Shown here one piece after another: positions 1 to 64,000 of a stretch of DNA of 64,000 bases. Origin of the DNA: Thermoproteota archaeon (GTDB lineage: Archaea; Asgardarchaeota; Njordarchaeia; Njordarchaeales; Panguiarchaeaceae); contig JANJXX010000001.1 in assembly GCA_024720975.1 (NCBI GenBank), forward strand, positions 80,970 to 144,969, written 5' to 3'. The position numbers were made by a program, and so were the translations under genes. The notes beneath the pieces are model-generated. The model ran no database searches. It was given only the letters and a program-made list of their open reading frames with translations, and had not been told where the DNA came from. Positions within the stretch are counted from its first letter, which is position 1. Each line of letters starts with the position of its first letter.

Positions 1-134
1 TTTATCAACACATAAACTCTCTCTCCTGGCACAAATCCAAGCTCAGCTAATCTTTTCATTAACTCAACGTTACCCTCAATATCCACAACTTCAACCCAAG
101 ACTTGGGATCTATTTCTGCCAGATTTCTATGCAT
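1..134 (-). CDS. FeoA-like small domain protein; C-terminal part runs off the window edge, N-terminal 44 aa visible
   Basis: Reverse translation from the ATG at 134..132 gives MHRNLAEIDPKSWVEVVDIEGNVELMKRLAELGFVPGERVYVLI, which fits the FeoA/DtxR-C SH3-like pattern (V..i.g......rL.elGf.pG..v.v). An in-frame ATG at 179 is an alternative start. It is absent from the ORF track because it is truncated. Confidence 0.45.
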   Translation of the reverse strand, partial: MHRNLAEIDPKSWVEVVDIEGNVELMKRLAELGFVPGERVYVLI

Positions 135-326
135 TTTCCCACCATAATATTTTCTATATATAAAAAATTTTAGGCCCATTATAAATAATTAGAAATGCCA
201 AGGAAACATTTGTGTTGAGAAATTACAGCTTAATGCTAGCAGAGTGCGAGCGCGAAAATAGGATCTACTATAAGCAATACACAGAACGAATTAAAGCAAA
301 AAAATATGATTACTTATAAATGCTCT

Positions 327-1295
327 CTATGAGAGCAGTCTGAGTGCTTCTATAATGGTTTTCTTAATACATATCTTCGGCGGAATGCCATGCGTTATTT
401 CATACCAATCCTTGGCAAAGGTCTCTTCCAGTATTCGAACTAACGAAGCTGCTGGTCTTTTGGTCTTTAGTGAATATGTTGCTCCATCAATGCATATGAA
501 CTCACCTTCTTCGCTCCCTATTTCTGCTATCATGGGTATTGTCCTTAGCGTTGCTATCTCTGGATGTGTAATTAGCAATGCCTTCGCTATTGGTATTATT
601 GCTACTTCCCTCTCGTATTTGGATGCTATAGCTCTAAGTTCTGTTGACTTTTCCTCTAGTTGCTTCTTTAAATCCTCTAACTCTCCAATTTTAGTCTTGA
701 GGTTATCCTCCAACTCTTTTATCTTAGCCTTAAGATCGCTCGTATCAACTTCGTATTGCTGCTTAAGTAAGTCAAAGGATCTTCTGAGTTCCTCCAACTC
801 AAGTCCGCGCTTATTAATAATTTCGTCTTTCTCACTTATTAGCCTATCCTTTGCTAGTAGCTCAGCTTCGTAAGTTCTTTTAAGTTCCTCTAGCCTCCCG
901 ACTTTATCGTTCAGTTCATTAATTCTCGCTTCCTGTTCTCTTAACACCCTCTCCTTTTCCTCAAGATTTTTTATTAGCTCATTCCTTTCGGACTGCATAC
1001 TGTTTAGAGCATCCTCAAGTTCCTTAACTCTGGATTCTAACTTGAATTTCTCGGATTCTAGCGCACCTAATTTAGCCTCAACATCTAACCTGGTGGCTTC
1101 AAACTTCTCCTTAAATCTTTCTAGAGCCATCTTCTGCTCTTTAATTGCATTCTCAACGTTTCTAAGTCTAGTAGCTACATCTTTTAGGCCCATATTCTCA
1201 AGCTGCGAAGACAAACCAGCCAAAATAGCTAGAAAGCTATCAACATTTACTATTAAAACATCTAACTCATCAACCAAAGCACTATCAAATGACAA
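327..1295 (-). CDS. Long coiled-coil protein with a C-terminal globular domain, function unknown
   Basis: 322-aa ORF. About 200 central residues are heptad-like and E/K/L-rich (LESEKFKLESRVKELEDALNSMQSERNELIKNLEEKERVLREQEARINELNDKVGRLEELK). The last ~90 aa are not coiled-coil. The TTG start at 1295 is preceded by GGTGA plus a 6-nt spacer. The antisense ORF 355..873 is an S/L-rich mirror artefact. Confidence 0.7.
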   Translation of the reverse strand: MSFDSALVDELDVLIVNVDSFLAILAGLSSQLENMGLKDVATRLRNVENAIKEQKMALERFKEKFEATRLDVEAKLGALESEKFKLESRVKELEDALNSMQSERNELIKNLEEKERVLREQEARINELNDKVGRLEELKRTYEAELLAKDRLISEKDEIINKRGLELEELRRSFDLLKQQYEVDTSDLKAKIKELEDNLKTKIGELEDLKKQLEEKSTELRAIASKYEREVAIIPIAKALLITHPEIATLRTIPMIAEIGSEEGEFICIDGATYSLKTKRPAASLVRILEETFAKDWYEITHGIPPKICIKKTIIEALRLLS

Positions 1296-1435
1296 ATTTT
1301 CTCACCAAAACTTATAAACCAGTGCAGTGAAATATATAATTTTTTTAAAAAAGCAGTACCATCTGAACTTCCGAGAGGTAATAATAAAGTAAATAACGCC
1401 TCTATTTGAAACCAGCAAAGTGCGAAGTAGCTTTA

Positions 1436-2221
1436 CTACAGTGAGCCCCAATCTTCTTCGAGCACTGAAATGCTATTTGCTATGAGCTTAGAAATCCTAC
1501 GCATACTTTTAGTTTTTCTAATTGCGAATACAAAATCTTTTTCTCGATCTTTTTCTGCATTGACAACATCTAGAAATAACCTACTTATCACTACCTTCTC
1601 TTTTTTTGTATCGATAAGCACGAAGTCACCAATATAACCGTAACCGCAGTTTATTGTGACCGACTTCATGCGTTTTTCGACTGCTAACACATGAGTATGT
1701 CCGCTGATCCAAAATTTCGGTTCACACAGGTCCATTAATGTCAATAACTGTTCTAAACCACCACGCCCTCCTTTCGGTAGAAAATCTGCGCAATATCGAG
1801 GTGGTACGTGAGAAACAATTATATCGGCTTTAGTGCAACTTTCCTGAATTTTAGATACTAGTCGTATTAGGTGTTTATCTTCGAAGTACAGAGGCGATAC
1901 TTTTTCTTTTCCATAGATTCCACTGACTCCTAGTATTGTGAGCTCTTCTCCATCGATCTCTAAGTTCACCCAACCTTGCCTGATGTAGTGGACAAATCTT
2001 AGTTTCTTTGCGATTTTGCCTAGGCACAAATGACAGTCGTGATTTCCATGAATCATGACAACGTGCTTTTGAATTCGGCTAATTACCCGAAAGAACTCCA
2101 ATGCCTTTAGCTCCAATATGTCGCCCGCTAGGACCATCATGTCAAAGTTTACCATGTATAAGATGTCTCTAAGCGCATCGATATTGTCGTGAATATCGGA
2201 GATCGCAAGTATCCTTGCCAG
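1436..2221 (-). CDS. Calcineurin-like metallophosphoesterase (start extended to a CTG)
   Basis: GNHD and GHTH motifs lie in the tracked ORF (1436..2155). The open frame upstream encodes ARILAISDIHDN, the obligatory N-terminal DxH metal motif, with no ATG/GTG/TTG available. The CTG at 2221..2219 sits 6-7 nt after GGTGAG (2233..2228), the same SD spacing used elsewhere in the window. Confidence 0.8.
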   Translation of the reverse strand: MARILAISDIHDNIDALRDILYMVNFDMMVLAGDILELKALEFFRVISRIQKHVVMIHGNHDCHLCLGKIAKKLRFVHYIRQGWVNLEIDGEELTILGVSGIYGKEKVSPLYFEDKHLIRLVSKIQESCTKADIIVSHVPPRYCADFLPKGGRGGLEQLLTLMDLCEPKFWISGHTHVLAVEKRMKSVTINCGYGYIGDFVLIDTKKEKVVISRLFLDVVNAEKDREKDFVFAIRKTKSMRRISKLIANSISVLEEDWGSL

Positions 2222-2382
2222 CTTTATCTCACCATAAGGAAGGTTTAAACTTCACAACCATGCTATCTACTCTGTCATTAAACTCTTGCTTTTCAGAACT
2301 TGACAGTTTCTAGTTCTTTCATTAAATTATATTGCTTTTTTACAAATTCCATCCAGTATTCACTCAAATCGAGGCGCTGTCT

Positions 2383-3042
2383 ATGAGCAAAATAAGAGAA
2401 TTTCTTAATAAACTGGAAAAGGCAAGCACAAAGGAGTACAACGATGTACTCAGACAAATTTCTAACGAGGTTTTAAAGGACGAGTTCAAGATTGAGCTTG
2501 AACACGCAACCTTTAGTGACATTGTTGATCTCATTATTGCCATACCTGATGATACCTTTAACGCGCTCGCTGAAAAATTCTCCAATGTTCTCTCTGATAG
2601 AATCAATGAGGGTAAACCTGAGGATTTCGGGAGACTTTTTGAGGGTCTATCAAAAGAGAAGCGAAAAACAATCTCGATGAAGTTTAGGCCTCAAGTTATT
2701 AGGAAACTGTCTGAATTCTCACTTCAAGATGTAATTAAAATGATATACTCGGTTGCGCCAGCATCGAGAGAAATTATTCTAAACCAATATAAGGAGATAA
2801 TGATGCAACCTAACTTTACTAAATTGATTCTTGAAGCCACGGTAGATAACATCGCTGAATTTCTTTCCGTGCTTCCTGAATCAATCCGAACTTCGTTTAT
2901 CAATAGGCATAAGAAGTTTTTCGAAAGTGACGAATTTATCAACAAGATCAAGGATGCCACCGAGGATTCTCGAGCAACACTATTACGCTGGCTACCTGTT
3001 GATTTATCCTCAAAAATCAGGGGACTCGTCCAACGAGGGTGA
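2383..3042 (+). CDS. Alpha-helical repeat protein with MgtE-N/FliG-like helix-turn repeats, function unknown
   Basis: Three repeats of the type FSDIVDLIIAIPDDTFNALAEKF, LQDVIKMIYSVAPASREIILNQY and VDNIAEFLSVLPESIRTSFINRH. The likely start is the ATG at 2383 (MSKIREFL), preceded by GAGG plus 8 nt. The track ORF starts at 2332. Confidence 0.55.
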   Translation: MSKIREFLNKLEKASTKEYNDVLRQISNEVLKDEFKIELEHATFSDIVDLIIAIPDDTFNALAEKFSNVLSDRINEGKPEDFGRLFEGLSKEKRKTISMKFRPQVIRKLSEFSLQDVIKMIYSVAPASREIILNQYKEIMMQPNFTKLILEATVDNIAEFLSVLPESIRTSFINRHKKFFESDEFINKIKDATEDSRATLLRWLPVDLSSKIRGLVQRG

Positions 3043-3048
3043 AGTCAT

Positions 3049-3492
3049 ATGGACACTAATTTGACATTTACTGAAGCGTCTAGTGACTCGGATTTTGTCT
3101 TAGTACTTGAAAAGGGCGATGACGTTACAGAAAGCCTAAAAAAGCTCGCTAAGGAGGAAAATTTAAGTGGCTTTTTCATGGGAATTGGTGCTGTTGCTGA
3201 CCCTACAATCGGCTACTTTGATGTTGAGAAGAAACAATATTTAAAAATGGAGTTGAAGGGTTCATATGAAGTACTTGGCCTCACAGGTAATATAAGTTTC
3301 CTGCCCGACGGAGAGCCATTTGTTCATGCACACATAATTCTAGGAGATAGCAATCATAAGGTTCTCGGTGGACATTTATTTAGCGCTAAGGTTTCAATTA
3401 CTTTGGAGCTTCTCATATTAAGAACGCAAAAGTTGCTCAGAGAGAAGAATCCAGAATTCGACTTATGGCTTATAAGCGGCGCCGAAGAATAG
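3049..3492 (+). CDS. PPC (DUF296) domain protein
   Basis: GIGAVADPTIGYFDVEKKQY...LGLTGNISFLPDGEPFVHAHIILGDSNHKVLGGHL matches the conserved PPC/DUF296 core as I recall it. It starts 7 nt after the upstream gene. Confidence 0.65.
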   Translation: MDTNLTFTEASSDSDFVLVLEKGDDVTESLKKLAKEENLSGFFMGIGAVADPTIGYFDVEKKQYLKMELKGSYEVLGLTGNISFLPDGEPFVHAHIILGDSNHKVLGGHLFSAKVSITLELLILRTQKLLREKNPEFDLWLISGAEE

Positions 3493-3517
3493 TGTTTTAG
3501 GACTAGATGAGCGGAAA

Positions 3518-4066
3518 ATGAGTAACAATCTCGTGGAGAAAAAGCTTAATGCTATTTTTTCAACTCTAAGAAAGATAGAAAAAATGCTCGAATACTTCCT
3601 AGGCGTGCGATCTAAATATGTGGGAATAGCAGCTGAGAAAATCACCGAAGCAGCTCTTAATGAACTATCTAGAAGAGGTGGACTTCAGCTAGGAGATGAG
3701 ATCATACCACCAATAAAGATCATCGGAAGGAACATCAAGGGAAAGAATTATGAGATCGACATATTAGGTGAAGATGCTTCTTCCCGCAAGTGGATTATTG
3801 AGGTAACAACCTACCCAATATTTACCATATCACACGCTGAAAAATTTTATAGACGCGTTGAAAAGTGGCTCGCTGACAATGATGAGAGACCTTGTTTCTT
3901 ATTGATAGCTTATGAGGGTATAGATCACGGTTTGTATTATTTCCTGAAAGACCGCTTGTCAAAATTTTGCGAGGAAGTTATAATTTTAGATAAATTGAGG
4001 AGTGAAGAATTCCTACAAACTTGCTTAGACAAATCCAAATATCGCCTAGATAAGGCACCGTGGTGA
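3518..4066 (+). CDS. PD-(D/E)XK nuclease-fold protein with an N-terminal helical region (DUF1626/PDDEXK_10-like architecture)
   Basis: The core YEIDILGED...WIIEVTT followed by AEKFYRRVEKW...LLIAYEGID resembles the E-x-D ... E-V-[KT] restriction-endonuclease-like motif layout of a crenarchaeal multi-copy family. The motif III lysine is replaced by Thr. Confidence 0.4.
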   Translation: MSNNLVEKKLNAIFSTLRKIEKMLEYFLGVRSKYVGIAAEKITEAALNELSRRGGLQLGDEIIPPIKIIGRNIKGKNYEIDILGEDASSRKWIIEVTTYPIFTISHAEKFYRRVEKWLADNDERPCFLLIAYEGIDHGLYYFLKDRLSKFCEEVIILDKLRSEEFLQTCLDKSKYRLDKAPW

Positions 4067-4067
4067 T

Positions 4068-4847
4068 ATGCTTTATCCCTCAAGAAATATCCCTGCAAAT
4101 AATAACTCCAAAACTCAAAATATTACCGGGGCTCTAACAATTTGCTGGTGCATACCAATGAACAGCGTGCGCATAGGACTTTTCTCTATAGACTTCGTAC
4201 CTAAGACTAGCTGGCACAGAAGCATCGCAAGACTTGCCTGTGGACACATTTGGTTCGGGCGTAAAAGGATTAATATCCCTTTGATTTATAGAAGTACTTT
4301 CAACCGAGTTTGGCGGCGGATTCGACAGAGGGAACTCTTAAGGGTTAGCTACAAATGCGAAATATGTGGTTCCTCAAATCGTCTCCAAGTTCACGAAATT
4401 TGGGAATATGTCAAGGACCAGAGAAGACAAAGACTTAGAGGATATCGAGTCCTTTGCTCAAATTGTCATAGGGTACATCACTCTAGCTATCTAATTAGAA
4501 AGGGCGATGTAAGCTGGCTCGTCGATTACATTATAAGCGTGAATAGAATGAGGGAGATCCAATTGAGCCGAGTAAAAGTATTAGGAGATCTTCAGAGGGC
4601 TTACCGAATCTGGATCGAACGGTCAAATTTCCTGTGGTATATTGATATTAGTTCTGAGAGGTATCTCCATGGTCTTCATTCAATTGCCGATATACTACTA
4701 AATTACTGGATCTATGTCTATAGAAGAAATTCATTGATCAACTGGTTTGAAAGAAAACCTAATTTCGCAAACTTTAATTCCACGATGCACTGTCTGGAGC
4801 ATCTCAAATTGAATTTTTTTGAAAAACTTTTTGTAAGAAGCTATTAG
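4068..4847 (+). CDS. HNH endonuclease-motif protein
   Basis: CEICGSSNRLQVHEIWEY...LCSNCHRVHH gives a CxxC ... H ... CxxC-H treble-clef HNH signature. It starts 2 nt after the upstream stop; an internal ATG at 4158 is an alternative start. The 3' end overlaps the convergent flippase gene by 44 nt. Confidence 0.55.
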   Translation: MLYPSRNIPANNNSKTQNITGALTICWCIPMNSVRIGLFSIDFVPKTSWHRSIARLACGHIWFGRKRINIPLIYRSTFNRVWRRIRQRELLRVSYKCEICGSSNRLQVHEIWEYVKDQRRQRLRGYRVLCSNCHRVHHSSYLIRKGDVSWLVDYIISVNRMREIQLSRVKVLGDLQRAYRIWIERSNFLWYIDISSERYLHGLHSIADILLNYWIYVYRRNSLINWFERKPNFANFNSTMHCLEHLKLNFFEKLFVRSY

Positions 4848-6441
4848 TTCTTATGCCTGCCACAAGGGCTCCTTCTACTATTATGTTAGCAAAATTAATC
4901 ACTGGGAACGATAGTATTGTTTCTTTCATAATTTCATAATCAGCTTTTTTGATGACACCAATTGATGCAAGCACAAATAGGTATACAATTCCTATCCAGA
5001 ATGCTGCCAACACTATTAGTAGCACGTAACTTAACAGTGAATCTCCAAGAATTTTCAACACTACTTTTGTCCCTAGCCCATGTTCTCTAGTTAGATAGAA
5101 CAAAAAAATCGATACAGCAAACATCTTAATTGTACTAGGCCCAGCTGGTTTAGCTTTGTATCGCTTGTAAAGATAAATAAATCCAACTAATGTGTAGACA
5201 AGATATAAGGAGAACAAAGCATAGGGAATAAGCCATAAGGTTTCTACAAATCCTAATCTCTGACAGGTAGTAAATACCACAAGACTAATTCCAGTGCCTG
5301 AAAGACTCATTGTTGCTATTGTTTTGGTTTTTTTAAGCGCCAGGAGAAGGGATGAAATCACATCCCAGCCTATTATACTTAGCAAAAATACTGACATGAG
5401 GTATGATAAAATATCCCCTGCAAGTGCATATGCGTTGCCATAAACAATACTAACACATATATTTGAAAAACCACCTAGGATAAGCCAGAAGTAAACCAAA
5501 ATCGTTGCCGAAAATTTTGCAGCTGGACCATAGAATATATCTATGTTCTTGCTAATCATTTCGAATGATTCGGAAAAACTTGGAAGGAACGATATGCTGA
5601 GTGCATTCGGTATTACTGAAGCTGCAGAAAATATTAACCAGGCTGCACTAAAGTTTCCATACATTTCATTGTCTAAAATTGAAGCTGCGATTATGTTGTA
5701 GAATTGAAAACTAATCGTTATCATAAGCATTCCAATGGCATATGGAATACCATATTTTAACATTGGCAACGCAAGTTTAAGGTTTATGCCGACTCCCCTT
5801 AAAGATCTCAGAGCTTGCGCAAGATATATGACTGCTATTAGACTATACCCTAAAGCTTGTCCAACCAAAGCCATTATCGTCTTCCCGGAATTTATGTAGA
5901 AAGTAATTGCCAGGAAGTTTCTTACTATAGAAGCCGCTATCATAAATAGTGCTACCATTTTCTGCTTTTCAAAACTGAGGAAACCGCCATTTATCACACT
6001 GCTGACAATTGCATAAAATACGATTAGGCTTGCTACCTGCAAGTAAGGGGTCAAGTATTCCCTATTAAACAAGAGTGCCGAAAGGAAACTGGATGAGGCT
6101 ATTATGAATGCTACGAAGAATGCAGACTGAAGACAAACAACTAACAATGCCGATTTAAAGTATTCCAATGCTCTTCTTGGGTCACTACTTCGCAGCGATG
6201 CTGTGTAAAATGTTACAGCACGACCTACCCCAAGATCTCCTATAGCTGATATTATTGACGGAATAATTAATGCTGCTGCATAAAGTCCATAGTTTTCGGG
6301 GCCCATCAGTCTTGCTAGCCATATTGTAGCCAAGACGGAGATCAGTATATTTAGCATCGATCCCAGCGCCAGCCATTCGAATCTTTGATATGTCTTGTAT
6401 ACAGTTCTTCTATAGATATCTTCGTACATTGGATGCACCAC
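4804..6441 (-). CDS. MOP-superfamily polysaccharide/oligosaccharide flippase (Wzx/PST-like)
   Basis: 545 aa and about 14 predicted TM helices by eye. The N-terminus (LGSMLNILISVLATIWLARLMGPENYGLY) is typical of polysaccharide biosynthesis exporters. Confidence 0.7.
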   Translation of the reverse strand: MVHPMYEDIYRRTVYKTYQRFEWLALGSMLNILISVLATIWLARLMGPENYGLYAAALIIPSIISAIGDLGVGRAVTFYTASLRSSDPRRALEYFKSALLVVCLQSAFFVAFIIASSSFLSALLFNREYLTPYLQVASLIVFYAIVSSVINGGFLSFEKQKMVALFMIAASIVRNFLAITFYINSGKTIMALVGQALGYSLIAVIYLAQALRSLRGVGINLKLALPMLKYGIPYAIGMLMITISFQFYNIIAASILDNEMYGNFSAAWLIFSAASVIPNALSISFLPSFSESFEMISKNIDIFYGPAAKFSATILVYFWLILGGFSNICVSIVYGNAYALAGDILSYLMSVFLLSIIGWDVISSLLLALKKTKTIATMSLSGTGISLVVFTTCQRLGFVETLWLIPYALFSLYLVYTLVGFIYLYKRYKAKPAGPSTIKMFAVSIFLFYLTREHGLGTKVVLKILGDSLLSYVLLIVLAAFWIGIVYLFVLASIGVIKKADYEIMKETILSFPVINFANIIVEGALVAGIRTNSFLQKVFQKNSI

Positions 6442-6541
6442 CTCAATAACTTAGATCTTGCAGGCTCTGATTTGCTTAGGAATTCCCCAGACTTTAGGCG
6501 TTTACTAAAAAACGAATAAAAGTCATTTAAGAAATGCTAAG

Positions 6542-7363
6542 TTGGAGTTTCAAATGACCTCCTCAATTAAATTCAAGAATGAGGAAGCAGCACTGTTCTA
6601 CGAAATACTACGAGAGAGCAAATCGCAGATTCTCAGATTCTTGAAAGATAAGAAAGTTGTGGGAACGAATCCACATGGTGAAGCTACTAGATTTTTTGAC
6701 AAAGCAATAGAAAGTACGATCATAAGTAAACTCAGGAAGAAGGGTTTTGAGGGTACAATTATTGGTGAAGAACTTGGAGAATTTAGATGCAAAGACCGTG
6801 GGTTAGTTTATATCGATCCTCTGGATGGAAGTCTAAATTTAGTCCGTGGCATCGATTTTTACTGTCTAAGTTTAGCATATGCCGCAGGACCAAATATAAA
6901 GGAGCTCAAGGTTGGATTCATATGGGATATACCAAGAGATACTATATACTTTGCCGAGAGGGATCACGGTGCTTTCAAACTTAAGGACAAGAAAATAGTT
7001 CGATTAGTTGCCCCACAGGAGGTGGACGAAATCATCATAGACGTAGGTTTCACAACAAACGAACACTGCTTAAGAGAAATTCGAAGTAGAGGGACTCTTA
7101 GACGCATGGGTTCAATTGCATTATCCGCAGCGTTTGTAGCGGATGGCAGGTTTGATGGTGTATTCGATATGGGGGACCTCAAGGTCACGGATGCGATAGC
7201 GGCATACCTGATAGTTAAGGAAGCTGGTGGATATGCCTTTTTGAGTACCTCAGATATAAGCAGAAATTCTAGAGTTAAATTCATAGCCGCGCGCAATAAA
7301 GCACTTTTTGACTGGCTCCTCGAACTGTACAACAGACATATTAAAGTGTTAACGAATGAATAA
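6542..7363 (+). CDS. Inositol monophosphatase / fructose-1,6-bisphosphatase family protein
   Basis: IGEELGE, IDPLDGSLNLVRG (DPxDG[ST]) and a C-terminal VTDAIAAYLIVKEAGG (WD-x-AA-like) motif are present. The size is typical of archaeal IMPase/FBPase. Confidence 0.8.
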   Translation: MEFQMTSSIKFKNEEAALFYEILRESKSQILRFLKDKKVVGTNPHGEATRFFDKAIESTIISKLRKKGFEGTIIGEELGEFRCKDRGLVYIDPLDGSLNLVRGIDFYCLSLAYAAGPNIKELKVGFIWDIPRDTIYFAERDHGAFKLKDKKIVRLVAPQEVDEIIIDVGFTTNEHCLREIRSRGTLRRMGSIALSAAFVADGRFDGVFDMGDLKVTDAIAAYLIVKEAGGYAFLSTSDISRNSRVKFIAARNKALFDWLLELYNRHIKVLTNE

Positions 7364-8291
7364 GAACATAAAGGAGACCGTACTGGACTTGTGCGAAGAG
7401 GGAGATTTAAGGAGGGTGCTGCTATTCTTAGAATCCCTCCCCGAGAAACACAAAGTTGGCGCTATAATGCTATGTGCGCAAAGAGCTCTAGCTAAGAATC
7501 CGCAGATCTTCTGGGAGATTGCAAAGCTACTATTTCCGAGCTATTGGTTTGTTAAGCTGATGTGCTTATCTATATACGGTAATAGACATCTTTGGAGAAA
7601 ATTCTATGAAGCAGCTCTCTCGGCAATTGATCAAATTAGCTTAGGCTATAGAAGCATCTCATATGCAACTTTGTCACAACCAATAGCAGACTTAAGTAGC
7701 CTGGAAGCCATCAAGATTATTAATAAAGCCCTAAACTTGCTTCCTTTTTCATACGAAGACCTAGCGGGAGGTGCTGCCATTATACTGTGTGATGTTTTAC
7801 CCAAGATAAACTCAAAGGCTTACCAATATACGCTTACATTAGCGAATATTGTAAGCAGTTTACCAGCGATAAATGTTGTATCTAAAATTGATATACTCTC
7901 ACGCCTAGCAATAATAGCAAACAACATCAACATTAAACTTGCCGATGAACTCGTAGAGAGGATACTAAAATTAATCCCTAGGGTTGATCCTCTAGAACTT
8001 ATCGAGGTTGAAATTGTAGCCGTAAACTTATTATCAAAACTATACAAAAATCGTGAGAATGAACTACTAGAACTTGCGAAAAATAGCGATTCAGAAAAAC
8101 TGAGTAAGATAGTGAGAATGACTCTTATGAGAATGATAAAGGACCTACCAGACAGTGGGCAAGATCGCGACATATGGAGAGAGCATGATGATGTTTTGAA
8201 TGAACTTCAGGACGTGCTAAAAAGAAGAGCTGAGTTGAAGAAAAGGCTTTCGAGAGAACTCGACAAAATATTGAAGCGACGCAGTTTATAA
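7356..8291 (+). CDS. Alpha-helical repeat protein with a basic coiled-coil tail, function unknown
   Basis: 311-aa all-helical ORF overlapping the IMPase stop by 8 nt (ATGAATAA), so it is probably co-translated. No catalytic motif recognised. Confidence 0.6.
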   Translation: MNKNIKETVLDLCEEGDLRRVLLFLESLPEKHKVGAIMLCAQRALAKNPQIFWEIAKLLFPSYWFVKLMCLSIYGNRHLWRKFYEAALSAIDQISLGYRSISYATLSQPIADLSSLEAIKIINKALNLLPFSYEDLAGGAAIILCDVLPKINSKAYQYTLTLANIVSSLPAINVVSKIDILSRLAIIANNINIKLADELVERILKLIPRVDPLELIEVEIVAVNLLSKLYKNRENELLELAKNSDSEKLSKIVRMTLMRMIKDLPDSGQDRDIWREHDDVLNELQDVLKRRAELKKRLSRELDKILKRRSL

Positions 8292-8412
8292 CCGTTTTAT
8301 CTCACAATCAAACTCCCGCTAAAATCTCATATGTTTTATGACACTACAAAGATAACTTCACTAGAAAGAAGAGTGCTACAAACAACAATGCACAGTTTTA
8401 ATATTTGCATAG

Positions 8413-8428
8413 ATATAAGATATATACT
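8413..8428 (+). promoter_or_regulatory. Candidate TATA element for the C/D box sRNA
   Basis: ATATAAGATATATA lies about 25-30 nt upstream of the C box 5' end, the expected distance for an archaeal TATA box. Confidence 0.3.
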
Positions 8429-8450
8429 CTAAGGCTAATCGCATTGCCCT

Positions 8451-8501
8451 GTGATGAGAAAGTTCCAACTCTGAACTGATGAAGAATCCGCGAGGCTCTG
8501 A
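8451..8501 (+). ncRNA. Candidate C/D box sRNA (2'-O-methylation guide)
   Basis: GTGATGA (C, 8451-8457), 13-nt spacer, CTGA (D', 8471-8474), AC, TGATGA (C', 8477-8482), 15-nt spacer, CTGA (D, 8498-8501). The total is 51 nt. It lies in the gap between convergent genes. The spacers are slightly longer than the canonical 12 nt and the D'-C' loop is short. Confidence 0.5.
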
Positions 8502-9023
8502 TTAAATTCCGGCTAATTTTTGACTTAGAATTGAGGTAGCCTTTATTATAACACAAAAAGATTCGGGGGTGCCAAATTTGAATACTTTTTTAAGCCTTGA
8601 AACAATTCGCATAGCATCCCTCTTTGAGCTCACCGGATTTTCGAACAGACTCCTTATAAAAAGAACAGTGGCCCTGTATATCGATTCAGAAACACTATCG
8701 GTATGATCAGCTTCTATTGCATTAAGCTCTTCTTGGAGAGCATACAAAAGCTTCCGCAATGATTCTACTTTGTAACCTCTAATGCTTCTTAAACTTTCCT
8801 CGGCATCTCCTACTTTCTTAATGTAGTCCGCAAATAGTTTCGTTACTCTTGCACTGTAGTGTATATTCATAGACCTATATAAGGTGTAGAAAACCCTATG
8901 TTTTTCGTCAGTTTGAGCCATCATATTTAGGTGATTTTCAAGCTCTTTTATGTGTGTAAATGTATTGCTACAAACCGGACACTCCACATTAATGGCCTCT
9001 TCCGGTTGCGTCAATCTAAACAC
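8502..9023 (-). CDS. Hypothetical protein with an N-terminal zinc-finger-like motif
   Basis: The N-terminus has CPVCSNTFTHIKELENHLNMM (CxxC ... H ... H). The rest is helical. Confidence 0.5.
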   Translation of the reverse strand: MFRLTQPEEAINVECPVCSNTFTHIKELENHLNMMAQTDEKHRVFYTLYRSMNIHYSARVTKLFADYIKKVGDAEESLRSIRGYKVESLRKLLYALQEELNAIEADHTDSVSESIYRATVLFIRSLFENPVSSKRDAMRIVSRLKKVFKFGTPESFCVIIKATSILSQKLAGI

Positions 9024-9722
9024 CAGTGTCTCTATAGAGAAGTCTAGACATTGAAAGGCCTCCGATTAATTCATTTTAGTGCATTTGAGGAGATATAATG
9101 CAATCATTTTTGCAGTTACGACTGAAAGCCTCGCCTCCTAGGGCTTAGGATAATGTAGTGAGTTTTTTAATCGTATCTTCAGCGTGTTCTATTAATTTGG
9201 ATTGTATCCCCTGAGTCCTGCATTATGCAGGATAGAAGTAATGCGCTTAAACCGAGCACAGGGCTGAACCTGCGGGAGCCAGGAATGTAGCTCCAAACCT
9301 CCCCAGAACCCTCGCTCTTCAGAATGGGCGAGGAAGTCAGTGTTTTGCAACCGAGAAGGAATGCTTTCTAAACAGAAAGGTCATAAAAATAATGCGAGCA
9401 GAATTTGTGGGTACCTTGTTGATTATTTCAATCCAAACCCTGAGGATATCAAGGCCTTAAATATAGGTGCCCAAGAAGTTGAGGGTCCAGCTTCCTCAAA
9501 AGTCATCCTATCAATAGATTAAGGTTCGTATATCAAACTGCGCAACAAAGTATACCTAAATTGAGGATAGATGCCATAATTCTTTGGCAGGCCTAAGAGA
9601 AAGAATTCAGTCAGAATTACTTCTGGGAGAAAACTAGAAATATGAAATATTTAGCATTTAATTCAGATAAAACCAAAAAGCGTTGCAGGCCTTTTGATTT
9701 GTGCTGATTAACGGTGCTTTAG

Positions 9723-11006
9723 ATGCGACTGAGAGTTTGCAAGGGGCGCAATATCTTTCTTGTGGGTTACCTTAAGATAAGGGTTCTCTCTGGTACTATT
9801 GACATTTTTGGAAAAAAATTCAAGGAGAACGAAACTGCCGAGATCAAGCGATTAACCTCAGCACCCCTTGTTGCTTTAGAAGATTCTGATATTGAGATAG
9901 AATTCGGTCCTGATGGCTATATTGCTGGAGTTAACTTTGAGTTATTACCCCAGCAATGGAGAGAATGCGTCAATGAAATACTAGGATTAAAAGTCCCTGC
10001 AAAGGTCTTAGTTATAGCTGATGTCGATTCTGGAAAATCTGGATTTATTTGTTATGCTGCAAATTCAATTCTTGAGGCAGGCAAAAAAGTTGTGATAATT
10101 AACACTGACACTGGTCAGAGTGAAATGAACCCACCCACAACAATAGGCTTAGCATGCGTCGAGAATCAAATAATACATCTCTCCGAGCTTAAGCACGCGA
10201 AGGCTTTCTTCGTCGGTTCAACATCACCAGCAGGCCTATTCAACAGGTCTATAACTGGTGTCATAAAAATGTTACTAGAGGCACAAAAATTGAGTCCTGA
10301 TTTCATATTGATTAATACAACGGGTTGGGTTCATGGCCCAGGAGGTCGAGAGCTTAAAGAAACTAAATTGTTGGCTATAGACCCCGACTATATAGTATTC
10401 ATAGAGAAAGTGCCTGGAGAGTTGGAATATCTAACGACCATATCTAGTAAGCTAGGTAAAAGATTCAAGGTTATACCCGCTGCTCCGAGGCTAAGAACCC
10501 GAGGTCGAGAAGAAAGAAGAGATCTTCGTAAGCAATATTATACAAAAGAATTTGAAGGCGCTAGAGAGATATACATATCGACTGACGATGTAGCTTTTAT
10601 GTACTCGTACTTTGGCACTGGACTTCCGTTAGATGCCGAGGAGCTTATGATAATAGCACAAACACTCGGCTTCGTTCCGGAGTATTCAGAAAAGACACCG
10701 GATTTAATATTAATCATTACGGAGAGAAACATCCCTCAGGAGAAAACTGAGCTACTCTCAAAAAAACTTGGCAGGCAGGTAAGAATCTTACAACCATCCG
10801 CATTTGAGAATCTTCTAGTCGGCTTATTAGATGAAAATGCTAACTTGTTGGCATCAGGCATAATAAGAAGATTCGATCCTGCATCTAGAACACTTAGTAT
10901 ATTAACCAAAGTGGATCCAGAGAAAGTTCGCATAATTGCTCTTGGTAGAATAAAAGTCACGCAAGAAATGGAAGAAGTCGAGTGGTTAGAGCCCTGGTAT
11001 ATATAA
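9723..11006 (+). CDS. Clp1/Grc3-family polynucleotide 5'-hydroxyl kinase
   Basis: P-loop ADVDSGKSGF followed by INTDTGQSE (the Clp1 DxDxGQ motif). It has an N-terminal beta-rich domain and a C-terminal domain, and the length is typical of archaeal Clp1. The ATG is preceded by GGTGC plus 5 nt. Confidence 0.7.
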   Translation: MRLRVCKGRNIFLVGYLKIRVLSGTIDIFGKKFKENETAEIKRLTSAPLVALEDSDIEIEFGPDGYIAGVNFELLPQQWRECVNEILGLKVPAKVLVIADVDSGKSGFICYAANSILEAGKKVVIINTDTGQSEMNPPTTIGLACVENQIIHLSELKHAKAFFVGSTSPAGLFNRSITGVIKMLLEAQKLSPDFILINTTGWVHGPGGRELKETKLLAIDPDYIVFIEKVPGELEYLTTISSKLGKRFKVIPAAPRLRTRGREERRDLRKQYYTKEFEGAREIYISTDDVAFMYSYFGTGLPLDAEELMIIAQTLGFVPEYSEKTPDLILIITERNIPQEKTELLSKKLGRQVRILQPSAFENLLVGLLDENANLLASGIIRRFDPASRTLSILTKVDPEKVRIIALGRIKVTQEMEEVEWLEPWYI

Positions 11007-11105
11007 CATTAGAGTAATACATTAAATGTCTTCCCTTAAAAACCTAATTGAAATTTTATAATAGAAGTATTAAAATATGCTTGCGACGGCGAAGGGAGAA
11101 ACGGG

Positions 11106-11570
11106 ATGGGCATTATTAGCGTCCCCAAGAAAGTTTACATAGCAACAGTTTCAGCTGAGGGTGATACTCCTCTCAATGCCTTCGACAACTGCTTGGTCAA
11201 AGCTGGACTAGGAAACGTTAGCTTAATCAAGGTAACTTCAGTACTTCCACCAAAGATAAAAATCCTAGAAAAACCTCCCAAGTACCCTCCAGGTTCAAAT
11301 GTTCCATCAATTTACGCATATACAATTTCAAGCGAACCTGGGTCTATAATTTCGGCTGCAGTAGCATTGGCTCCGACTGAAAATTTAACTCTCGTAGCCG
11401 AACACACGGCTATAGGCAAAGAAGAGAAACAAGTCCAGGAGGAAGTAATAGAGATAGTCAAAGAAATGGCCCGCTCTAGGAACTTGAAGATTGAAAACAT
11501 AATCGTAAAGTCTGTTGCTCATAAAGTTGAGAAGGTTGGTTGTGCTCTGGTAGTTGTTGCTCAGATGTAG
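11106..11570 (+). CDS. pdaD: Pyruvoyl-dependent arginine decarboxylase
   Basis: Near-collinear with remembered PdaD sequences: GDTPLNAFDNCLVKAGLGNVSLIKVTSVLPP ... PGSIISAAVALAP ... HKVEKVGCALVVVA. Confidence 0.85.
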   Translation: MGIISVPKKVYIATVSAEGDTPLNAFDNCLVKAGLGNVSLIKVTSVLPPKIKILEKPPKYPPGSNVPSIYAYTISSEPGSIISAAVALAPTENLTLVAEHTAIGKEEKQVQEEVIEIVKEMARSRNLKIENIIVKSVAHKVEKVGCALVVVAQM

Positions 11571-11640
11571 AATCGAAAGAATTCATCTATTCAATTATTT
11601 TTTATTTTGCTTACCTTTATTGTCTATCCATTATGTCTTC

Positions 11641-12246
11641 TTAGAATAAAAACTTAGCAAGCTCATACGCTAGAAGCGCGTCCTCCTTTCTTGGAAAGCG
11701 CGCTTCTAGCATAGACATAAGCTCTTTCTGTTTTTTCTTAACACTTTCTGCTAGTTCTTTCTTTTTCTTCGGGTCCGTCTCCGTCATCTCCATTTCTATT
11801 AACTCTCTTAGGTGTCTATAGTGCTCCTTTATTACATCAAGCGCAAGTAGTACATCAGCTATATGTACGGCAATTCTTTTGACGGGATCTCTCGCACGCA
11901 CTCTCCACATGGATTCTATGAACACTGTAAGCATATCCAAGACAGGTGAGCGAAGGTTACGATCTTGCTTAACGAAAATGAGCCTCCTACCCGAATATTC
12001 CTCCCAATTCATGTAGTAGCTATCTGCTGGTACTACTTTAAAGTCCTTTAATTTAATTGTTGACGATGCACATCTGCGCAATTCGTACTGATCTTTAAGT
12101 TCAAGTAGTACTTCAGTTAAAGCTTCTTTCTCCTCTTCACTATCGACTATTAAATAGACGATATCAGTATTCTCAATTATCAGGGATAGTATTGCATAGC
12201 TGATGCCGCGAGGATGGAGCTCACCGATAACTTCAAACAACGCCAT
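11641..12246 (-). CDS. Hypothetical protein (N-terminal alpha/beta domain plus C-terminal charged coiled coil), co-transcribed with the wHTH-Roadblock gene
   Basis: The ATG at 12246 is preceded by GGTGT plus 6 nt and lies 12 nt after the upstream stop. Motifs weakly reminiscent of degenerate GTPase elements (IGELHPRGIS, IVYLIVDSEEE, LIFVKQD) are present, but no complete P-loop. Confidence 0.55.
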   Translation of the reverse strand: MALFEVIGELHPRGISYAILSLIIENTDIVYLIVDSEEEKEALTEVLLELKDQYELRRCASSTIKLKDFKVVPADSYYMNWEEYSGRRLIFVKQDRNLRSPVLDMLTVFIESMWRVRARDPVKRIAVHIADVLLALDVIKEHYRHLRELIEMEMTETDPKKKKELAESVKKKQKELMSMLEARFPRKEDALLAYELAKFLF

Positions 12247-12258
12247 TGCGGAACACCG

Positions 12259-13164
12259 TTATGTAGAGAGTATCTCCACGATCTCATTTCTCATACTCAT
12301 AAAGTCGCGTATCATGAGACCTACGGGTACCTCCGCTGAGAATATGGCCACGATTACTGTTTCTCTTGGAAGTTCTGATAGAACTAAATAGCCCAAATCT
12401 GAATTGATAATTATCTCCTTTAGTTGTTCGAGAGCCATACTGGATACTACGTGCAGCGCGTGCTTCACGATAACAGTCGATGCTGCAGCAATTTCAACAT
12501 CGGCTAGGGCTATGTCACGATACATCGAGAGCAGTGTCACGTTGCCCTCACGAGAGAGCACAGCGGCAGCTTTCAAGTACTCATTTATTGCAAAATATCG
12601 CTCGAGTATCCTTGATTCTTTAACTATGTTAATTTTTTCCTGGAGCTCCTGGGGAACTAATGCCACAAAAGCCGCTCCAGCAATTTCAGCGTGGACCCCT
12701 GCTGTTATTGGTACTTCTGGCACTGGGATTTCAATAGATTTTCCTTCAATTTCAAGGGATATTGGGGCACTCTCAAGTGGAGGTCGCTCTCTCGGAGTAA
12801 CAGTCTCTATAGTTGGCGTCATTACCTTAGTTTCAACTGCAACTGTGATAGCTTCAGGCGGCTTAGTCGTTATAACCCTTAAATATCCTTCCGCTCTCAG
12901 TCTCTCCAGTATTGACCACATGTCGTATGACGATATGGGAATACCTTTATCCCTCATTTTTTTAGTTATTTCATCTACGCTTGACTTTCCTAGCATCCCC
13001 ACTAATTCTTCAGCGTCACTGGGGAGAATTCTAAGGCGCCTTACAGTTTTTAGTATCCTATCTATCAATTCATCACGACTTACCCAGGGACTCGAGTCGT
13101 AAACTTGATGTGTCCTTTGTTCGTGTTTCTTGCGAGTTACTATTGAGGTTTCACTTGCACTCAC
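12259..13164 (-). CDS. Winged-helix plus Roadblock/LC7 (MglB-like) domain protein
   Basis: The N-terminal region (MWSILERLRAEGYLRVI) looks like a wHTH. The C-terminal ~100 aa (AAAVLSREGNVTLLSMYRDIALADVEIAAASTVIVKHALHVVSSMALEQLKEIIINSDLGYLVLSELPRETVIVAIFSAEVPVGLM) follows the Roadblock/LC7 pattern. Confidence 0.65.
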   Translation of the reverse strand: MSASETSIVTRKKHEQRTHQVYDSSPWVSRDELIDRILKTVRRLRILPSDAEELVGMLGKSSVDEITKKMRDKGIPISSYDMWSILERLRAEGYLRVITTKPPEAITVAVETKVMTPTIETVTPRERPPLESAPISLEIEGKSIEIPVPEVPITAGVHAEIAGAAFVALVPQELQEKINIVKESRILERYFAINEYLKAAAVLSREGNVTLLSMYRDIALADVEIAAASTVIVKHALHVVSSMALEQLKEIIINSDLGYLVLSELPRETVIVAIFSAEVPVGLMIRDFMSMRNEIVEILST

Positions 13165-13644
13165 AGAGTTCCCCCAGGAATTACTCTTATATAGCTATCA
13201 GTCATCTATTAATACCTGACTTAAAAGAATATTTAAAGGCTGAGGTTCAGAGTCTGCCCCCATTCTAGGAAAACCAAACAACAAGAGTTGCTCCTTTTTA
13301 CACCAAAGATCGTAAAATGAGAGTCTTATCATTGACCTAGTTGCTTAAGACGAATAACTGCTCATGAGATTTTAGGTCTTTATTACCTTGAATAATTAAA
13401 ACTGGAGAAGAATGCAATAATGAAAACGGAGCAATATTCGCAATATACTGACATAGTTAAAATCTCACGAAGCGAATTGGTAAAGTCTCACTAATCAAGT
13501 TAGTTATGCAAAATTGGGCCACCGTCATCCTGTATTGGATGACTTGAGCATAGTCTATTCCTAAATGTCGTGTGTCAAGGCGCATTTTTATTCAAAACTT
13601 AGAATTTTCTAAAGAGTATTAAAGGCTGCCGTTGGTGAAGCATT

Positions 13645-13788
13645 ATGGCAGAAGAAAGGTTAAAGAGAATACTGGATAGACTTGAGGAGCTCTCTGAGGA
13701 AATCGCCGACCTTAAAGAAAGAGTAGAGCTCTTGGAAGATACCTTGAAGAAATTGCAGGAACTTATAGAAAAAGGAGCTAAAGGGTGA
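13645..13788 (+). CDS. 47-aa coiled-coil micro-protein (missing from the ORF track)
   Basis: The ATG at 13645 is preceded by GGTGA (13634-13638) plus a 6-nt spacer. It encodes MAEERLKRILDRLEELSEEIADLKERVELLEDTLKKLQELIEKGAKG. Its TGA stop is embedded in the GGGTGA SD of the downstream peptidase gene. Confidence 0.6.
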   Translation: MAEERLKRILDRLEELSEEIADLKERVELLEDTLKKLQELIEKGAKG

Positions 13789-13794
13789 ACGGCA

Positions 13795-14838
13795 CTGTCC
13801 ATCAATATTGACATTATTAGAAGGTTAAGTGAGGCCTTTGGACCGAGCGGCTACGAAGATGATGTAAGAGAGATACTAATAGAGGAGCTTTCTAAGGCTG
13901 ACGTTCAATATGAAATCGATAGTGTAGGTAACTTAATAGCGAAGAAATTCTACGCTGAAAACAAGCCAACTGTAATTCTAGATGCCCACATTGATGAGGT
14001 AGGACTTTTAATAATGCACATTGACGATAATGGCTTCCTGAGATTTGAGCCACTCGGAGGAATTGATGATAGAGTTTTACCTTCTCAGAGCGTAGTCATT
14101 AAGGGTACGAAAGGTTTTGTCTATGGAATAATAGGAGCAAAGCCACCACATCTGCTCGAGAGGGAGGAAATGGAGAGGGTACTACCATACAAATCACTTT
14201 TTATTGATATTGGTGTATCATCCCGCGAGGAAGCTGCTAAAATCGGCGTAGAGGAAGGTTCCCCAGTAACATTCAACACACCGTTCATCAGACAGGGTAA
14301 TAGTATACTTGGAAAAGCATTTGATGATCGCTTGGGAGTATACGTTGTTCTGGAAGTTCTAAAATCGTCTTATGACATACCTGTGAATATAATTGGAGTC
14401 TTTAGCACACAGGAAGAATTTGGCCTCAGAGGCGCACAAGTTGCCTCATTCAAACTTAAGGCGGACTATGCACTTGCACTAGAGTGTACAGCAGCTGCTG
14501 ATACTCCTGGAACGCCACCACATGAGATGTCTACGCGCTTAAGAAAGGGTCCTGCTATCACGATTGCTGATCGAGCATCAATTTCGAGTCCAACTTTAGT
14601 TAGAATGCTTATTGATATTGCAAAGAATAATGGAATCCCGTACCAATTTAAGGGCAGAAAGGTTGGAGGAACAGATGCATGCATGTACAGGTATTCTCCT
14701 TTAGGAATTCATGCCGCAACGGTAAGTATTCCTGCCAGATACATTCACTCGAGCCTAGCTGTTGCAGATATTTCTGATATTGAGAACACACTAAAGCTAG
14801 TTATGAGATTCTTAGAACACATTTCAGGGACAAGGTGA
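13795..14838 (+). CDS. M42-family (TET/FrvX-type) aminopeptidase, CTG start
   Basis: The tracked ORF (14014..) lacks the conserved N-terminus. The same frame is open from 13789 and encodes SINIDIIRRLSEAFGPSGYEDDVREILIEEL...LDAHIDEVG, the typical M42 N-terminal region including the first metal-ligand His. The only plausible start is the CTG at 13795, 6 nt after GGGTGA. The total is 347 aa, the expected size. Confidence 0.85.
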   Translation: MSINIDIIRRLSEAFGPSGYEDDVREILIEELSKADVQYEIDSVGNLIAKKFYAENKPTVILDAHIDEVGLLIMHIDDNGFLRFEPLGGIDDRVLPSQSVVIKGTKGFVYGIIGAKPPHLLEREEMERVLPYKSLFIDIGVSSREEAAKIGVEEGSPVTFNTPFIRQGNSILGKAFDDRLGVYVVLEVLKSSYDIPVNIIGVFSTQEEFGLRGAQVASFKLKADYALALECTAAADTPGTPPHEMSTRLRKGPAITIADRASISSPTLVRMLIDIAKNNGIPYQFKGRKVGGTDACMYRYSPLGIHAATVSIPARYIHSSLAVADISDIENTLKLVMRFLEHISGTR

Positions 14839-14877
14839 TACTATTCTCCATTTATTGATACCGGGTGCGTCTAAAGG

Positions 14878-15633
14878 ATGCGCGCATGGATAATAAGCAT
14901 TGGAGATGAAATTCTTGCTGGCAAAGTGATTGACTGGAATGCTTACTGGATTGCAAAGCGTCTGACAAGCATAGGCATTCAAGTGAGAAGAATCGTTAGC
15001 ATTCCGGACGACCCAGAAATACTTGCAGAGGTGATAAGAGAAGCGACAAATAATGCGGAATTAATAATAACAACTGGGGGATTAGGTCCAACTCCTGGCG
15101 ATATAACTGTCGAAGGACTATGCAAGGCAACTGGTAGAGAAATTGTGCTGGATCCTAAAGCCCTTGAATTCGTTAAGAGAAGATATCAGGAGCTACATAG
15201 TTTAGGTTTAGTAGACTCTCCTAACATAAACAAGGCAAGGGAAAAAATGGCTTGGATACCAAAAGGCGCTGAAATCGAGTACAATGATGTTGGAGTCGCC
15301 CCAGCAATAATTTTGAATACAGGATTAACAACAATAATAGCACTACCTGGTCCTCCACCAGAGTGTATGTACTTATTCGAAAAGATAGTTCCACGTATAC
15401 GACCTCCAAAGGAACTTTTCACAATCGAGAAGCTCATCGAAATATCAGATGAAAGCGAAGTTGCAGAACTCTTGCTTAAGGTAAGGCAGATATACCCGGA
15501 TGTGCATATAAAAACGTATCCGATTGGTTTTGGTCAGAATAAAATGCAAATCATCGTTATGGCTGACACTAAAGAGAAAGCTAGCGGTGCTCTAGAGATG
15601 CTCACTAAGCTTCTTAAAACCCAGTTGAATTGA
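14878..15633 (+). CDS. CinA-N / MoaB-MogA-like molybdopterin-binding (MoCF_biosynth) domain protein
   Basis: IISIGDEILAGKVIDWNAYWIAKRL...LIITTGGLGPTPGDIT is the canonical MoCF/CinA N-terminal domain signature. Confidence 0.8.
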   Translation: MRAWIISIGDEILAGKVIDWNAYWIAKRLTSIGIQVRRIVSIPDDPEILAEVIREATNNAELIITTGGLGPTPGDITVEGLCKATGREIVLDPKALEFVKRRYQELHSLGLVDSPNINKAREKMAWIPKGAEIEYNDVGVAPAIILNTGLTTIIALPGPPPECMYLFEKIVPRIRPPKELFTIEKLIEISDESEVAELLLKVRQIYPDVHIKTYPIGFGQNKMQIIVMADTKEKASGALEMLTKLLKTQLN

Positions 15634-15696
15634 TGAGTAATTACTCTGTCTAACGGGAAAGTGATAAACAATTAGTATTAGTTCACTCATCTATCA

Positions 15697-17775
15697 CTAC
15701 AAAGTTAACTCGTCTATTATATTTCTTGCTAGAACCGGATCTATATTCTTAATGGCTCTTAGAAAGTCGCCTGACAGATCCTCTCTCTGTATTTTCTTCT
15801 CATCAACCAACACATTGATTACATTCATCAGAAGCTTTCTGGCTATAATTCTGCTACGTATTTTACTGAGAGCGTTAGTGAGAAGCTTTGTATATCTTCC
15901 ATGCTCTATGTACTCACTAAGATCTACGATGATTTTGCTTAGCGTGTCCCTCAGAGAACCGCCCACTTTAAAGCAAACTTCAACAAGAGATCCGATCACA
16001 TCACCAATGAGTTCAGTTAGAGAGCCATTTTTTGCCAATCGCTCCAGTAACTTTTCATCTTTAAAACGCCACATGTTTTTATCATAGATGAACAGTTTAT
16101 CAATAACGCCCTTAGCAATGCTTGCAGCTTTTGAGGGATCTCCTTTAGATATCCCATGAGCGAATGATGCGTAGATTAGTGCATCGTAAATCCGGTTTAT
16201 GAGGCTTTCGGTTTTAAGTGCCTTACCTAATTCTTGAAGAAGCCTATACGAGGTTTCGCTTAAGGCCTCATAAAATGCTGGAATTGGCTTGACAGATGCA
16301 AGTGCTTTTCCTAGATTTCTGCTAAGTGTTTTAATATGCACGGACTTGTACGTGCCCTTCCCCTTGATACCAATCATACAAGTTCTAAATATCATCTCAA
16401 TAATGCTTTCAGCTTTAGAGATGATCTTTCTTGATTCGTGTGGAAGAACATATGCCGCTTCCAATAATGCGGGAATGCATCCCAGGATACTGTCTATATG
16501 AGAGATATTCTCGCTAATAAGAGTGCGACTATACTGCGTTAGAGTACTGTCTTCAATAACATTCCTGATTGTGAGTATTGATTCTCCAGCTAGAGTGCTC
16601 GCCCAGTTCGTTGATATTGGCAGTGCTATATGACTACAAGTTGCCAGGAGTCTGGCCTTTGAACAAGAGCTCTGAATCTTACTTGTCATCGGTAGAATCC
16701 AATCTTTTATGATTTCATAAGCAACGTAATAATATCGTGCTTTAATAATGAGCCTAAGAATGTCCCTGATCGTTGATATCCCTTTTTCCACGCCGAGGGT
16801 TTCAATGAGAATTGCTACACTCTCATAGAATAGTTTGTCACTATCGATATAAAATTTCGTGAAGGCTTTGTCATATGCAATTCTACCAATTACATATGCG
16901 GCTTTTTTTGGATTATCAGATATGTGCTTGAATGCCAGTTCAGCAGCTTCATTGAATTTCTCATTAGCTAAGTTTACGGTGTCTTCGCCAGTTATTGCAA
17001 GCACTGTTGATGAGTCTGCTAGTAGTAAAGCCTTCTCGTACCAATTACTGGTTTTTTCGGCTTCATTTAAACTATCAAGAGCTAGTCTCTGAGCTTGATT
17101 TACATCAAACCACTCTGCTATTGTTCCACGATTTACAATTGTATGAAACATTGTAGCTCCAAAACCTAAGTTCGCATATATTATTCCGCGCGTAAAGGAG
17201 TTTTGTATAAGGTCTGCTTCGGATAGATTTTTCCCTACGACTTGAGCAAAAGCACTTGCTATTTGACCTACGACTTCATCGGGCAGGTTTACGAATTCTC
17301 TCCTGATCAGTCTATTTATTGAACCTAAGTTGCTTAAAACCATTCGTATAGCAACGCTTCTAGATACCGGATCTTTAATAAGATCTATTAGTTCGGTTGT
17401 CTTTCTCACGATAGATAATGCATTCTTATAGTCTCCTAACGCCAAATTAGCTGCTGTTATCACTGACAAACTTTCTGCCTTAAGCTCATTTGGAGCCTTT
17501 GAGCTCTCAATATACACTTTCATTTCGTTCAAAGTCTGGCTTATGGTAGAAACAACCTCTTCATCTACAACACTAGAATCTTCTAATCTGTAGAGTAGAC
17601 TAACCTTATTTATCGCAGAGTTTACACTTAGGCTAAGCATGTTAGGGAAAAAGCGCGAGAAAGTTCTAAGAAAGGTAACCTGCTCAGATAGCATACTTGT
17701 TAATGGCTTAAGATCCTTCAATATAAGCTTCCTAAAATGTTGTACTAGGTCAACATCTTTTTTTTCATTAACCAT
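15697..17775 (-). CDS. Large (692 aa) all-alpha solenoid protein, function unknown
   Basis: Uninterrupted ORF with helical-repeat-like composition throughout and no catalytic motif recognised. The antisense ORFs are short and low complexity. Confidence 0.6.
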   Translation of the reverse strand: MVNEKKDVDLVQHFRKLILKDLKPLTSMLSEQVTFLRTFSRFFPNMLSLSVNSAINKVSLLYRLEDSSVVDEEVVSTISQTLNEMKVYIESSKAPNELKAESLSVITAANLALGDYKNALSIVRKTTELIDLIKDPVSRSVAIRMVLSNLGSINRLIRREFVNLPDEVVGQIASAFAQVVGKNLSEADLIQNSFTRGIIYANLGFGATMFHTIVNRGTIAEWFDVNQAQRLALDSLNEAEKTSNWYEKALLLADSSTVLAITGEDTVNLANEKFNEAAELAFKHISDNPKKAAYVIGRIAYDKAFTKFYIDSDKLFYESVAILIETLGVEKGISTIRDILRLIIKARYYYVAYEIIKDWILPMTSKIQSSCSKARLLATCSHIALPISTNWASTLAGESILTIRNVIEDSTLTQYSRTLISENISHIDSILGCIPALLEAAYVLPHESRKIISKAESIIEMIFRTCMIGIKGKGTYKSVHIKTLSRNLGKALASVKPIPAFYEALSETSYRLLQELGKALKTESLINRIYDALIYASFAHGISKGDPSKAASIAKGVIDKLFIYDKNMWRFKDEKLLERLAKNGSLTELIGDVIGSLVEVCFKVGGSLRDTLSKIIVDLSEYIEHGRYTKLLTNALSKIRSRIIARKLLMNVINVLVDEKKIQREDLSGDFLRAIKNIDPVLARNIIDELTL

Positions 17776-17927
17776 GAATAGAGCACCTAATCTGATTTTA
17801 CTCTATTGTTAAATGAATATAAAGAGCACTGGAATGTATTTTCGAGACCGTCACGTTGGTCAGTGAGAAGTCGCAGTGCATTTAAAAAAGAAGTATGCCT
17901 TGCTAATTATAACGCTTTACTTACTTC

Positions 17928-18764
17928 CTACTGGACAGTAACATAGTTTCTAACATAGAAGCTCAGTATTGATGCTGTTAACATAATCAAGCCAAATAGC
18001 TCTAGAAATTTTGCGTAATTTAATTTTCCAGCGAGTTTGATTAGGTATTTCATTGTAATTATTGAGATGAGAAAGCAAATGGTAATGGCTAGAGTTATAT
18101 TCAGCGCAAAAATTTGCCATTGGATCTCTTCAACTAAAACCGAAAACAAAAATGCAAGAATTGATATTGGACCGGCTAGTAGGAAAGTCCCCCTTAAGCT
18201 CTCAGACTTATCAAACTTCCTGTATAGAAAGGATGCTAATGTCACCCCGGATCTTGTCACGCCTGGCAATACAGCAAATCCTTGAAGAACTCCTATGAAT
18301 ATGCTGTCTCTTTTATTAACTTCAGCAAGAAGACGAGTTCCAATATTCTTTTGACCCTTTAATAATGAACCAACTAGTGTCATTAAAGCTCCAATAATAA
18401 TCATAACGAGTATTGAAGCACTTTCTATATGTTCTTCAAATACAATGAAAAGTGTCTTAAGCATCAGATAAAGGGACACTGCTACGATGCCTGAGACCAG
18501 TGTAGTTATGACTATTAGGCGCAGTCTAAAGGTAATAACTCCTTCAGTGACATCCCTCAATGCTTGCAAGTACTCTTTTCGGAAGTACGCTATTGATGCA
18601 AGCGCCGTAGGTAGGTGAAAAATTACGCTGAGTACTAAGGCTTGTGATGGTGAAACACCGAAAGCAAGGAAAATTAGAATAAGGAAGGCCTGACTCGAGA
18701 CCGGTAACCATTCAAGAATTCCTTGAATGACTGCTGCGATAATAAAAATGAGAATTTCATTCAA
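17928..18764 (-). CDS. uppP: Undecaprenyl/dolichyl-diphosphatase (BacA/UppP family)
   Basis: Both signature motifs are present, EWLPVSSQAFL (E-x-LP-[IV]-SS) and LPGVTRSGVTL (PG-x-SRSG-x-T), in a protein with about 8 TM helices. Confidence 0.85.
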   Translation of the reverse strand: MNEILIFIIAAVIQGILEWLPVSSQAFLILIFLAFGVSPSQALVLSVIFHLPTALASIAYFRKEYLQALRDVTEGVITFRLRLIVITTLVSGIVAVSLYLMLKTLFIVFEEHIESASILVMIIIGALMTLVGSLLKGQKNIGTRLLAEVNKRDSIFIGVLQGFAVLPGVTRSGVTLASFLYRKFDKSESLRGTFLLAGPISILAFLFSVLVEEIQWQIFALNITLAITICFLISIITMKYLIKLAGKLNYAKFLELFGLIMLTASILSFYVRNYVTVQ

Positions 18765-19758
18765 CAGGACTTCCCTCTATTATCGCACGCGATAGTACCT
18801 CAATGTAGTCGTAAATGTTGATATCTACCTCAGAGATTTCAGCTGCCACACGCAAAATCGAAGCTGTAGACGTTCTTAGTGTTATTATTGCATCGAGATC
18901 GCTGAGATCACTTAGGATACTAGCGGCTACATTAACAGATACTAGAGGATTTAGGAGCCATACTTGCTCATAGCTAAAGGGACAATCACGCACCCTGTCG
19001 ACTTTTACTGTCAGATTCTTGATGCGCTTAAGCGCCACCTTAATGCGATCTATATTCGCTAAGATTGTTTCACGGATGCTTAAGGGAAGCGTCTCGATTG
19101 GAGCCTCATATGGCTCTAGGAGGGCGACTTCTAGCATATCTGGCATAGCGGGAGTGCCTTTAAATGCTTCAAAAAGATCTGGAAGAAACTCTAGCTGAAT
19201 GTTTTGAATCCCATGCTGAGGAAGGAAGCGATTTTTATACATAGCATATTCGAAGGGAGAAACTACTAGTATTTTGCTAATGCCCTCGCTCAGCCATGTG
19301 TTTATTCTTTGACTAACGTGCGGCCTTAAAAGTTCTGTTCTTCCTAGTAGGTAGATATCGATACCATCAGTTCTCTCACTAATCAGGAAACGCAACTTGT
19401 AGCCGAGCTTGCGCAAAGCATTGCCGAGAGAATTTGCTTCATCTATATAGCGTTTTGTACTATTCAGAATTTCACTCTCAAACTTTTTAATGTTTTCAGA
19501 GAAGTTGAGATATGCCAAGTTGACATTCCTTTCATCCAAATGAAGTTCTTGCCTAATCAGGCTCCTTAAGAATGTCTCAATAAATCCTCCCAACGTAATA
19601 TATGGATCTAAATCCACCAACAAGCTGGGTTCATCATCATTAATAAGACTCTCCCCAAAGTAAACTTGCAGAACTTTTCTATCTATTCCGAAGACGTTGC
19701 CCTTGTTAACTATAGTTTCTGCTAGTGATAGCACCTGTTGGGTCACCATAAAAAACAC
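18757..19758 (-). CDS. Hypothetical protein, translationally linked to uppP
   Basis: 333-aa ORF whose 3' end overlaps the uppP start by 8 nt. No motif recognised. Confidence 0.5.
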   Translation of the reverse strand: MFFMVTQQVLSLAETIVNKGNVFGIDRKVLQVYFGESLINDDEPSLLVDLDPYITLGGFIETFLRSLIRQELHLDERNVNLAYLNFSENIKKFESEILNSTKRYIDEANSLGNALRKLGYKLRFLISERTDGIDIYLLGRTELLRPHVSQRINTWLSEGISKILVVSPFEYAMYKNRFLPQHGIQNIQLEFLPDLFEAFKGTPAMPDMLEVALLEPYEAPIETLPLSIRETILANIDRIKVALKRIKNLTVKVDRVRDCPFSYEQVWLLNPLVSVNVAASILSDLSDLDAIITLRTSTASILRVAAEISEVDINIYDYIEVLSRAIIEGSPVE

Positions 19759-20254
19759 CAGATGCTTAATAAAACATTGATATAATGGAGTATTAATACA
19801 TAACGCTTATGTAACTATTAAAGTGCTATTTAAAGATCCAACATAGCAAACCTCGATATTTCGTTTCGTAAATTTGTTAATAGAGCTTGCAATTTTGGAT
19901 TGTACCGCTAGAGGTAAACTATTTAACGGACGCTGTTAAGAAACTCACGAAACTGAAAAGTTTATTGGAAAGTCATATGACTATAAATGTTTCTTAGCTC
20001 GCCTATTAAAGGCAAACACTAACTCTAAAAGATATAGAACCTAAAGTCACTTACGGGCGGTAGGAGTTGTATGAATGCGCTTCTTAGCAGTATCTAAACT
20101 AACCTACTGCAATCACAAAGAATGCGATCTCGTATTTTCTCGCCACCTTTAAGCTGAACGTTATTAAAGTCCAAGGGGGAGATTTATTAACTATTTTTAA
20201 CAGTTTTTTCGTGAAGTGCTTGCCATTACACTAACAATATATCAGGTGTTATGA

Positions 20255-21334
20255 ATGGGCAAAATCAGAGTTGCTATAGTTGGAATAGGAAATTGTGCAT
20301 CGAGTATAGTTCAGGGAGTTTATTACTATTACAATGCTAGCGAAGATAAAGAAGTCCCCGGATTAATGCATGTTCGATTTGGTCCTTATCATGTTAGCGA
20401 TATAGAATTTGTGGCTGCGTTTGAGGTAGATAGACGGAAGATAGGTAAAGACCTATCTGAGGCTATATTTGCCGGAAATAACTGCGTCCCAAAATTCGCG
20501 GACGTACCAAAGTTAGGAGTAGAGGTTCTTCCCGGACCTATACTCGATGGCGTGGCACCGCATATGAGAGAAGCATTTGCACCATACGATGAAAATGAGA
20601 TTAAGCCGGTAAATGTGGCCGATGTTTTGAAAGAAACTAGAGCTGATATGTTAATCAATTTCCTACCTGTAGGCTCCTATCATGCAACAAGGTACTATGC
20701 AAACGCATGTCTGGAAGCGCGATGCGGTTTCGTTAACTGTATACCTGAATTTATAGCAAGCGATCTTGAATGGGGTAAAAAATTTGAGAAAGCCGGTGTT
20801 CCTGTGGCTGGGGATGATATAAAGTCTCAATTAGGTGCAACAATCCTGCATAGAACTCTTGTACAATTGATGACCGATCGAGGTGTAAAGGTAAAGAAAA
20901 CATATCAACTAAACATCGGTGGAAACACTGATTTTCTGAATATGACAGTTGAAGAAAGGCTCAAGTACAAAAGGATATCCAAAACAGAGGCTGTAACTAG
21001 TATTCTCAACGAAAAAATTCCAACTAGAATTGGACCCAGTGACTACGTAGAATTCCTAGGAGATACTAAAATAGCATACATATACATTGAGGGCGAGAAA
21101 TTTGGAGGTTTCCCCGTCACGATCGAAGCAAAACTAGTGGTTGCAGACTCCCCAAACTCTGCAGGAGTTGTTATTGATGTGATTCGCGCAACCAAAATTG
21201 CTTTAGATAGAGGCATAAGCGGACCATTGATTTCCATATCGGCATACGCATTTAAGCATCCACCTGTTCAGGTTCCAGACCACATCGCGCGCACATGGGT
21301 AGAAGACTTCATAGCAGGTAAACGCGACAGGTGA
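20255..21334 (+). CDS. ino1: myo-Inositol-1-phosphate synthase (archaeal short form)
   Basis: N-terminal NAD-binding IRVAIVGIGNCASS, then GDDIKSQLGAT and NIGGNTDF motifs characteristic of MIPS. The ATG is preceded by GGTGT plus 6 nt. Confidence 0.85.
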   Translation: MGKIRVAIVGIGNCASSIVQGVYYYYNASEDKEVPGLMHVRFGPYHVSDIEFVAAFEVDRRKIGKDLSEAIFAGNNCVPKFADVPKLGVEVLPGPILDGVAPHMREAFAPYDENEIKPVNVADVLKETRADMLINFLPVGSYHATRYYANACLEARCGFVNCIPEFIASDLEWGKKFEKAGVPVAGDDIKSQLGATILHRTLVQLMTDRGVKVKKTYQLNIGGNTDFLNMTVEERLKYKRISKTEAVTSILNEKIPTRIGPSDYVEFLGDTKIAYIYIEGEKFGGFPVTIEAKLVVADSPNSAGVVIDVIRATKIALDRGISGPLISISAYAFKHPPVQVPDHIARTWVEDFIAGKRDR

Positions 21335-21356
21335 GATAACTCTTACGCTACTGAAA

Positions 21357-22763
21357 CTAAACTCTCCAAAAGTCCTCCCAGTATTCCCTTGGGAATAATT
21401 TTCCTGGGTTGAGGATGCCATTTGGGTCAAAAAGTTTCTTCATCTCCCACATTAAGTCTAATTTTTCTTTTCCCGCTTCCACCTTAAATACATCTACTTT
21501 TTCAAGACCAATTCCGTGTTCGCCTGATACTGTTCCGCCAAGCTTTATTGTTTCTATAGATATCTCCTTAGCAGCCTTAAGCACCTTCTCAAATTCGTCC
21601 TTATTCAACGGGTCGTATAATATGTTAGGATGAAGGTTACCATCCCCTGCATGCCCAAATGTTGCTATTATGAGATCATATTTGGCAGCAACTCTTTTAC
21701 AAATATCTACGAGCTCTGGAAGCTTTGATATAGGTACTGTAGGATCTAGGACTAAATACTTGGGCTTTATATTACTCAACGATGGAGCAGCAGCTTTTCT
21801 TGCCATCCAAATCTTTTGATACTCTTCTTCAGTTTTGCTCCAGGTTATATCTATTGCACCCTCATTTCTTAACATATCCAAAATCATGTCCAGTCTTTTC
21901 TCAATATCTTCTTTCACATTACCGGTAAGTTCTATTAGTAGCATAGCATTTCCTTTATATTCAAGTCCACTATAGCGCTTAACTGCTTCTAATGTGTCAC
22001 GATCTAAAAATTCGATGGCCGTAGGATCAAGACCTGTTTTCAGTAGTTTTACCACGAACTCAGCCGCCTCTCTTTCATGACTAAAGTATGCACGAATAAC
22101 AACTGCACGTTTTGGTTTTGCAACTAGCTTAAGAGTTGCTTTGGTTATCACCCCGAGTGTGCCTTCGGAACCTATAAAGAGCCCAGTTAGGTTATAACCC
22201 GCCGCCGCTTTAAATGTCCGTGTTCCGGTCTCAATAATAGATCCTCTTGGTAACACAACTTCTAATGAGAGAACCCACCCATCCCTCATACATCCGTATT
22301 TCACGGCCTTTATCCCTCCAGCATTACCTGCTATTGCCCCGCCAATGGTCGCAGCTGCAGAGCTACCCGGATCTATTGGAAAGATCAGATCGAATTTGTT
22401 TAAATTTATATTCAACTCATCAATTGCTATCCCAGCTTCCACGCGGGCTTGCAGATCCTGTGGGACTACGTCTATGATTCTATTCATTCTGTACATGGAG
22501 ATGACTACAGCATTTTCAATTAAAGGAATGGCTCCCCCGCTAAGGGAGGTTCCACCCCCCCTCACATACGTTGGTATTTTATGCTTTGATGCGTATATCA
22601 AATACTCTCTTATCTGATCCGCGTTTTGGGGAAATACTACAGCTAATGGAATTTCGCCTTTTATTGGTTGTGCATCATACGCATAGTACTCTAAGATCTC
22701 CTTTTCTGTTAATATGTTTGAAGAACCAAAAACGTCGGATAAGAATTTGATTATGTTATCCAA
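21357..22763 (-). CDS. FAD-linked oxidase, GlcD / D-lactate dehydrogenase family
   Basis: 468 aa with an FAD-binding PCMH-type N-terminal half (VRGGGTSLSGGAIP, GSSAAATIGGAIAGNAGG) and C-terminal GTVSGEHGIG. Confidence 0.85.
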   Translation of the reverse strand: MDNIIKFLSDVFGSSNILTEKEILEYYAYDAQPIKGEIPLAVVFPQNADQIREYLIYASKHKIPTYVRGGGTSLSGGAIPLIENAVVISMYRMNRIIDVVPQDLQARVEAGIAIDELNINLNKFDLIFPIDPGSSAAATIGGAIAGNAGGIKAVKYGCMRDGWVLSLEVVLPRGSIIETGTRTFKAAAGYNLTGLFIGSEGTLGVITKATLKLVAKPKRAVVIRAYFSHEREAAEFVVKLLKTGLDPTAIEFLDRDTLEAVKRYSGLEYKGNAMLLIELTGNVKEDIEKRLDMILDMLRNEGAIDITWSKTEEEYQKIWMARKAAAPSLSNIKPKYLVLDPTVPISKLPELVDICKRVAAKYDLIIATFGHAGDGNLHPNILYDPLNKDEFEKVLKAAKEISIETIKLGGTVSGEHGIGLEKVDVFKVEAGKEKLDLMWEMKKLFDPNGILNPGKLFPREYWEDFWRV

Positions 22764-22808
22764 TACAAAGCACCAAGGTCCACTGAAGAAAGTAGTAATG
22801 AAAAGAGA

Positions 22809-23825
22809 CTATATTAACCCGGCATGTATTAAGAGAGACGTTAATGTTGCGAGTAATCCTGAAGATAAGAACATTAAATAGTATAGCACAATTAGCTGCT
22901 TTTCTGTCAATCCACCTTTTATTGTTAACAACCGCGTCAGGTTAAGTGCAGCATTGGGGTCTTTATTTGCCTCCAGGCGCCCATTAATAAACAGCACAGC
23001 CTTCTTCTCCCGCGACAGCCTTGCACGAGGAGCAAATCTAGTACTAAAAACGTACACAAAGCCGTTATATACTGCTGGTAAGAAGCCAATTATAGCCACA
23101 AATTCCGCCCCAGTAAGACCCGTGGCAGCGGAGAGAATTATTATAGCCGAAAGCAGAGAACCGAGCCCATAAGCCCCCACATTAGCATGAAATACTTTCG
23201 CAGGATATCTATTCCAATATAAAAATGCAAGCACATAACCAAGCCCAATTGCTATTAGAATTAGGGGTACTTTAGCACCAACGAGAATTGCAAATAGCAT
23301 CAACGGCAAGAGCACAGCTAAGGCTTGACCTACGAGAACGCCATTGAATATATCTATCATATTGCATGCATCCGCAAATATGCTAAAGAAAGCCAACACT
23401 ACCAATGGATATAACAATGTCATCCTTACGTTTCCTATCATTGGTATGTAGGGTTTAGGTATATATACCTCAAACAAGATTATCGGCAAGCCAGCTAGGG
23501 CAACAAACAACGCTTTTATCAAACCAAGGTCTCGCATATCGTCAATCAAACCTATAGTAAGCCCAATCACAGTTGATAAAACCAGAGCTAAATAAACCTT
23601 CTCGCCCGCTGTAGAAAGGAGCGGCAATGCAAGAACGGGAATAGAATATAGAACTATCCCTCCTAAGTTTGCTACCAGGGGCTTTGGAGTTTTATGTGCA
23701 TCCTCTGCCAGAATCTGCCTTCTCCAGGCTAACTTTATATGAACATACAATAAAAGAAGCGACAGCAAAAATGCCCAAACAAAGCTTATCATTGCGGATA
23801 CTATTACTTCACTTATATACATCAT
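22809..23825 (-). CDS. Glycosyltransferase family 4 polyprenyl-phosphate HexNAc-1-phosphate transferase (AglH/WecA/MraY-like)
   Basis: About 10 TM helices, with GLIDDMRDLG (DD motif) and NMIDIFNGV (N-x-x-D-x-x-N-G) motifs. Confidence 0.8.
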   Translation of the reverse strand: MMYISEVIVSAMISFVWAFLLSLLLLYVHIKLAWRRQILAEDAHKTPKPLVANLGGIVLYSIPVLALPLLSTAGEKVYLALVLSTVIGLTIGLIDDMRDLGLIKALFVALAGLPIILFEVYIPKPYIPMIGNVRMTLLYPLVVLAFFSIFADACNMIDIFNGVLVGQALAVLLPLMLFAILVGAKVPLILIAIGLGYVLAFLYWNRYPAKVFHANVGAYGLGSLLSAIIILSAATGLTGAEFVAIIGFLPAVYNGFVYVFSTRFAPRARLSREKKAVLFINGRLEANKDPNAALNLTRLLTIKGGLTEKQLIVLYYLMFLSSGLLATLTSLLIHAGLI

Positions 23826-23878
23826 GAAGACCCTGTGGGATCAAAAATCTGAGAAACATAATTTTGAGATCATAAGTT

Positions 23879-24232
23879 TCATGATGTTACAGTTTCTATT
23901 TCAATGTCAAAATCTTTCGTTCCAAGAAGATCTGAAAATATTTTCTCCACAAGTTCTGGTGCGCTCTCACCAGTTATCTCCACAGTCTGCTGAACTACAT
24001 CTCCCTGTAGTCCCTCCACGATTGAACTGACTTTAGCCAACTGCTCGTCAGTAAGTTCCCCTTCAATTTTAAGAAGTACTTTGCCTGCCTCGCCAGTGGC
24101 TTCCAAGACAATTTCGATTTTCCCAGTTTTCTTCTCGTAGATACTGCAAAATGATCCTAAGCCCGCCGATAGAACCTCTAGCACCGCATTCTTAATCAAA
24201 GCTTTCCTTGTTTCTGGATCCAAGAGGCTCAC
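23879..24232 (-). CDS. Small acidic hypothetical protein
   Basis: 117-aa ORF in the same orientation as its flanking genes. No motif recognised. Confidence 0.45.
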   Translation of the reverse strand: MSLLDPETRKALIKNAVLEVLSAGLGSFCSIYEKKTGKIEIVLEATGEAGKVLLKIEGELTDEQLAKVSSIVEGLQGDVVQQTVEITGESAPELVEKIFSDLLGTKDFDIEIETVTS

Positions 24233-24276
24233 CTGGCACCATTACAATTTAGTTAAACTTACTTTTAATGTCCTGA

Positions 24277-24591
24277 TTAAACGACTGCTGCTGAGGCGTC
24301 TTGCGCAAGTACCTGGTTGCGCAGTACTTTTATGGTCTCAGTTATTTTTATCTTGGCTGGGCAGCGAACATCACAACTTCCGCAAAGATTGCAGATGAAT
24401 ATTAGGTATTTGAGAAAACTTGGAAGTTCGGTGTTCTTTAGTAGCGCCTCTCGCGAGAGTATTATTACTGATCTGGGAGAGAAGTGATCATAGCGAGTAC
24501 TTCCAATGAACATTGGACAGCCAGATATGCATAGGTTACACTGAGAACATCTTAGCATTTCGCGGAGTAGAGAATCTTTCCGCTTTACCAC
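24277..24591 (-). CDS. Dicluster 4Fe-4S ferredoxin-like protein (HdrC/GlcF N-domain type)
   Basis: Two CxxCxxCxxxCP motifs, CSQCNLCISGCP and CNLCGSCDVRCP, separated by about 45 aa. Its start abuts the stop of the upstream gene (24591/24592). Confidence 0.7.
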   Translation of the reverse strand: MVKRKDSLLREMLRCSQCNLCISGCPMFIGSTRYDHFSPRSVIILSREALLKNTELPSFLKYLIFICNLCGSCDVRCPAKIKITETIKVLRNQVLAQDASAAVV

Positions 24592-25374
24592 TCAATACAC
24601 CAAGCATTCTAGTTCAAAATCAAATTTAAGCGAAGATCTTATCTGCTGCTGCACATTTTTATCCTTGCAAACTATGGACATGAATTTTTTTCGTTCACTT
24701 TCAGAAGATCTGTTGATTATTTCTAGTAAAGGATCTCTAAGTCTATTGACGACCTGATTAAGAAAATCATTGTCTACTTTGCTAAGAGTCCTAAGAAGCC
24801 ATGCTAACTTCACTGAATCGACACCTTGATTTATAAAGGTATCGACCAAGCCATCAAAGATTTGCCAGGCCAATTTTCTGTAGCCAAGTTTAGCTATGTA
24901 GAGTACAACTTGACTTAGATGCGATATTCCCTCGTTCTTGCTTAAGTTGAGGAATACTTTTGAATAGTTCCTTACAAATATTACTCCAAGCTCCTCATTC
25001 ACTCTTGCGATCTCTATTGCCAGTTGTATTACATCATTAAAGTGTCTCTTGATGAGTCTACTACTCAATGGTTCCCTAAATAAATCTATGAACTTCGTAA
25101 AGCACTCGGGACAAATGTAGGCTAGATGTAGTAATAGTAACTTGAGCCTGTTATAACCAGCTTGAAGTATTACATCATTGATTTTACTTGCGAGCTGACT
25201 GGTTAATATATTGAAACCTTCGGCTCCAATTGAGGCCATTTCAAAGATTAATTCTACTTTGCTGCTTACAGGTATTGGTTTACTTAGGATACTGCGAAAC
25301 AAAATCAGGAGTTTGTTTACAGGTAATTCTTTTCGACTCGCTTTATGCAGCGCAATACTTAGCAGGGTATTCAT
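24592..25374 (-). CDS. Alpha-helical repeat protein, function unknown, divergent from the small GTPase gene
   Basis: 260-aa all-helical ORF directly abutting the ferredoxin-like gene. It shares a 98-bp divergent intergenic region with the GTPase gene. Confidence 0.55.
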   Translation of the reverse strand: MNTLLSIALHKASRKELPVNKLLILFRSILSKPIPVSSKVELIFEMASIGAEGFNILTSQLASKINDVILQAGYNRLKLLLLHLAYICPECFTKFIDLFREPLSSRLIKRHFNDVIQLAIEIARVNEELGVIFVRNYSKVFLNLSKNEGISHLSQVVLYIAKLGYRKLAWQIFDGLVDTFINQGVDSVKLAWLLRTLSKVDNDFLNQVVNRLRDPLLEIINRSSESERKKFMSIVCKDKNVQQQIRSSLKFDFELECLVY

Positions 25375-25472
25375 TACAGTGCCCCTTCGGTTTTTGAGTT
25401 AAAGCCTATCAAAAGGCTAACACATGAAGACGTAGTTAATTAAAGACAGCTATTGAAATTTAATTAAAATGT

Positions 25473-26114
25473 TTGAAAACCGTAGGGGGCTCTCCTTTGA
25501 ATAAGATAAAGCATTTTACCTTCAAAGTAGTGGTAATTGGCGATGAAAAAGTAGGCAAAACGACTCTGTGCAAGAACTTCCTTTGGGGAATATCTCAACA
25601 TGAGTACAAAAGCGCGATGGGAGCAGATTTTTATATGTACCCCTGGTATTCCTACCTCGATGAGCTCAAAACGAAATTGCATGTAAGATGGTTACTATTT
25701 GACTTAACTGGTCAATTTTTTGAGTTCCAGACAATTCGACCACTGTTTTATAGAGGTGCGCATGCAGCCATTATTGTCTTCGATATCTCAAGACCAGAAA
25801 CATTCAAATCTATCCCAGTGTGGATATATGAATTTTGGCGAGACTCTTCTCCAGGTGCTGTTGAAAAAAGGCCATTTATAATTGCTGGCAACAAGGCTGA
25901 TCTACGGGGGACGGTAGAGAATTGCCTACCTCGAGAACTTGCGGAGGATTATGTTAAACGAGTAGCAAAGGGTTTGAATTTCGAGCCTGCCTATGTTGAA
26001 GTATCAGTTTTGCATGGCTGGAACACTGAAGACTTACTCAAAAAGCTTCTGATAGCTATATTAAAGTATTATGGATACACAGATATGCTATTGAAGACCA
26101 GCGGGGAGAAGTAA
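25473..26114 (+). CDS. Ras-superfamily (Rab/Ras-like) small GTPase
   Basis: G1 GDEKVGKTTL, G3 DLTGQ, G4 NKAD and a G5-like EVSVL are present in canonical order and spacing. The switch I region reads YKSAMGADF against the Rab pattern Y-x-S-T-I-G-x-D-F. An alternative in-frame TTG start at 25497 gives MNKIKHFTFKVVVIGD. Confidence 0.8.
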   Translation: MKTVGGSPLNKIKHFTFKVVVIGDEKVGKTTLCKNFLWGISQHEYKSAMGADFYMYPWYSYLDELKTKLHVRWLLFDLTGQFFEFQTIRPLFYRGAHAAIIVFDISRPETFKSIPVWIYEFWRDSSPGAVEKRPFIIAGNKADLRGTVENCLPRELAEDYVKRVAKGLNFEPAYVEVSVLHGWNTEDLLKKLLIAILKYYGYTDMLLKTSGEK

Positions 26115-27388
26115 TGACTAAAGTTTCTATTCCATACGGAAGCCAAGTAATTCAGTTAGAAATCCCAGATGATAATTTTCTAATGAATGCCATACCGAAA
26201 GAAATTCCTGGAATACCAAATCCCTCAATCGAACTCGAGAAATCCCTCGAGAAACCGATAAAAACCCGGCCTCTCCGAGAGTTAGCAAAAGGAAAAAGAA
26301 AAGTTGTCATCGTTGTTGACGATGCAACTAGGCCTCTTCCCTCTCACCTCTTACTCCCAACGATTCTCAATGAATTACAAAACGCAGGGGTTCGCCAAGA
26401 TGGCATTACAATACTCTTTGCAACTGGGCTCCATAGACCTGTTACTGAGGAGGAGGCAAAACGCTTACTTGGTGAGGACATAGCTGAAAGGTATAGGTGG
26501 TTAAGCCATAACGCTGATGCTGAGGATTTAGTATACTATGGAGAGACAAAGAGAGGAACACCCATATATATTAATCGATTGTATGCTGAAGCTGATCTGA
26601 GGATACTTGTGGGAGATGTTACATTACATTATTATGCTGGATTCGGCGGCGGTGGGAAATCCATTTTGCCAGGGATATCTGGTCGTGAGACAATAATTAG
26701 AAATCATTCAATGTTGTTCCAACCAAATGCAAGACCGGGAATATGCGAAGGAAATCCTGTTTGTGAAGATATCTCTGAAGCAGCTAAGAAAGTTGGGGCG
26801 GATTTTGTTATTAATGTCGTCCTAAATACGCGTAAGGAGATTGTTAGGATTTTTGCTGGTGAATTGGAAGATGTCTTCAAAAAAGGCATAGAACTTGTTA
26901 GACGCATGTACATTGTCGATGTACCACAAAAAGCCGACATTACAATAGTCAGTCCCGGAGGGCATCCATTCGACATAAATCTCTATCAATCGCATAAGGG
27001 ACTTTTCTTTGCCGAACAAGCTACGAGGGACAATGGATCAATTATTTTGCTTGCAGCTTGCCCAGAGGGTGCTGGTAATAAATTGTTCGAGGATAGTATG
27101 CGAGCAACTAAGAACCTAGCTCCTGATGCTGCCATGAAGATGCTAATGGATGAGCTCTGCAGAAGCTTTTCTGTGGGGATACATAAGGCTTATTATTTGA
27201 TAAGAGCTACGAGCAGGTATAGCATTTTCATAAAGACTGAGATGGATTCGAGGGAGATCTCTGAGATATATAGAATGACCCCTATTAGCGACCCACAGGC
27301 AACTTTAGATGAACTACTTCGAAGAAACCCAGAGGCGAAAGTACTGGTATTGCCGTATGGAAATGAAACGTTGCCTATAGTTAAGTGA
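26114..27388 (+). CDS. larA: LarA-family nickel-pincer-nucleotide-dependent 2-hydroxyacid racemase/epimerase
   Basis: 424 aa and collinear with remembered L. plantarum LarA. The equivalents of the catalytic and cofactor residues are present (ATGLHRP, LHYYAGFGGGGKSILPG, RNHS). The ATG overlaps the GTPase stop (TAATG). Confidence 0.8.
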   Translation: MTKVSIPYGSQVIQLEIPDDNFLMNAIPKEIPGIPNPSIELEKSLEKPIKTRPLRELAKGKRKVVIVVDDATRPLPSHLLLPTILNELQNAGVRQDGITILFATGLHRPVTEEEAKRLLGEDIAERYRWLSHNADAEDLVYYGETKRGTPIYINRLYAEADLRILVGDVTLHYYAGFGGGGKSILPGISGRETIIRNHSMLFQPNARPGICEGNPVCEDISEAAKKVGADFVINVVLNTRKEIVRIFAGELEDVFKKGIELVRRMYIVDVPQKADITIVSPGGHPFDINLYQSHKGLFFAEQATRDNGSIILLAACPEGAGNKLFEDSMRATKNLAPDAAMKMLMDELCRSFSVGIHKAYYLIRATSRYSIFIKTEMDSREISEIYRMTPISDPQATLDELLRRNPEAKVLVLPYGNETLPIVK

Positions 27389-27391
27389 TTT

Positions 27392-28390
27392 CTATAAGTA
27401 GTCGCTACGATCTACCACATTTTTCGGCTTCTCCCCTCTAATGTACTTGATAATGTTTTCTAAGGCTGCTATTAGGACCCTATCTCTTATTTCGGGTGCA
27501 AAGCCAGCTATATGAGGGGTCATTATAACATTAGGAAGCTCATGAAATGGGTAATCTTGATACGCTGGCTCTAAGTCCTTTGACGGATACCGCCACCAAA
27601 CATCAAGACATGCAACGAAATTCGGATTATCTCTTAAATGCTCGTATAAAGCTTTTTGATCTATTACCTCGCCGCGACTTACATTAACTAGGATTGCAGT
27701 TGACTTCATCAAATTAAGTTCCCTCTTTCCAATCATACCGCGTGTGTACTTTGTTAAGGGAACGGCTACAACGACAACATCTGAATTCTGGAGCACTATG
27801 TCTAATTTGTCTGGAGTACCAATGAAATCTACATTCACGTCAGCCACTCCAGAGCGATTGATTGCAAAGACGCGCATTCCAAAAGCTTTAGCTATTCTCG
27901 CCACACTTTGCCCAACATTTCCGAGTCCAATAATACCCATAGTCTTATTCTGCAAGACAAATCCGTAATCTCTGCGTTTCCAAATGCCCTTTCTCATATT
28001 TTGGTCGTGATAAATGATCTTTTTAGCAGCAGCCAATATCATAGCCCAAACATGCTCAGCGACAGCAATAGCATTTGCACCTGCATTTGTGCATACCAAA
28101 ACTTTTTCCGGCAAGCTGTGAAACGGTATATAATCTGCTCCTGCAGACAATGTTTGTATGAGCTTGAGATTTCTTGTATCTCTCAATATTTCCTGTGTCA
28201 GATCTAAGCCACTTCCGGTGAGAATTACGTCTACCTCTGGTAGCAATCTTTCTAATTGCTCTGCACTTAATTCATCGATAAAGTGCACTTCGGCATGCTT
28301 ACTCAGAATTGAGGTGATGATCTCCTTATCTTCAGGTCTAGCCTTAAACGTTACTAATACTCTCAAGTTAACCTCCTGATTAGAGTCCAT
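27392..28390 (-). CDS. D-isomer-specific 2-hydroxyacid dehydrogenase (NAD-binding)
   Basis: GIIGLGNVGQSVARIAKAFGMRV Rossmann motif, then the catalytic region VNVSRGEVID ... MTPHIAG. Confidence 0.85.
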   Translation of the reverse strand: MDSNQEVNLRVLVTFKARPEDKEIITSILSKHAEVHFIDELSAEQLERLLPEVDVILTGSGLDLTQEILRDTRNLKLIQTLSAGADYIPFHSLPEKVLVCTNAGANAIAVAEHVWAMILAAAKKIIYHDQNMRKGIWKRRDYGFVLQNKTMGIIGLGNVGQSVARIAKAFGMRVFAINRSGVADVNVDFIGTPDKLDIVLQNSDVVVVAVPLTKYTRGMIGKRELNLMKSTAILVNVSRGEVIDQKALYEHLRDNPNFVACLDVWWRYPSKDLEPAYQDYPFHELPNVIMTPHIAGFAPEIRDRVLIAALENIIKYIRGEKPKNVVDRSDYL

Positions 28391-28432
28391 TTTAATAATC
28401 TGTTAATCTCTTGAAAACATGCGAGGATAAGA

Positions 28433-29239
28433 ATGAACCCAGAAATTACCATAAAAGTTGAGCAATACTTAAAGCATGTGGAAAAACTAGTGAAGACAAT
28501 TCTTGGGGAAAACTTAGTAAGTTTAGTTGTATTCGGCTCATTTGTGAGAGGTGAGTTATCTAAGTCATCTGATATTGATATTTTAATTGCTGTTAAGGAC
28601 CGTATTCATCCGAGCGTAGCCGAGTTAATGAGAAAGTTATATGCTCTCGAGCAAAAGTATGGATTCTCATTCTGTCCTAAGGGCTTCTTTGGTAGACTCT
28701 TCTATTCACTAAGCAGAGCGACTGGCATGTTTAGATCCATATTCATAGCCGAAGCGAAAGCAATAAAGAACTGGGAATTCTCGAAAGTCTTCAACACGAG
28801 TGTATTTATGACTCGTTTGCTAGCGCCAAAAGAAGCTGTTAAGTTCACGATTTTGAGCGCATATAAAGTTATCTACGGATCAGATCCATTTAAGGACTTG
28901 AGTATAAAGGAACCAAATCATGTAGAGATTATTAAGAGTCTCCTAATGAATCTACTGCTGGCGTTGGCATCGTTTGTGCTTCTCCCACTACATAGGGAGA
29001 CATACAAGTTTATTTATGAGGCAGTGAAATGGTCTTTGTTTTGCTATGCATATTCAACTCAACGAAAGCCAGTGATCAATGAACTCTTAAAGACTTTTTA
29101 CAAAAAGTCGAAAAGAGATGTTGAAGGTTTTATTGCAACCCGTAAGAATAATAAACTCGACTCTAGTTTGCTCTTGTATGGTATACCTATGATTATTAAA
29201 ATCCATATTCAATCTCTTAAGGAACTAAAGCAGAGATAA
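28433..29239 (+). CDS. Nucleotidyltransferase (Pol-beta/MNT-type) domain protein with a helical C-terminal extension
   Basis: VVFGSFVRGELSKSSDIDILIAV matches the G-S ... D-x-D minimal NTase motif. Confidence 0.65.
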   Translation: MNPEITIKVEQYLKHVEKLVKTILGENLVSLVVFGSFVRGELSKSSDIDILIAVKDRIHPSVAELMRKLYALEQKYGFSFCPKGFFGRLFYSLSRATGMFRSIFIAEAKAIKNWEFSKVFNTSVFMTRLLAPKEAVKFTILSAYKVIYGSDPFKDLSIKEPNHVEIIKSLLMNLLLALASFVLLPLHRETYKFIYEAVKWSLFCYAYSTQRKPVINELLKTFYKKSKRDVEGFIATRKNNKLDSSLLLYGIPMIIKIHIQSLKELKQR

Positions 29240-29265
29240 AAAATCACCGAGACATTTTAAGACAT

Positions 29266-30354
29266 TTAAAAGATAAACCAGGAGCGACTGGATTTCCGCC
29301 AAGCATTATCGTCAGAGTACTTTATATTTATCTCTGCCCCGCAAAACATACAACGACCATCTTTAAGGTGCCACTCTAGAATTGAAAAACCATATCGCGC
29401 TATAAGAAGTTTTCCACACCCTGGACAGTATGTATTGTCATATGCATGACCAGGTACATTTCCTAGATAAACGTACTTCATGCCAATCTCCTTGGCTAAC
29501 TTATAATGCTTCTCAAGTGTTCTTACTGGCGTTGGAGGTAAATTTGCTAGCTTATACTGAGGGAAGAATCTGATAAAATGTATGGGAACGTCTGGCCCAA
29601 GATTGTCGTAGATCCACCTCATTAATTTTTGGGCATCCTCAATTCTATCGCCTATTTCTGGTACTATCAAGTCCGTTATTTCAACATGGATTTTCTTGTC
29701 TTTAAGCATTAACAATGTGTCGAATATTGGCTGTGGATCATGAACTCCTGCGTATTTTCCCATGAATTCAGGGTTTGCATTGCCTTTTATATCAACTGCT
29801 GCCGCGTCGAGAAACTTAGCTAGGTACTCGACTGCCTCTTCAGTCATATAGCCATTAGTGACAAAAACATTGAACAACCCCTTTTTCTTAGCCTGAACTC
29901 CAACATCGTGTGCGTACTCCATAAATATTGTTGGCTCATTATAAGTATATGCAAGCCCGTCTGAGTTATATTCTATTGCTAGAGAGACCATTACGTCTGG
30001 GGGAATATCCTCCCCCTCAACACGCCTTCTCTGGGACATATGATAATTGCAGCAATAAGCGCAAAGAAAGTTACATCCAGTAGTACCAAAGCTCAGGACC
30101 CAGCTACCAGGGTGAAAATGATAGAGTGGTTTTTTCTCTATGGGATCCAAGTTGACGGCGTATGCTTTTCCGTAGACGAGTAAATATAATCTTCCATCCA
30201 AATTCTTTCGCACACCGCATACTCCAATCTGTCCAGGCTTGAGCTTGCACCTTCGACCACAAGCGGTACATTCAACAATATTATCGATTCTCTTGTATAA
30301 AGTCGCCTCTTTCATAGAACACGCCATGATAGCAGACATCTTGTTAAGAACCAT
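29266..30354 (-). CDS. AmmeMemoRadiSam-type radical SAM enzyme (PflA-like activase family)
   Basis: N-terminal Cys-rich region (CTACGRRCKLKPGQIGVCGVRKN), radical SAM cluster motif CNFLCAYCCNY, and C-terminal CPGCG ... CMFCG. The likely true start is the ATG at 30315 (MKEATLY). Confidence 0.75.
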   Translation of the reverse strand: MVLNKMSAIMACSMKEATLYKRIDNIVECTACGRRCKLKPGQIGVCGVRKNLDGRLYLLVYGKAYAVNLDPIEKKPLYHFHPGSWVLSFGTTGCNFLCAYCCNYHMSQRRRVEGEDIPPDVMVSLAIEYNSDGLAYTYNEPTIFMEYAHDVGVQAKKKGLFNVFVTNGYMTEEAVEYLAKFLDAAAVDIKGNANPEFMGKYAGVHDPQPIFDTLLMLKDKKIHVEITDLIVPEIGDRIEDAQKLMRWIYDNLGPDVPIHFIRFFPQYKLANLPPTPVRTLEKHYKLAKEIGMKYVYLGNVPGHAYDNTYCPGCGKLLIARYGFSILEWHLKDGRCMFCGAEINIKYSDDNAWRKSSRSWFIF

Positions 30355-30426
30355 ACAAATGCTATAATGAAAAGTATTATGTTGTTGCAGTGCATTTAAT
30401 TGGACTATAATTTGCTCGGTTGCCAG

Positions 30427-32097
30427 TCATTCTTCAGTGTGAAACTCTAAGTGTTTTGCAACAATTTTGAGAGCCCTCCGTGGTAGATCTTCCAGGCTTC
30501 GTATTCTGACTAGGAACCCTCCTTCCCTCTTTATGCTTTCTAGGTCAAGCATTTTGCCACTCGCACCTTCAGCTTCTATATGAAGAAAATACAAAGTTTG
30601 CCTTCTCGAGAGTCTTCGCAATAATTCTTCAGCTTCCTTCTTGTTGTATATTGCCGCGTCACTAAGAACTATAATCAGTACGCGTCCCCTGCCCTTGAGA
30701 ACCCTAAGAATCTCTTCGGTGGGTAGGTGAGTTCCACCGTTTTGGTGAATCATTAAAGTGTCCTCTATTTTTTCCCTGTTGCGTGTAAACGGGCATACAT
30801 AACCTCTATTAGAGAAGTTTACGACACCAATAGAACTGCCCATGCTCAGGGCGCATTCAGTAATTCCAAATGCAGCTACTAATGCTATATCGAATTTTGA
30901 ACCTATTGGATATTTTATTCCTAGCTTCTTATTCAGTGCTTCCTGCTCTTTTAGACTCTCCCTGGATGTTCCAGGAATTTGACTCATCGAGCCTGAAGAG
31001 TCTATCACTATCAAAATGTCTGGAACTATCCCTCGCACAATATATGGTGATGTTTCTATGCGCTCCCATTTCTTTGTTGTGTACCCAGGAATCATTGCGG
31101 GAGATATGCTTGTTGATACGTACGGGTCCAGCTTTTCGATAGGATCATATACATCCCAAGTTGCTGGATAGTCCACCTCGTAACGTTTACTGATGTTCTG
31201 AGAGCCAATAATTACTTTTACGAGCTTCCTGGATCGCTCACGATACCAAAATCTAAGAATTTCACTCGGGATGGCAGCAACAGTACTAAATAGAGCCGGA
31301 GCTGCTGTAACTGTGTCACCTTCGAATGTCTTATAGATCATTTTTATAATTCTCTCGAAAATAAACGGTCCTGCGTCGATTTGAACTGCAAGAATTGGTA
31401 TGAATTCTCTCAGATAGTCGTATGTGAACTGAGAGGTTATCGGAGCTAACTCTATAGGCTTAAAAAAGTTTGCTATGTATGCAGCTAAATCACCTGCTAT
31501 TTTCGGCCAAGATGTTGGACTTGTTACGTTCTTAGTGAATATAATCTCATATAACCTTCCACCAATCTCCCTTGACTTTTCATCAGTTATGTGAAATATT
31601 TCCTCGCCTAGCATCAGGTTGTATGCGTGCATAACTGGTTTTGATAGAATACCAAGCCCCGAAAACGATTTTTTCAGAAGCTTTAAGCCGCGGACTACTG
31701 CCTCTGGACTAATATGAGAGACATGGAAGTCGGCTAAGAGTTCTATGAGTATCGTAGCTGCTGCTAAGCCAGTTACAACATCTGAGTTATTGATTGCAGA
31801 GAGAATTATTTGTAATGCTCTGGCTTCATTAGCAGGACAGAAAGTTCTGTACGCAAAAACCTTTAGTATAGCATATCTAAGTAGTGCTTCTGCATTCCCC
31901 TCCTTTAACAGTTTCAATCTATTAGCGATAAATATCAACTTACGGTTTCTCCTATCAAAGACAAATTTTGGACCGCGAAAGATAGATAATTTTATCGTGA
32001 GCGGAATTTTAGGATTCGTACCTAAGTCACTTAGTATGCTTTCGTTAACCTTTTTTACTAGCCTCTCTAGCCTTTTTCTCGTTAGGAGACTTCGCAT
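30427..32097 (-). CDS. VWA-domain protein (C-terminal MIDAS) with a ~350-aa N-terminal region of unknown function
   Basis: The MIDAS motif ILIVIDSSGSMS and downstream VWA strands (LIIVLSDAAIY) are present. The start overlaps the AAA+ gene stop by 16 nt. Confidence 0.75.
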   Translation of the reverse strand: MRSLLTRKRLERLVKKVNESILSDLGTNPKIPLTIKLSIFRGPKFVFDRRNRKLIFIANRLKLLKEGNAEALLRYAILKVFAYRTFCPANEARALQIILSAINNSDVVTGLAAATILIELLADFHVSHISPEAVVRGLKLLKKSFSGLGILSKPVMHAYNLMLGEEIFHITDEKSREIGGRLYEIIFTKNVTSPTSWPKIAGDLAAYIANFFKPIELAPITSQFTYDYLREFIPILAVQIDAGPFIFERIIKMIYKTFEGDTVTAAPALFSTVAAIPSEILRFWYRERSRKLVKVIIGSQNISKRYEVDYPATWDVYDPIEKLDPYVSTSISPAMIPGYTTKKWERIETSPYIVRGIVPDILIVIDSSGSMSQIPGTSRESLKEQEALNKKLGIKYPIGSKFDIALVAAFGITECALSMGSSIGVVNFSNRGYVCPFTRNREKIEDTLMIHQNGGTHLPTEEILRVLKGRGRVLIIVLSDAAIYNKKEAEELLRRLSRRQTLYFLHIEAEGASGKMLDLESIKREGGFLVRIRSLEDLPRRALKIVAKHLEFHTEE

Positions 32098-33743
32098 TGT
32101 CCTCCCAATGCATCAACAATTGCATCCAAAGTATCGTGCCACAAAGTGAATGCTTTTAGTATTACTGGCGCATTGTCTCTATCATCCACTACAATGATCT
32201 CAAAAATCTCTGACCCCTTATCTATTCTTATCGAGGCGGGCGGGTTTAAAGTGCTAGATATATCTCTGCCGAGTATTTGCGATAGCTGAGCTATGTTTTG
32301 TTTCCATGTTTTAAATTCGGTCAATACCTTCTTTCCATTTTCACGTAGTTGTGACGTATAGAATCTTACTAGGGCTGAGTATTGAATTGGATTTAGCTTT
32401 CCCTTGGCTTTCTCCAAAATTTCGTTTATTCTAGCTTTTTCGCGCAATTCTATGCTAGATTTTAACTCATTAACAGTGTTAATATATTTGTCCTCGAGGA
32501 AATAGTCTATGAATGGTTCAAGCTCAAACTTCACCACTATGTCGTCTTCTCGCACGTTCTTTATCGTTTTAATCATTCGCGGATCAACTTTTCCTGCCTT
32601 CAGATTCTCATAAGCCTGTATTATTGGGAGCCTTTGCAGGAAGTTTCTGAGGACAGATTCAACTATATGTTTCGCAAATCTGAATCTGTCGAAACCAAAT
32701 TCTTCTAGATGTTTGTCGGAGAATCTCAGACGATGCCATATGACGTATGGAGCTACTGTAACAACAACACTTAGTGGGACAGTTCTAAGACCCATAAGCC
32801 AAGCGAGAGCTTTTGCATATCTAGCTAGGTCCCTCTGAGCCCTAACACTCAACGGTGTGTAAACATACTTGCATACAGTATCAAGGTTCTCAAATTGACA
32901 ACCTACACATATTTTTGAGCCCATCTCCACGAATATTCCTGTTTCCTTGTCTACACGGTCACATAAGGATATTTCTTTTGATAAGATGCTTATGAACATC
33001 TGTGCTGCTGGCTCTAAAGGCATTGCTTCGACGTATGCCCAAGCATCTACTAATTCATTTATTGACAACACCGCTGGAACATCTTTCCTCAATACTCTGT
33101 CGTCCGGCAACAAAACTATCTCGTTCATATCATCTAGAAGTGGCGATTTTACAACAACAGCTATCCCGAATCTGTCTAGGAGTGGCATGCTTAGAGGGAA
33201 AGTACCTACATCACGTGGGTTTAATGTCGCGTAGAGAACAAATTTTCTCGAAGCAAATACGGCATCAAAATATTTTACTAGACCCTCACCGAGAAGGCTT
33301 AAAACGACATCTTGAGCGCCTGGAGATAGTCTATTTATTTCATCTATTATCTTCCAGAATGACCTGATAAAGCGCCTCCATATGACCTCCTCCTCACCCT
33401 CCTTGACAAGCTTGCCTAGGTGGAGTCGTCCAACAATTTTCTCCTCTATTAGTTGCGGATTGGCCCTAAGGATTGATGCCTCGACTTCTTCTAGTGACAT
33501 ACCAGTTAACAGCCTGCCAAGGTACTTTATTAGAGCAGTCTTTCCGTAACCATAACCACCCCATAAGAGCATTGCTCCGTTTCCAACGATGGCATTCAGT
33601 ACTGCTAACCCAGCGATTAGAGGTGCTCTAAATACCCCATTCGGAGAATCTATTTCTAGGTACTTTGTATGAACGAAAAGTCTCTCTTTCTCTAGAATTT
33701 TGAGGGCTAGAAGTATTTTGTCTCTGAGTTCTTCGTGATTCAA
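32082..33743 (-). CDS. MoxR/CbbQ-like AAA+ ATPase with a long Cys-containing C-terminal extension
   Basis: Walker A LLWGGYGYGKTAL and a Walker B / MoxR-type IDEINRLSPGAQDVVLSLL are present. About 250 extra C-terminal residues include CDRV...CVGC...C. Confidence 0.75.
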   Translation of the reverse strand: MNHEELRDKILLALKILEKERLFVHTKYLEIDSPNGVFRAPLIAGLAVLNAIVGNGAMLLWGGYGYGKTALIKYLGRLLTGMSLEEVEASILRANPQLIEEKIVGRLHLGKLVKEGEEEVIWRRFIRSFWKIIDEINRLSPGAQDVVLSLLGEGLVKYFDAVFASRKFVLYATLNPRDVGTFPLSMPLLDRFGIAVVVKSPLLDDMNEIVLLPDDRVLRKDVPAVLSINELVDAWAYVEAMPLEPAAQMFISILSKEISLCDRVDKETGIFVEMGSKICVGCQFENLDTVCKYVYTPLSVRAQRDLARYAKALAWLMGLRTVPLSVVVTVAPYVIWHRLRFSDKHLEEFGFDRFRFAKHIVESVLRNFLQRLPIIQAYENLKAGKVDPRMIKTIKNVREDDIVVKFELEPFIDYFLEDKYINTVNELKSSIELREKARINEILEKAKGKLNPIQYSALVRFYTSQLRENGKKVLTEFKTWKQNIAQLSQILGRDISSTLNPPASIRIDKGSEIFEIIVVDDRDNAPVILKAFTLWHDTLDAIVDALGGQCEVS

Positions 33744-33806
33744 AAATGCACACCAACGAATTCTAGATATTAGAACTTTTTAGTTGTATATATTGATTAA
33801 GTAACA

Positions 33807-35129
33807 TCAAACTATGCCCAGATACCTGATTGTTTTCGCATCAAGCAGTTGCCTCCAATCAGGCAAAGTCCTATCGAGAAACTCAAGAAGTTCTGAGCGC
33901 TCGATCTTCTCTAGTTCCGTGGGGGCGTAGGTGGTTATCAGCCTATTTAATGCTATTATAAGCAACCTTGAGGGCAGTTTTCTTATGAATTCTATTAGTA
34001 AATTCTTACCATAAATGGATTCCAGAAATTGTCTTATCGCTGCTGGAGGGGCTTCATAAGCGATCTTTATTATTAGGTTAAATATTTGCTTTTCGAACTC
34101 TTTCCTGCTTGCTAGCTTCTCACTTACCTTTAGAATAAATTCGATTATTTGTTCTATGCTTTGAGCCGAGGCCGTCGCAAACGATGTGTTTAAGAGGAGC
34201 ATTATCGCATTTTCAGCCTGCAATTCATCGTTTAGTATGGCATCTATGACTTTAAAAATAGGCCCTTTGTAGTATAATGCGACAACCTTGTTCAGGATCA
34301 AGTTTAATAACGATGAACTATTTCCGGAGTATGCCCTCTCATAAACTGCTAGCATCTCGGCTGGATCCATCCTTAGCGTTGTAAGAAGCACGCTGATCGC
34401 AGGCATCGCTTCGCTTCTAAGTATGTATGATATTATTGAATGCGCAGTTGCTATTGAGAAGCCAAGCAATCCGTTGAAGTTTTCACTTAGACTCCTAAGA
34501 ATTGCTTCGAATAACTCACTCTTAACAGACTTAATATAAAATATCGGCCTCACAGCAATAACAACTTTCTCTAAGGATAGCTTATTACTTACGTTATTGA
34601 AGCACTGCAAATACAGGGTAAGAAACTCCGGGTGTTCTAACACGCCCACTCCACTTAGAAAGCGCCAGAACAGCTCTGATAGGAGGAGTTCATTGGCGTG
34701 TCTACTATCATCAAACACGGGTAAGCTCTCTATTTTGATGCCATACTTTTTCAATGCACTTTCTAGGTCTCTCTTGAGCGTGGTTAGCGGGACGTTTACA
34801 TCGAGAACTTCGCTAATAATGCTTGAAACTCCTACACCAAAAGTGCTTATGAATTCTGGTGTTACTGGACTTCCATATGCTAGTAGACGTGCACGTAGTG
34901 TTTGTTTAAATTTCGCTGCGTAAAGTTTTCCACAATGTTTTGATATTAGTTCTAGTATTAAACCTACCCGCTCGTCAAATAGTTCAATGAGTCCCCCTAG
35001 ATCTATCAATTGATCGCAGACTTTCTTCTGGCCATATTTCGCTAGATAATCATCAAAGTTTTGAATAATTTCATCAATGCTTAGTGCCTCCTCACTCAAT
35101 GAAATCAACCAATATTCATTGCATGTCAT
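33807..35129 (-). CDS. Alpha-solenoid protein, first gene of the AAA+/VWA operon
   Basis: 440-aa all-helical ORF, 63 nt upstream of the AAA+ gene on the same strand. Confidence 0.6.
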   Translation of the reverse strand: MTCNEYWLISLSEEALSIDEIIQNFDDYLAKYGQKKVCDQLIDLGGLIELFDERVGLILELISKHCGKLYAAKFKQTLRARLLAYGSPVTPEFISTFGVGVSSIISEVLDVNVPLTTLKRDLESALKKYGIKIESLPVFDDSRHANELLLSELFWRFLSGVGVLEHPEFLTLYLQCFNNVSNKLSLEKVVIAVRPIFYIKSVKSELFEAILRSLSENFNGLLGFSIATAHSIISYILRSEAMPAISVLLTTLRMDPAEMLAVYERAYSGNSSSLLNLILNKVVALYYKGPIFKVIDAILNDELQAENAIMLLLNTSFATASAQSIEQIIEFILKVSEKLASRKEFEKQIFNLIIKIAYEAPPAAIRQFLESIYGKNLLIEFIRKLPSRLLIIALNRLITTYAPTELEKIERSELLEFLDRTLPDWRQLLDAKTIRYLGIV

Positions 35130-35310
35130 GTATACTCAATTCCCAACTTGTACATCTGACTTAGAATGTTATCTATTAAAGATGTTCCTTTCATCGTTAT
35201 GTTCGCAGAATGCTAACACCCGTCATTTGATCGACATCAAAACAACACACTTTTGCTTCGAAATAAAAGAATTTTTTTGATATTGCCATTTTGCTTGCAG
35301 GGTGCAATAA

Positions 35311-36228
35311 TTGAGAGATTTTCCAAGTATCATAAATGAGCTGCTAAATGCATTCAGAGAAAACTTTGAGAGATCTGGAAATGTTTGGGGATTTGAAGTT
35401 GAAATTCCCTATATTCAAGAACAAAAGTTCATATCCAATGGAAGAATGCTGGCTCTATCCACAAACGAAATTTTGATAAGAGCAATAAAGGAGGCAATTT
35501 TTGAATTCTTAATTCACGAGAACGCTAAATATCTTGATGCTAAACTACTTAAATCAGTAGAACTCAAAAGATTCGTGGAAAATAATGTCGCAAAAAACAT
35601 GGAGAAGTATCTGAGTATACTTAGGAGACTTAACCACTTAGCACAAGCCAAGAATATAAGCTTTGTACACCTTGCTGCCTCAGTTGCTCCTGAGATTATG
35701 CACTTCAATCCTAGTGCTCATATATCAGTGATTTCACCTGTCCTCGAAAAACTGAGCTCAATTCCATGTGAGGAGATTTTAGTTTATGATCCGATCGAAT
35801 ACCTCATACTTAAAGCATACGAAGCCCGTATAGGCAAGAAAGTTTATCACATTCTAGAAAAACTCAGTTTTGAAAAGCGTTCACTAAGCGAGAGGTTTAT
35901 CATCAAAGATCCTTGCATATTGACTAGAAAAGCTAACATAAACTTGCGCAACTATGTCAACAATATTCTGGAGAATCTCATACACCACCCACTATCCGGC
36001 AGTTTGACTATCTGCTGCGGGGAATTCATGTGGATAACCGCACCAAAAATCGCATTGAATAACGCTGGAGAGGTTTTGAGGGCATTGTCAAGCTATTCGC
36101 CAAGGATTCTGACTCTTTGTCCTAGCGCAACTTTCTTATTTAGCGTTGCGAAGCGGTTCTTTACTGACCTTCAAAATGTTAAAATTGTTGATCTAACAGA
36201 AGTCATTACGACTGGAGAATCACTATGA
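35311..36228 (+). CDS. Hypothetical protein, upstream partner of the Cas4-like nuclease
   Basis: The TTG start is preceded by GGTGC plus 5 nt. The 3' end overlaps the next gene by 4 nt (ATGA). No motif recognised. Confidence 0.55.
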   Translation: MRDFPSIINELLNAFRENFERSGNVWGFEVEIPYIQEQKFISNGRMLALSTNEILIRAIKEAIFEFLIHENAKYLDAKLLKSVELKRFVENNVAKNMEKYLSILRRLNHLAQAKNISFVHLAASVAPEIMHFNPSAHISVISPVLEKLSSIPCEEILVYDPIEYLILKAYEARIGKKVYHILEKLSFEKRSLSERFIIKDPCILTRKANINLRNYVNNILENLIHHPLSGSLTICCGEFMWITAPKIALNNAGEVLRALSSYSPRILTLCPSATFLFSVAKRFFTDLQNVKIVDLTEVITTGESL

Positions 36229-36998
36229 ACGCTATGGAGGTTATTGAGAAACTCAAGAAGTTGTTAGTTGAAGCTGGTCCGAATGATGCATTAACTCAAC
36301 TCGCAAATGAACTTAAACTCAATAAGCAAGATGCTTTTGCACTTGCGCAGAAAAGTATTGAGATAATAATCAAAACTAAGTTATTGCAAGCTCTTACAGC
36401 CCAACTTGAGGAAGCCAAACCCCCTCTCGAGAAAATCAATGTGACAGATTTAGCATTTCCTTGCTTGAAGCATGCATTCTACTCAAAGAAGTTCGTGAAC
36501 GAGAGGAGAGGAAAATTTAGCGAGCTTGTGACGCTCTGGGTCGGCACAAAACTACATGAAGTTAAGATACTTAACCAACATGAAGTCGAGGTTGAATATA
36601 ATGATATCTATGGTAGGGTTGATGGGTATGGCGATGGCGTTATACTTGAGCTAAAGACGACAAGAAAAATTCCACCGCAACCATTTCCTCACCACTTAAA
36701 GCAAGTTAACTACTATCGCGTCCTCCTAGAGAGAAACAATTACCCGGTGGCATTTGCTGTGATACTTTACGTTAACATAGCCAATTCCACAGCAAAGGCA
36801 TTTTTGATCCTCTTTGAACAAAGTCTTGAAGACACTGAGAGAGAAATGATCGAGAGAAAGGAGAGGCTGGTGAACGCGCTGAAATCTGATACACCTCCAC
36901 CATCTATACCCGAAGAGCCCTGGGCATGCGACTACTGTGACTTTGCATACCTATGTGGGCTACAGAGAGAAACACCACCGAGGAAAGATCTGCTCTAG
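36225..36998 (+). CDS. Cas4/RecB-like PD-(D/E)XK nuclease with a 4-Cys cluster (stand-alone, no CRISPR context)
   Basis: N-terminal Cys motif FPCLKHAFY, then GTKLHE, motif II YGRVDGY, motif III ILELKT, QxxxY (LKQVNYY), and C-terminal CDYCDFAYLC. Confidence 0.8.
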   Translation: MNAMEVIEKLKKLLVEAGPNDALTQLANELKLNKQDAFALAQKSIEIIIKTKLLQALTAQLEEAKPPLEKINVTDLAFPCLKHAFYSKKFVNERRGKFSELVTLWVGTKLHEVKILNQHEVEVEYNDIYGRVDGYGDGVILELKTTRKIPPQPFPHHLKQVNYYRVLLERNNYPVAFAVILYVNIANSTAKAFLILFEQSLEDTEREMIERKERLVNALKSDTPPPSIPEEPWACDYCDFAYLCGLQRETPPRKDLL

Positions 36999-37008
36999 AC
37001 ACCTTATG

Positions 37009-37833
37009 CTAGAAAAACAAACTAACCTTGAAATTTCTCTCGGTCGCTTTCTTGATGAACCGCACCTTAACCTCATTCCAATATCTGGGATCCTTGGCTC
37101 TTCTCCAGAAGTCTCTTCTACTTATTCCAATTTCATCTAATGCTCTGTTTATTGTTATCCAGTTCTGGGACTTGATGTTTAATTTATCGATGAAAATGCT
37201 CTTTACACCCAAGTTGTAGAGATCATCCAAAATACCATCAAGTGATTTCTCGGATACTATCGGCAGAAAAGGAGCTAGAAAAACTGAAACTCTTTCCTCG
37301 CCAAGTAAATTGACCATCTCCTTAAGAACTGCAAGCCTGCGCTCATAGCTACTTGCATTTGGCTCAAAGATTTCATAAGCTTCGTTGATTGAAATTGAGA
37401 CTCCCAAGTGGATATCGTTGAACTTCACAAATAGATCTCTATCCCTCAGAGCTAAATCGCTCTTTGTCAATATTGCAATGGGCCAACCATTGCTAAGCAG
37501 AATCTCCAGGAGTTTTCTAGTTATTCCATATACAACCTCTATCGGCTGATATGGATCAGTTGCGGAGGATAAGTAGACTCTACCCCTCTCCTTCCAACGA
37601 ATCTCATCTTTCAATCTACTTATTGCATTCGATTTAACATATACAACTCGACCCCAATCTTCGGCTTTATATCCACGTCTAAGCAATAAGTATCGAGCAT
37701 AACAGTAAACGCAACCGTGGACACATCCAATATAGGGGTTCAGTGAATACTTCGCGGACTCAAAGCCACAAGGCGTGAGAATTTGATCTACTAGTGTGTA
37801 TTTTATCTTAGCGGATGGTGCGTACTGTTGCAT
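37009..37833 (-). CDS. Radical SAM protein, SplB / 'DNA repair photolyase' (COG1533-like) family
   Basis: LNPYIGCVHGCVYCYARY gives the CxxxCxxC cluster motif close to the N-terminus. The ~270-aa TIM-barrel-sized body is typical of that family. Confidence 0.7.
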   Translation of the reverse strand: MQQYAPSAKIKYTLVDQILTPCGFESAKYSLNPYIGCVHGCVYCYARYLLLRRGYKAEDWGRVVYVKSNAISRLKDEIRWKERGRVYLSSATDPYQPIEVVYGITRKLLEILLSNGWPIAILTKSDLALRDRDLFVKFNDIHLGVSISINEAYEIFEPNASSYERRLAVLKEMVNLLGEERVSVFLAPFLPIVSEKSLDGILDDLYNLGVKSIFIDKLNIKSQNWITINRALDEIGISRRDFWRRAKDPRYWNEVKVRFIKKATERNFKVSLFF

Positions 37834-37930
37834 CCTGATCAGATCGTTAGATTGCTAGTAATTCTCTAATGATTTTATTAATAACTACCCAAGATTATTT
37901 TTACCTCTAAACATAAGATTGGTGTAAATA

Positions 37931-38551
37931 TTGAGCATTGAAGATGATTGGTTTGAGGATGATTGGCTGGCTTCTCGTATGCAAATTATCCTTAGGGAGC
38001 TGAAAAATAAGTATCCCGATGCAGACATAAGTCCATTTCTCAATCGCGCAGCGGAGGGATTCGTTCCTAATCCTCTGCAACTAGAGAGCAGTGGAAAGAA
38101 GGAGAATATTGTACTCGCAGGGTTAATACACAGAGAATATGCATTAAGCATTACTGCTGGAATAATCAATGCGAGCTTTGAGTCGGGAAAGGCCACTATC
38201 GAACATGAAGGCAATAAAATTGATATAACTAATGAGTTGATAGAACTACTTCCTGATTTAGCGATTGCATGCTGCCTTTCTATTAGAGACTTATCCGTGG
38301 ACGATGTTCTTTGGTCAGAGGATATTGACGAGTTAATTGGAATAGTATCTTTTGTTATATATGCAGGAGTTTTGCTGCGAAACGTTAATTTGATGGAGAA
38401 TTTGTTGACTATATTAATTTCCACAGCCTCTAGCATTAAGAACAGCAAAGTGAGACAGAAATTCAGTGAGCAAATATACAAGGATTTAACTGAGTTGGGA
38501 TTAAGCAGGCTAGGACAGATATTTATGGATATTTCCACGCAATCTAGCTAA
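37931..38551 (+). CDS. Acidic hypothetical protein
   Basis: The TTG start is preceded by GGTGT plus 5-6 nt. Its composition is protein-like, whereas the overlapping antisense ORF 37885..38538 is S-rich and low complexity. Confidence 0.5.
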   Translation: MSIEDDWFEDDWLASRMQIILRELKNKYPDADISPFLNRAAEGFVPNPLQLESSGKKENIVLAGLIHREYALSITAGIINASFESGKATIEHEGNKIDITNELIELLPDLAIACCLSIRDLSVDDVLWSEDIDELIGIVSFVIYAGVLLRNVNLMENLLTILISTASSIKNSKVRQKFSEQIYKDLTELGLSRLGQIFMDISTQSS

Positions 38552-40242
38552 TCCAACCTTAATTTTGCTTTGCGTTTAAACTGTTCTCTGTATATTCTTT
38601 TTACTTCCTCAAGCGTATCAGCGTCCTCTGGACTTTTATCCCAGCGTATCTTGTTAATTCTAGCAAAACGTAATGCAAAGCCTGACTTATATTTAGGCGA
38701 TCTTTGAATTTCATCATATATCACCTCGACCACAACTTTGGGCTTCACATAAACTATCCGTCCGCTCTCATAAATCCTTGCTTTTAGAAGTTCTTTGGTT
38801 ATTTCCTCGAATTCCTCATCCGTGAGTCCCTTAAAAGTTTTACCTATGATCGCCCACTCGCTAGTTTTCTCATCTTTAACAGCAAGGTAGTAATCGGATA
38901 ACCACTTCCTTCTCCTTCCATATCCCCATTCAGCCGCAATTATCACGCAATCCAAAGGCTCTAAGGATCTCTTTATCTTCAGCCAACTTTTTCCTCGAAC
39001 TCCAGGCTCATATTTTGAATCCAATTTCTTGGCAATGAGCCCCTCATGGCCTTCTGATATTGCTCTTTCAAGGAATTTTTGAGCCTCCTCTTGATCTTTT
39101 GTAATTAGTCTTGGAGCTAGTTTTATTCCATTAGCTATTTTCTCGAGAATTCTTCGCCGCTCTTCATAGGGCTTATCTATCAGCATTTCCCCGTCTAGGT
39201 ATAGTATGTCGAATAAGTATATATCCACAGGAATTAACCTCCTGTATTTACTGGCTTCATCTAACCTTCTCACTCTTCGCATGAGAATCTGAAACGGCAG
39301 GGGTTTATTATCTATAATTCCTACAATCTCTCCCTCCAAAACGGCCTCACGAGCGTTAATGTTCTTACTAATTAATTCCACTACTTCAGGGAAGCTATCA
39401 GTGACATCTTTAAGCCTCCTACTAAATATTCTGATTTCATCTCCCCGCTTATGTATCTGTGCTCTAAGACCGTCAAACTTATACTCAAACGCAGTTTCCC
39501 AGTTGTGTTCCTTTAATGCCTCTGCAACGTCCTCGGCTTTCTGCGCTAACAAGGGGCGAACCGGTCTAAATGGGATAATTTTTACTTCTCTTATCGCCCG
39601 ATAGCCCTCTATAAGTGCTTTTTCGGCAACTTCTCCTATGTCTCCTAGTATCATATGCGCCCGTGATATGAGCTCCACTGGTATCGCTGATGCTTTAGCT
39701 ATTGCTTCTTCCATTACACCAACACTGATACCATGTCTCATGTCTCTGAAAATTATCTTGATGAAATACTTCAGCTCATTTGGGGACATTCTGCTGATAA
39801 GCGTAGACAGGATACTTTCCTTTTTGACCCTAGCATCTGTACCCTTTATCTCAACCATCTGGCTCAGAAAGTTGTATATATCGGCTATTGACAAGTCCTG
39901 CGAGGTCAACTCAGTTAAAGTTAGTTGCTTCTTTAGCTTTTTTCTCTCGGCTATGGCTCTAACAGCTTCGCCCAAATCTCCGTGAGCTTTTATTTGGTCC
40001 ACGAGCTCTTTTTTAGAAACTGAGAAAATATTTACTATTACATGCGATACTGTACCCCAAGAGATATCAAGTTGCTTTTGGGCAGATTCTGGAGCAAAAT
40101 GCCCTATCATAAGGAGAACGAAAGGTCTTATATAGTTCGCTTCTAATCTACGTAAAACCTCCGCAAGGATTCGAATCTTACGTGATCTTTCGGGAGTCTT
40201 TGCTAAGTTATCACAAAGCTCGGCGAATTCTTTGAACAGCAT
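38548..40242 (-). CDS. lig: ATP-dependent DNA ligase
   Basis: Adenylation motif I EYKFDGLRAQIH (KxDG) is followed by the downstream ligase motifs (EGEIV, LFDILY, EGLIAK, WLKIK), with the N-terminal DNA-binding domain and C-terminal OB domain in order. Confidence 0.95.
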   Translation of the reverse strand: MLFKEFAELCDNLAKTPERSRKIRILAEVLRRLEANYIRPFVLLMIGHFAPESAQKQLDISWGTVSHVIVNIFSVSKKELVDQIKAHGDLGEAVRAIAERKKLKKQLTLTELTSQDLSIADIYNFLSQMVEIKGTDARVKKESILSTLISRMSPNELKYFIKIIFRDMRHGISVGVMEEAIAKASAIPVELISRAHMILGDIGEVAEKALIEGYRAIREVKIIPFRPVRPLLAQKAEDVAEALKEHNWETAFEYKFDGLRAQIHKRGDEIRIFSRRLKDVTDSFPEVVELISKNINAREAVLEGEIVGIIDNKPLPFQILMRRVRRLDEASKYRRLIPVDIYLFDILYLDGEMLIDKPYEERRRILEKIANGIKLAPRLITKDQEEAQKFLERAISEGHEGLIAKKLDSKYEPGVRGKSWLKIKRSLEPLDCVIIAAEWGYGRRRKWLSDYYLAVKDEKTSEWAIIGKTFKGLTDEEFEEITKELLKARIYESGRIVYVKPKVVVEVIYDEIQRSPKYKSGFALRFARINKIRWDKSPEDADTLEEVKRIYREQFKRKAKLRLD

Positions 40243-40256
40243 TTAGGATGACCACA

Positions 40257-40637
40257 TTATTTTTTAAGCCAAAATACTACAGCAGGTTCATTATAGAGTT
40301 TCTTTTTCGAACACTTATAGAGTTCTCGCACTTCCTCCAAAGCCTGTTTGTATGTTGAAGCTTTTAATCCAAGCTCTTTCCATCGCATATTTTTCAGAGC
40401 ACGCCTGAGAGTTGGGTATATTTCTATTCGCTCGATTTTATAAACAGCGGTCTTTCGACCTGATTTAAATACTGCAACAGGTTGATACTCTCCGCTCATA
40501 ATTTTTCTAGCCAGGTCAACCCAACGCTTGCCAATACGTATTTCAGCCTTTTTATCTCCGTGCTCTAGGACTCTAAAGTACTTTCTTCTAACGTAAAAAA
40601 AGGCATGAGAACACCTGCAGTGATATTTCTGGTGCAT
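40257..40637 (-). CDS. ASCH (PUA-like) domain protein
   Basis: YFRVLEHGDKKAEIRIG fits the ASCH F..I..G.K..E.R motif. I place the start at the ATG at 40637 because it forms a TAATG stop/start overlap with maf. The longer tracked ORF (to 40742) would overlap maf by 106 nt. Confidence 0.5.
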   Translation of the reverse strand: MHQKYHCRCSHAFFYVRRKYFRVLEHGDKKAEIRIGKRWVDLARKIMSGEYQPVAVFKSGRKTAVYKIERIEIYPTLRRALKNMRWKELGLKASTYKQALEEVRELYKCSKKKLYNEPAVVFWLKK

Positions 40638-41239
40638 TATATGAGAGAGCACATGGTTCTTAGTTCCGTGAGGATATTGTATCCGAAATGCTCCTTCAGA
40701 AGTCGGTACAGGAGAGCCAGAGGTAACCCGACAACGTTCCAAAAGTCTCCCTCGATTCTATCAATGAACAGTGCTGCTAGTCCTTGTATAGCATACCCAC
40801 CGGCCTTGTCAAGAGGTTCTATTGTTCGAGCGTAGAGTTCTATCTCCTCGTCAGAGAGCTCTCTGAACCTCACTTTTGTTAATTCACTACTAACAACTTC
40901 TTTCATACTTGATGCATCTATTATTGCAATTCCAGTAACCACGAAATGCTCCCTTCCGCTAAGTTTTCTGAGGAATTCCTTTATCTCGTCTACATTTTTG
41001 GGTTTTTCCAGGACTTCATTGTCTACAAATACTACGGTATCAGCAGCTATGACTAGTCCCCTGTCAAATAGGCGCGCTACACATCTGGCTTTCTCTAGCG
41101 CTTTTAGTTCAGCAAGTTCAACTGGGTCGTTGGACTTTACCTCTACTTCATACGTCGGCGGGAAAACTCTAAAATTTAATCCAAGCTTCTGAAGTAATGT
41201 AATTCTACGGGGAGATGATGATGCTAGAATAATCTCCAA
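40637..41239 (-). CDS. maf: Maf-family nucleoside triphosphate pyrophosphatase
   Basis: ILASSSPRR, AADTVV, GREHFVVTG, DKAGGYAIQG and NVVGLPL motifs appear in canonical order. Confidence 0.9.
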   Translation of the reverse strand: MEIILASSSPRRITLLQKLGLNFRVFPPTYEVEVKSNDPVELAELKALEKARCVARLFDRGLVIAADTVVFVDNEVLEKPKNVDEIKEFLRKLSGREHFVVTGIAIIDASSMKEVVSSELTKVRFRELSDEEIELYARTIEPLDKAGGYAIQGLAALFIDRIEGDFWNVVGLPLALLYRLLKEHFGYNILTELRTMCSLI

Positions 41240-41249
41240 TGTCTTACCC

Positions 41250-43088
41250 CTATGACGTCATTCGGATTCTTATGCTTAACCTATCTGGAAAACACTGAGC
41301 TTTCTTCGGGTAATTGTCTTGTTTCATATCAAGAATCTTTATGAACTCTTCCAAGGACATAACACTCTGTTTGTTTGCTGCCCTACACCTCACCGATAAA
41401 AGCCTTTGTTCTTTCTCTTTTTCGCCGATAATGACGACATAAGGAACCCATTCCTTTTCGGCGTCGAGTATTTTTCTGGATAGCGTACGATTTGTATCAT
41501 CTATATCGACTCGATAGCCTCTAGAAGCTATTTCGTTCTTCACATCCTCAGCATAGCTAAGTACATTTTCGTTAACTGGTATAATTCTGACTTGCACTGG
41601 TGATATCCAAAATGGTAGCATTGGTTTCTTTCCCTTATTCTTCATCTTCATAGCAGAATCAAAAAGCATGTATATGTACCTCTCAATAGTTCCCAGTATC
41701 GCTGTATGAATAATTACTGGAAATCTCTTCTTTTCCTCTTCGTCTATGTAATTTATATTGAATCTTCTTGCATTGCCTACGTCTATTTGAACTGTGCCGA
41801 TTTCACGCGGTCTGCCTATGTAGTCTACTATGTGATACTCAATGTTTATCGTCCAGTAGTATGCCCCCTCGGTTTGATATACAGCCACTAAGACAGGTCT
41901 GCCTAAGTTCTTAGCAATATCTTTTATGAACTCTTTATATCGCCTATACTCTTCCTCAGAAACGACATTAACAAGTAGGTCGTACGTCTCTCCAAGTTTT
42001 TTCGCTTCCTCAATAATTATGTCATGAACTTTAAGTAAATACACTTTAGCCTCTTCTTCACTTCTGGTTAATATGTGCAGGTCTGGCATCCAGAATCTTC
42101 TTACGCGAAAGCTTAACTCTATTTCTCCGCTTTGTTCGTATCTGTAAGAGTCCGCGACTTCGAATATTCCAAACGGCATTTGCTTGTAGGTTATGTACCA
42201 GTCACTAAGCATGGAAAATTGTTGATGACATGCCGCATATCTAAGGACAAATGTCCCCCTGTCTGTGGAAATTTTGTATAATCTATCTCCATATAGATCT
42301 GCATGCTCCTTAACAGCTCTGTCCTTCATATTGAAGAATGCAGTACCCTTCACCTCATAGATAGGTATACCTAGCTTTTTTATCACATTCCTCGAGTACT
42401 CTGTGGCTATTTCGAAAATCAGAGCCGCGTATGGAGCAAGTCTCTGGTGACCAAAATCTGAGCGCTCTTCCCATTCAAATCCAAATCTTTTTAAATACTC
42501 CAGCATTTCATGCTTTACTTCACCTAGTGGCTTACTTAAAGCCTCTTTTTCTACAAGAATCCTAAACTCTTCCGGTAGCTTGCTAAGGAGATCCTCGCTC
42601 GGGGGTAATTCTTCACCGTCTGGGGTTATTATTATATATCTCTTTCTTACAGCCTTCCTGCGCACTTCAGCAACGTCATCCTTTGTGATTATTCTTAATC
42701 TTTCAGCTATCGGGTGGCCCTTTACTTCAGCTTTGAATTCTTTATAATGTCCAAATGGTGCTAGGTACGTCTCCAAATTGTTCTCTTTGAGAGCGTCGTA
42801 TAATCTACTCAATAATTCCTTTGCCATGTCAGGAGGTGCTAATTCTCTCGATAAATGAGCGTAGGGGTATAACAAAATTTTGTTTACCTTCACTTCATTA
42901 GCCATGTTTATGATCTCTTCCTTAGCATATTCAACAACATCTATGTTGTCGTCCATCTCAACCGTTACTAGAATCACAAGGATTTCACTAAATTCTCTCC
43001 AGGATTTGTCAACTTCTTCTGCGGTCTCCATAGCTTTAGAGGTAGGTCTATATGCAAACTTAGAGCAGTGCCAAGCGAGCATCCTCAA
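41250..43088 (-). CDS. thrS: Threonyl-tRNA synthetase with the archaeal-type N-terminal editing domain
   Basis: The N-terminus MRMLAWHCSKFAYRP resembles the Pyrococcus-type DTD-like editing domain. Class II core motifs (FRYEQSGE, HTAILGTIERY) and a C-terminal anticodon-binding domain are present. Confidence 0.95.
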   Translation of the reverse strand: MRMLAWHCSKFAYRPTSKAMETAEEVDKSWREFSEILVILVTVEMDDNIDVVEYAKEEIINMANEVKVNKILLYPYAHLSRELAPPDMAKELLSRLYDALKENNLETYLAPFGHYKEFKAEVKGHPIAERLRIITKDDVAEVRRKAVRKRYIIITPDGEELPPSEDLLSKLPEEFRILVEKEALSKPLGEVKHEMLEYLKRFGFEWEERSDFGHQRLAPYAALIFEIATEYSRNVIKKLGIPIYEVKGTAFFNMKDRAVKEHADLYGDRLYKISTDRGTFVLRYAACHQQFSMLSDWYITYKQMPFGIFEVADSYRYEQSGEIELSFRVRRFWMPDLHILTRSEEEAKVYLLKVHDIIIEEAKKLGETYDLLVNVVSEEEYRRYKEFIKDIAKNLGRPVLVAVYQTEGAYYWTINIEYHIVDYIGRPREIGTVQIDVGNARRFNINYIDEEEKKRFPVIIHTAILGTIERYIYMLFDSAMKMKNKGKKPMLPFWISPVQVRIIPVNENVLSYAEDVKNEIASRGYRVDIDDTNRTLSRKILDAEKEWVPYVVIIGEKEKEQRLLSVRCRAANKQSVMSLEEFIKILDMKQDNYPKKAQCFPDRLSIRIRMTS

Positions 43089-43151
43089 ATCAGTTCACCA
43101 CGCTATGTTGTTTAGTATATCAATTTCTTCTAAGTTAATGTAATGCTAGTT

Positions 43152-44102
43152 TCAAATGAAGGTAAGAAAAACTCTTTGAGTTATAGGTTTGACGTTTGGA
43201 GGCCCTATATCCTCCTCGTACGTGTAGTATAGCTTCCAAAAGATGTTAAACAGCATACTTAAGCGGTCGTAGATATCTTTTCTCACGCTAGCGGAAGGAA
43301 TTCTTTTATTTAATACGTAGTATACATATAAAATTGCTGTAGAAGCAAAATTTATGCTAACAATAGAGCCCCAGGAGAATTCACTGATTATCGGAAAAAA
43401 TATATTAGACAATCTTTCCGCTTTCTTACTTCTTTTAAGAACCCCTGGCATGTACCTACGGAGAGCGTTAAAGGCAGCATAATAGCAGAGGCCCTCCTCA
43501 TCTTTAGAGTTCAGTATAGAGTACTTCATCTTGTAAAGAAAGCGCCCTGCTTTGCATATACACTCAATAGAATAGCTTATGTCTTCAAGAATTCTGTGAG
43601 CAACTGAATGAGCATATAGAAAAACTATGAACTCTATGAATAGCGAGTTAACCAAACTTTTTAAGTTCTTTCTAATGCCCAATAACCGTAATGTTAGAGC
43701 TTCGGAGCCTCCACTGAGCGCTCTGATAAACTTAGTAGTCTTGAGCACTTCTTGGAATATGCTTGCGATCTCAACGAAATCCTCTAATAACTTCATAGCC
43801 CTAAAGTATATGCCGTGGTTTTCATTATCAAAGTGGTATGGTACATAAAAAGTGAGTCTATCAACGATTATCGTTTTACTAGAGTACCTTGCTGGGGGCT
43901 CCTTATTTGCCCAGGCGGAAAACTCCTTCAGGTTTACTATAAAGTATGAACCCTTCCTCATAAATGAGTCTGTATCGCTTATAAATCTTTTTATGTCCTC
44001 GTTAACGAATCCTTTATGTTCCCTGAAGAAATCTGTCAGTTCATGTAAGACTTCCTCAGGAATATCAGGACGGTATTCAATCCAAGCTTGTTGGGCGCTC
44101 AT
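43152..44102 (-). CDS. Hypothetical protein
   Basis: 316-aa ORF divergent from the radical SAM gene. It contains YAHSVAHRILED but no confident catalytic motif. Confidence 0.5.
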   Translation of the reverse strand: MSAQQAWIEYRPDIPEEVLHELTDFFREHKGFVNEDIKRFISDTDSFMRKGSYFIVNLKEFSAWANKEPPARYSSKTIIVDRLTFYVPYHFDNENHGIYFRAMKLLEDFVEIASIFQEVLKTTKFIRALSGGSEALTLRLLGIRKNLKSLVNSLFIEFIVFLYAHSVAHRILEDISYSIECICKAGRFLYKMKYSILNSKDEEGLCYYAAFNALRRYMPGVLKRSKKAERLSNIFFPIISEFSWGSIVSINFASTAILYVYYVLNKRIPSASVRKDIYDRLSMLFNIFWKLYYTYEEDIGPPNVKPITQRVFLTFI

Positions 44103-44177
44103 GCTGGTGTCTCCTAGGGACCGTTGAGTATCTTAAAATCGCCGATATAAAATAACATTTAAGGGAGGGTGAACTTA

Positions 44178-45290
44178 TTGTTTGACCCTGTTGAATTAGC
44201 ATTCTATCACAATGAAACCTTAAAAAAATACGAAGAAAAACTATCCGAGGAACAAAAGCAAAAGGCTCTGAAAGACCCACATGCTCGAAGATATCCTCGT
44301 CCCTGTGGTTTCACTGTACATCTTGTTGTTGGCTGTCCATTTGATTGTACCTACTGCTATATTTACGATATGAACTTTGACAGAACTCCCAAGCCAGTTC
44401 AGCTTAAACCAGATGAGCTCGTTTACTCGCTCCTCAAGAACCCAAATTTTATCTCCGGCAGGTGGGGATCTCTAATAGCAATAGGTTCTATATCCGAACC
44501 ATTCATCTTCCCTGAGCTGGCTCTCGATTATCTTCGAGAACTATCGATGCTTGGCAACCCAATGCAGTTCTCAACTAAAAGCTATTTAAGTCGAAGTTAC
44601 TCGGAAACGCTTTCCCACATCAAAACTACCCTGAACCCCCTGGTTACAATAGTCACGATTGAGCTTACCGATATTCTTGAACCTAAAGCTCCAAGCGTAG
44701 ATAAGAGACTAGAAACAATTAGAAATCTGTCCTCCGCTGGATTTAAAGTATCACTATTCTTGCGACCGATTATTGCTGGTGTGAATTATGAGGAAGCTGA
44801 AACAATTTTGAAGTTAGCGCATGAAGCTGGGGCAAATGCTGTTATTATTGGCTCTTTCCGCATAACTTATAGAATTTACATGAGGCTTAAGGAATTGGGA
44901 CTCAACCTTCGGGAGCTAGAAGGAAGAGTTAACATGAGAAAGCTAAGAAAAATGCCGAGTAAACAATTCACAGTTCCTCTAACACAGAAAGAAAGAAGCA
45001 AACTTATTCTCTTAGCCCGTGAGATTGGCCTTACTCCCTTCAAATCAGCGTGTTGTAGTAATTCCAGTAATGCCGGTGTGACTTGCCCATCTATTTGCTT
45101 CGAAACAGGATTCTGCACGAAGTGCCCTAACATGTGCCAGGAGCGTCCACGCCCTGCAGTTGCCCGTGTAAAAGAAGCGCTGAGAATCTTAGGATTAACA
45201 GTCTGTATTGAAAATTCTAATGATATGATACTTATTAGTGACAGAAAATATAGATCGCTGGTCCAGGTTCTTTCTAGACGACTCCTATAG
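44178..45290 (+). CDS. Radical SAM protein, second SplB/COG1533-like paralog with a Cys-rich C-terminal extension
   Basis: VVGCPFDCTYCYIYD gives the CxxxCxxC motif. The C-terminal region has CCSNSSNAGVTCPSICFETGFCTKCPNMC. The TTG at 44178 lies 5 nt after GGGTGA, so the tracked GTG at 44169 is inside the SD. Confidence 0.7.
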   Translation: MFDPVELAFYHNETLKKYEEKLSEEQKQKALKDPHARRYPRPCGFTVHLVVGCPFDCTYCYIYDMNFDRTPKPVQLKPDELVYSLLKNPNFISGRWGSLIAIGSISEPFIFPELALDYLRELSMLGNPMQFSTKSYLSRSYSETLSHIKTTLNPLVTIVTIELTDILEPKAPSVDKRLETIRNLSSAGFKVSLFLRPIIAGVNYEEAETILKLAHEAGANAVIIGSFRITYRIYMRLKELGLNLRELEGRVNMRKLRKMPSKQFTVPLTQKERSKLILLAREIGLTPFKSACCSNSSNAGVTCPSICFETGFCTKCPNMCQERPRPAVARVKEALRILGLTVCIENSNDMILISDRKYRSLVQVLSRRLL

Positions 45291-46847
45291 TTTGACTTTC
45301 TGCAGTACCCTTTGGAGTAATTTTACAAGGTCTTCCTTACTGTCTATAGGACCGCTCTCTATTACCACTTCTTTCATCGGAATCTTTATTTGTGGTTTCG
45401 ATCCTGACAGAATTATAAATTTAATATTCTCAAACAACCTTAGAACCTCGCTGGTACCTTCTGGTAAACCGCCCTCTGACATTAAAATTACTCCTTGTGC
45501 TTTTTGGAGAAGCTCTTTCTTGCGGCTTGGTGGAAGACTTTTCACTAATGCTTGCACGGTTACCCTTAGATTTATATCGTCTGTGGTTTCAGTGAATTCC
45601 CATCGGAACGGTTCGATCTTGTAGTTTAGCAAGATGCTGGCTGCCTTCTTGAGTGATTCCGCATCACCTAGTAGCGAAACTAGGAGCTTAACATCTCTAG
45701 GTTTAGGTTTGGTGAGCATGGGGGGCAACGGAGGCGGGGGTGCAGTTACTGGAGGTCTCTCCGGCACAGTTTTTGTTGAGGGTATTATCGGTGGAACTTC
45801 CCGCGGAGGAATTTCTCTCGCTTTTGCCTCCTCAGGTCCTGTTTTTGTGGGTAATTGCAGCGGGGTAAGATCTCTCCGTTCACCTTCGGCGATGCTTATT
45901 GGGATTTCAACTTGTGGATGCACTTCTGGAGGTGCTGAAATTTCGAAACCAATTAATTTTGCAGCCTCTTCAAGTGCCCTTACAACCTCTAATTTTAATT
46001 CGCTTGTCCGAGTTTCGGGTTTTGTTTCAGGCTGTTGGGTGCTTGTTCTCAATGATTCAATGCTGTCTTTAATATTTTGGATCTCTAGACTGATCTCATC
46101 TACTTTCTTCTTTAGAAGGTTTATGGAAGCTTCAACAGGTTCAAGCGCGCCAGAGAGTTCTTTTACCATTTTTGTGAGCTCATCAATTTTATTTCCGAGA
46201 GTTGAGTCCACTATATCAATTAGTGCAGCCTTGAGATCTTCTAATTTCATGGGAGGACTAGGTGCATAATCTCCTGATATAGAAACAGTTTGTGTCGGGG
46301 CTGGATACTGCACTTTTTGCTCCGGTTGCTGCGCTGGATATTGTGGTGCTGATGGAGGCGTTGGTGTTGAGATCTCTTCAATACGCGGAGCAATTTGTTC
46401 TTGAGTTTTTGGAATTGGCATGGCTCCCGCTCTCATTTGTTGAATATACTCAACATCCCTGATGAGAGCATTTAATATGTCCGGTTTTGGTAACTCATTT
46501 GCTATTTTTCTGAGGCCTTCAAGAACTCTTTCTGTTGGTGCATCATATGCAAGCGCTTTTATATCCTCTCGAACCCTAAATTTAGAAATCGCCATTCCAA
46601 ATGCTCCTATTGCTGCCGCCCTAAAACTAGGATCACTAGCCTTTTGCATAGCTTGATTGAAGGCTTCTTCAAAACTTCCAGGTAGTTCGACTTTCACTTG
46701 CTTTCTTATTTGAGTAGCTAGGAGTTCATTAGGTTCCGCGAATGCCCACGCTACAATCCACGCGAGAAGCGCATTGCTGGGGTCCACTGCAGGATTAGCA
46801 ATTTGCTGGACGACGTGGAGGGAATACTTCGCTATGTTTTCTGGCAT
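45285..46847 (-). CDS. Multidomain protein: N-terminal helical domain, proline-rich linkers, coiled coil, and a C-terminal degenerate small-GTPase-like domain (inferred)
   Basis: 520 aa. The P/Q-rich segments (TPTPPSAPQYPAQQPEQKVQYPAP; PERPPVTAPPPPLPPMLTKPKP) flank a coiled coil. The last 137 aa follow the beta/alpha order of a Ras-like fold, but with degenerate G motifs (VKLLVSLLGDAESLKK, AQGVILMSEG, KFIILSGSKPQ). Confidence 0.6.
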   Translation of the reverse strand: MPENIAKYSLHVVQQIANPAVDPSNALLAWIVAWAFAEPNELLATQIRKQVKVELPGSFEEAFNQAMQKASDPSFRAAAIGAFGMAISKFRVREDIKALAYDAPTERVLEGLRKIANELPKPDILNALIRDVEYIQQMRAGAMPIPKTQEQIAPRIEEISTPTPPSAPQYPAQQPEQKVQYPAPTQTVSISGDYAPSPPMKLEDLKAALIDIVDSTLGNKIDELTKMVKELSGALEPVEASINLLKKKVDEISLEIQNIKDSIESLRTSTQQPETKPETRTSELKLEVVRALEEAAKLIGFEISAPPEVHPQVEIPISIAEGERRDLTPLQLPTKTGPEEAKAREIPPREVPPIIPSTKTVPERPPVTAPPPPLPPMLTKPKPRDVKLLVSLLGDAESLKKAASILLNYKIEPFRWEFTETTDDINLRVTVQALVKSLPPSRKKELLQKAQGVILMSEGGLPEGTSEVLRLFENIKFIILSGSKPQIKIPMKEVVIESGPIDSKEDLVKLLQRVLQKVKL

Positions 46848-47076
46848 TGCTGGGGCACCTCTAGGGTTGGAGTTTTAAGAGAATTTAGATAATCCATGAG
46901 ACGGTATATCTAGCTCTACCTATAAAGTATTAAAGTATAAAAATACAGAATATAAAATAAAGTCGTGGTATTTCTATTCTCCTACCCATTTTTCTTAGGT
47001 TTATAGTAATAAAATCTATCTATAGACGAGCCCAAAAAGAGGAATCCAATATTGCATTTTTACTGGTGCATAAAAT

Positions 47077-47721
47077 TTGAAAGAGAGCTTTATGCTAGTT
47101 TGCCCTTACTGCAAAAATCAGGAGGAAATTCACTTGAGCGATTTTCAACATAGTTTTGGCGGCTTAAGAAGGTTAGCCATAGTACATAAGGATCACGCTT
47201 TAATAGTAGACATCGACTCGTCATTCTCTATCCGTGCTGCATATATTACATCTTTTGCAAATGTCATAGGGCAGCCGTTAGTTTTCAAACACTTTAGGGT
47301 ACTTACGGATGTCATATTCACCAAATATTTCGAGTTTATGACTCTCTGGCCAGATAGTAAATTAATTGACATACGCGCCTGCCCAAGTTGCATTCCACAT
47401 TTATATGATGTTCTTAATATGGCAGTAGACAGTCTACAATATCGCAGCGGAAGTTTTGCAAATGTTTTATCAGCATCTGATAAAATGTCCTTCGTAGTTA
47501 TAAGGAAACCACACTTGGTTTTGCTTGGACTTATAGATTCGAAATTTGATGAAAGCAAAAAACTTTGGTTTAATGCAATTGCCGATACTTATGCTACCTC
47601 ACCACCAAAAACAGAAGTCTTAGTTAGAATAATCGAATATTTGGCTCCAAAAATCACACACATGCCCACAGAATCTCATATCTATAAGTTACGGACGATA
47701 CTTGCTGGTGGTATGCTATGA
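47077..47721 (+). CDS. Hypothetical protein with split zinc-ribbon cysteines
   Basis: CPYC at the N-terminus and CPSC about 100 aa later. The TTG at 47077 is preceded by GGTGC plus 6-7 nt; the ATG at 47092 is an alternative. Confidence 0.5.
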   Translation: MKESFMLVCPYCKNQEEIHLSDFQHSFGGLRRLAIVHKDHALIVDIDSSFSIRAAYITSFANVIGQPLVFKHFRVLTDVIFTKYFEFMTLWPDSKLIDIRACPSCIPHLYDVLNMAVDSLQYRSGSFANVLSASDKMSFVVIRKPHLVLLGLIDSKFDESKKLWFNAIADTYATSPPKTEVLVRIIEYLAPKITHMPTESHIYKLRTILAGGML

Positions 47722-47988
47722 CCATATTAAACTGCGTGGCTTGCTAAAACATCGCGGTTCCTCCGGTAAAGCTGCCCTTCTCTGCATTTGGAGCATGTGC
47801 GTGAGATTTCATGTAAGCTAAACTGCTACACTAAAACCATTTAATCTGTGCTTATAGCAAGGTGGAATCTCAAACCTTCTAAAAAAACTAATGATCTTAT
47901 GCTAGTTGCTGATTGTCTGTCGCTAGCTAACTGTAACTTATAAATTTTTTCACTCATTAATTCTTTTACAGCTTAGTGGTGCTTATAA

Positions 47989-48654
47989 TTGTACTTCGCA
48001 AAAGCGAAAGTTGACATCGAAAGGCTCATTGAGAAAGATAAGAATTTTCTCCTAGTCTGGATTCCAATGGCTAAGATATTATACTCAACTAGTTCTAAAG
48101 AGCATGAGATGTGCTTCGATGCATACACGCCACCGAAGATAGGGCAGCCTGAGGCATACGTTCTTTTAATGCGTAATCCTAAACACGTGAAAGTGGAATC
48201 TGGAAAACCACCTATAGGATTGATTCTAGAACCAATAGTAAACGGCAAGCATATATTCGAAATACTGAAGGAACTAAAGAAAATAGCATCTAAGTTTGTT
48301 GAAGAAGCGAGTGAAGCTATGCGAAGAATCCCGCGAAGGATCATTCACCAGCTGTTCATACCACTCCAGGCTGCAGAGGCGAGAAAGTTAACAGCATCCG
48401 ATGAATACATTCAGATTTTCTCTCTTCTTGATGCAATAGAATTGGAATATGATTCAATTTTTATTTCTGAGGAAATTTTGTATTGGCCCCTGCTAATACA
48501 CCAAAAGGAGAACGTTGTGTTCGAACCTGCCTTACAAGAAAATCCGAGTAGAAGCTATACATACATCCACAAAAAGTTTAACTTAGTGAAGATTTATGTT
48601 AATGAGGGCATTCAAGGATGTAAATTTGGAGGAAATCGTTCGAATTCGACTTGA
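47989..48654 (+). CDS. Hypothetical protein
   Basis: 221-aa ORF whose TTG start is preceded by GGTG plus 7 nt. No motif recognised. Confidence 0.45.
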   Translation: MYFAKAKVDIERLIEKDKNFLLVWIPMAKILYSTSSKEHEMCFDAYTPPKIGQPEAYVLLMRNPKHVKVESGKPPIGLILEPIVNGKHIFEILKELKKIASKFVEEASEAMRRIPRRIIHQLFIPLQAAEARKLTASDEYIQIFSLLDAIELEYDSIFISEEILYWPLLIHQKENVVFEPALQENPSRSYTYIHKKFNLVKIYVNEGIQGCKFGGNRSNST

Positions 48655-49321
48655 ATTCCTCAAAAAACAAAAAGGGAAGCATAGTAGAGCGTTTATGCTT
48701 ATATCTGCAGGTATACTCATGCAATTACCTACGGACTTTATACCAATGGATGTGCTGGCACCTACCTTTCCAGGTGATTTTGTCCTTGCTACCCTGTTTA
48801 CTTTTGTCATAATATCTAGTGCTCTTATTCTTTTCGGAGCAACATTTCTAGGAATTTTCACACACGGTGCTTTGAGGATTAATTACCTCTCACTCTTGGA
48901 TATGATACGACTACTCGCATTTTTCACTGTGGTGCTTGCTGGATTTTCAACTATTGTTTGGATAGCACTTGGAGTTTCGTGCATAATGAGAGAAATTTCC
49001 GAGGAGGTGATACTTGGACTTCTTTTCTGGGCATATTATACGGATAGAATGATTGGGATTGTTATGTCCTTCTCTTTTCTCTTGCTCATAGTGACTCTGA
49101 TAAAGAATATAAAAATACTCCAAAAAATCCTTAAGATTCGACTGGTGCACGTCATATATATACTCTGCCTACTTAATCTTTTAGCGTTCCTCCTTAACCT
49201 TCTATCGATTTTCGCGAGCTTAGTCTTGGTTTTGCCAACATCGATCTTCATGACCTATAACCCAAAGTTTGTATACATGTACGCATACACGGATCTGAAC
49301 TTATCTAGCCTTGAAAAATAA
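48596..49321 (+). CDS. Integral membrane protein (~6 TM), function unknown
   Basis: Hydrophobic helices run throughout. The true start may be the internal ATG at 48695 (MLISAG), just past the upstream stop. Confidence 0.55.
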   Translation: MLMRAFKDVNLEEIVRIRLEFLKKQKGKHSRAFMLISAGILMQLPTDFIPMDVLAPTFPGDFVLATLFTFVIISSALILFGATFLGIFTHGALRINYLSLLDMIRLLAFFTVVLAGFSTIVWIALGVSCIMREISEEVILGLLFWAYYTDRMIGIVMSFSFLLLIVTLIKNIKILQKILKIRLVHVIYILCLLNLLAFLLNLLSIFASLVLVLPTSIFMTYNPKFVYMYAYTDLNLSSLEK

Positions 49322-49392
49322 TACTTTCAACTATGAGAAGATGACATGCTTTTAAAAAACCCATTAACCGTTTATTCTCTGGTGAAAATTGC

Positions 49393-50967
49393 ATGTCATA
49401 CAAAGAGATAGATCCACTAAGAGTTCCAGTAAAGATAGATGAACTGGTTGAGCAGGCGTACAAAGAACTCAAACCCTTCTTCGAACCAGAGAGTATAGCT
49501 GTTATAGGAGCTTCTCGAGACGAGTGGAGTATAGGGTGGGTGGTTTTCAAAAATCTCGCTGAGAACTACAAGAATAAAAAACTTAAGGCCCGCATCTATG
49601 GAGTTAATGTTAAAGGTGGTGAGCTCTTTGGCTATAAACTTTACAAGTCCATAATGGATATTCCTGATTCTATCGACCATGCTGTAATAGTAGTGCCTGC
49701 CAAGTTTGTTTTAGATGTTGTCGAGGAATGTGGAAAGAAAGGTGTAAAAGCTCTTACAATAATTAGTGCTGGATTTTCGGAGATAGGTAATACTGAGCTT
49801 GAGAATAAGGTCATAGAAACTGCTCGAAAGTATGGTATGCGAATAATAGGTCCTAATTGTCTTGGCGTGTTTGATAACTTTGGTGGAGTTGATACACTAT
49901 TCACACCTGAGTTTAAAAAGTATTATGATCAAATGCTACTAACCTCGCCGCGACCAAAACCTGGGGTGATTATGTTTGGAAGCCAATCTGGGGCATTAGG
50001 ATTGGCGATTCTTGATGCTCTTTATGGCGCCGATATTGGAATAGCAAAGTTCGTGAGTTATGGAAACAAAGCAGATGTTGATGAGACAGATCTACTGCTG
50101 TGGTCCCTTAAAGATCCTTATGTAGATGTGATAATGTTGTATATTGAGGGAATAAAGAAGGCTGGACGCCTATTTGTAGAGGTTGCTAAGGAGGTAAGTA
50201 AGAAGAAACCAATTGTGGTTCTTAAGGGAGGTAGAACCCAGGCAGGAGCTCGCGCTGCAGAGTCCCATACAGGTTCACTTGCTGGTGACTATAAAATGTA
50301 TATTGCTGCTTTTAAGAAGATAGGCGCCGTTGTCGTTGAAACATTAGATGAGTTTATCGATACTGTTAAGGCGTTCTCAACTCAACCTCCAGCTAGGGGT
50401 TATAACTTAGCTATCATCACAGACGGAGGTGGTGCAGGACTCTTGGCTGCTGATGCTGCGGAGAAATATGGACTAATAGTAAACCCGCCTAGTGATGAAT
50501 TACTAGCACGACTTAAAGACGGGGTTAACAGAGGTTATATAGTTCCATTCGCAACATTTGCAAATCCAATTGATATCACCGGTTCTGCGACTGATGAAAG
50601 CTTTGTCTATGCATTAGAAGCTGTTCTAGATGATAAAAATACAGATTCCGTGATGATAATAGGACTTCACCATGTTCCTGGTGTCACAGATCAGCTTCCA
50701 AAGAAGCTCGTAGAGGTCATAGAGGAAAAGGACACAAACAAACCCGTCGCATTCTGCACGGTTGGAGGCGCCGACTATGCTGTCAGGTTTAGAAAATCAT
50801 TTGAAGAAGCTGGTATTCCTACGTATCCAACACCAGAGCGTGCAGCCTTAGTTCTTAAAAACTTGGCTGATTATGGATCTTGGCTGGCAAGTTTGGGATT
50901 GTACGAGAGTTACATTAAGGAATGGAAAGAGCGACAAAAATTACGAAAATCCTCAGAGAGCCACTAG
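49393..50967 (+). CDS. NDP-forming acyl-CoA synthetase alpha-subunit-like protein (CoA-binding plus phosphohistidine domains)
   Basis: FFEPESIAVIGASRDEWSIG (CoA-binding Rossmann), IIGPNCLGV, and the phosphohistidine loop AAESHTGSLAG are present. No canonical ACD beta (ATP-grasp_5-like) subunit follows. Confidence 0.8.
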   Translation: MSYKEIDPLRVPVKIDELVEQAYKELKPFFEPESIAVIGASRDEWSIGWVVFKNLAENYKNKKLKARIYGVNVKGGELFGYKLYKSIMDIPDSIDHAVIVVPAKFVLDVVEECGKKGVKALTIISAGFSEIGNTELENKVIETARKYGMRIIGPNCLGVFDNFGGVDTLFTPEFKKYYDQMLLTSPRPKPGVIMFGSQSGALGLAILDALYGADIGIAKFVSYGNKADVDETDLLLWSLKDPYVDVIMLYIEGIKKAGRLFVEVAKEVSKKKPIVVLKGGRTQAGARAAESHTGSLAGDYKMYIAAFKKIGAVVVETLDEFIDTVKAFSTQPPARGYNLAIITDGGGAGLLAADAAEKYGLIVNPPSDELLARLKDGVNRGYIVPFATFANPIDITGSATDESFVYALEAVLDDKNTDSVMIIGLHHVPGVTDQLPKKLVEVIEEKDTNKPVAFCTVGGADYAVRFRKSFEEAGIPTYPTPERAALVLKNLADYGSWLASLGLYESYIKEWKERQKLRKSSESH

Positions 50968-51039
50968 TTACTCGCCTATTTCTATTAGACGCCTTCTACA
51001 GACTAATAGCATTCTCTTCTAGAGCAGGCGTGATTGAGA

Positions 51040-52230
51040 ATGTGTTATCAATTCGAATTTAGCCCTCAAGACTGGGACGCTATTAAGAACTACCCCTACG
51101 CCGGCCTAGACTTTCTAATTGACGACAATCAGAATATAGTCTTTCTCGAAGCAAACGCCGTACCTGGCGGGATTTCCGTTATGGAGAATGTATGTAAATT
51201 GATCCTAGAAAACGCCCCAGGTTTAAGAAAGTTCATGCCGCATACAGAATTTGTCAAACTCTTCACCGATGCTGCACTTACATACTACAGGATTATCAAG
51301 GGAGGAACTCCAAAGCTTGTTCTTGTGACAACCCCATATAAGGGAGATCCTGTCTTAATGCCTGAACGATTATCAATCGTGGAGGAGTTCAAAAGACGCG
51401 GAGTACAAGCTGTTATATGCCATCGGGAGCGATACACTGTTCAAGATAATAAAATACTTTTACGAGCTGGATCAAGGTTTTTGTGTCCCGATTTAATAAT
51501 CAGGAGAAATACCATCTTCCCAAAGAATGTTTCACAACCGGTAATTAACAAAAGCGAGGTGGGCCTAATAACCGGTAGTAAATACAGGACTTATCGCATT
51601 GTCAGTGACTTTTTAAGCAGACAAAAGGAGGTTGCACTAAAAATTCCGGAAACATACTTTGCAAAGAGCGTAAGGAAAGCTATCACTATTTCCGAAGAAA
51701 TCCTCTCTAGAGGCAAGGAGGTTGTTGTAAAGCCTAATAAAGGGGAAAGAGGCAAAGACATAATTTTTATAAGATCCGCATCAGATGCGGAAACAAAACT
51801 CAAACGAGCCTTTCATTCAAAAAGAATAACACTAGTCGTTCAAGAAAGAATACAGACGCTACCATTCTGCAGAGAGGGTCGGCAGTATGTCTTTGATATT
51901 AGGACCTATGCGTATTTAGGTCAGTTTGTAGGCGCGCATATAAGACGCTCTAGTGTGCCTATAGGAAGCTCAAGCATTGAAGACTATGGCGTGAGCAATA
52001 TATCTCATGGCGGTACTTATGTACCGTTGCTATCCACATCTGATGGTCCGTGTGTTATTAAATGGAGAGAAACCGCTAAGCGTCTATACCTTTTTAAGCA
52101 CATTATCGTTGATAATTATGCTTTCAGTCTACCTCACCATATGTGGAAAATGCTTAAGAGGGCTACAGAGTTCGTTGTTCGCGCAATTGGATATGCTTTA
52201 AATGGGTTCTTAAATTATGCCAAGATCTAA
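51040..52230 (+). CDS. ATP-grasp amidoligase, apparently circularly permuted
   Basis: The normally C-terminal Mg-binding segment GLDFLIDDNQNIVFLEANAVPGG sits at the N-terminus. It is followed by a pre-ATP-grasp-like Rossmann segment, then VVVKPNKGERGKDI, VVQERI, FDIRTYAY, HIRRS...SNISHGG. The protein ends where that N-terminal segment would normally begin. The ATG at 51040 lies 6 nt after GCGTGA. Confidence 0.65.
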   Translation: MCYQFEFSPQDWDAIKNYPYAGLDFLIDDNQNIVFLEANAVPGGISVMENVCKLILENAPGLRKFMPHTEFVKLFTDAALTYYRIIKGGTPKLVLVTTPYKGDPVLMPERLSIVEEFKRRGVQAVICHRERYTVQDNKILLRAGSRFLCPDLIIRRNTIFPKNVSQPVINKSEVGLITGSKYRTYRIVSDFLSRQKEVALKIPETYFAKSVRKAITISEEILSRGKEVVVKPNKGERGKDIIFIRSASDAETKLKRAFHSKRITLVVQERIQTLPFCREGRQYVFDIRTYAYLGQFVGAHIRRSSVPIGSSSIEDYGVSNISHGGTYVPLLSTSDGPCVIKWRETAKRLYLFKHIIVDNYAFSLPHHMWKMLKRATEFVVRAIGYALNGFLNYAKI

Positions 52231-53194
52231 CACAACTCGAGATTTTCCATCGAATTGGAAATTACTTAAACATATCCTGGCACTATACAGAGACGTAAAT
52301 CTGGTACTTCGAGAAATTAATGAAAGTCATTCCATAAACCCAAGTGTAGCCACTATATTGATGAGAATAATCAACCAACTAAGGGCTATAAGCATGCTAC
52401 GAGAGACGGTTTCAATGTATTTTCTAGCGTACTTACATCTCAATATATTCCTGTCGGAGGATTCATTAAGGGACATACAACAATTAAAGAGATTTCTAGT
52501 AACGGTTCAAAATGCCCTCGAAAAAATCATTGCAAGCAATGGCAAACTGATGGTACTGCATAGAAAGGACGCGACTATAAGTTTGAGGCACTCGGCAGTT
52601 AGTCTATTCGTACCAGATGGCTTTGATGCGCTCATACCAAGCTACAAATACATTCCAGGAACTACTCCAGTAATCCTAACTGCACCGCACGCTGCTCCTC
52701 CCCAATCAGACACTTTTACTGGAAGACTGGCTTTATTGGTGGCTAAAAGGACATCATCGCATGCTTTAATTTCGACTATTCCTAGGTTTATCTCTGATCC
52801 AAATAGAATGTTAGGACGCATATGGCCATTCCGAAGGATCTTGGAAAAACTTATTGATGAGAATAAAATCAGATTGATTATTGATCTTCATTCATCAAAC
52901 AATGCAAAAGAAAATTCCGTTGAGATAGGTACATGGTATGGTTTCTCCATTTTAAGAAAACACCTGAATATGCTATTGGATACTCTCGAGGAGAATAACA
53001 TAACATATACAATAAACTCTAGATTCACCGGAGGTGATATAACTTTTTATCATTCGAATATTCCATTCGTCAGTGCCATTCAGCTTGAGATATCTGGAGG
53101 ACAGGACAGAAAAAGTCTACTCAAAATTGCGCACTCATTGGTTGAATTTATCAGAAGGTTTAATGGCGTGAGAAAAAATGGAGGAATCCGCTAG
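52217..53194 (+). CDS. N-formylglutamate amidohydrolase (FGase)-family hydrolase with an extra N-terminal helical domain
   Basis: LTAPHAAPP, PRFISDPNR (cf. SR-x-x-ID-x-NR) and LIIDLHS motifs are present. It overlaps the upstream gene by 14 nt. Confidence 0.65.
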   Translation: MPRSNTTRDFPSNWKLLKHILALYRDVNLVLREINESHSINPSVATILMRIINQLRAISMLRETVSMYFLAYLHLNIFLSEDSLRDIQQLKRFLVTVQNALEKIIASNGKLMVLHRKDATISLRHSAVSLFVPDGFDALIPSYKYIPGTTPVILTAPHAAPPQSDTFTGRLALLVAKRTSSHALISTIPRFISDPNRMLGRIWPFRRILEKLIDENKIRLIIDLHSSNNAKENSVEIGTWYGFSILRKHLNMLLDTLEENNITYTINSRFTGGDITFYHSNIPFVSAIQLEISGGQDRKSLLKIAHSLVEFIRRFNGVRKNGGIR

Positions 53195-54650
53195 GGACTT
53201 TAGGATAAGGGTGGGCATAGAAAATGAGCTAATGACCGTCAATGATAAGGGTTTTATTATTCCCGCAGCAACTCTAATAGTAAACAAGATCATAGATGAT
53301 ATAGTATCTAAAAAGGTCGATGCAAGCGTCTTAAATAAGTACTTGTACGGCATCCAGTGGGAGCCGCATCCAGCGCAACTAGAGATCGTTACGCAGCCAT
53401 TCAACTACCCAAACGTCGAAAAAAATATGCGGTTCATATATGATTACCTAGACAATGCAGCTGGGGAAAAGAATGTTAAGATCTACCTCGGAAGTATGCA
53501 TCCAATACAATCAAGTCCATTTCCGATAAATGGCACACATGTTAGTATATCTATAGTACCAAAACGAAGAAAAGTAATGCCTAGAAAGTTTCTAGCATAT
53601 GTTCATAACAACATAAGGCGCTACCTACCGGAGCTTATAGCGTTAACAGCAAATTCCCCCGTAATGGCAAGTAAATACTCAGGGTTCGCTAGTTCTAGAC
53701 TTTATTATAGCAGGGTCCTTAAACCAAGTCGCTACGCCATAATTAAAAGAAGTAAAACAACAGTGATCCCGCGTGAGAAAAGGGCACTCTTAAAGTATGC
53801 CTTTATCTTCACGCGAGATAAGAGATATGAAAATAAAGTCATCGTAAATCAAATCGGAATGCGTCTGTTAGAGCTTACGCCTCGTGGTCCACATACAAAT
53901 ATTGTCGAAGATCATGATTCAAGTCCGGAGTCAAGTAGGGTTGAAGTGAGATTTATTGATAATCCATCAACACTAGAGTACTTAACAGACATAACCAATA
54001 TTCTAATTGGTGTGTCACTGGAAGCTATTGACATGCTTAGAAAGAACGAGAAGATTCCAAATAGGGCTTTTCTAAGCGAGAATAGACTGCGCGCAATCAG
54101 AGACGGCATTCAAGCTGAGTTTCTAGGAGAGGATGGAGAGCCCATACCTGCCAGAGAATCTGTACTGGGGATGATAAATCGTATAAAACTTTATTTAGAT
54201 TCTTTGGGTATAAAGCTTAAGACCTCCCTTGGGGATGGCATACCGGAAATTGAGAAATTTGGAAAACCAGTAATAGTATCAGAATGCGAAACCATCCAAG
54301 AGTATCTTAACCAAGGTAAAGTCTTCCTCCGGATTCAATTATCTTCCAACCGCACTTTAATAGATTTCTCGGGAAATAGGGAAGCCATAGGTGCGCGGGT
54401 AATATACGGCCTTGTTTTTCCTGAATATAAACTAGAATGGACCACATACTCACGAAATATTATCTCTAGATTCACAAGGATTTATACATCCTACTGGATT
54501 CTAACGAAGCGCGGGTACGTGAAGATACACCCTGATGATAAAGTAATCTCAGCAAAAACGCCTATTGGAGTTCTAACTCAAGTATTTGGCTCTATATACA
54601 ATCTTGCTAAAGAATCTCAGCAAAAAATAACTGAATACATCGGAGATTGA
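53178..54650 (+). CDS. GCS2 / YbdK-type carboxylate-amine ligase
   Basis: The N-terminus IRVGIENELMTVNDKG fits the G-x-E-x-E start of glutamate-cysteine ligase family 2, and the GS-like length fits. It overlaps the upstream gene by 17 nt. Confidence 0.6.
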   Translation: MEESARDFRIRVGIENELMTVNDKGFIIPAATLIVNKIIDDIVSKKVDASVLNKYLYGIQWEPHPAQLEIVTQPFNYPNVEKNMRFIYDYLDNAAGEKNVKIYLGSMHPIQSSPFPINGTHVSISIVPKRRKVMPRKFLAYVHNNIRRYLPELIALTANSPVMASKYSGFASSRLYYSRVLKPSRYAIIKRSKTTVIPREKRALLKYAFIFTRDKRYENKVIVNQIGMRLLELTPRGPHTNIVEDHDSSPESSRVEVRFIDNPSTLEYLTDITNILIGVSLEAIDMLRKNEKIPNRAFLSENRLRAIRDGIQAEFLGEDGEPIPARESVLGMINRIKLYLDSLGIKLKTSLGDGIPEIEKFGKPVIVSECETIQEYLNQGKVFLRIQLSSNRTLIDFSGNREAIGARVIYGLVFPEYKLEWTTYSRNIISRFTRIYTSYWILTKRGYVKIHPDDKVISAKTPIGVLTQVFGSIYNLAKESQQKITEYIGD

Positions 54651-54654
54651 GCTT

Positions 54655-54888
54655 CTATTGCTGGGATTTTTCAAGTTCTGATTGTATCTGGCCAAACTTC
54701 TTAATCAAAATTAAGGCTTTAAGCTTCTGATGACCTTGGGCATGGACGATATATCTATCAAGCTTTCTTATCCAGCGATTTATAACTGCCAGAGCCTCTA
54801 ACTCATTTCCGGATTCTAAGAGAGCATCCACTTCTTTGAGAGCTTTTTCGGCCTCATTCAACAAGTTTTGTGAATCTTGATCACTCAT
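54655..54888 (-). CDS. 77-aa helical protein coupled to the epimerase gene
   Basis: Its start overlaps the epimerase stop by 4 nt (ATGA). It encodes a helical hairpin-like sequence ending ...SELEKSQQ. Confidence 0.5.
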   Translation of the reverse strand: MSDQDSQNLLNEAEKALKEVDALLESGNELEALAVINRWIRKLDRYIVHAQGHQKLKALILIKKFGQIQSELEKSQQ

Positions 54889-55997
54889 TTCCGTCCCTCA
54901 AATTTCATCGAACTTATAGTGTACTTCTTCAAGGTATCCTCCTTCAGTTCGATTCCTAACCCTGCTTTGCTGGGCAGAGTATTCTTCAAACCATCAAATT
55001 CAATACCGAGTGCTACTTGGTCCTTCATAAATAAATATCCATCAAGATCTGAAAAGGCGATAGCGCGAGCGGCTACGGCTACATGTACGCCGGCGGCAAT
55101 GGCTATTTGAGTCTCGCTCATGCATCCAATTTGGCACTTAATGCCATAGACATCGCAAATATCAGCTATTTTCAGGGCGTTTAGTATTCCCCCAGCTTTC
55201 ATTATTTTAATGTTAATCATATCTGCTGCTTCTCTCTTTATAACTTCAATAGCATCCCTTGGCGTATGCACTGATTCATCTGCCATTATAGGTATTTCCG
55301 TGTGCATACGAACCTCGCGCAAACCGTCAATATCTCTCCAATGAACTGGTTGCTCACAAAATTCTATATCTAAGCCTTCAACAGCCCTTAGAACCCTTAT
55401 TGCCTGCTTAGTGGTGTAGCCTTGATTAGCATCTATCCTGATTCTAATGTCATCACCGACTGTTTGTCGTATTTTCTTGAGTAACTCTATATCCTTAGGT
55501 GCGTTTGTACCGATCTTTATCTTAAGGATTCTTATCCCTTGTTCTATATATTTCTGAGCTTTTTGTATTGCTCTATCGTGAGGCATTATTCCTATCGTTA
55601 CTGAGGTTTCAAATGAATTTTCAGATGCACCTAAAAGTCTGTATAATGGTACATTGTACTTCTTAGCAACAATATCAAATATAGCCATATCCAATGCGGC
55701 CTTTGCTGATGGATTTCCTATGATCGAATTGTCTATGTTTTCGATTATTCTCCTGTATTCTAAAGGACAGGCACCCAGAAGCAGTCCCTTTAGCTTGGAA
55801 ATAACCCCAAGAACTGTCTCTGTAGTTTCGCCAGTTATTCTAGCTGACGGTGCTGCTTCACCCAAGCCAATGATTCCTTCATCTGTGTAGATTTTAACTA
55901 TTACGCCAGTGTGTTCTACAGATGCTCCAAGGGCTATTCGAAACTCCTCTACTAGTGGTATGCGAAAGGAGTATGCCTCTATTTTATTAATTTCCAT
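54885..55997 (-). CDS. Enolase-superfamily dipeptide epimerase (L-Ala-D/L-Glu epimerase / MLE subgroup)
   Basis: MEINKIEAYSFRIPL is a typical N-terminal capping domain. The barrel motifs ILKIKIG, IRIDANQGY, FCEQP, IMADES and IKIMKAGG give the K-x-K ... D ... E ... D ... K pattern. I place the start at the ATG at 55997, after GGGAG; the tracked ORF extends to 56075. Confidence 0.8.
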   Translation of the reverse strand: MEINKIEAYSFRIPLVEEFRIALGASVEHTGVIVKIYTDEGIIGLGEAAPSARITGETTETVLGVISKLKGLLLGACPLEYRRIIENIDNSIIGNPSAKAALDMAIFDIVAKKYNVPLYRLLGASENSFETSVTIGIMPHDRAIQKAQKYIEQGIRILKIKIGTNAPKDIELLKKIRQTVGDDIRIRIDANQGYTTKQAIRVLRAVEGLDIEFCEQPVHWRDIDGLREVRMHTEIPIMADESVHTPRDAIEVIKREAADMINIKIMKAGGILNALKIADICDVYGIKCQIGCMSETQIAIAAGVHVAVAARAIAFSDLDGYLFMKDQVALGIEFDGLKNTLPSKAGLGIELKEDTLKKYTISSMKFEGRK

Positions 55998-56099
55998 CGA
56001 CACTCCCATTATTTGAACTAATATGTAGTGGAATTCTACGTAAATATAAGAATTCAGAGTATGCAGAAAAGTCATTGAAAAATATACCTGGGTATTAGA

Positions 56100-56540
56100 A
56101 TGCCGAGTTTTCCGATTAAGTTGGAAATTCCTAAGAAACTCTCCGGGAGGATCAAACAGTGCGGTATTTTTAATGTTTTGTACGTAGATTTCGACATAAA
56201 AACTGGATCGTACTTAAAATACGTGCTAAACAAAAGATCTGCTTTCTTCAGACAAATCACAAAAACACCTGATTTCCTCGCGGATGTTCTACTCCTAGCA
56301 AGAGATACGAAGGAACTCACACTTAAGGATGAACGTACACTAGTACTTGTAGGAGCTCTGACCGAAGAACCCCCTCGGCTGCTACTTTTAGAAACTACAA
56401 GGGCATCCCGAAACCTAGCTCTTAATATTCTTAATACTTTAATAAAGGCTTTGAGGAATCTGCAGAAAAACGACATCCAGTCTGATGAATTCATTTCAGC
56501 TCTATTGCAGGCTGTGGAGGGAGTACCTTGCGAGATCTAA
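56100..56540 (+). CDS. Hypothetical protein upstream of lysK
   Basis: 146-aa ORF with normal composition, overlapping the lysK start by 13 nt. The antisense ORF 56072..56494 is S/R-rich and rejected. Confidence 0.5.
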   Translation: MPSFPIKLEIPKKLSGRIKQCGIFNVLYVDFDIKTGSYLKYVLNKRSAFFRQITKTPDFLADVLLLARDTKELTLKDERTLVLVGALTEEPPRLLLLETTRASRNLALNILNTLIKALRNLQKNDIQSDEFISALLQAVEGVPCEI

Positions 56541-58252
56541 ACCTCAAAGCCCTCGAATATATTAAGAGAAGAGACTATACTCATTTCACAAAGAAGGCGG
56601 CTTTAAGAATACTAGACATCTTTCCAAACAGGGATACGTACCACTTAGAGGCTGGGTTCACACCGAGCGGAAAAGTGCACTTGGGTAATTTTGGTGATAT
56701 TGTAATCGTTGAAGCTGTCAAAAAAACACTTGATATTTGGGGATACAATGCTGAATCCATTCTAGTTATAGACTCACGCGACCCATTTCGAAATGCCCCT
56801 ACTTTTGCACCGGAGGAGTTCAAGAAGAGCTCAAACAAATACTTGGGCATGCCGCTAGAAAGTCTGCCTGATCCTTGGAATTGTCACAAAAACTATGTGG
56901 AGCACTTTGTAGAACCACTTCTGAACTCTCTCAACGAGTACGGACTTAAACCAAAGGTTTATTTCGCACATCAAATACATACGAACGCCAGGTACATCGA
57001 GCTTCTTCATAACGTAATAGTCCACAGGGACAGGGTAGCTAGGATATTCAATGAAGTTCACAGACGAGCCGGTCATAAGAAACGATATGAGGTAAACTGG
57101 ATACCATTCAGACCTTTATGCGAGAACTGTAATCGAATAGATGAGCGAGTAAAGCCTAGAGAAATCCTCGAGGATCATTATGTAATCAGATATAAATGCG
57201 AAACTTGCGGACATGAGGGATTCGCTGACATTAGAAAGGCAGAGGGGAAAGCCCCGTGGAGAATAGACTGGCCGCTTCGTTGGGTCCTTTTTGATATCCA
57301 TTTTGAGCCAATGGGTAAGGATCTTATGGCTGCTGGCTCGAGCTTTGACACTGGATGTGCACTATTGCGAGAGTTCTTCAACAGAGAACCCCCTGTTGCA
57401 ATATTTTACGACTTCTTTTACTGGGTGGAACCAAACAAAGAACCAAAGAAGTTCTCTAAGCGCGCAGGAGTTGGATTCGGAGCCCATGAGTGGCTCCTTT
57501 ATGCTCCGCCTGAAGCACTGAATTACATGCTACTTAGACGGCATGTAGGAGAAATCACCAAGGACAGTCTGAGACATATAGACTTCAATCCATATGATAT
57601 ACCTACGTATGTCAATAGGTACGATTCAGATGAGGACTACCTCTTTAATAAACTCGCTCAAGGAGAATTAGGAACTGAGGATATTAAAATGCTTATGGCA
57701 TATATACTATCGCAAAAAGATGCAAAAAAGGCATTTATACAAAGAGTTCGACGGGTTCCATATGATGCAGCACTCAAAGCTGCCATGTGGATGACTGACC
57801 TGGAAGATGGATTAAGGATGCTACAGAAGATGGGCTACCTTTCCCCAAGCGCGGGTAAAGCTGAAGTTGAGGATGCAAAGGAACGACTAAGATGCGCTTT
57901 AAACTATCTAAGAGACTTATGGATACCACCAGAACTAGATTTGAAGACTATACTGGGTAGCCTTCCTCAGAACGTACGAGATGCCATTCGATATATCCTC
58001 GAAAACACGTTGAAGATTTCACCAGAGGAACTTAGCCAAGAGGTCCTAAGAGAATTCGTGAGAGAAGCTAGCTCTAGGTTTGGCGTACCCGCCAAGGAAC
58101 TCTATGTGACACTGTATAGGATAGCACTAGGAGAAAATGAGGGTCCTCCAGCCTACAGACTTTATCAAAAAGATGTTACAAGGAAAAACCTAATCAAAGC
58201 AGCCGAGATTTTAGGGTGTTCTGCGGTTGAAAATAATAGCTCTCGGATCTAA
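56528..58252 (+). CDS. lysK: Class I lysyl-tRNA synthetase
   Basis: GFTPSGKVHLGNFGD (HIGH-type motif as in archaeal LysRS-1) and KFSKRAG (KMSKS motif) are present, and the overall length fits. Confidence 0.85.
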   Translation: MRDLNLKALEYIKRRDYTHFTKKAALRILDIFPNRDTYHLEAGFTPSGKVHLGNFGDIVIVEAVKKTLDIWGYNAESILVIDSRDPFRNAPTFAPEEFKKSSNKYLGMPLESLPDPWNCHKNYVEHFVEPLLNSLNEYGLKPKVYFAHQIHTNARYIELLHNVIVHRDRVARIFNEVHRRAGHKKRYEVNWIPFRPLCENCNRIDERVKPREILEDHYVIRYKCETCGHEGFADIRKAEGKAPWRIDWPLRWVLFDIHFEPMGKDLMAAGSSFDTGCALLREFFNREPPVAIFYDFFYWVEPNKEPKKFSKRAGVGFGAHEWLLYAPPEALNYMLLRRHVGEITKDSLRHIDFNPYDIPTYVNRYDSDEDYLFNKLAQGELGTEDIKMLMAYILSQKDAKKAFIQRVRRVPYDAALKAAMWMTDLEDGLRMLQKMGYLSPSAGKAEVEDAKERLRCALNYLRDLWIPPELDLKTILGSLPQNVRDAIRYILENTLKISPEELSQEVLREFVREASSRFGVPAKELYVTLYRIALGENEGPPAYRLYQKDVTRKNLIKAAEILGCSAVENNSSRI

Positions 58253-58787
58253 GAATCCTAGTAAAATCCAAGCTGCCGAGATGGCATGCAAAATCATATT
58301 TGATGAATATAAGCTTATCCCGGTATTAATAGAGAGAGCACCTAAACAACCGCTTGATGAGGAGGAAATAATTAGAGGGGCTATACACAGAGCAATTAGT
58401 GCCGTTAAGAAGATTCCTTATGCAGATTTTGGATTAGGACTGGAGGGAGGACTCCGAAAAAATAAGTATGGCGTTTTCGTAACCGGTTGGGTTGCTGTGA
58501 TAGACAAATCCGGCGCCATAGGACTGGCATCAACGGTTTCAGTTCAGCTACCAGACTATGTTTGGGATCTTATAAAGAGAGGTAGAGTTGACGAGCTTGA
58601 GGATGTTATGACGAAGCTATCTGGTATTAGAAACATAGGCGATACTATTGGCGCTATAGGATTTATGACCTTAGAAAAATACACAAGGGCTGATGCCTTT
58701 AGGGATGCCATCATTTGTGCATTTGGTCGTATGTTCAGAAGGGAGTTTTTTGAAGAACAATTACGAACTGAGATATTCAAAACGTAA
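58227..58787 (+). CDS. Inosine/xanthosine triphosphatase (YjjX / NTPase I-T family)
   Basis: IIALGSKNPSKIQA, QPLDEEEIIRGAIHRA, GLGLEGG, TGWVAVID and GAIGFMT are collinear with remembered E. coli YjjX. The TTG start follows GGGTG plus 8 nt and lies inside the lysK 3' end. Confidence 0.8.
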   Translation: MKIIALGSKNPSKIQAAEMACKIIFDEYKLIPVLIERAPKQPLDEEEIIRGAIHRAISAVKKIPYADFGLGLEGGLRKNKYGVFVTGWVAVIDKSGAIGLASTVSVQLPDYVWDLIKRGRVDELEDVMTKLSGIRNIGDTIGAIGFMTLEKYTRADAFRDAIICAFGRMFRREFFEEQLRTEIFKT

Positions 58788-58796
58788 CATTAATGA

Positions 58797-59657
58797 CTAG
58801 AACTTTACTTTAGGCCGCTTTTTTCTATACTTTCTTAAAGCAACTTCTTTGCCCGTTAGCTCACGATAAAGAGGAACAAGCTCTAGGGATCTATTCCGGA
58901 TTGTTATCTCAGTTACACCACATGCTTTTGCAATTTTTAACTGGGAGATTCTCATTCCAAAGCTTTTAGCTACAATATAAATAGCTCCACCAACGACACC
59001 TCTTATATCCTTCCCAATAATCAACCCTCTATTTTGAGCTTCTTGGATTAGACTCATAACTTCATTTGCAAAGTCAAGATCTTTAATTTTAAGTTCATCC
59101 AGAACGGCACTCAGAAACTCTTTTAAGCCTAGAGGCTTAAGATCTATTTTCAACTCGCTGCGCAATTGATTGATTAACCTCGAGATTTTCTCTGATTGAT
59201 CAAACTCCCTAACTAGTGCCTTGTATGATATAGGAAAATTAAATTTTCTCGCTGCTAGATATGTTAGAGCAATTGCATACTGCTCAATCTTATCTAGAGT
59301 GATTTTCTTTCCAGTTTTTATTAAATTAAGGAAATATTCCTCAGCAAGTTTACAAACTTGTTTATGCAATCTGTGCTTATTTGCTATCTCATTAACCACT
59401 GCTATAAATCTCTCCATTAATTTTCTGTCTCTTTCCTCAGCGAGTTCATCAAGGGGCTCTATGTGCTTATATGTAATCTCACTGCGCTCCTCTTCAAACT
59501 GTTGAAAAGAAGAATCTAACGTTATCTCCTCTTCTATTACGGCACCACAATTTTGGCAATATAGTGTATTATTTTCTTCATTGTATACTAAACTAGGTGA
59601 ATGACACTTCGGACACTTTCTGGTGCTTTGCATCCGAGGGACCTCTGCAAGGTGCAC
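58797..59657 (-). CDS. tfb: Transcription initiation factor TFB (TFIIB homolog)
   Basis: An N-terminal zinc ribbon CPKCHS...YCQNCG is followed by two cyclin-fold repeats. The start could be the internal ATG (MQSTRKCPKC). Confidence 0.9.
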   Translation of the reverse strand: MHLAEVPRMQSTRKCPKCHSPSLVYNEENNTLYCQNCGAVIEEEITLDSSFQQFEEERSEITYKHIEPLDELAEERDRKLMERFIAVVNEIANKHRLHKQVCKLAEEYFLNLIKTGKKITLDKIEQYAIALTYLAARKFNFPISYKALVREFDQSEKISRLINQLRSELKIDLKPLGLKEFLSAVLDELKIKDLDFANEVMSLIQEAQNRGLIIGKDIRGVVGGAIYIVAKSFGMRISQLKIAKACGVTEITIRNRSLELVPLYRELTGKEVALRKYRKKRPKVKF

Positions 59658-59726
59658 TTATTTTCTTTAGGAATAAACAAACTTCGGAAAAATCAGAAAA
59701 AGAAAAAGGAAAAAGAACTCAGTTAA

Positions 59727-61043
59727 CTATTTTAAGTACTCGTGGAGGAGCCGTCCAAGCAGCTTTATGCCTTCGACTATATCTTCAGCTGGGAGGAGAG
59801 AAAATCCTAGCCGCATGGAATTTCGTGGAGCTTTTATTCTCTCAATGTCATTTTTGTCGGGGTTGTAATAGTAACCCAGTGATTCCACTGGATAAAATGC
59901 TGGCCCAGGCGTGTAATTAACATCATTCTTCAATGCTACGTCCTCAAGGAATTTTGAGGCATTGAAATCTTTTTCTGATTCATACCATACGAAAAATCCA
60001 CCCTTAGGCCGCGTATGAAGCCCTGGGGGAAAATGCTGCTCTATACTTTCAATCATTGCGTCACAACGCCGCTTGTATTCCTCAACGGCCTCAGGTAAGA
60101 CTTTGTCTATCCACTTCTCATAATACTCCTTCAAGAGAACCTGATTTATTACAGGAGTACATAAATCTTGGTACCCTTTAGATTTTATGAATTCCTCAGC
60201 AAGTTTTCCTTTTGGTAAAACACAGTAGCCTACCCTCAAGACTGCTGCTTCTTTGCTTGTTGTTCTAAGATATGCAACATATTTATTATCTTTGTCGAAG
60301 GATTTTATTGGCGGTATTTTCTCGCCGCCGAAGTATATGTCTCTATAGGCAGCATCTTCAACAATTAGAACTTTGTGCTTTTCTGCAATTTCGTAGAGCT
60401 GCTTCCTCCTCTTAAGTGGCATCATCGTTCCTTTTGGATTGTCGGAATCAGGTACCACATATATGAAGTCAGGCAGACGTCTAAACTTCTCTAGGGACTT
60501 TTCAATAGCTTTTTCAACATACTCTGGAATTATACCATGCTCATCCGTAGGAACACATACAACATTTGCTTGGTGTATTCCTAAAGGACCTAACATTCCT
60601 AAGTAGGCGGGAGCAGATGTTATAACAACATCCCCGGGATCTATTAGAATATTAGCTATCGTAAATAGGGCTTGCTGACTACCGGTAGTAACTATAACGC
60701 TATCTATACGCTCTGCTTCATCTTTAGGTAGAGGAACACCGTCTTTCTCTAATCTATCAGCTAGAACCTTTCTAAGTGGATCCCAACCCGCTGTTTTCTC
60801 ATAATTAAACAAGTCTAAAACTTCCCTTGTTCTGCCGGTTCTTATTAGCTTTTCAATTTCTTCTCCAACATTTTTAATGATCTGGGCCCAAGCCTCTAGA
60901 GGCAAAACGCCTGGCTTACCACCAGCAAAGTAATAACGCACCTTGTACTTCAAAAGTCTTCGAATTTCACTTTCCGGAATCAATTCCGTCCAGGCTGAAA
61001 ATTTAAAGCTGTACTCTAGGGACTTATTCACAATGAACACCAT
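59727..61043 (-). CDS. PLP-dependent aminotransferase, class I/II (ARO8/LysN/2-aminoadipate-type subgroup)
   Basis: TTGSQQAL, DNPKG, VEDAAY and the lysine motif TTSKEAAVLRVGY are present, with a C-terminal small domain. Confidence 0.8.
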   Translation of the reverse strand: MVFIVNKSLEYSFKFSAWTELIPESEIRRLLKYKVRYYFAGGKPGVLPLEAWAQIIKNVGEEIEKLIRTGRTREVLDLFNYEKTAGWDPLRKVLADRLEKDGVPLPKDEAERIDSVIVTTGSQQALFTIANILIDPGDVVITSAPAYLGMLGPLGIHQANVVCVPTDEHGIIPEYVEKAIEKSLEKFRRLPDFIYVVPDSDNPKGTMMPLKRRKQLYEIAEKHKVLIVEDAAYRDIYFGGEKIPPIKSFDKDNKYVAYLRTTSKEAAVLRVGYCVLPKGKLAEEFIKSKGYQDLCTPVINQVLLKEYYEKWIDKVLPEAVEEYKRRCDAMIESIEQHFPPGLHTRPKGGFFVWYESEKDFNASKFLEDVALKNDVNYTPGPAFYPVESLGYYYNPDKNDIERIKAPRNSMRLGFSLLPAEDIVEGIKLLGRLLHEYLK

Positions 61044-61127
61044 GATAATGAAAAAGAAATGTTTGTAAAATATATGGTAGTATATATTTGGATATTGTAA
61101 AAGGAACAGCCCAATGTTATTTCTTAT

Positions 61128-62282
61128 TCATATAGTAAGCTCGGGCTCTAAACCTAGGTTCAATATCCCATACTTTCGTTCTTTATGCGCATTTGTAATC
61201 AGCTTGATGACATAATCGATTTCTAAATGCGGGGCTTTGAGTGAATTCATCCAGACATATGATAGGATTTTATCAACATCCTCACTTTTAAGAGATTGTT
61301 CCATTTTCTCGACATACTTTTTCAATGCTAAAAGTTTACCTGCCATATTGGATTGGAATCGCCACAAAGCATATTTCTCATAATCGTCAAATGTTGCTAC
61401 ATTTTGGTATTCCTGGAGGTATATCTTCTGCATGATTAGGTCTATAAAACCCGGATCCTCAAGATCATTTGCCGTTTTTTCGAGCTCAAATACTGTCCGG
61501 TAGGGACATATAGAACACGAAATTCGAGAACATCCTCTGATGTAATCTGGGTGAACAACTCCGCGTGCCTTTACGAGATCAATAACATCTAATATTGTGA
61601 GTATGTACAAAGGCTTGAGTTGAGTTCCGGAGATGAACGTTCTCTGTTTGGCATACTCTAACAGCGAACAAAAACGCTTGTAACTTTCGAATATTCTCTC
61701 AGAATTTACTTCATAGTCAAAACGTCCCTTCTTTATCTGACGCATGACCCTTATTTTTGCGTGATAAGTACACCAGCGAAATCCTCTATAGGGCAAACCA
61801 TAATGTTCTAACAGATCTTTCATTTTTTCTTTCGATATTGACTCTACTCCAATTTCAACATCTAGCTTCTTCGAAATCAAATCAATAAACTTAAGATTTC
61901 TTTCGCCATCTAATAACGGGACGTGTATGTAGTACGATTTCAAATCAAAATTTAAATATTTCTGCAACTCAAGGAGCGTTATTAGAGAAGCTGTAGAGTC
62001 CTTTCCACCAGAGAGCCATACAACAACCTTTTTACCATTAAGCTTATTTGTCAGAGCACGCGCTAGAAACTGCAAGTATGACTCAAAGTCATAACATACT
62101 CTTCCGAAAATGCCAGGAACTACATCCAGTAAATTAGAAAGATTTATGCAGTTATCATTATAACATATCCCAGTATTGTGAAGCATTTCTCCTACATCAA
62201 AACCCATGTTTGTTGAGAAAAAATACAGCTTAAAACCGTTATCAAGACATGCTAGAGTATCCACTCCTATGCAAACAAACAT
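61128..62282 (-). CDS. PP-loop ATP pyrophosphatase of the PAPS-reductase family with a C-terminal Cys motif
   Basis: PP-loop VVVWLSGGKDSTA, then later CSRISCSICPY. The true start may be the internal ATG (MGFDVGEM). Confidence 0.7.
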   Translation of the reverse strand: MFVCIGVDTLACLDNGFKLYFFSTNMGFDVGEMLHNTGICYNDNCINLSNLLDVVPGIFGRVCYDFESYLQFLARALTNKLNGKKVVVWLSGGKDSTASLITLLELQKYLNFDLKSYYIHVPLLDGERNLKFIDLISKKLDVEIGVESISKEKMKDLLEHYGLPYRGFRWCTYHAKIRVMRQIKKGRFDYEVNSERIFESYKRFCSLLEYAKQRTFISGTQLKPLYILTILDVIDLVKARGVVHPDYIRGCSRISCSICPYRTVFELEKTANDLEDPGFIDLIMQKIYLQEYQNVATFDDYEKYALWRFQSNMAGKLLALKKYVEKMEQSLKSEDVDKILSYVWMNSLKAPHLEIDYVIKLITNAHKERKYGILNLGLEPELTI

Positions 62283-62327
62283 TAAGTTCCCGGAGAAGCT
62301 TGTTGGAAGCCACTCTCCTAAGTTTGT

Positions 62328-62774
62328 TCACCTATCATTCAACTCGGCAGTTAGTTTTCTGATTTTCTTAAATACCATGCCAACTCGTCTCTGTAAAAAC
62401 TCAACTACTTTTTCCCCAACAATAGTACTCTCCTCCGGAAGATCTTTGATAAACTCCGCTAATTGCTTTATTAGACTCAACGCAAGGAGTTTAAGTCCTT
62501 TATTCTTTACTCTTGCCAAGACTATGAAGCTACTTTTATCAGGATCGGACACATATGCAAGCCATTTATCGCGAAGGAGGATGTTAAGATTCTTCTGCTC
62601 TTGTTCCCTTAGAACGTGCGCTACCAACTTCATAACATTTATCGAGTACTCCTTCGGCCAATCAATCAAGATATCTGCTTCACTATCTTTGATATAAATA
62701 GCGGATACAAGACCCCCATAACTTAACACAAAAATTCTGTCCAGGAATCCCCCGAGAGTCATCTCAACCATCAC
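62328..62774 (-). CDS. Roadblock/LC7- or longin-like small alpha/beta protein (inferred)
   Basis: GGLVSAIYIKDSEADILIDWP...NVMKLVAHVL...WLAYVSDPDKSSFIVLARVKNKGLKLLALSLIKQLAEFI follows the beta-beta-alpha-beta-beta-alpha pattern of Roadblock domains. Confidence 0.4.
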   Translation of the reverse strand: MMVEMTLGGFLDRIFVLSYGGLVSAIYIKDSEADILIDWPKEYSINVMKLVAHVLREQEQKNLNILLRDKWLAYVSDPDKSSFIVLARVKNKGLKLLALSLIKQLAEFIKDLPEESTIVGEKVVEFLQRRVGMVFKKIRKLTAELNDR

Positions 62775-62974
62775 ATTAATATAGCCAACAACGCACAGAA
62801 AAGCTATGCTTAAAGGTTTGCTGACGTCCCAGTATAAAAATTTCTATCAAGCAAATATCATTAGTTTGGATACTTAAAAGAGTTATAATCAAGGATCAGC
62901 CAGCACAACAAAAAATGATTTACTTAACTTTCCAAACTTTCTGATGCATTTGGTTTAGCAGCAATTGGACTGTA

Positions 62975-63646
62975 TTATTTGCGAGCTCCACCTAAGGCGC
63001 CAAAAATTGCTAAAAACAGTGCCGAAAGCCAGCCACATGAAATACTCTGCAAAGTAGCATAGACTATGCTAACTCCAAGACTACCAAACGCTGCTACTAT
63101 TATCCCAACAAATAGAGCTAGGATCCATATAAGAAATCCCGCAACAAAACCATAGCCTGGGTCGTGGTTTATGAAACCAGCAACAAATCCTGCCAGAATA
63201 AATGGAATTACTGCTACTACTAATAGCCCTACATAGCCATCCATATTGATTAAATTAGATAGAAGATTGCTTGTCTCGGTGTAGTGTGAATAGGCTGCAT
63301 CTATAAGACTGCCTGATACTCCCAGAAATATGTCGCTACCGGTGATAAATGCTACAGCAATATTAGGAATGATAACTTGAGATGCCAATATCAATTGCAG
63401 AAGCGTACTTAACTCGACACTCCCCATGACTTTAAGTATCAACGGTAATGCTAATTGATATATAACCAGTATGATGAATCCAACAAATATCGAGAGTAAT
63501 TTAAAGCGCTTTTCAACACCCTCAGATGGGATATGTGCTTCTTTCTTCTTCGGTTTTTCTTCAACAATTTCAACTGCTTCTAGTTCTTCTACTTCCTTCT
63601 CTAGCTCTTCAATCGATTTTGATGCTTCGCTTTCTTCTTCTGACAT
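62975..63646 (-). CDS. Integral membrane protein with an acidic N-terminal tail
   Basis: About 45 E/K-rich residues (SEEESEASKSIEELEKEVEELEAVEI) are followed by 5-6 hydrophobic helices. Confidence 0.6.
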   Translation of the reverse strand: MSEEESEASKSIEELEKEVEELEAVEIVEEKPKKKEAHIPSEGVEKRFKLLSIFVGFIILVIYQLALPLILKVMGSVELSTLLQLILASQVIIPNIAVAFITGSDIFLGVSGSLIDAAYSHYTETSNLLSNLINMDGYVGLLVVAVIPFILAGFVAGFINHDPGYGFVAGFLIWILALFVGIIVAAFGSLGVSIVYATLQSISCGWLSALFLAIFGALGGARK

Positions 63647-63748
63647 AATTATTACCTCGAGGCTGCGTATTTTTTACTAATTTTAATGATAATGCATATG
63701 ATTATTGATGCAAATTATTTATATTATTGGATATATGGGTGATTACTG

Positions 63749-64000
63749 TTGAGCATAAGATTAAGTACAGGACTAGTTAGAGCCGCTGGTTATGCCGATA
63801 AACTCCGCAAGATCCTTATAGTTGCTACAAGAGATAAGGTTCCACCAAGAGAAGCCGTGAGAGTAGCTGCCCATATCAATCAGCATTTGTTTAGGGTCTT
63901 TCAGGAGAATAGGATAGATAAGTCAGATGTGGTTCGCATTTTTCTGAACGTGGATGTTGTTGATGACAAGATAGTAGTGGATTGGAAATCTTTGACTATT
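63749..64000 (+). CDS. Hypothetical protein, 3'-truncated by window edge
   Basis: The TTG at 63749 lies exactly 6 nt after GGGTGA. The frame stays open to the window end (SIRLSTGLVRAAGYADKLRKILIVATRDKVPPREAVRVAAHINQHLF...). Confidence 0.5.
   Translation, partial: MSIRLSTGLVRAAGYADKLRKILIVATRDKVPPREAVRVAAHINQHLFRVFQENRIDKSDVVRIFLNVDVVDDKIVVDWKSLTI

Follow-up and report, generated by a model that had tools for sequence, protein, structure and literature searches.

Mar2, a malate racemase of the LarAH group, and the lactate racemase LarA are the closest described relatives of the racemase considered here. A genome with a racemase of this kind, dependent on the nickel-pincer nucleotide (NPN), is expected to encode LarB, a carboxylase/hydrolase, LarE, a sulfur transferase, and LarC, a cyclometallase. 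The metallochaperone GTPases described to date are members of the SIMIBI G3E class, in which the genes for HypB, UreG, CobW and MeaB lie beside those of metal-cofactor enzymes. To our knowledge, hardly anything has been established about what the many Asgard small GTPases do. Their partners are rarely indicated by genome layout, and the small GTPases of MK-D1 are generally encoded outside operons with their regulators (PMC10933270). For MglA and Rup, which are single-domain prokaryotic Ras-superfamily GTPases, partners have been deduced from gene neighborhood (PMC4316618). A small GTPase that shared a conserved operon with an enzyme would gain a concrete, testable partner, and the locus described here was therefore a lead worth checking.

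The locus lies in a window of 64,000 nucleotides from a Njordarchaeota-type Asgard MAG. A Rab-like small GTPase gene is the first cistron and an NPN-type LarA racemase gene the second cistron of a predicted two-gene unit. The unit resembles the G3E pairs in gene layout only, as its GTPase is TRAFAC Ras-like, no metal-binding Cys/His motif is conserved across the alignment of the GTPase orthologs, and the pairing occurs in a single genus. Our literature search found no paper joining LarA, nickel-pincer and GTPase, and a survey of the LarA superfamily makes no mention of a GTPase or a neighborhood link, in agreement with an earlier, sequence-only reading of the locus that had called the pairing undescribed.

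Organization of the GTPase–LarA unit

The GTPase ORF (25473..26114, + strand) encodes 213 amino acids counted from the first TTG. The probable real start is the in-frame TTG at 25497-25499, which follows a GGGGG Shine-Dalgarno-like run at 25485-25489 and gives a protein of 205 aa. The spacing GGGGG(G)-N7-8-TTG is kept in the congener G003 and on metagenome contig L088, and the N-termini of the orthologs line up with this start. The protein scores above the curated cut-offs of Pfam Ras (PF00071, 85 bits against 21.6), Roc (67.9 bits against 27) and TIGR00231 (54.1 bits against 42.5). Its nearest relatives in PDB profile searches are Rabs, headed by Thorarchaeota Rab 7EZB (E 9e-34) and Rab7 (1e-33) and followed by Ypt7, Rab5 and Rab11. 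Like the first two, it contains a G domain of the Ras family, with G1 GxxxxGK[ST] (GDEKVGKT), G3 DxxG with Gln (DLTGQ) and G4 NKxD (NKAD). Among Pfam and NCBIfam models we found no CobW, HypB, UreG or ArgK match, only Ras, Roc, Arf and EF-Tu P-loop models. By these matches the GTPase is a Ras/Rab-family protein of the TRAFAC Ras-like class, outside the SIMIBI G3E metallochaperones, as had been proposed. A C-terminal Cys prenylation motif is absent from the window GTPase, which ends ...LLKTSGEK, and from every aligned ortholog. The missing Cys is usual in archaeal Rab-like proteins, which likewise lack this lipidation signal. The orthologs differ from Asgard Rabs and Rab7 in sharing a conserved YYG-containing C-terminal helix and no C-terminal Cys, and the window gene differs in its predicted operon with metabolic enzymes.

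The junction of the two genes (26103..26116, + strand) is a predicted site of translational coupling. GGGGAG (26103-26108) lies inside the 3' end of the GTPase gene, and the GTPase stop codon TAA (26112-26114) and the LarA start codon ATG (26114-26116) share one base in TAATG, leaving no intergenic spacer. The ORFs, the overlap and the GGGGAG are all as first described. Given the 1-nt overlap and the absence of a spacer, the two genes are probably co-transcribed, and LarA would be translated by termination-reinitiation at TAATG, aided by GGGGAG. Transcription of both genes would start from the A/T-rich divergent intergenic region of 98 bp (25375..25472) between the solenoid gene on the - strand and the GTPase gene on the + strand, which contains the TATA-like sequences TTAATTAAA and AATTTAATTAAAA and is presumed to carry putative promoters. 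Comparably tight GTPase/LarA junctions are found in G003 (TAAgATG) and on L088 (TAGaATG). As about 174 of the 711 co-directional gene pairs in the window genome overlap, such stop/start overlaps are common and TAATG is not specific to this pair.

The second gene (26114..27388, + strand) encodes a LarA-family NPN-type 2-hydroxyacid racemase homolog of 424 aa, with Lar_N (230 bits) and LarA_C (58.7 bits) both over cut-off. Its motifs ATGLHRP, HYYAGFGGGGKS and RNHS correspond to His108, His174, Lys184 and His200 of L. plantarum LarA. The equivalent H107, H172, K182 and H198 (a pair of catalytic His, the Lys that tethers NPN and the His that binds Ni) are kept in all genus orthologs, with Lys correctly placed 10 residues after one His and 16 before the next, and Y291/Q292/K295 are also conserved; the residues that the sequence-only reading took to be catalytic or cofactor-binding thus hold. 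In the PDB, the protein is closest to Mar2 6D6Z (E 8e-104), ahead of LarA 5HUQ (4e-62). Similarity to both is full-length, with the two domains and the catalytic, NPN and Ni residues retained, whereas the gene of the window protein has a small GTPase gene directly before it. The best LarAH model is the NCBIfam malate racemase LarAH6 (NF052593), at 465.4 bits. As this score is under the equivalog cut-off of 500, the assignment is kept general, to a probable racemase of malate or a related hydroxyacid.

Genes surrounding the unit

The unit sits in what appears to be a 2-hydroxyacid neighborhood. A D-isomer-specific NAD 2-hydroxyacid dehydrogenase (27392..28390, - strand; 2-Hacid_dh_C 181 bits) is convergent with LarA; in most relatives its gene is immediately downstream of the GTPase gene on the same strand. 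LarA would convert a 2-hydroxyacid between its D and L forms, and the D form would be oxidized by this dehydrogenase. The same syntenic block contains a GlcD-like FAD-linked 2-hydroxyacid oxidase/dehydrogenase (21357..22763, - strand; FAD-oxidase_C 228 bits, FAD_binding_4 131 bits; glcD model 431 bits, below cut-off) and a two-[4Fe-4S]-cluster HdrC/LutB/GlcF-like protein of 104 aa (24277..24591, - strand; Fer4_8 45.7 bits) with weak NCBIfam matches to LutB/HdrC. Other genes of the block are unrelated to hydroxyacids, such as those for a GT4 glycosyltransferase, an AmmeMemoRadiSam radical SAM enzyme and a nucleotidyltransferase-domain protein (28433..29239, + strand; NTP_transf_2 35.7 bits, weak ANT/MntA-like NCBIfam matches only). 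The last follows the dehydrogenase gene in all relatives, in the order GTPase>HADH>NTase in subclade 2.

Divergent from the GTPase gene is a gene for an orphan protein of 260 aa (24592..25374, - strand), which is coupled to the Fe-S gene, its stop directly adjoining the start of the latter; this pair is kept in G003, G004 and L088. The AF2 model is all-alpha with 18 helices (pLDDT 91.5), as expected for the alpha-solenoid that had been predicted. Its suggested part as a regulator or effector found no such backing. The protein has no Pfam or NCBIfam match and just 3 homologs among 5.8 billion proteins, and we rejected it as a recognizable effector, since the best Foldseek match in the PDB (E 0.087) was to generic ARM/HEAT or designed repeats. 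A 117-aa protein of the block (AF2 pLDDT 91.8, alpha-beta3-alpha-beta-alpha-beta topology) was likewise rejected as a Roadblock/longin-type regulator, having no Roadblock or longin match and no PDB match with E <0.001. The locus differs from the MglA/Rup systems in that no Roadblock, longin or MglB-like gene adjoins the GTPase gene, and the GTPase scores as Ras/Rab, not MglA.

Conservation of the GTPase and of its position

Small GTPases are ordinary in Asgard genomes (6-47 matches each), so the eukaryote-like character on which the sequence-only reading had remarked is nothing special. The orthologs of the window GTPase form a single clade (support 99/99) on a stem branch of 1.0, which sets them apart from Asgard Rabs and Rab7; the phylogenetic placement that had been called for thus gave a genus-specific clade with Thorarchaeota Rab/Rab7 as the nearest profile matches. 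The orthogroup occurs in five genomes of one genus only among 400 Asgard genomes (358-391 bits, against <=215 elsewhere).

Within the genus, the adjacency of GTPase and LarA recurs across genomes and metagenome contigs and is not unique to the window genome, as it would have been had the proposed pairing been spurious. In about ten lineages the GTPase gene always adjoins LarA, the D-2-hydroxyacid dehydrogenase gene or both, in four local arrangements. Its adjacency to hydroxyacid genes survives at least three rearrangements, and in every lineage the GTPase gene comes first in a closely spaced pair of cistrons, the other being one of the two. The partner in the tight or overlapping junctions is LarA in subclade 1 and the dehydrogenase in subclade 2. 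It is the dehydrogenase, and not LarA, to which the GTPase is coupled in most lineages, which does not favor a partnership specifically with LarA. The congener G002, for example, has an ATGA overlap between GTPase and dehydrogenase and a T-rich spacer between LarA and GTPase.

These patterns must be read against the general conservation of gene order. Between the window genome and the distant congener G004, 37 of 62 adjacent gene pairs (60%) stay adjacent and 77% remain within 4 genes; 69 of the 105 genes of contig C3 of G004 map to contig C11 of the window genome. Because so many adjacent pairs persist and the block also holds unrelated genes, the adjacency of GTPase and LarA is weak evidence. 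In G004 itself the pair is split by 3.7 kb with three unrelated genes between. Outside the genus, no GTPase gene adjoins LarA at 26 LarA loci of other Asgard genera (+-1.5 kb) or at 13 orthologous LarA loci of other genera (+-8 kb). The LarA orthologs of other Asgard genera are 39-54% identical. We also considered a parallel in the neighboring genus g3, in which a LarA paralog lies about 5 kb from a GTPase gene in three genomes, and rejected it, as the contexts are separate. The paralog is in an operon of its own with a PdxA-like dehydrogenase and a four-carbon acid kinase, and the GTPase gene lies three unrelated genes away, beside a giant surface protein. Neither adjacency above background synteny nor independent recurrence was found for GTPase and LarA. 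Conservation of the pair in related genomes, which the sequence-only reading had proposed to check, was borne out within the genus and not beyond it. As the pairing occurs in a single genus with gene order conserved throughout, it is inseparable from inherited synteny.

All the above indicate, with a probability of about 55%, that the GTPase is a genus-specific Asgard Rab-like paralog and that its juxtaposition with LarA reflects local gene order inherited within a compact genome. The juxtaposition would have had a single origin in the ancestor of the Njordarchaeota-type genus and persisted with local shuffling. In line with this reading, a paralogous GTPase gene also shares an operon with an enzyme gene of no related function, that of ThiI.

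Possible functional association

A functional link between GTPase and LarA is doubtful, though worth setting out. In its general form, the GTPase would belong to a dedicated module, regulating or scaffolding LarA and/or the dehydrogenase, with its GTP state switching activity, assembly or localization. We hold this to be possible, at rather long odds. The constant company of LarA and/or the dehydrogenase through four arrangements would fit, as would the close junctions made with a different one of the two enzymes in each subclade. The clade is genus-specific, and outside the window species few genes of the block are as well conserved as that of the GTPase (83% identity between G003 and L088), which is therefore under strong constraint; its long stem fits a new function acquired on joining the locus. 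The coupling of a second paralog to ThiI in all five genomes also hints that this lineage tends to pair its GTPases with enzymes. However, retention of the adjacency is not above the 60% background of the genome, the pairing is absent from all other Asgard genera checked, and it is broken in G004. No known GTPase effector or regulator domain is encoded near the GTPase gene, the solenoid and the 117-aa protein having uninformative fold matches. Moreover, heavy mutation of the GTPase is tolerated in the window species, whose LarA is normally conserved (71% against 72% identity).

Divergence of the GTPase in the window species

At sites where nine orthologs do not vary, the window GTPase carries 27 private substitutions, whereas the other copies carry 0-2. 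Relative to these orthologs, private substitution has affected each of G1, G2, G3 and G5, so that the motifs described earlier as intact are present as strings, with G1 and G3 both altered. The changes include G25E (Ras G12), T48A (Ras T35) and A79T (Ras A59). In switch I, the window protein reads YKSAMGADF (SAMGADF in the original observation) where 9/9 orthologs have TIGAD. The suspected loss of the Mg-binding Thr is thereby established, and it is restricted to the window species. G5 reads EVSVL in place of the ETSAL of 9/9 orthologs (T177V/A179V, Ras A146), departing from SA[KL]. These departures from canonical residues set the window protein apart from Asgard Rabs and Rab7. With the switch I Thr lost and the equivalents of Ras G12, A59 and A146 changed, the window GTPase is predicted to bind nucleotide at most, its hydrolysis and switching being altered or impaired.

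Divergence was gauged by private substitutions and relative identity and not by dN/dS, because synonymous sites are saturated at ~50% amino-acid identity. The window GTPase is 53% identical to that of G003, a fall of 30 points from the identity between G003 and L088; neighboring genes fall by only 1-15 points. Its terminal branch is 1.14, against ~0.12 for sister copies, it has evolved about three times faster than neighboring genes, and its profile score is the lowest of the five genus orthologs. By its sequence, the window copy is a strongly derived and the least canonical member of the orthogroup.

Such a record might mark an ORF that is no longer a working switch, either a pseudo-GTPase or a gene in decay whose frame persists mainly for the coupled translation of LarA. 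We regard this as quite unlikely. The reading frame is fully open, G1 GK[ST], G3 DxxGQ and G4 NKxD are retained, an identical copy is present on metagenome contig L087, and the faster change could equally be adaptive.

Cofactor genes and a second GTPase paralog

The genus appears to have LarA without the usual cofactor genes. In its five genomes (MAGs 75-83% complete), LarB is over cut-off in 0/5, LarE in 0/5 and LarC in 1/5. The window genome and its four congeners thus differ from genomes with Mar2 or LarA in missing LarB and LarE. A tblastn search of the window MAG with bona fide proteins of relatives for LarB, LarE and LarC returned nothing. LarB is found in nearly all other Asgard relatives sampled, which are without this GTPase. 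A LarA with intact NPN-binding residues in five genomes without LarB and LarE implies cofactor scavenging, an alternative biosynthetic route or a systematic binning gap. That the GTPase itself makes up for the missing proteins by loading nickel or NPN into LarA is highly improbable, even though LarB and the GTPase alternate among these genomes, since a Ras-fold GTPase lacks the chemistry of LarB, LarE or LarC and, beyond its class and its want of a metal-binding motif, the correlation comes from a single lineage.

Also unlikely in our estimation is that a lineage-specific Rab-like GTPase was recruited as a dedicated nucleotide-dependent regulator or assembly factor of the racemase/dehydrogenase module in a genus having lost the canonical NPN pathway. 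If true, this would, together with a GTPase>ThiI operon, point to an unrecognized control of metabolic enzymes by Ras-superfamily switches in the archaea most closely related to eukaryotes. Inherited synteny, our preferred reading of the GTPase–LarA pair, leaves two by-products of the analysis standing that may outweigh the original lead. One is the presence of LarA without LarB and LarE. The other is a second Rab-like GTPase paralog, translationally coupled in 5/5 genus genomes to ThiI, an enzyme unrelated to LarA.

Identity of the GTPase and LarA genes

The GTPase ORF (25473..26114, +, 213 aa) scores above the cut-offs for Pfam Ras (85 bits), Roc (68 bits) and TIGR00231. The ORF that follows (26114..27388, +, 424 aa) matches Lar_N (230 bits) and LarA_C (59 bits); its top NCBIfam model is the malate racemase LarAH6 (465 bits, under the 500-bit cut-off), and its closest solved structure is the malate racemase Mar2 (6D6Z, E 8e-104). 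Both genes are further members of already known families. The catalytic and cofactor-binding residues that the sequence-only reading had listed as kept are indeed present: H107, H172, K182 and H198 correspond, with correct spacing, to H108, H174, K184 and H200 of L. plantarum LarA and are conserved in all orthologues. Also confirmed were the ORF layout, the TAATG overlap, in which the GTPase TAA (26112-26114) shares one base with the LarA ATG, and the GGGGAG at 26103-26108 inside the GTPase 3' end. TTG 25497 is the probable start codon of the GTPase, since the orthologue N-termini align there and a GGGGG run lies 7 nt 5' of this codon, a layout found in two orthologues. While these observations stood, their interpretation was only partly supported.

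The source genome is a 1.36-Mb MAG of 29 contigs (81% complete). Deposited MAGs of its congeners carry either the name Candidatus Njordarchaeota or a mistaken 'Nitrososphaerota' label, and related contigs occur in several metagenome records. Small GTPase matches are found in 41 of 41 phylum genomes sampled, with a maximum of 47 per genome. Therefore a Ras-like GTPase, eukaryote-like as it is, is ordinary in such a host. A 278-aa protein of the same genome, outside the window (C27:21477-22313), has an Arf-like GTPase domain at residues 121-251 (Pfam Arf, 50.8 bits), after an uncharacterised domain that takes up the N-terminal ~120 aa. In MK-D1, small GTPase genes are reported as a rule not to share operons with genes for Roadblock, longin or TRAPPC3 proteins (PMC10933270). 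A survey of the LarA superfamily reported homologues in 87.5% of Asgardarchaeota species, and neither 'GTP' nor 'neighbo' appears in its text (PMC11770544). Among the papers searched, none joins LarA, nickel-pincer and GTPase, in keeping with the claim of an undescribed pairing.

Family models identified in the neighbourhood a D-specific 2-hydroxyacid dehydrogenase (27392..28390, −), a nucleotidyltransferase, an AmmeMemoRadiSam radical SAM enzyme, a GT4 glycosyltransferase, a GlcD-like FAD oxidase and a small di-cluster Fe-S protein. Two orphans, a 260-aa solenoid and a 117-aa alpha/beta protein, complete it.

Gene order within the genus

Our within-genus sample covers four GTDB species and about six more metagenome lineages, and in every lineage the GTPase orthologue adjoins LarA, the dehydrogenase, or both. 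Four local arrangements were found. In arrangement A (the window, congener G003 and metagenome locus L088), the GTPase precedes LarA with the solenoid gene divergent upstream, and the junctions are tight (TAATG, TAAgATG, TAGaATG). In B (G001, L093), LarA diverges from a GTPase>dehydrogenase>nucleotidyltransferase series, and in C (G002, L095, L098) it precedes the same series in the same direction; in G002 the GTPase and dehydrogenase overlap (ATGA) and LarA stands apart from the GTPase, with a T-rich spacer in between. Arrangement D (G004) keeps the series with LarA 3.7 kb off, beyond three unrelated genes (L051:6767-10259) for a 431-aa AAA-type ATPase, a 184-aa membrane protein and a 356-aa glycosyltransferase-like protein. 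The arrangements and junctions indicate that in most lineages it is the dehydrogenase, rather than LarA, that the GTPase is tied to.

A profile built from the orthologues matched Thorarchaeota Rab (7EZB) and Rab7 best. All 11 linked GTPases form a single clade of their own on a long stem (99/99, maximum likelihood), with two subclades corresponding to arrangement A and to B/C/D. The adjacency is not unique to the source genome; it recurs in G003, L088 and other genus lineages and was not found in the other Asgard genera checked. No GTPase adjoins LarA at 13 orthologous loci outside the genus (39-54% identity, ±8 kb) or at the 26 best-per-genome loci of other genera (±1.5 kb). With 358-391 bits in the five genus genomes and 215 bits for the next match among 400 Asgard genomes, the GTPase orthogroup is, by score, restricted to the genus.

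The neighbouring genus g3 was dropped as a second GTPase-LarA case, the proximity being coincidental. Its LarA paralogue (~34% identical; L067:8695-12377, G010:C66) shares an operon with genes for a PdxA-like dehydrogenase and a protein resembling four-carbon acid sugar kinases, both judged from their sequences, and looks like part of a separate LarA-homologue pathway in the sister family.

Divergence of the window GTPase

The window GTPase carries 27 substitutions at sites invariant across nine other orthologues, against 0-2 in each other sequence. They include G25E in the P-loop (Ras G12), T48A at the switch I Thr (Ras T35), whose possible substitution had been suspected, A79T in G3 (Ras A59), and T177V and A179V in the SAK motif of G5 (Ras A146). 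In Ras, changes at G12, T35, A59 and A146 compromise hydrolysis, whether intrinsic or GAP-stimulated, as well as Mg/gamma-phosphate sensing and the retention of nucleotide. From these positions and this biochemistry we infer altered or impaired switching, or relaxed constraint. The terminal branch is 1.14, versus ~0.12 in sister copies, and identity to the G003 GTPase is 53%, whereas G003 and L088 share 83%, level with the radical SAM and FAD oxidase genes. For LarA, the dehydrogenase and the radical SAM enzyme, window-G003 identity is only 1-8 points off the G003-L088 comparison. Assembly error is made less likely by metagenome contig L087, which carries an identical GTPase sequence.

Linkage against genomic background

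Macro-synteny between source contig C11 and G004 contig C3 (L122-L127) is unusually strong, roughly collinear with many small local inversions, and such collinearity holds in the genus despite ~50-60% protein identity; 69 of the 105 genes on C3 have reciprocal best hits on C11. Neighbourhood arguments inside the genus must be weighed against it, and conservation of the pairing there need not mean function. We favour, at a probability of roughly 0.55, the reading that the GTPase and LarA are probably co-transcribed neighbours, functionally unproven and passed down within a single genus, and that the GTPase copy here is degenerate.

A real regulatory module of the GTPase and hydroxyacid enzymes appears less likely, perhaps a one-in-four prospect, and is not separable from synteny on present data. 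Limited support for a link remains: even after several rearrangements, the GTPase is first in a closely spaced cistron pair with one or other of the two hydroxyacid enzymes, and it is strongly conserved in most species; however, 37 of 62 adjacent pairs of the source genome (60%) are still adjacent in G004 (77% within 4 genes, 85% within 8), and GTPase-LarA is among the pairs lost. The conserved block of ~11 genes also includes functionally unrelated ones, and both pairing and orthogroup stop at the genus. Overlaps are likewise common in this genome, at 174 of 711 co-directional neighbours, with 318 within 20 nt by crude ORF calls.

LarA apparently lacking cofactor genes

LarB was found in none of the five genus genomes, even at E 0.001, LarE was under cut-off in all five, and LarC was detected in G003 only. 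The genes flanking G003 LarC map to source contig C1, and LarC was detected nowhere in the source genome, where tblastn gave zero matches to LarB, LarE or LarC2 of G005, from the neighbouring family, or to G003 LarC. Of 41 relatives, 25 have LarB, and almost every other Asgard family is represented among them; G005 has LarB, LarE and LarC2, and most other Asgard genomes have these cofactor genes. As the genus MAGs are 75-83% complete, chance loss from all five (~0.2^5, assuming independent gaps) is improbable, and LarA here appears to lack the canonical cofactor pathway. With all NPN-binding and catalytic residues kept, this implies cofactor scavenging, another pathway or a systematic binning gap. 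That the GTPase makes up for the missing genes is very improbable: LarB and LarE are missing where the pairing occurs, but the necessary chemistry is foreign to a Ras fold, and one lineage supplies the whole correlation. LarA without LarB/LarE is, along with a conserved GTPase>ThiI operon, a more promising lead than the GTPase-LarA pair.

Neighbouring orphans and a ThiI-linked GTPase

The solenoid (24592..25374, −) had been proposed as a possible regulator or effector. Its AF2 model is confidently all-alpha (pLDDT 91.5, 18 helices) with no specific structural relative in structure comparison, only three sequence homologues were found, and its coupling is to the Fe-S protein instead of the GTPase. 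In this solenoid and Fe-S pair (24277-25374, −), the solenoid has invariant Cys88 and Cys91 in a CPxC-like motif, and its end is the exact start of the 104-aa di-[4Fe-4S] HdrC/LutB-like gene. Conservation of the pair in G003, G004 and L088 suggests a two-protein unit. The 117-aa orphan (23879-24232, −), kept across the genus block, was modelled as alpha-beta3-alpha-beta-alpha-beta (AF2, pLDDT 91.8) and matched no PDB fold significantly and no family in Pfam or NCBIfam; Roadblock and longin folds were rejected on structure comparison.

Elsewhere in the source genome, outside the window, the gene for a paralogous Rab-like GTPase of 211 aa (C25:33717-35514) has an 8-nt overlap with the beginning of a gene for a ThiI of the tRNA sulfurtransferase type (THUMP + PP-loop; Pfam ThiI, 170 bits). 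This order is kept in all five genus genomes (relatives L099, L107, L109 and L115), and the ThiI-linked GTPases form a separate clade of their own.

Follow-up and report, generated by a model that had tools for sequence, protein, structure and literature searches.

The overlapping genes for a circularly permuted ATP-grasp ligase, an FGase-like metallo-amidohydrolase and a GCS2-like ligase (positions 51040-54650, + strand) are the real unit of the locus analyzed here, a rare module of Korarchaeota and Asgard archaea. Most likely, the products of this trio form glutamate-linked amide bonds on a small molecule and break them again. The GCS2-like enzyme would phosphorylate a carboxylate with ATP, most likely the gamma-carboxylate of glutamate, as characterized GCS/GS-fold ligases do, and would then couple it to the amine of X, a small molecule, to give Glu-X. 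The permuted ATP-grasp enzyme would form a second amide at a free carboxylate (Glu-X-Y), and the FGase-like metallohydrolase would take off or recycle the glutamyl part. That the activated acid is glutamate we infer from the behavior of the family and from the neighboring genes. For the trio as a glutathione-pathway-like system or a transient gamma-glutamylation system for small molecules, we estimate about an even chance.

Gene layout and conservation of the trio

The window, that is, the whole 64-kb stretch of DNA analyzed, carries four consecutive + strand genes at this site. They encode a protein like the alpha subunit of ADP-forming acyl-CoA synthetases (ACD alpha; ORF1, 49393-50967, 524 aa), the permuted ATP-grasp protein (ORF2, 51040-52230; 396 aa, or 398 aa from an alternative TTG start at 51034), the FGase-like hydrolase (ORF3, 52217-53194, 325 aa) and the GCS2-like ligase (ORF4, 53178-54650, 490 aa). 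ORF2 and ORF3 overlap by 14 nt (52217-52230), ORF3 and ORF4 by 17 nt (53178-53194). On the - strand, the ORF list gives a 77-aa helical protein (54655-54888), next to a dipeptide-epimerase-like gene (54885-55997, 370 aa from a start that gene callers also use; 54885-56075, 396 aa from an alternative start); the epimerase stop overlaps the start of the 77-aa gene by 4 nt (54885-54888). An earlier, sequence-only reading had described these six ORFs with their domain families, both overlaps in the trio and an AAESHTGSLAG loop in ORF1, all of which were recovered in the ORF list and by Pfam. Several assemblies of this species, obtained independently, share the six-gene order, which excludes an assembly artefact.

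Njord-, Baldr- and Korarchaea carry the trio in 12 species-level loci, in the orders ATP-grasp/FGase/GCS2 and FGase/GCS2/ATP-grasp. The last three + strand genes are thus a co-conserved unit, which brings together an amidohydrolase and two ATP-dependent amide ligases that are unrelated to each other.

The three enzymes of the trio

The ORF2 product represents a new circularly permuted ATP-grasp family. It exceeds the Pfam gathering cut-offs of ATPgrasp_YheCD (38.2 bits; cut-off 26.8), ATPgrasp_ST (36.4; 31.4) and TTL (31.6; 20.1), while the Pfam profiles ATP-grasp_5, GSH_synth, GSP_synth and CP_ATPgrasp gave no match. Its residues 165-330 correspond to the first two thirds of the YheCD, ST, TTL and RimK models, and residues 10-49 to the C-terminal ends of four ATP-grasp models; likewise, a profile comparison with the PDB places residues 188-389 on TTL 83-290 and residues 16-43 on TTL 291-337. 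The sequence-only reading had not mentioned this permutation. Invariant in 12 of 12 family members are the N-terminal D24/E37-x-N39, K231, Q268-E269, R288, N320 and G324-G325. Judged from its AF2 model (pLDDT 88.9), the protein most resembles permuted ATP-grasps of glutathione metabolism, its best folds being 3k1t, 3n6x, the eukaryotic (human, yeast and plant) glutathione synthetases, YjfC/YgiC and GspS. The alignment with 3k1t, a putative gamma-glutamylcysteine synthetase, is near full-length (E 1e-15), whereas those with canonical RimK and GshB extend over only ~260-280 columns.

The FGase match of the ORF3 product (Pfam, 39.3 bits; cut-off 28.9) is limited to residues 204-293, and the HutG profile gave no match. 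The extra N-terminal domain noted previously is indeed present, as a helical extension of ~140 residues for which profile searches returned no family. Residues H158, P162, D165, R190, D194-x-N196 and D223-x-H225 are invariant across 18 orthologues, as are G272-G273-D274-I275 and Q289-x-E291, and the orthologues weakly match poly-gamma-glutamate hydrolase. What FGase proper hydrolyzes is the N-acyl (alpha-amide) bond of glutamate and no gamma-glutamyl linkage, so the module may make one kind of bond and cut another.

The ORF4 product matches Pfam GCS2 (32.5 bits; cut-off 21) and reaches 65 bits with the YbdK subfamily profile, against a cut-off of 176. Its GhExE signature (G13-I-E15-N-E17) is accompanied by the invariant residues H108, R229 and R254-x-E256-x-R258, and it ends in an extra beta-rich domain and a long terminal helix. 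In structural searches with the AF2 model (pLDDT 89.6), YbdK (1r8g; E 8e-17, TM-score 0.68 on the target) ranked first, followed by glutamine synthetases and plant glutamate-cysteine ligase, all characterized enzymes being remote (structure identities 12-19%, query-normalized TM-scores 0.5-0.6). The family is small, discrete and archaeal; at 50% identity it amounts to ~13 full-length clusters out of 1.84 billion representatives.

Catalytic signatures are invariant in all three enzymes of the trio. None was assigned to a characterized pathway: scores with the MptN, LysX (20 bits; cut-off 276) and YbdK profiles stay below the cut-offs, and HutG is not matched. Together with the conservation of the trio, this makes the ribosome-independent amide or peptide pathway suggested earlier reasonable, but not its extension to six genes or to a tag on a carrier. 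Successive peptide ligations are common for linked ATP-grasp and COOH-NH2 ligases (PMC4431377).

Partner genes across the ligase family

Partners within three genes of the GCS2-like ligase were counted in 59 species-level loci. The invariant part of the module family is the ligase plus an enzyme that breaks glutamyl amides, an enzyme of this type being present in 54 of the 59. An FGase orthologue is found in 22 loci, in 21 of them without GGACT, the gamma-glutamylamine cyclotransferase; the two are near-exclusive alternatives, since they occur together in a single locus. GGACT is accompanied by GATase1/Peptidase_C26 in 17 loci and by an Ntn-like 'MCRLLG' protein in seven, and stands alone in six; GATase1 stands alone in two. 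Peptidase_C26, to which gamma-glutamyl hydrolases belong, occurs as a partner in 19 loci altogether. The ATP-grasp gene joins this core only in kor-, njord- and baldrarchaeal loci. Read from gene neighborhoods, the partner pattern points specifically to glutamyl-amide chemistry. Since an enzyme of a type that splits glutamyl amides so regularly accompanies the ligase, the glutamyl group would seem to serve as a temporary handle, or to be turned over, and not just to remain in a stable end product. This family-wide pattern had not been part of the sequence-only reading.

Several known systems follow this logic, the gamma-glutamyl cycle among them. In putrescine utilization (PuuA/PuuD), ergothioneine synthesis (EgtA/EgtC) and butirosin synthesis (BtrJ/BtrG), a glutamyl group is added and later removed, the removal being carried out by a C26/class-I GATase, a class-II amidotransferase or a cyclotransferase; PuuA is of the glutamine synthetase type and BtrJ a canonical ATP-grasp. 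These partner enzyme classes are shared with the module family, but the tailoring enzymes of the three pathways are all absent here. The two-step biosynthesis of glutathione by gamma-glutamylcysteine ligase and glutathione synthetase offers a second parallel. Here too, as far as the models indicate, a GCS-fold ligase gene lies beside a permuted ATP-grasp gene, and two successive ATP-dependent amide bonds are proposed; with the circularly permuted eukaryotic-type synthetase and the ATP-grasp 'GshA' 3k1t, the likeness is at the level of whole-model alignment. On the other hand, sequence similarity is marginal, the ligase has a C-terminal domain, the hydrolase is obligatorily linked and there is no sign of cysteine or glycine specificity. 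For a bacterial family of carboxylate-amine ligases whose gene neighbors encode GATase-like peptidases or AIG2 cyclotransferases, glutathione-like peptides and not protein tags were predicted as products (Iyer, Burroughs and Aravind 2008, PMC2588565). The likeness is one of neighborhood logic, a GCS2-sized ligase standing by a glutamine-amidotransferase-type hydrolase or a gamma-glutamyl cyclotransferase. The present ligase, however, belongs to an archaeal-only family with a C-terminal domain, has the FGase-like protein as an alternative partner and is joined by the permuted ATP-grasp in the kor-, njord- and baldrarchaeal loci.

Alternative explanations and adjacent genes

Reversible tagging of a protein with amino acids, at the C-terminus or on side chains and of a RimK/TTL- or Pup-like kind, in which one or both ligases would add glutamate or another residue and the FGase-like protein would be the eraser, seems improbable to us. 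The ATP-grasp protein clears the TTL cut-off, members of the tubulin-tyrosine-ligase family (TTL, TTLL7 and PBY1) are its best sequence-level PDB matches, and a carboxypeptidase-fold hydrolase could serve as eraser. Moreover, both the GCS2-like ligase and the hydrolase carry an extra domain, and some Asgard loci encode FGase orthologues as fusions with an archaeal histone fold (PF00808, 2e-9; NF043032, 53 bits against 50) or an MTH865-like domain; the extra domains and histone-fold fusions could be protein-recognition modules. The sequence similarity to RimK/TTL enzymes is weak, however, the domain order is permuted, and by its fold the ATP-grasp protein resembles small-molecule ligases more closely than RimK, LysX or TTL. 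The 50 best structural matches of the GCS2-like ligase do not include PafA/Dop, the GGACT/GATase-type partners in the sister clade are usually small-molecule enzymes, and no small ORF is conserved alongside the module in the surveyed loci. The 77-aa protein, for which profile searches gave no family match, has homologues solely in two close relatives (loci L013 and L014), and its C-termini differ (...EKSQQ, ...EKNDVD and ...NPEKD); this leaves a Pup- or LysW-like tag without support and, like the PafA/Dop result, argues against the peptide tag on a carrier envisaged earlier. The histone-fold fusions themselves were found in Borr- and Sifarchaeota.

Marginally less probable again is a system that attaches a glutamyl tail to a cofactor (a pterin, F420, methanofuran or a folate-like molecule) and trims it, comparable to MptN/CofF/CofE or to FPGS with gamma-glutamyl hydrolase. 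MptN is the best NCBIfam match of the ATP-grasp protein (E 8.6e-14), Peptidase_C26 partners would suit such a role, and ligase family members in Methanopyri and Methanobacteriota MAGs adjoin a small CbiX-type chelatase. The MptN score, however, is 51 bits (cut-off 350), and CofE- and CofF-like profiles all stay under threshold. Furthermore, the surveyed loci share no genes for cofactor biosynthesis near the module, and the metabolisms of the lineages that carry it differ widely.

A pathway of all six genes whose product, either a peptide or a tag carried by the 77-aa protein, would be built, trimmed and racemized, we regard as quite unlikely. All six are adjacent in the window, L013 and L014, and a dipeptide released by the hydrolase would suit the epimerase, which has the DxD motif (D317-x-D319) along with K159-x-K161, D189, E215, D239 and K265. 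The epimerase (Pfam MR_MLE_C 194, MR_MLE_N 63 bits) thus shares the KxK, metal ligands, second lysine and DxD of YkfB, YcjG and TM0006, and its best PDB relatives are 2p88, 1jpm (YkfB; E 1e-77) and 3jva (4e-75). It differs from these enzymes in scoring 284 bits with the L-Ala-D/L-Glu epimerase profile NF041118 (cut-off 500) and in its host, an archaeon without murein. The latter had been held to argue against the usual epimerase role, but the argument is weak, as peptide-fermenting archaea can import bacterial murein peptides. Conservation of the '4+2' neighborhood did not hold: apart from the window, only L013 and L014 have the epimerase and 77-aa genes close to the module, and every other trio locus lacks them, including L015 (56% identity). 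Since L013 and L014 also retain the unrelated flanking genes u214, u221, u241 and u146, the adjacency reflects recent common ancestry. The epimerase and 77-aa genes are best read as a separate convergent unit on the opposite strand, the latter coupled to the epimerase and not to the ligase module.

ACD alpha has likewise been counted as a pathway member, yet it is an ordinary representative of a very large family (>7,000 matches at E<=1e-50) and adjoins the trio in only 5 of 12 loci, in three arrangements (side by side in L013-L015, in divergent orientation in L021 and with the genes in a different order in L071). Its nearest non-syntenic homologues (54-58% identity) sit in unrelated contexts. 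Like ACD alpha subunits, it has CoA-binding, flavodoxin-like and Ligase_CoA_2 domains (Pfam CoA_binding_2 76, Succ_CoA_lig 172 and Ligase_CoA_2 36 bits) and the SHTGS phosphohistidine loop; it differs in its score with TIGR02717 (460 bits, under the equivalog cut-off of 567) and in short N- and C-terminal extensions. As noted before, no canonical beta subunit (ATP-grasp_5) is annotated within the 64-kb window. Least likely by our estimate is that the permuted ATP-grasp acts as an unconventional beta subunit of a new acyl-CoA synthetase or acyl-phosphate source feeding the ligases: the two genes are co-directional with a 72-nt gap that has no oligo-T tract, but 7 of the 12 trio loci have the ATP-grasp gene and no ACD alpha, the ATP-grasp protein has a peptide-ligase-type fold and does not match ATP-grasp_5, and in archaeal ACDs (Pyrococcus) a beta subunit that is encoded elsewhere or shared is usual. 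To the small-molecule glutamyl-amide module favored here, ACD alpha, which has a TTTTAAAAAA box ~35 nt upstream of its own ATG, may be an accessory, perhaps on a shared transcript and with a loose connection by way of the metabolism of CoA esters or organic acids.

Organization of the gene cluster

The locus comprises six genes. A gene encoding an alpha-like subunit of ADP-forming acyl-CoA synthetase (ACD alpha; 49393-50967, + strand, 524 aa, loop AAESHTGSLAG) precedes three overlapping + strand genes, the trio, which encode an ATP-grasp protein (51034 with a TTG start or 51040 with an ATG start, to 52230), a hydrolase resembling the formylglutamate-amidohydrolase (FGase) family (52217-53194) and a GCS2-like ligase (53178-54650). 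A 77-aa ORF (54655-54888) and an enolase-superfamily gene with two possible starts (54885-55997 or 56075) converge on them from the - strand. Overlaps amount to 14 nt (ATP-grasp/FGase), 17 nt (FGase/GCS2) and 4 nt (enolase-superfamily gene/77-aa ORF). Coordinates, overlaps and domain calls of a previous sequence-only reading, in which the six genes were a candidate ribosome-independent peptide or peptide-tag pathway, were all reproduced by the ORF list, Pfam and NCBIfam; matches are weak and partial for all proteins except ACD alpha and the enolase-superfamily protein. Several assemblies that are independent of one another and carry the label Candidatus Korarchaeota contain the identical locus, and the nearest other GTDB genome is labelled Njordarchaeota. 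None of the six proteins matched a PADLOC anti-phage profile at E ≤ 0.001, and a role as a defence system was rejected.

Enzyme classes of the trio

The ligase belongs to the GCS2/carboxylate-amine ligase superfamily (Pfam GCS2 32.5 against a cut-off of 21, with the best-scoring stretch at residues 134-177), and the GhExE Mg/ATP signature (G13-I-E15-N-E17), H108, R229 and R254-x-E256-x-R258 are invariant in 19 sequences. Its AF2 model (pLDDT 89.6) is closest in fold to YbdK (E 8e-17), with glutamine synthetases and plant glutamate-cysteine ligase next. It scores 65 bits against the YbdK subfamily model TIGR02050, below the cut-off of 176.4, and far under the cut-off of every GCL equivalog model. 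Throughout the family, residues ∼365-490 make up an additional beta-rich domain that includes a long helix; neither this domain nor the additional N-terminal domain of the hydrolase gave a Pfam match up to E=5.

The ATP-grasp protein is a member of the ATP-grasp superfamily by both motifs and AF2 fold, in a family of only 12 clusters with invariant K231, Q268-E269, R288, N320, G324-G325, D24 and E37-x-N39. The Mg-binding D...E-x-N motif lies at residues 24-39, before the ATP-binding lysine K231, and not at the C-terminal end as in the canonical order of RimK, LysX, MptN and CofF. In a profile alignment, residues 188-389 correspond to TTL 83-290 and residues 16-43 to TTL 291-337; moreover, the N-terminal 100 residues resemble the C-terminal ends of four Pfam ATP-grasp models, and in the AF2 model (pLDDT 88.9) the terminal beta-hairpin of the C-domain comes first. 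Together, these observations argue that the protein is circularly permuted. In human glutathione synthetase (GS), the E-x-N ligands (E144, N146) also precede the ATP-binding lysines. The top Foldseek targets are 3k1t (putative gamma-glutamylcysteine synthetase; 433 columns and a TM-score of 0.59 on the query, for the overall alignment), 3n6x, human, yeast and plant GS, YjfC/YgiC and glutathionylspermidine synthetase, the overall alignments with eukaryotic GS covering 350-380 columns (TM-score ∼0.5); the alignments with canonical RimK and with E. coli GshB cover ∼260-280 columns only. No profile match to eukaryotic GS, GspS, CP_ATPgrasp or PF08886 GshA was obtained at E < 0.01.

The hydrolase is a member of the FGase family (PF05013; 39.3 against 28.9, over residues 204-293 only). 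Across 18 orthologues, its His, Asp, DxN, DxH, GGDI and QxE positions do not vary; among them are H158, D165, D194, H225 and E291, which we take from the FGase family to be metal ligands. A helical N-terminal extension of ∼140 residues is confined to the Kor/Njord/Baldr/Geotherm clade. The closest solved FGase, 2q7s, is remote (E 0.0015 with the family profile), and some orthologues show sub-threshold matches to poly-gamma-glutamate hydrolase. As to HutG (TIGR02017), the window hydrolase has no NCBIfam match at all and an Asgard orthologue scores 27.8 against 278.75.

Distribution and partner genes of the ligase family

When the ligase was run in a word-indexed search, only 25 of 5.8 billion clusters came back, and an exhaustive search of 1.84 billion representatives with a profile yielded 22 matches at E ≤ 1e-30, ∼13 of them full-length clusters above 400 bits and the remainder fragments. 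Because the profile score drops from ∼400 bits inside the family to <80 bits for generic GCS2/YbdK proteins, the family is small and discrete. Scanning one genome per GTDB species identified 65 loci (L numbers below), essentially all archaeal, in Njord-, Baldr-, Heimdall-, Hod-, Hermod-, Thor-, Borr- and Sif-archaeota, Methanodesulfokora, Geothermarchaeota and a few Methanopyri/Methanobacteriota MAGs. Two loci fall outside this range: L068, on a contig of 1.6 kb that was binned as Rhizobiaceae, and L077, the weakest match, in a WOR-3 bacterial MAG (E 8e-4).

For neighbour analysis, ORFs from all loci were searched by phmmer and jackhmmer with the window proteins, neighbours were clustered, and representatives were annotated by Pfam and NCBIfam. 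An enzyme of a type acting on glutamyl amides lies at most three genes from the ligase in 54 of 59 loci. The FGase-like hydrolase fills this place in 22 loci and gamma-glutamylamine cyclotransferase (GGACT/AIG2) in 31, 17 of which also carry a class-I glutamine amidotransferase (GATase1)/Peptidase_C26 protein and seven an Ntn-type protein beginning 'MCRLLG'; FGase and GGACT occur together in a single locus. Among the five exceptions, the contig of L028 is only 1.5 kb long, the homologues in L076 and L077 are remote, L037 has an FGase gene missed through the ORF filter, and L056 shows none of these partner types on its 4.8-kb contig. This replacement of one non-homologous glutamyl-amide-acting enzyme type by another beside the same ligase is the strongest functional clue, and with four such cleaving types interchanging it narrows the chemistry to be tested. 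The ATP-grasp gene joins ligase and FGase in 12 species loci, in two gene orders, from Njord-, Baldr- and Kor-archaea and unclassified TACK-labelled MAGs.

In Methanopyri-type MAGs (L009/L037, genes ∼8739-13380) the layout differs: a TIGR00375/PHP-type metallohydrolase (MJ0043-like) leads into the ligase, after which come an Amidohydro_2 protein, an FGase lacking the N-terminal extension and a small chelatase of the CbiX type. That the 419-aa 'MJ0043_C' protein encoded before the ligase in such loci is a divergent ATP-grasp was considered and rejected (hhalign probability 0.07%); it is the TIGR00375 metallohydrolase. Loki/Thor/Hermod-type loci (L042, L052-L054, L057, L058, L062, L063, L065, L075) carry, in a ∼6 kb upstream region, two HGD-D (2-hydroxyacyl-CoA dehydratase) genes, a BcrAD/HgdC-type activator and two VIT1-like membrane proteins directly before the ligase, with GGACT and GATase1 after it. 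This arrangement is a second, non-homologous link to enzymes of CoA esters, possibly those of glutamate fermentation. Ras/Roc/Arf-type small GTPase genes lie in the window at 25473-26114 (+) and a few genes from the ligase in 11 related loci (cluster c9); such GTPases being common in Asgard-like genomes, this recurrence could be due to chance. Their presence agrees better with a Njordarchaeales-like origin of the window than with a classical korarchaeal one.

A candidate glutamyl-amide module and alternative readings

The reading we favour, at roughly even confidence, is that the trio constitutes a small-molecule glutamyl-amide module. The GCS2-like ligase would form Glu-X, the permuted ATP-grasp protein would then add a second amide bond, and the FGase-like enzyme would strip or recycle the glutamyl part. 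The family-wide pairing of the ligase with a glutamyl-amide-cleaving enzyme suggests, by analogy with PuuA/PuuD, EgtA/EgtC, BtrJ/BtrG and the gamma-glutamyl cycle, a glutamyl group that is transient or cycled. These steps are predictions; what the analysis established is enzyme class, conserved catalytic residues and gene linkage. For a bacterial ligase family with the same neighbourhood logic, glutathione-like peptide synthesis was predicted rather than tagging (Iyer et al. 2008; PMC2588565). We found no literature description, in a comparison that lay outside the 2009 amidoligase survey, of the archaeal ligase family, FGase as its alternative partner, the permuted ATP-grasp family or the trio as a unit. 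With the module, a rare GCS2-like family of archaea and a permuted ATP-grasp family that is new are defined.

A more specific and rather unlikely proposal is that a gamma-glutamyl tripeptide or amide resembling glutathione, a new archaeal low-molecular-weight thiol or protectant, is made in Kor-, Njord- and Baldr-archaea by a divergent gamma-glutamyl ligase and a circularly permuted, eukaryote-style synthetase, the ligase, cyclotransferase and amidotransferase-type hydrolase of the wider Asgard group forming an archaeal gamma-glutamyl cycle. If true, this would bear on the origin of eukaryotic glutathione metabolism.

Archaeal glutathione synthetase (GshB) was reported as absent except for some Methanobacterium candidates (2020 review; PMC7278568). 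Archaeal low-molecular-weight thiol and small-peptide metabolism is poorly known, and the module offers a concrete two-ligase candidate, for glutathione-like synthesis or transient gamma-glutamylation, in Korarchaeota and Asgard archaea.

That the trio tails or tags proteins is unlikely. PafA and Dop are absent among the top 50 fold matches of the ligase model, and the pair expected for Pup tagging, a ligase of PafA/Dop type next to a small protein whose conserved C-terminus is GGQ/GGE, was not found at the locus. The 77-aa protein has no family match, and its two homologues, both in close relatives, differ at the C-terminus, so a Pup-like or carrier role was rejected; likewise, no small ORF is conserved across the ligase loci. 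Some hydrolases themselves are fused to other domains: Borr- and Sif-archaeotal proteins end in an archaeal histone fold (PF00808 2e-9; NF043032 53 bits, over the cut-off; L048:8963-9874 (-), L033:446-1303 (-), also L044, L045 and L051), which an MTH865-like domain replaces in one Heimdall MAG (L059:8913-9833 (-)). Such fusions may point to chromatin or a protein as target, and the chromatin- or protein-directed role they leave possible would be the more surprising outcome.

Glutamylation of a cofactor tail, as by MptN or CofF, is unlikely too. The ATP-grasp protein scores 51 against 350 bits with MptN, 35 against 143 with the rimK family and 20 against 276 (275.6) with LysX, and no small acidic carrier with a C-terminal Glu, as expected of a LysW-type system, lies in the locus. 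No profile assigns the trio genes to a characterized pathway, an outcome that the sequence-only reading had named as refuting it; MptN, CofF, LysX, RimK, HutG and YbdK identities were all rejected on scores far below the curated cut-offs.

The sequence-only interpretation is supported in part only, and the six-gene pathway as a whole is very unlikely: its trio stands, being conserved in 12 loci, while the 77-aa gene, with its variable C-terminus, and the enolase-superfamily gene accompany the module in L013 and L014 only. Dipeptide epimerases are marked by KxK, three metal ligands, a second catalytic Lys and DxD after strand 8. With K159-I-K161, D189, E215, D239, K265 and D317-L-D319, the enolase-superfamily protein is by motif a predicted dipeptide epimerase (MLE subgroup); its closest structures are 2p88, 1jpm (YkfB) and 3jva, an Enterococcus dipeptide epimerase, and it scores 284 against a cut-off of 500 for NF041118. 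L015, at 56% ligase identity, already lacks both genes. Since the unrelated flanking ORFs u214, u221, u241 and u146 are also kept in L013 and L014, recent common ancestry explains the presence of the pair there.

A complex between ACD alpha and the ATP-grasp protein is the most improbable reading. ACD alpha has the alpha domains and the SHTGS phosphohistidine loop (TIGR02717 460 against a cut-off of 567), and the earlier claim that a canonical beta subunit is missing was borne out within the 64-kb window (∼0-64 kb), where no ATP-grasp_5 protein occurs among the Pfam-annotated called genes; in archaeal ACDs, a beta subunit encoded elsewhere is not unusual. ACD alpha, a member of a very large family, adjoins the trio in L013-L015 (window synteny), L021 (opposite strand) and L071 (other gene order), and a remote paralogue adjoins the module in L032. 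A module-specific subfamily was rejected, as the closest non-syntenic homologues (54-58% identity) stand in unrelated contexts and the L071 copy, 47% identical, is no closer than generic paralogues. A TATA-like TTTTAAAAAA box lies upstream of ACD alpha, and no oligo-T tract occurs in the 72 nt that separate it from the ATP-grasp gene, so co-transcription with the trio is possible.

Further features were noted around ACD alpha. L014, besides a full-length copy upstream, has a 145-aa ACD-alpha-like ORF immediately downstream of the ligase (11460-11897 (+); jackhmmer E 2e-37). A hydantoinase A/B pair (L082:13072-15548 (-)) lies ∼5 kb from the closest non-syntenic homologue; although the family includes 5-oxoprolinases, with gamma-glutamyl-cycle chemistry, this is probably coincidence. 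Directly before ACD alpha, three ORFs without family match (47077-49321 (+); 214, 221 and 241 aa, the last hydrophobic) are kept in L013-L015 only. Elsewhere in the window, two adjacent large genes (30427-33743 (-)) encode a 553-aa protein with AAA_5 and a 556-aa protein without family; a Cas4-like PDDEXK nuclease gene (36225-36998) and one for a radical-SAM protein lie close by.
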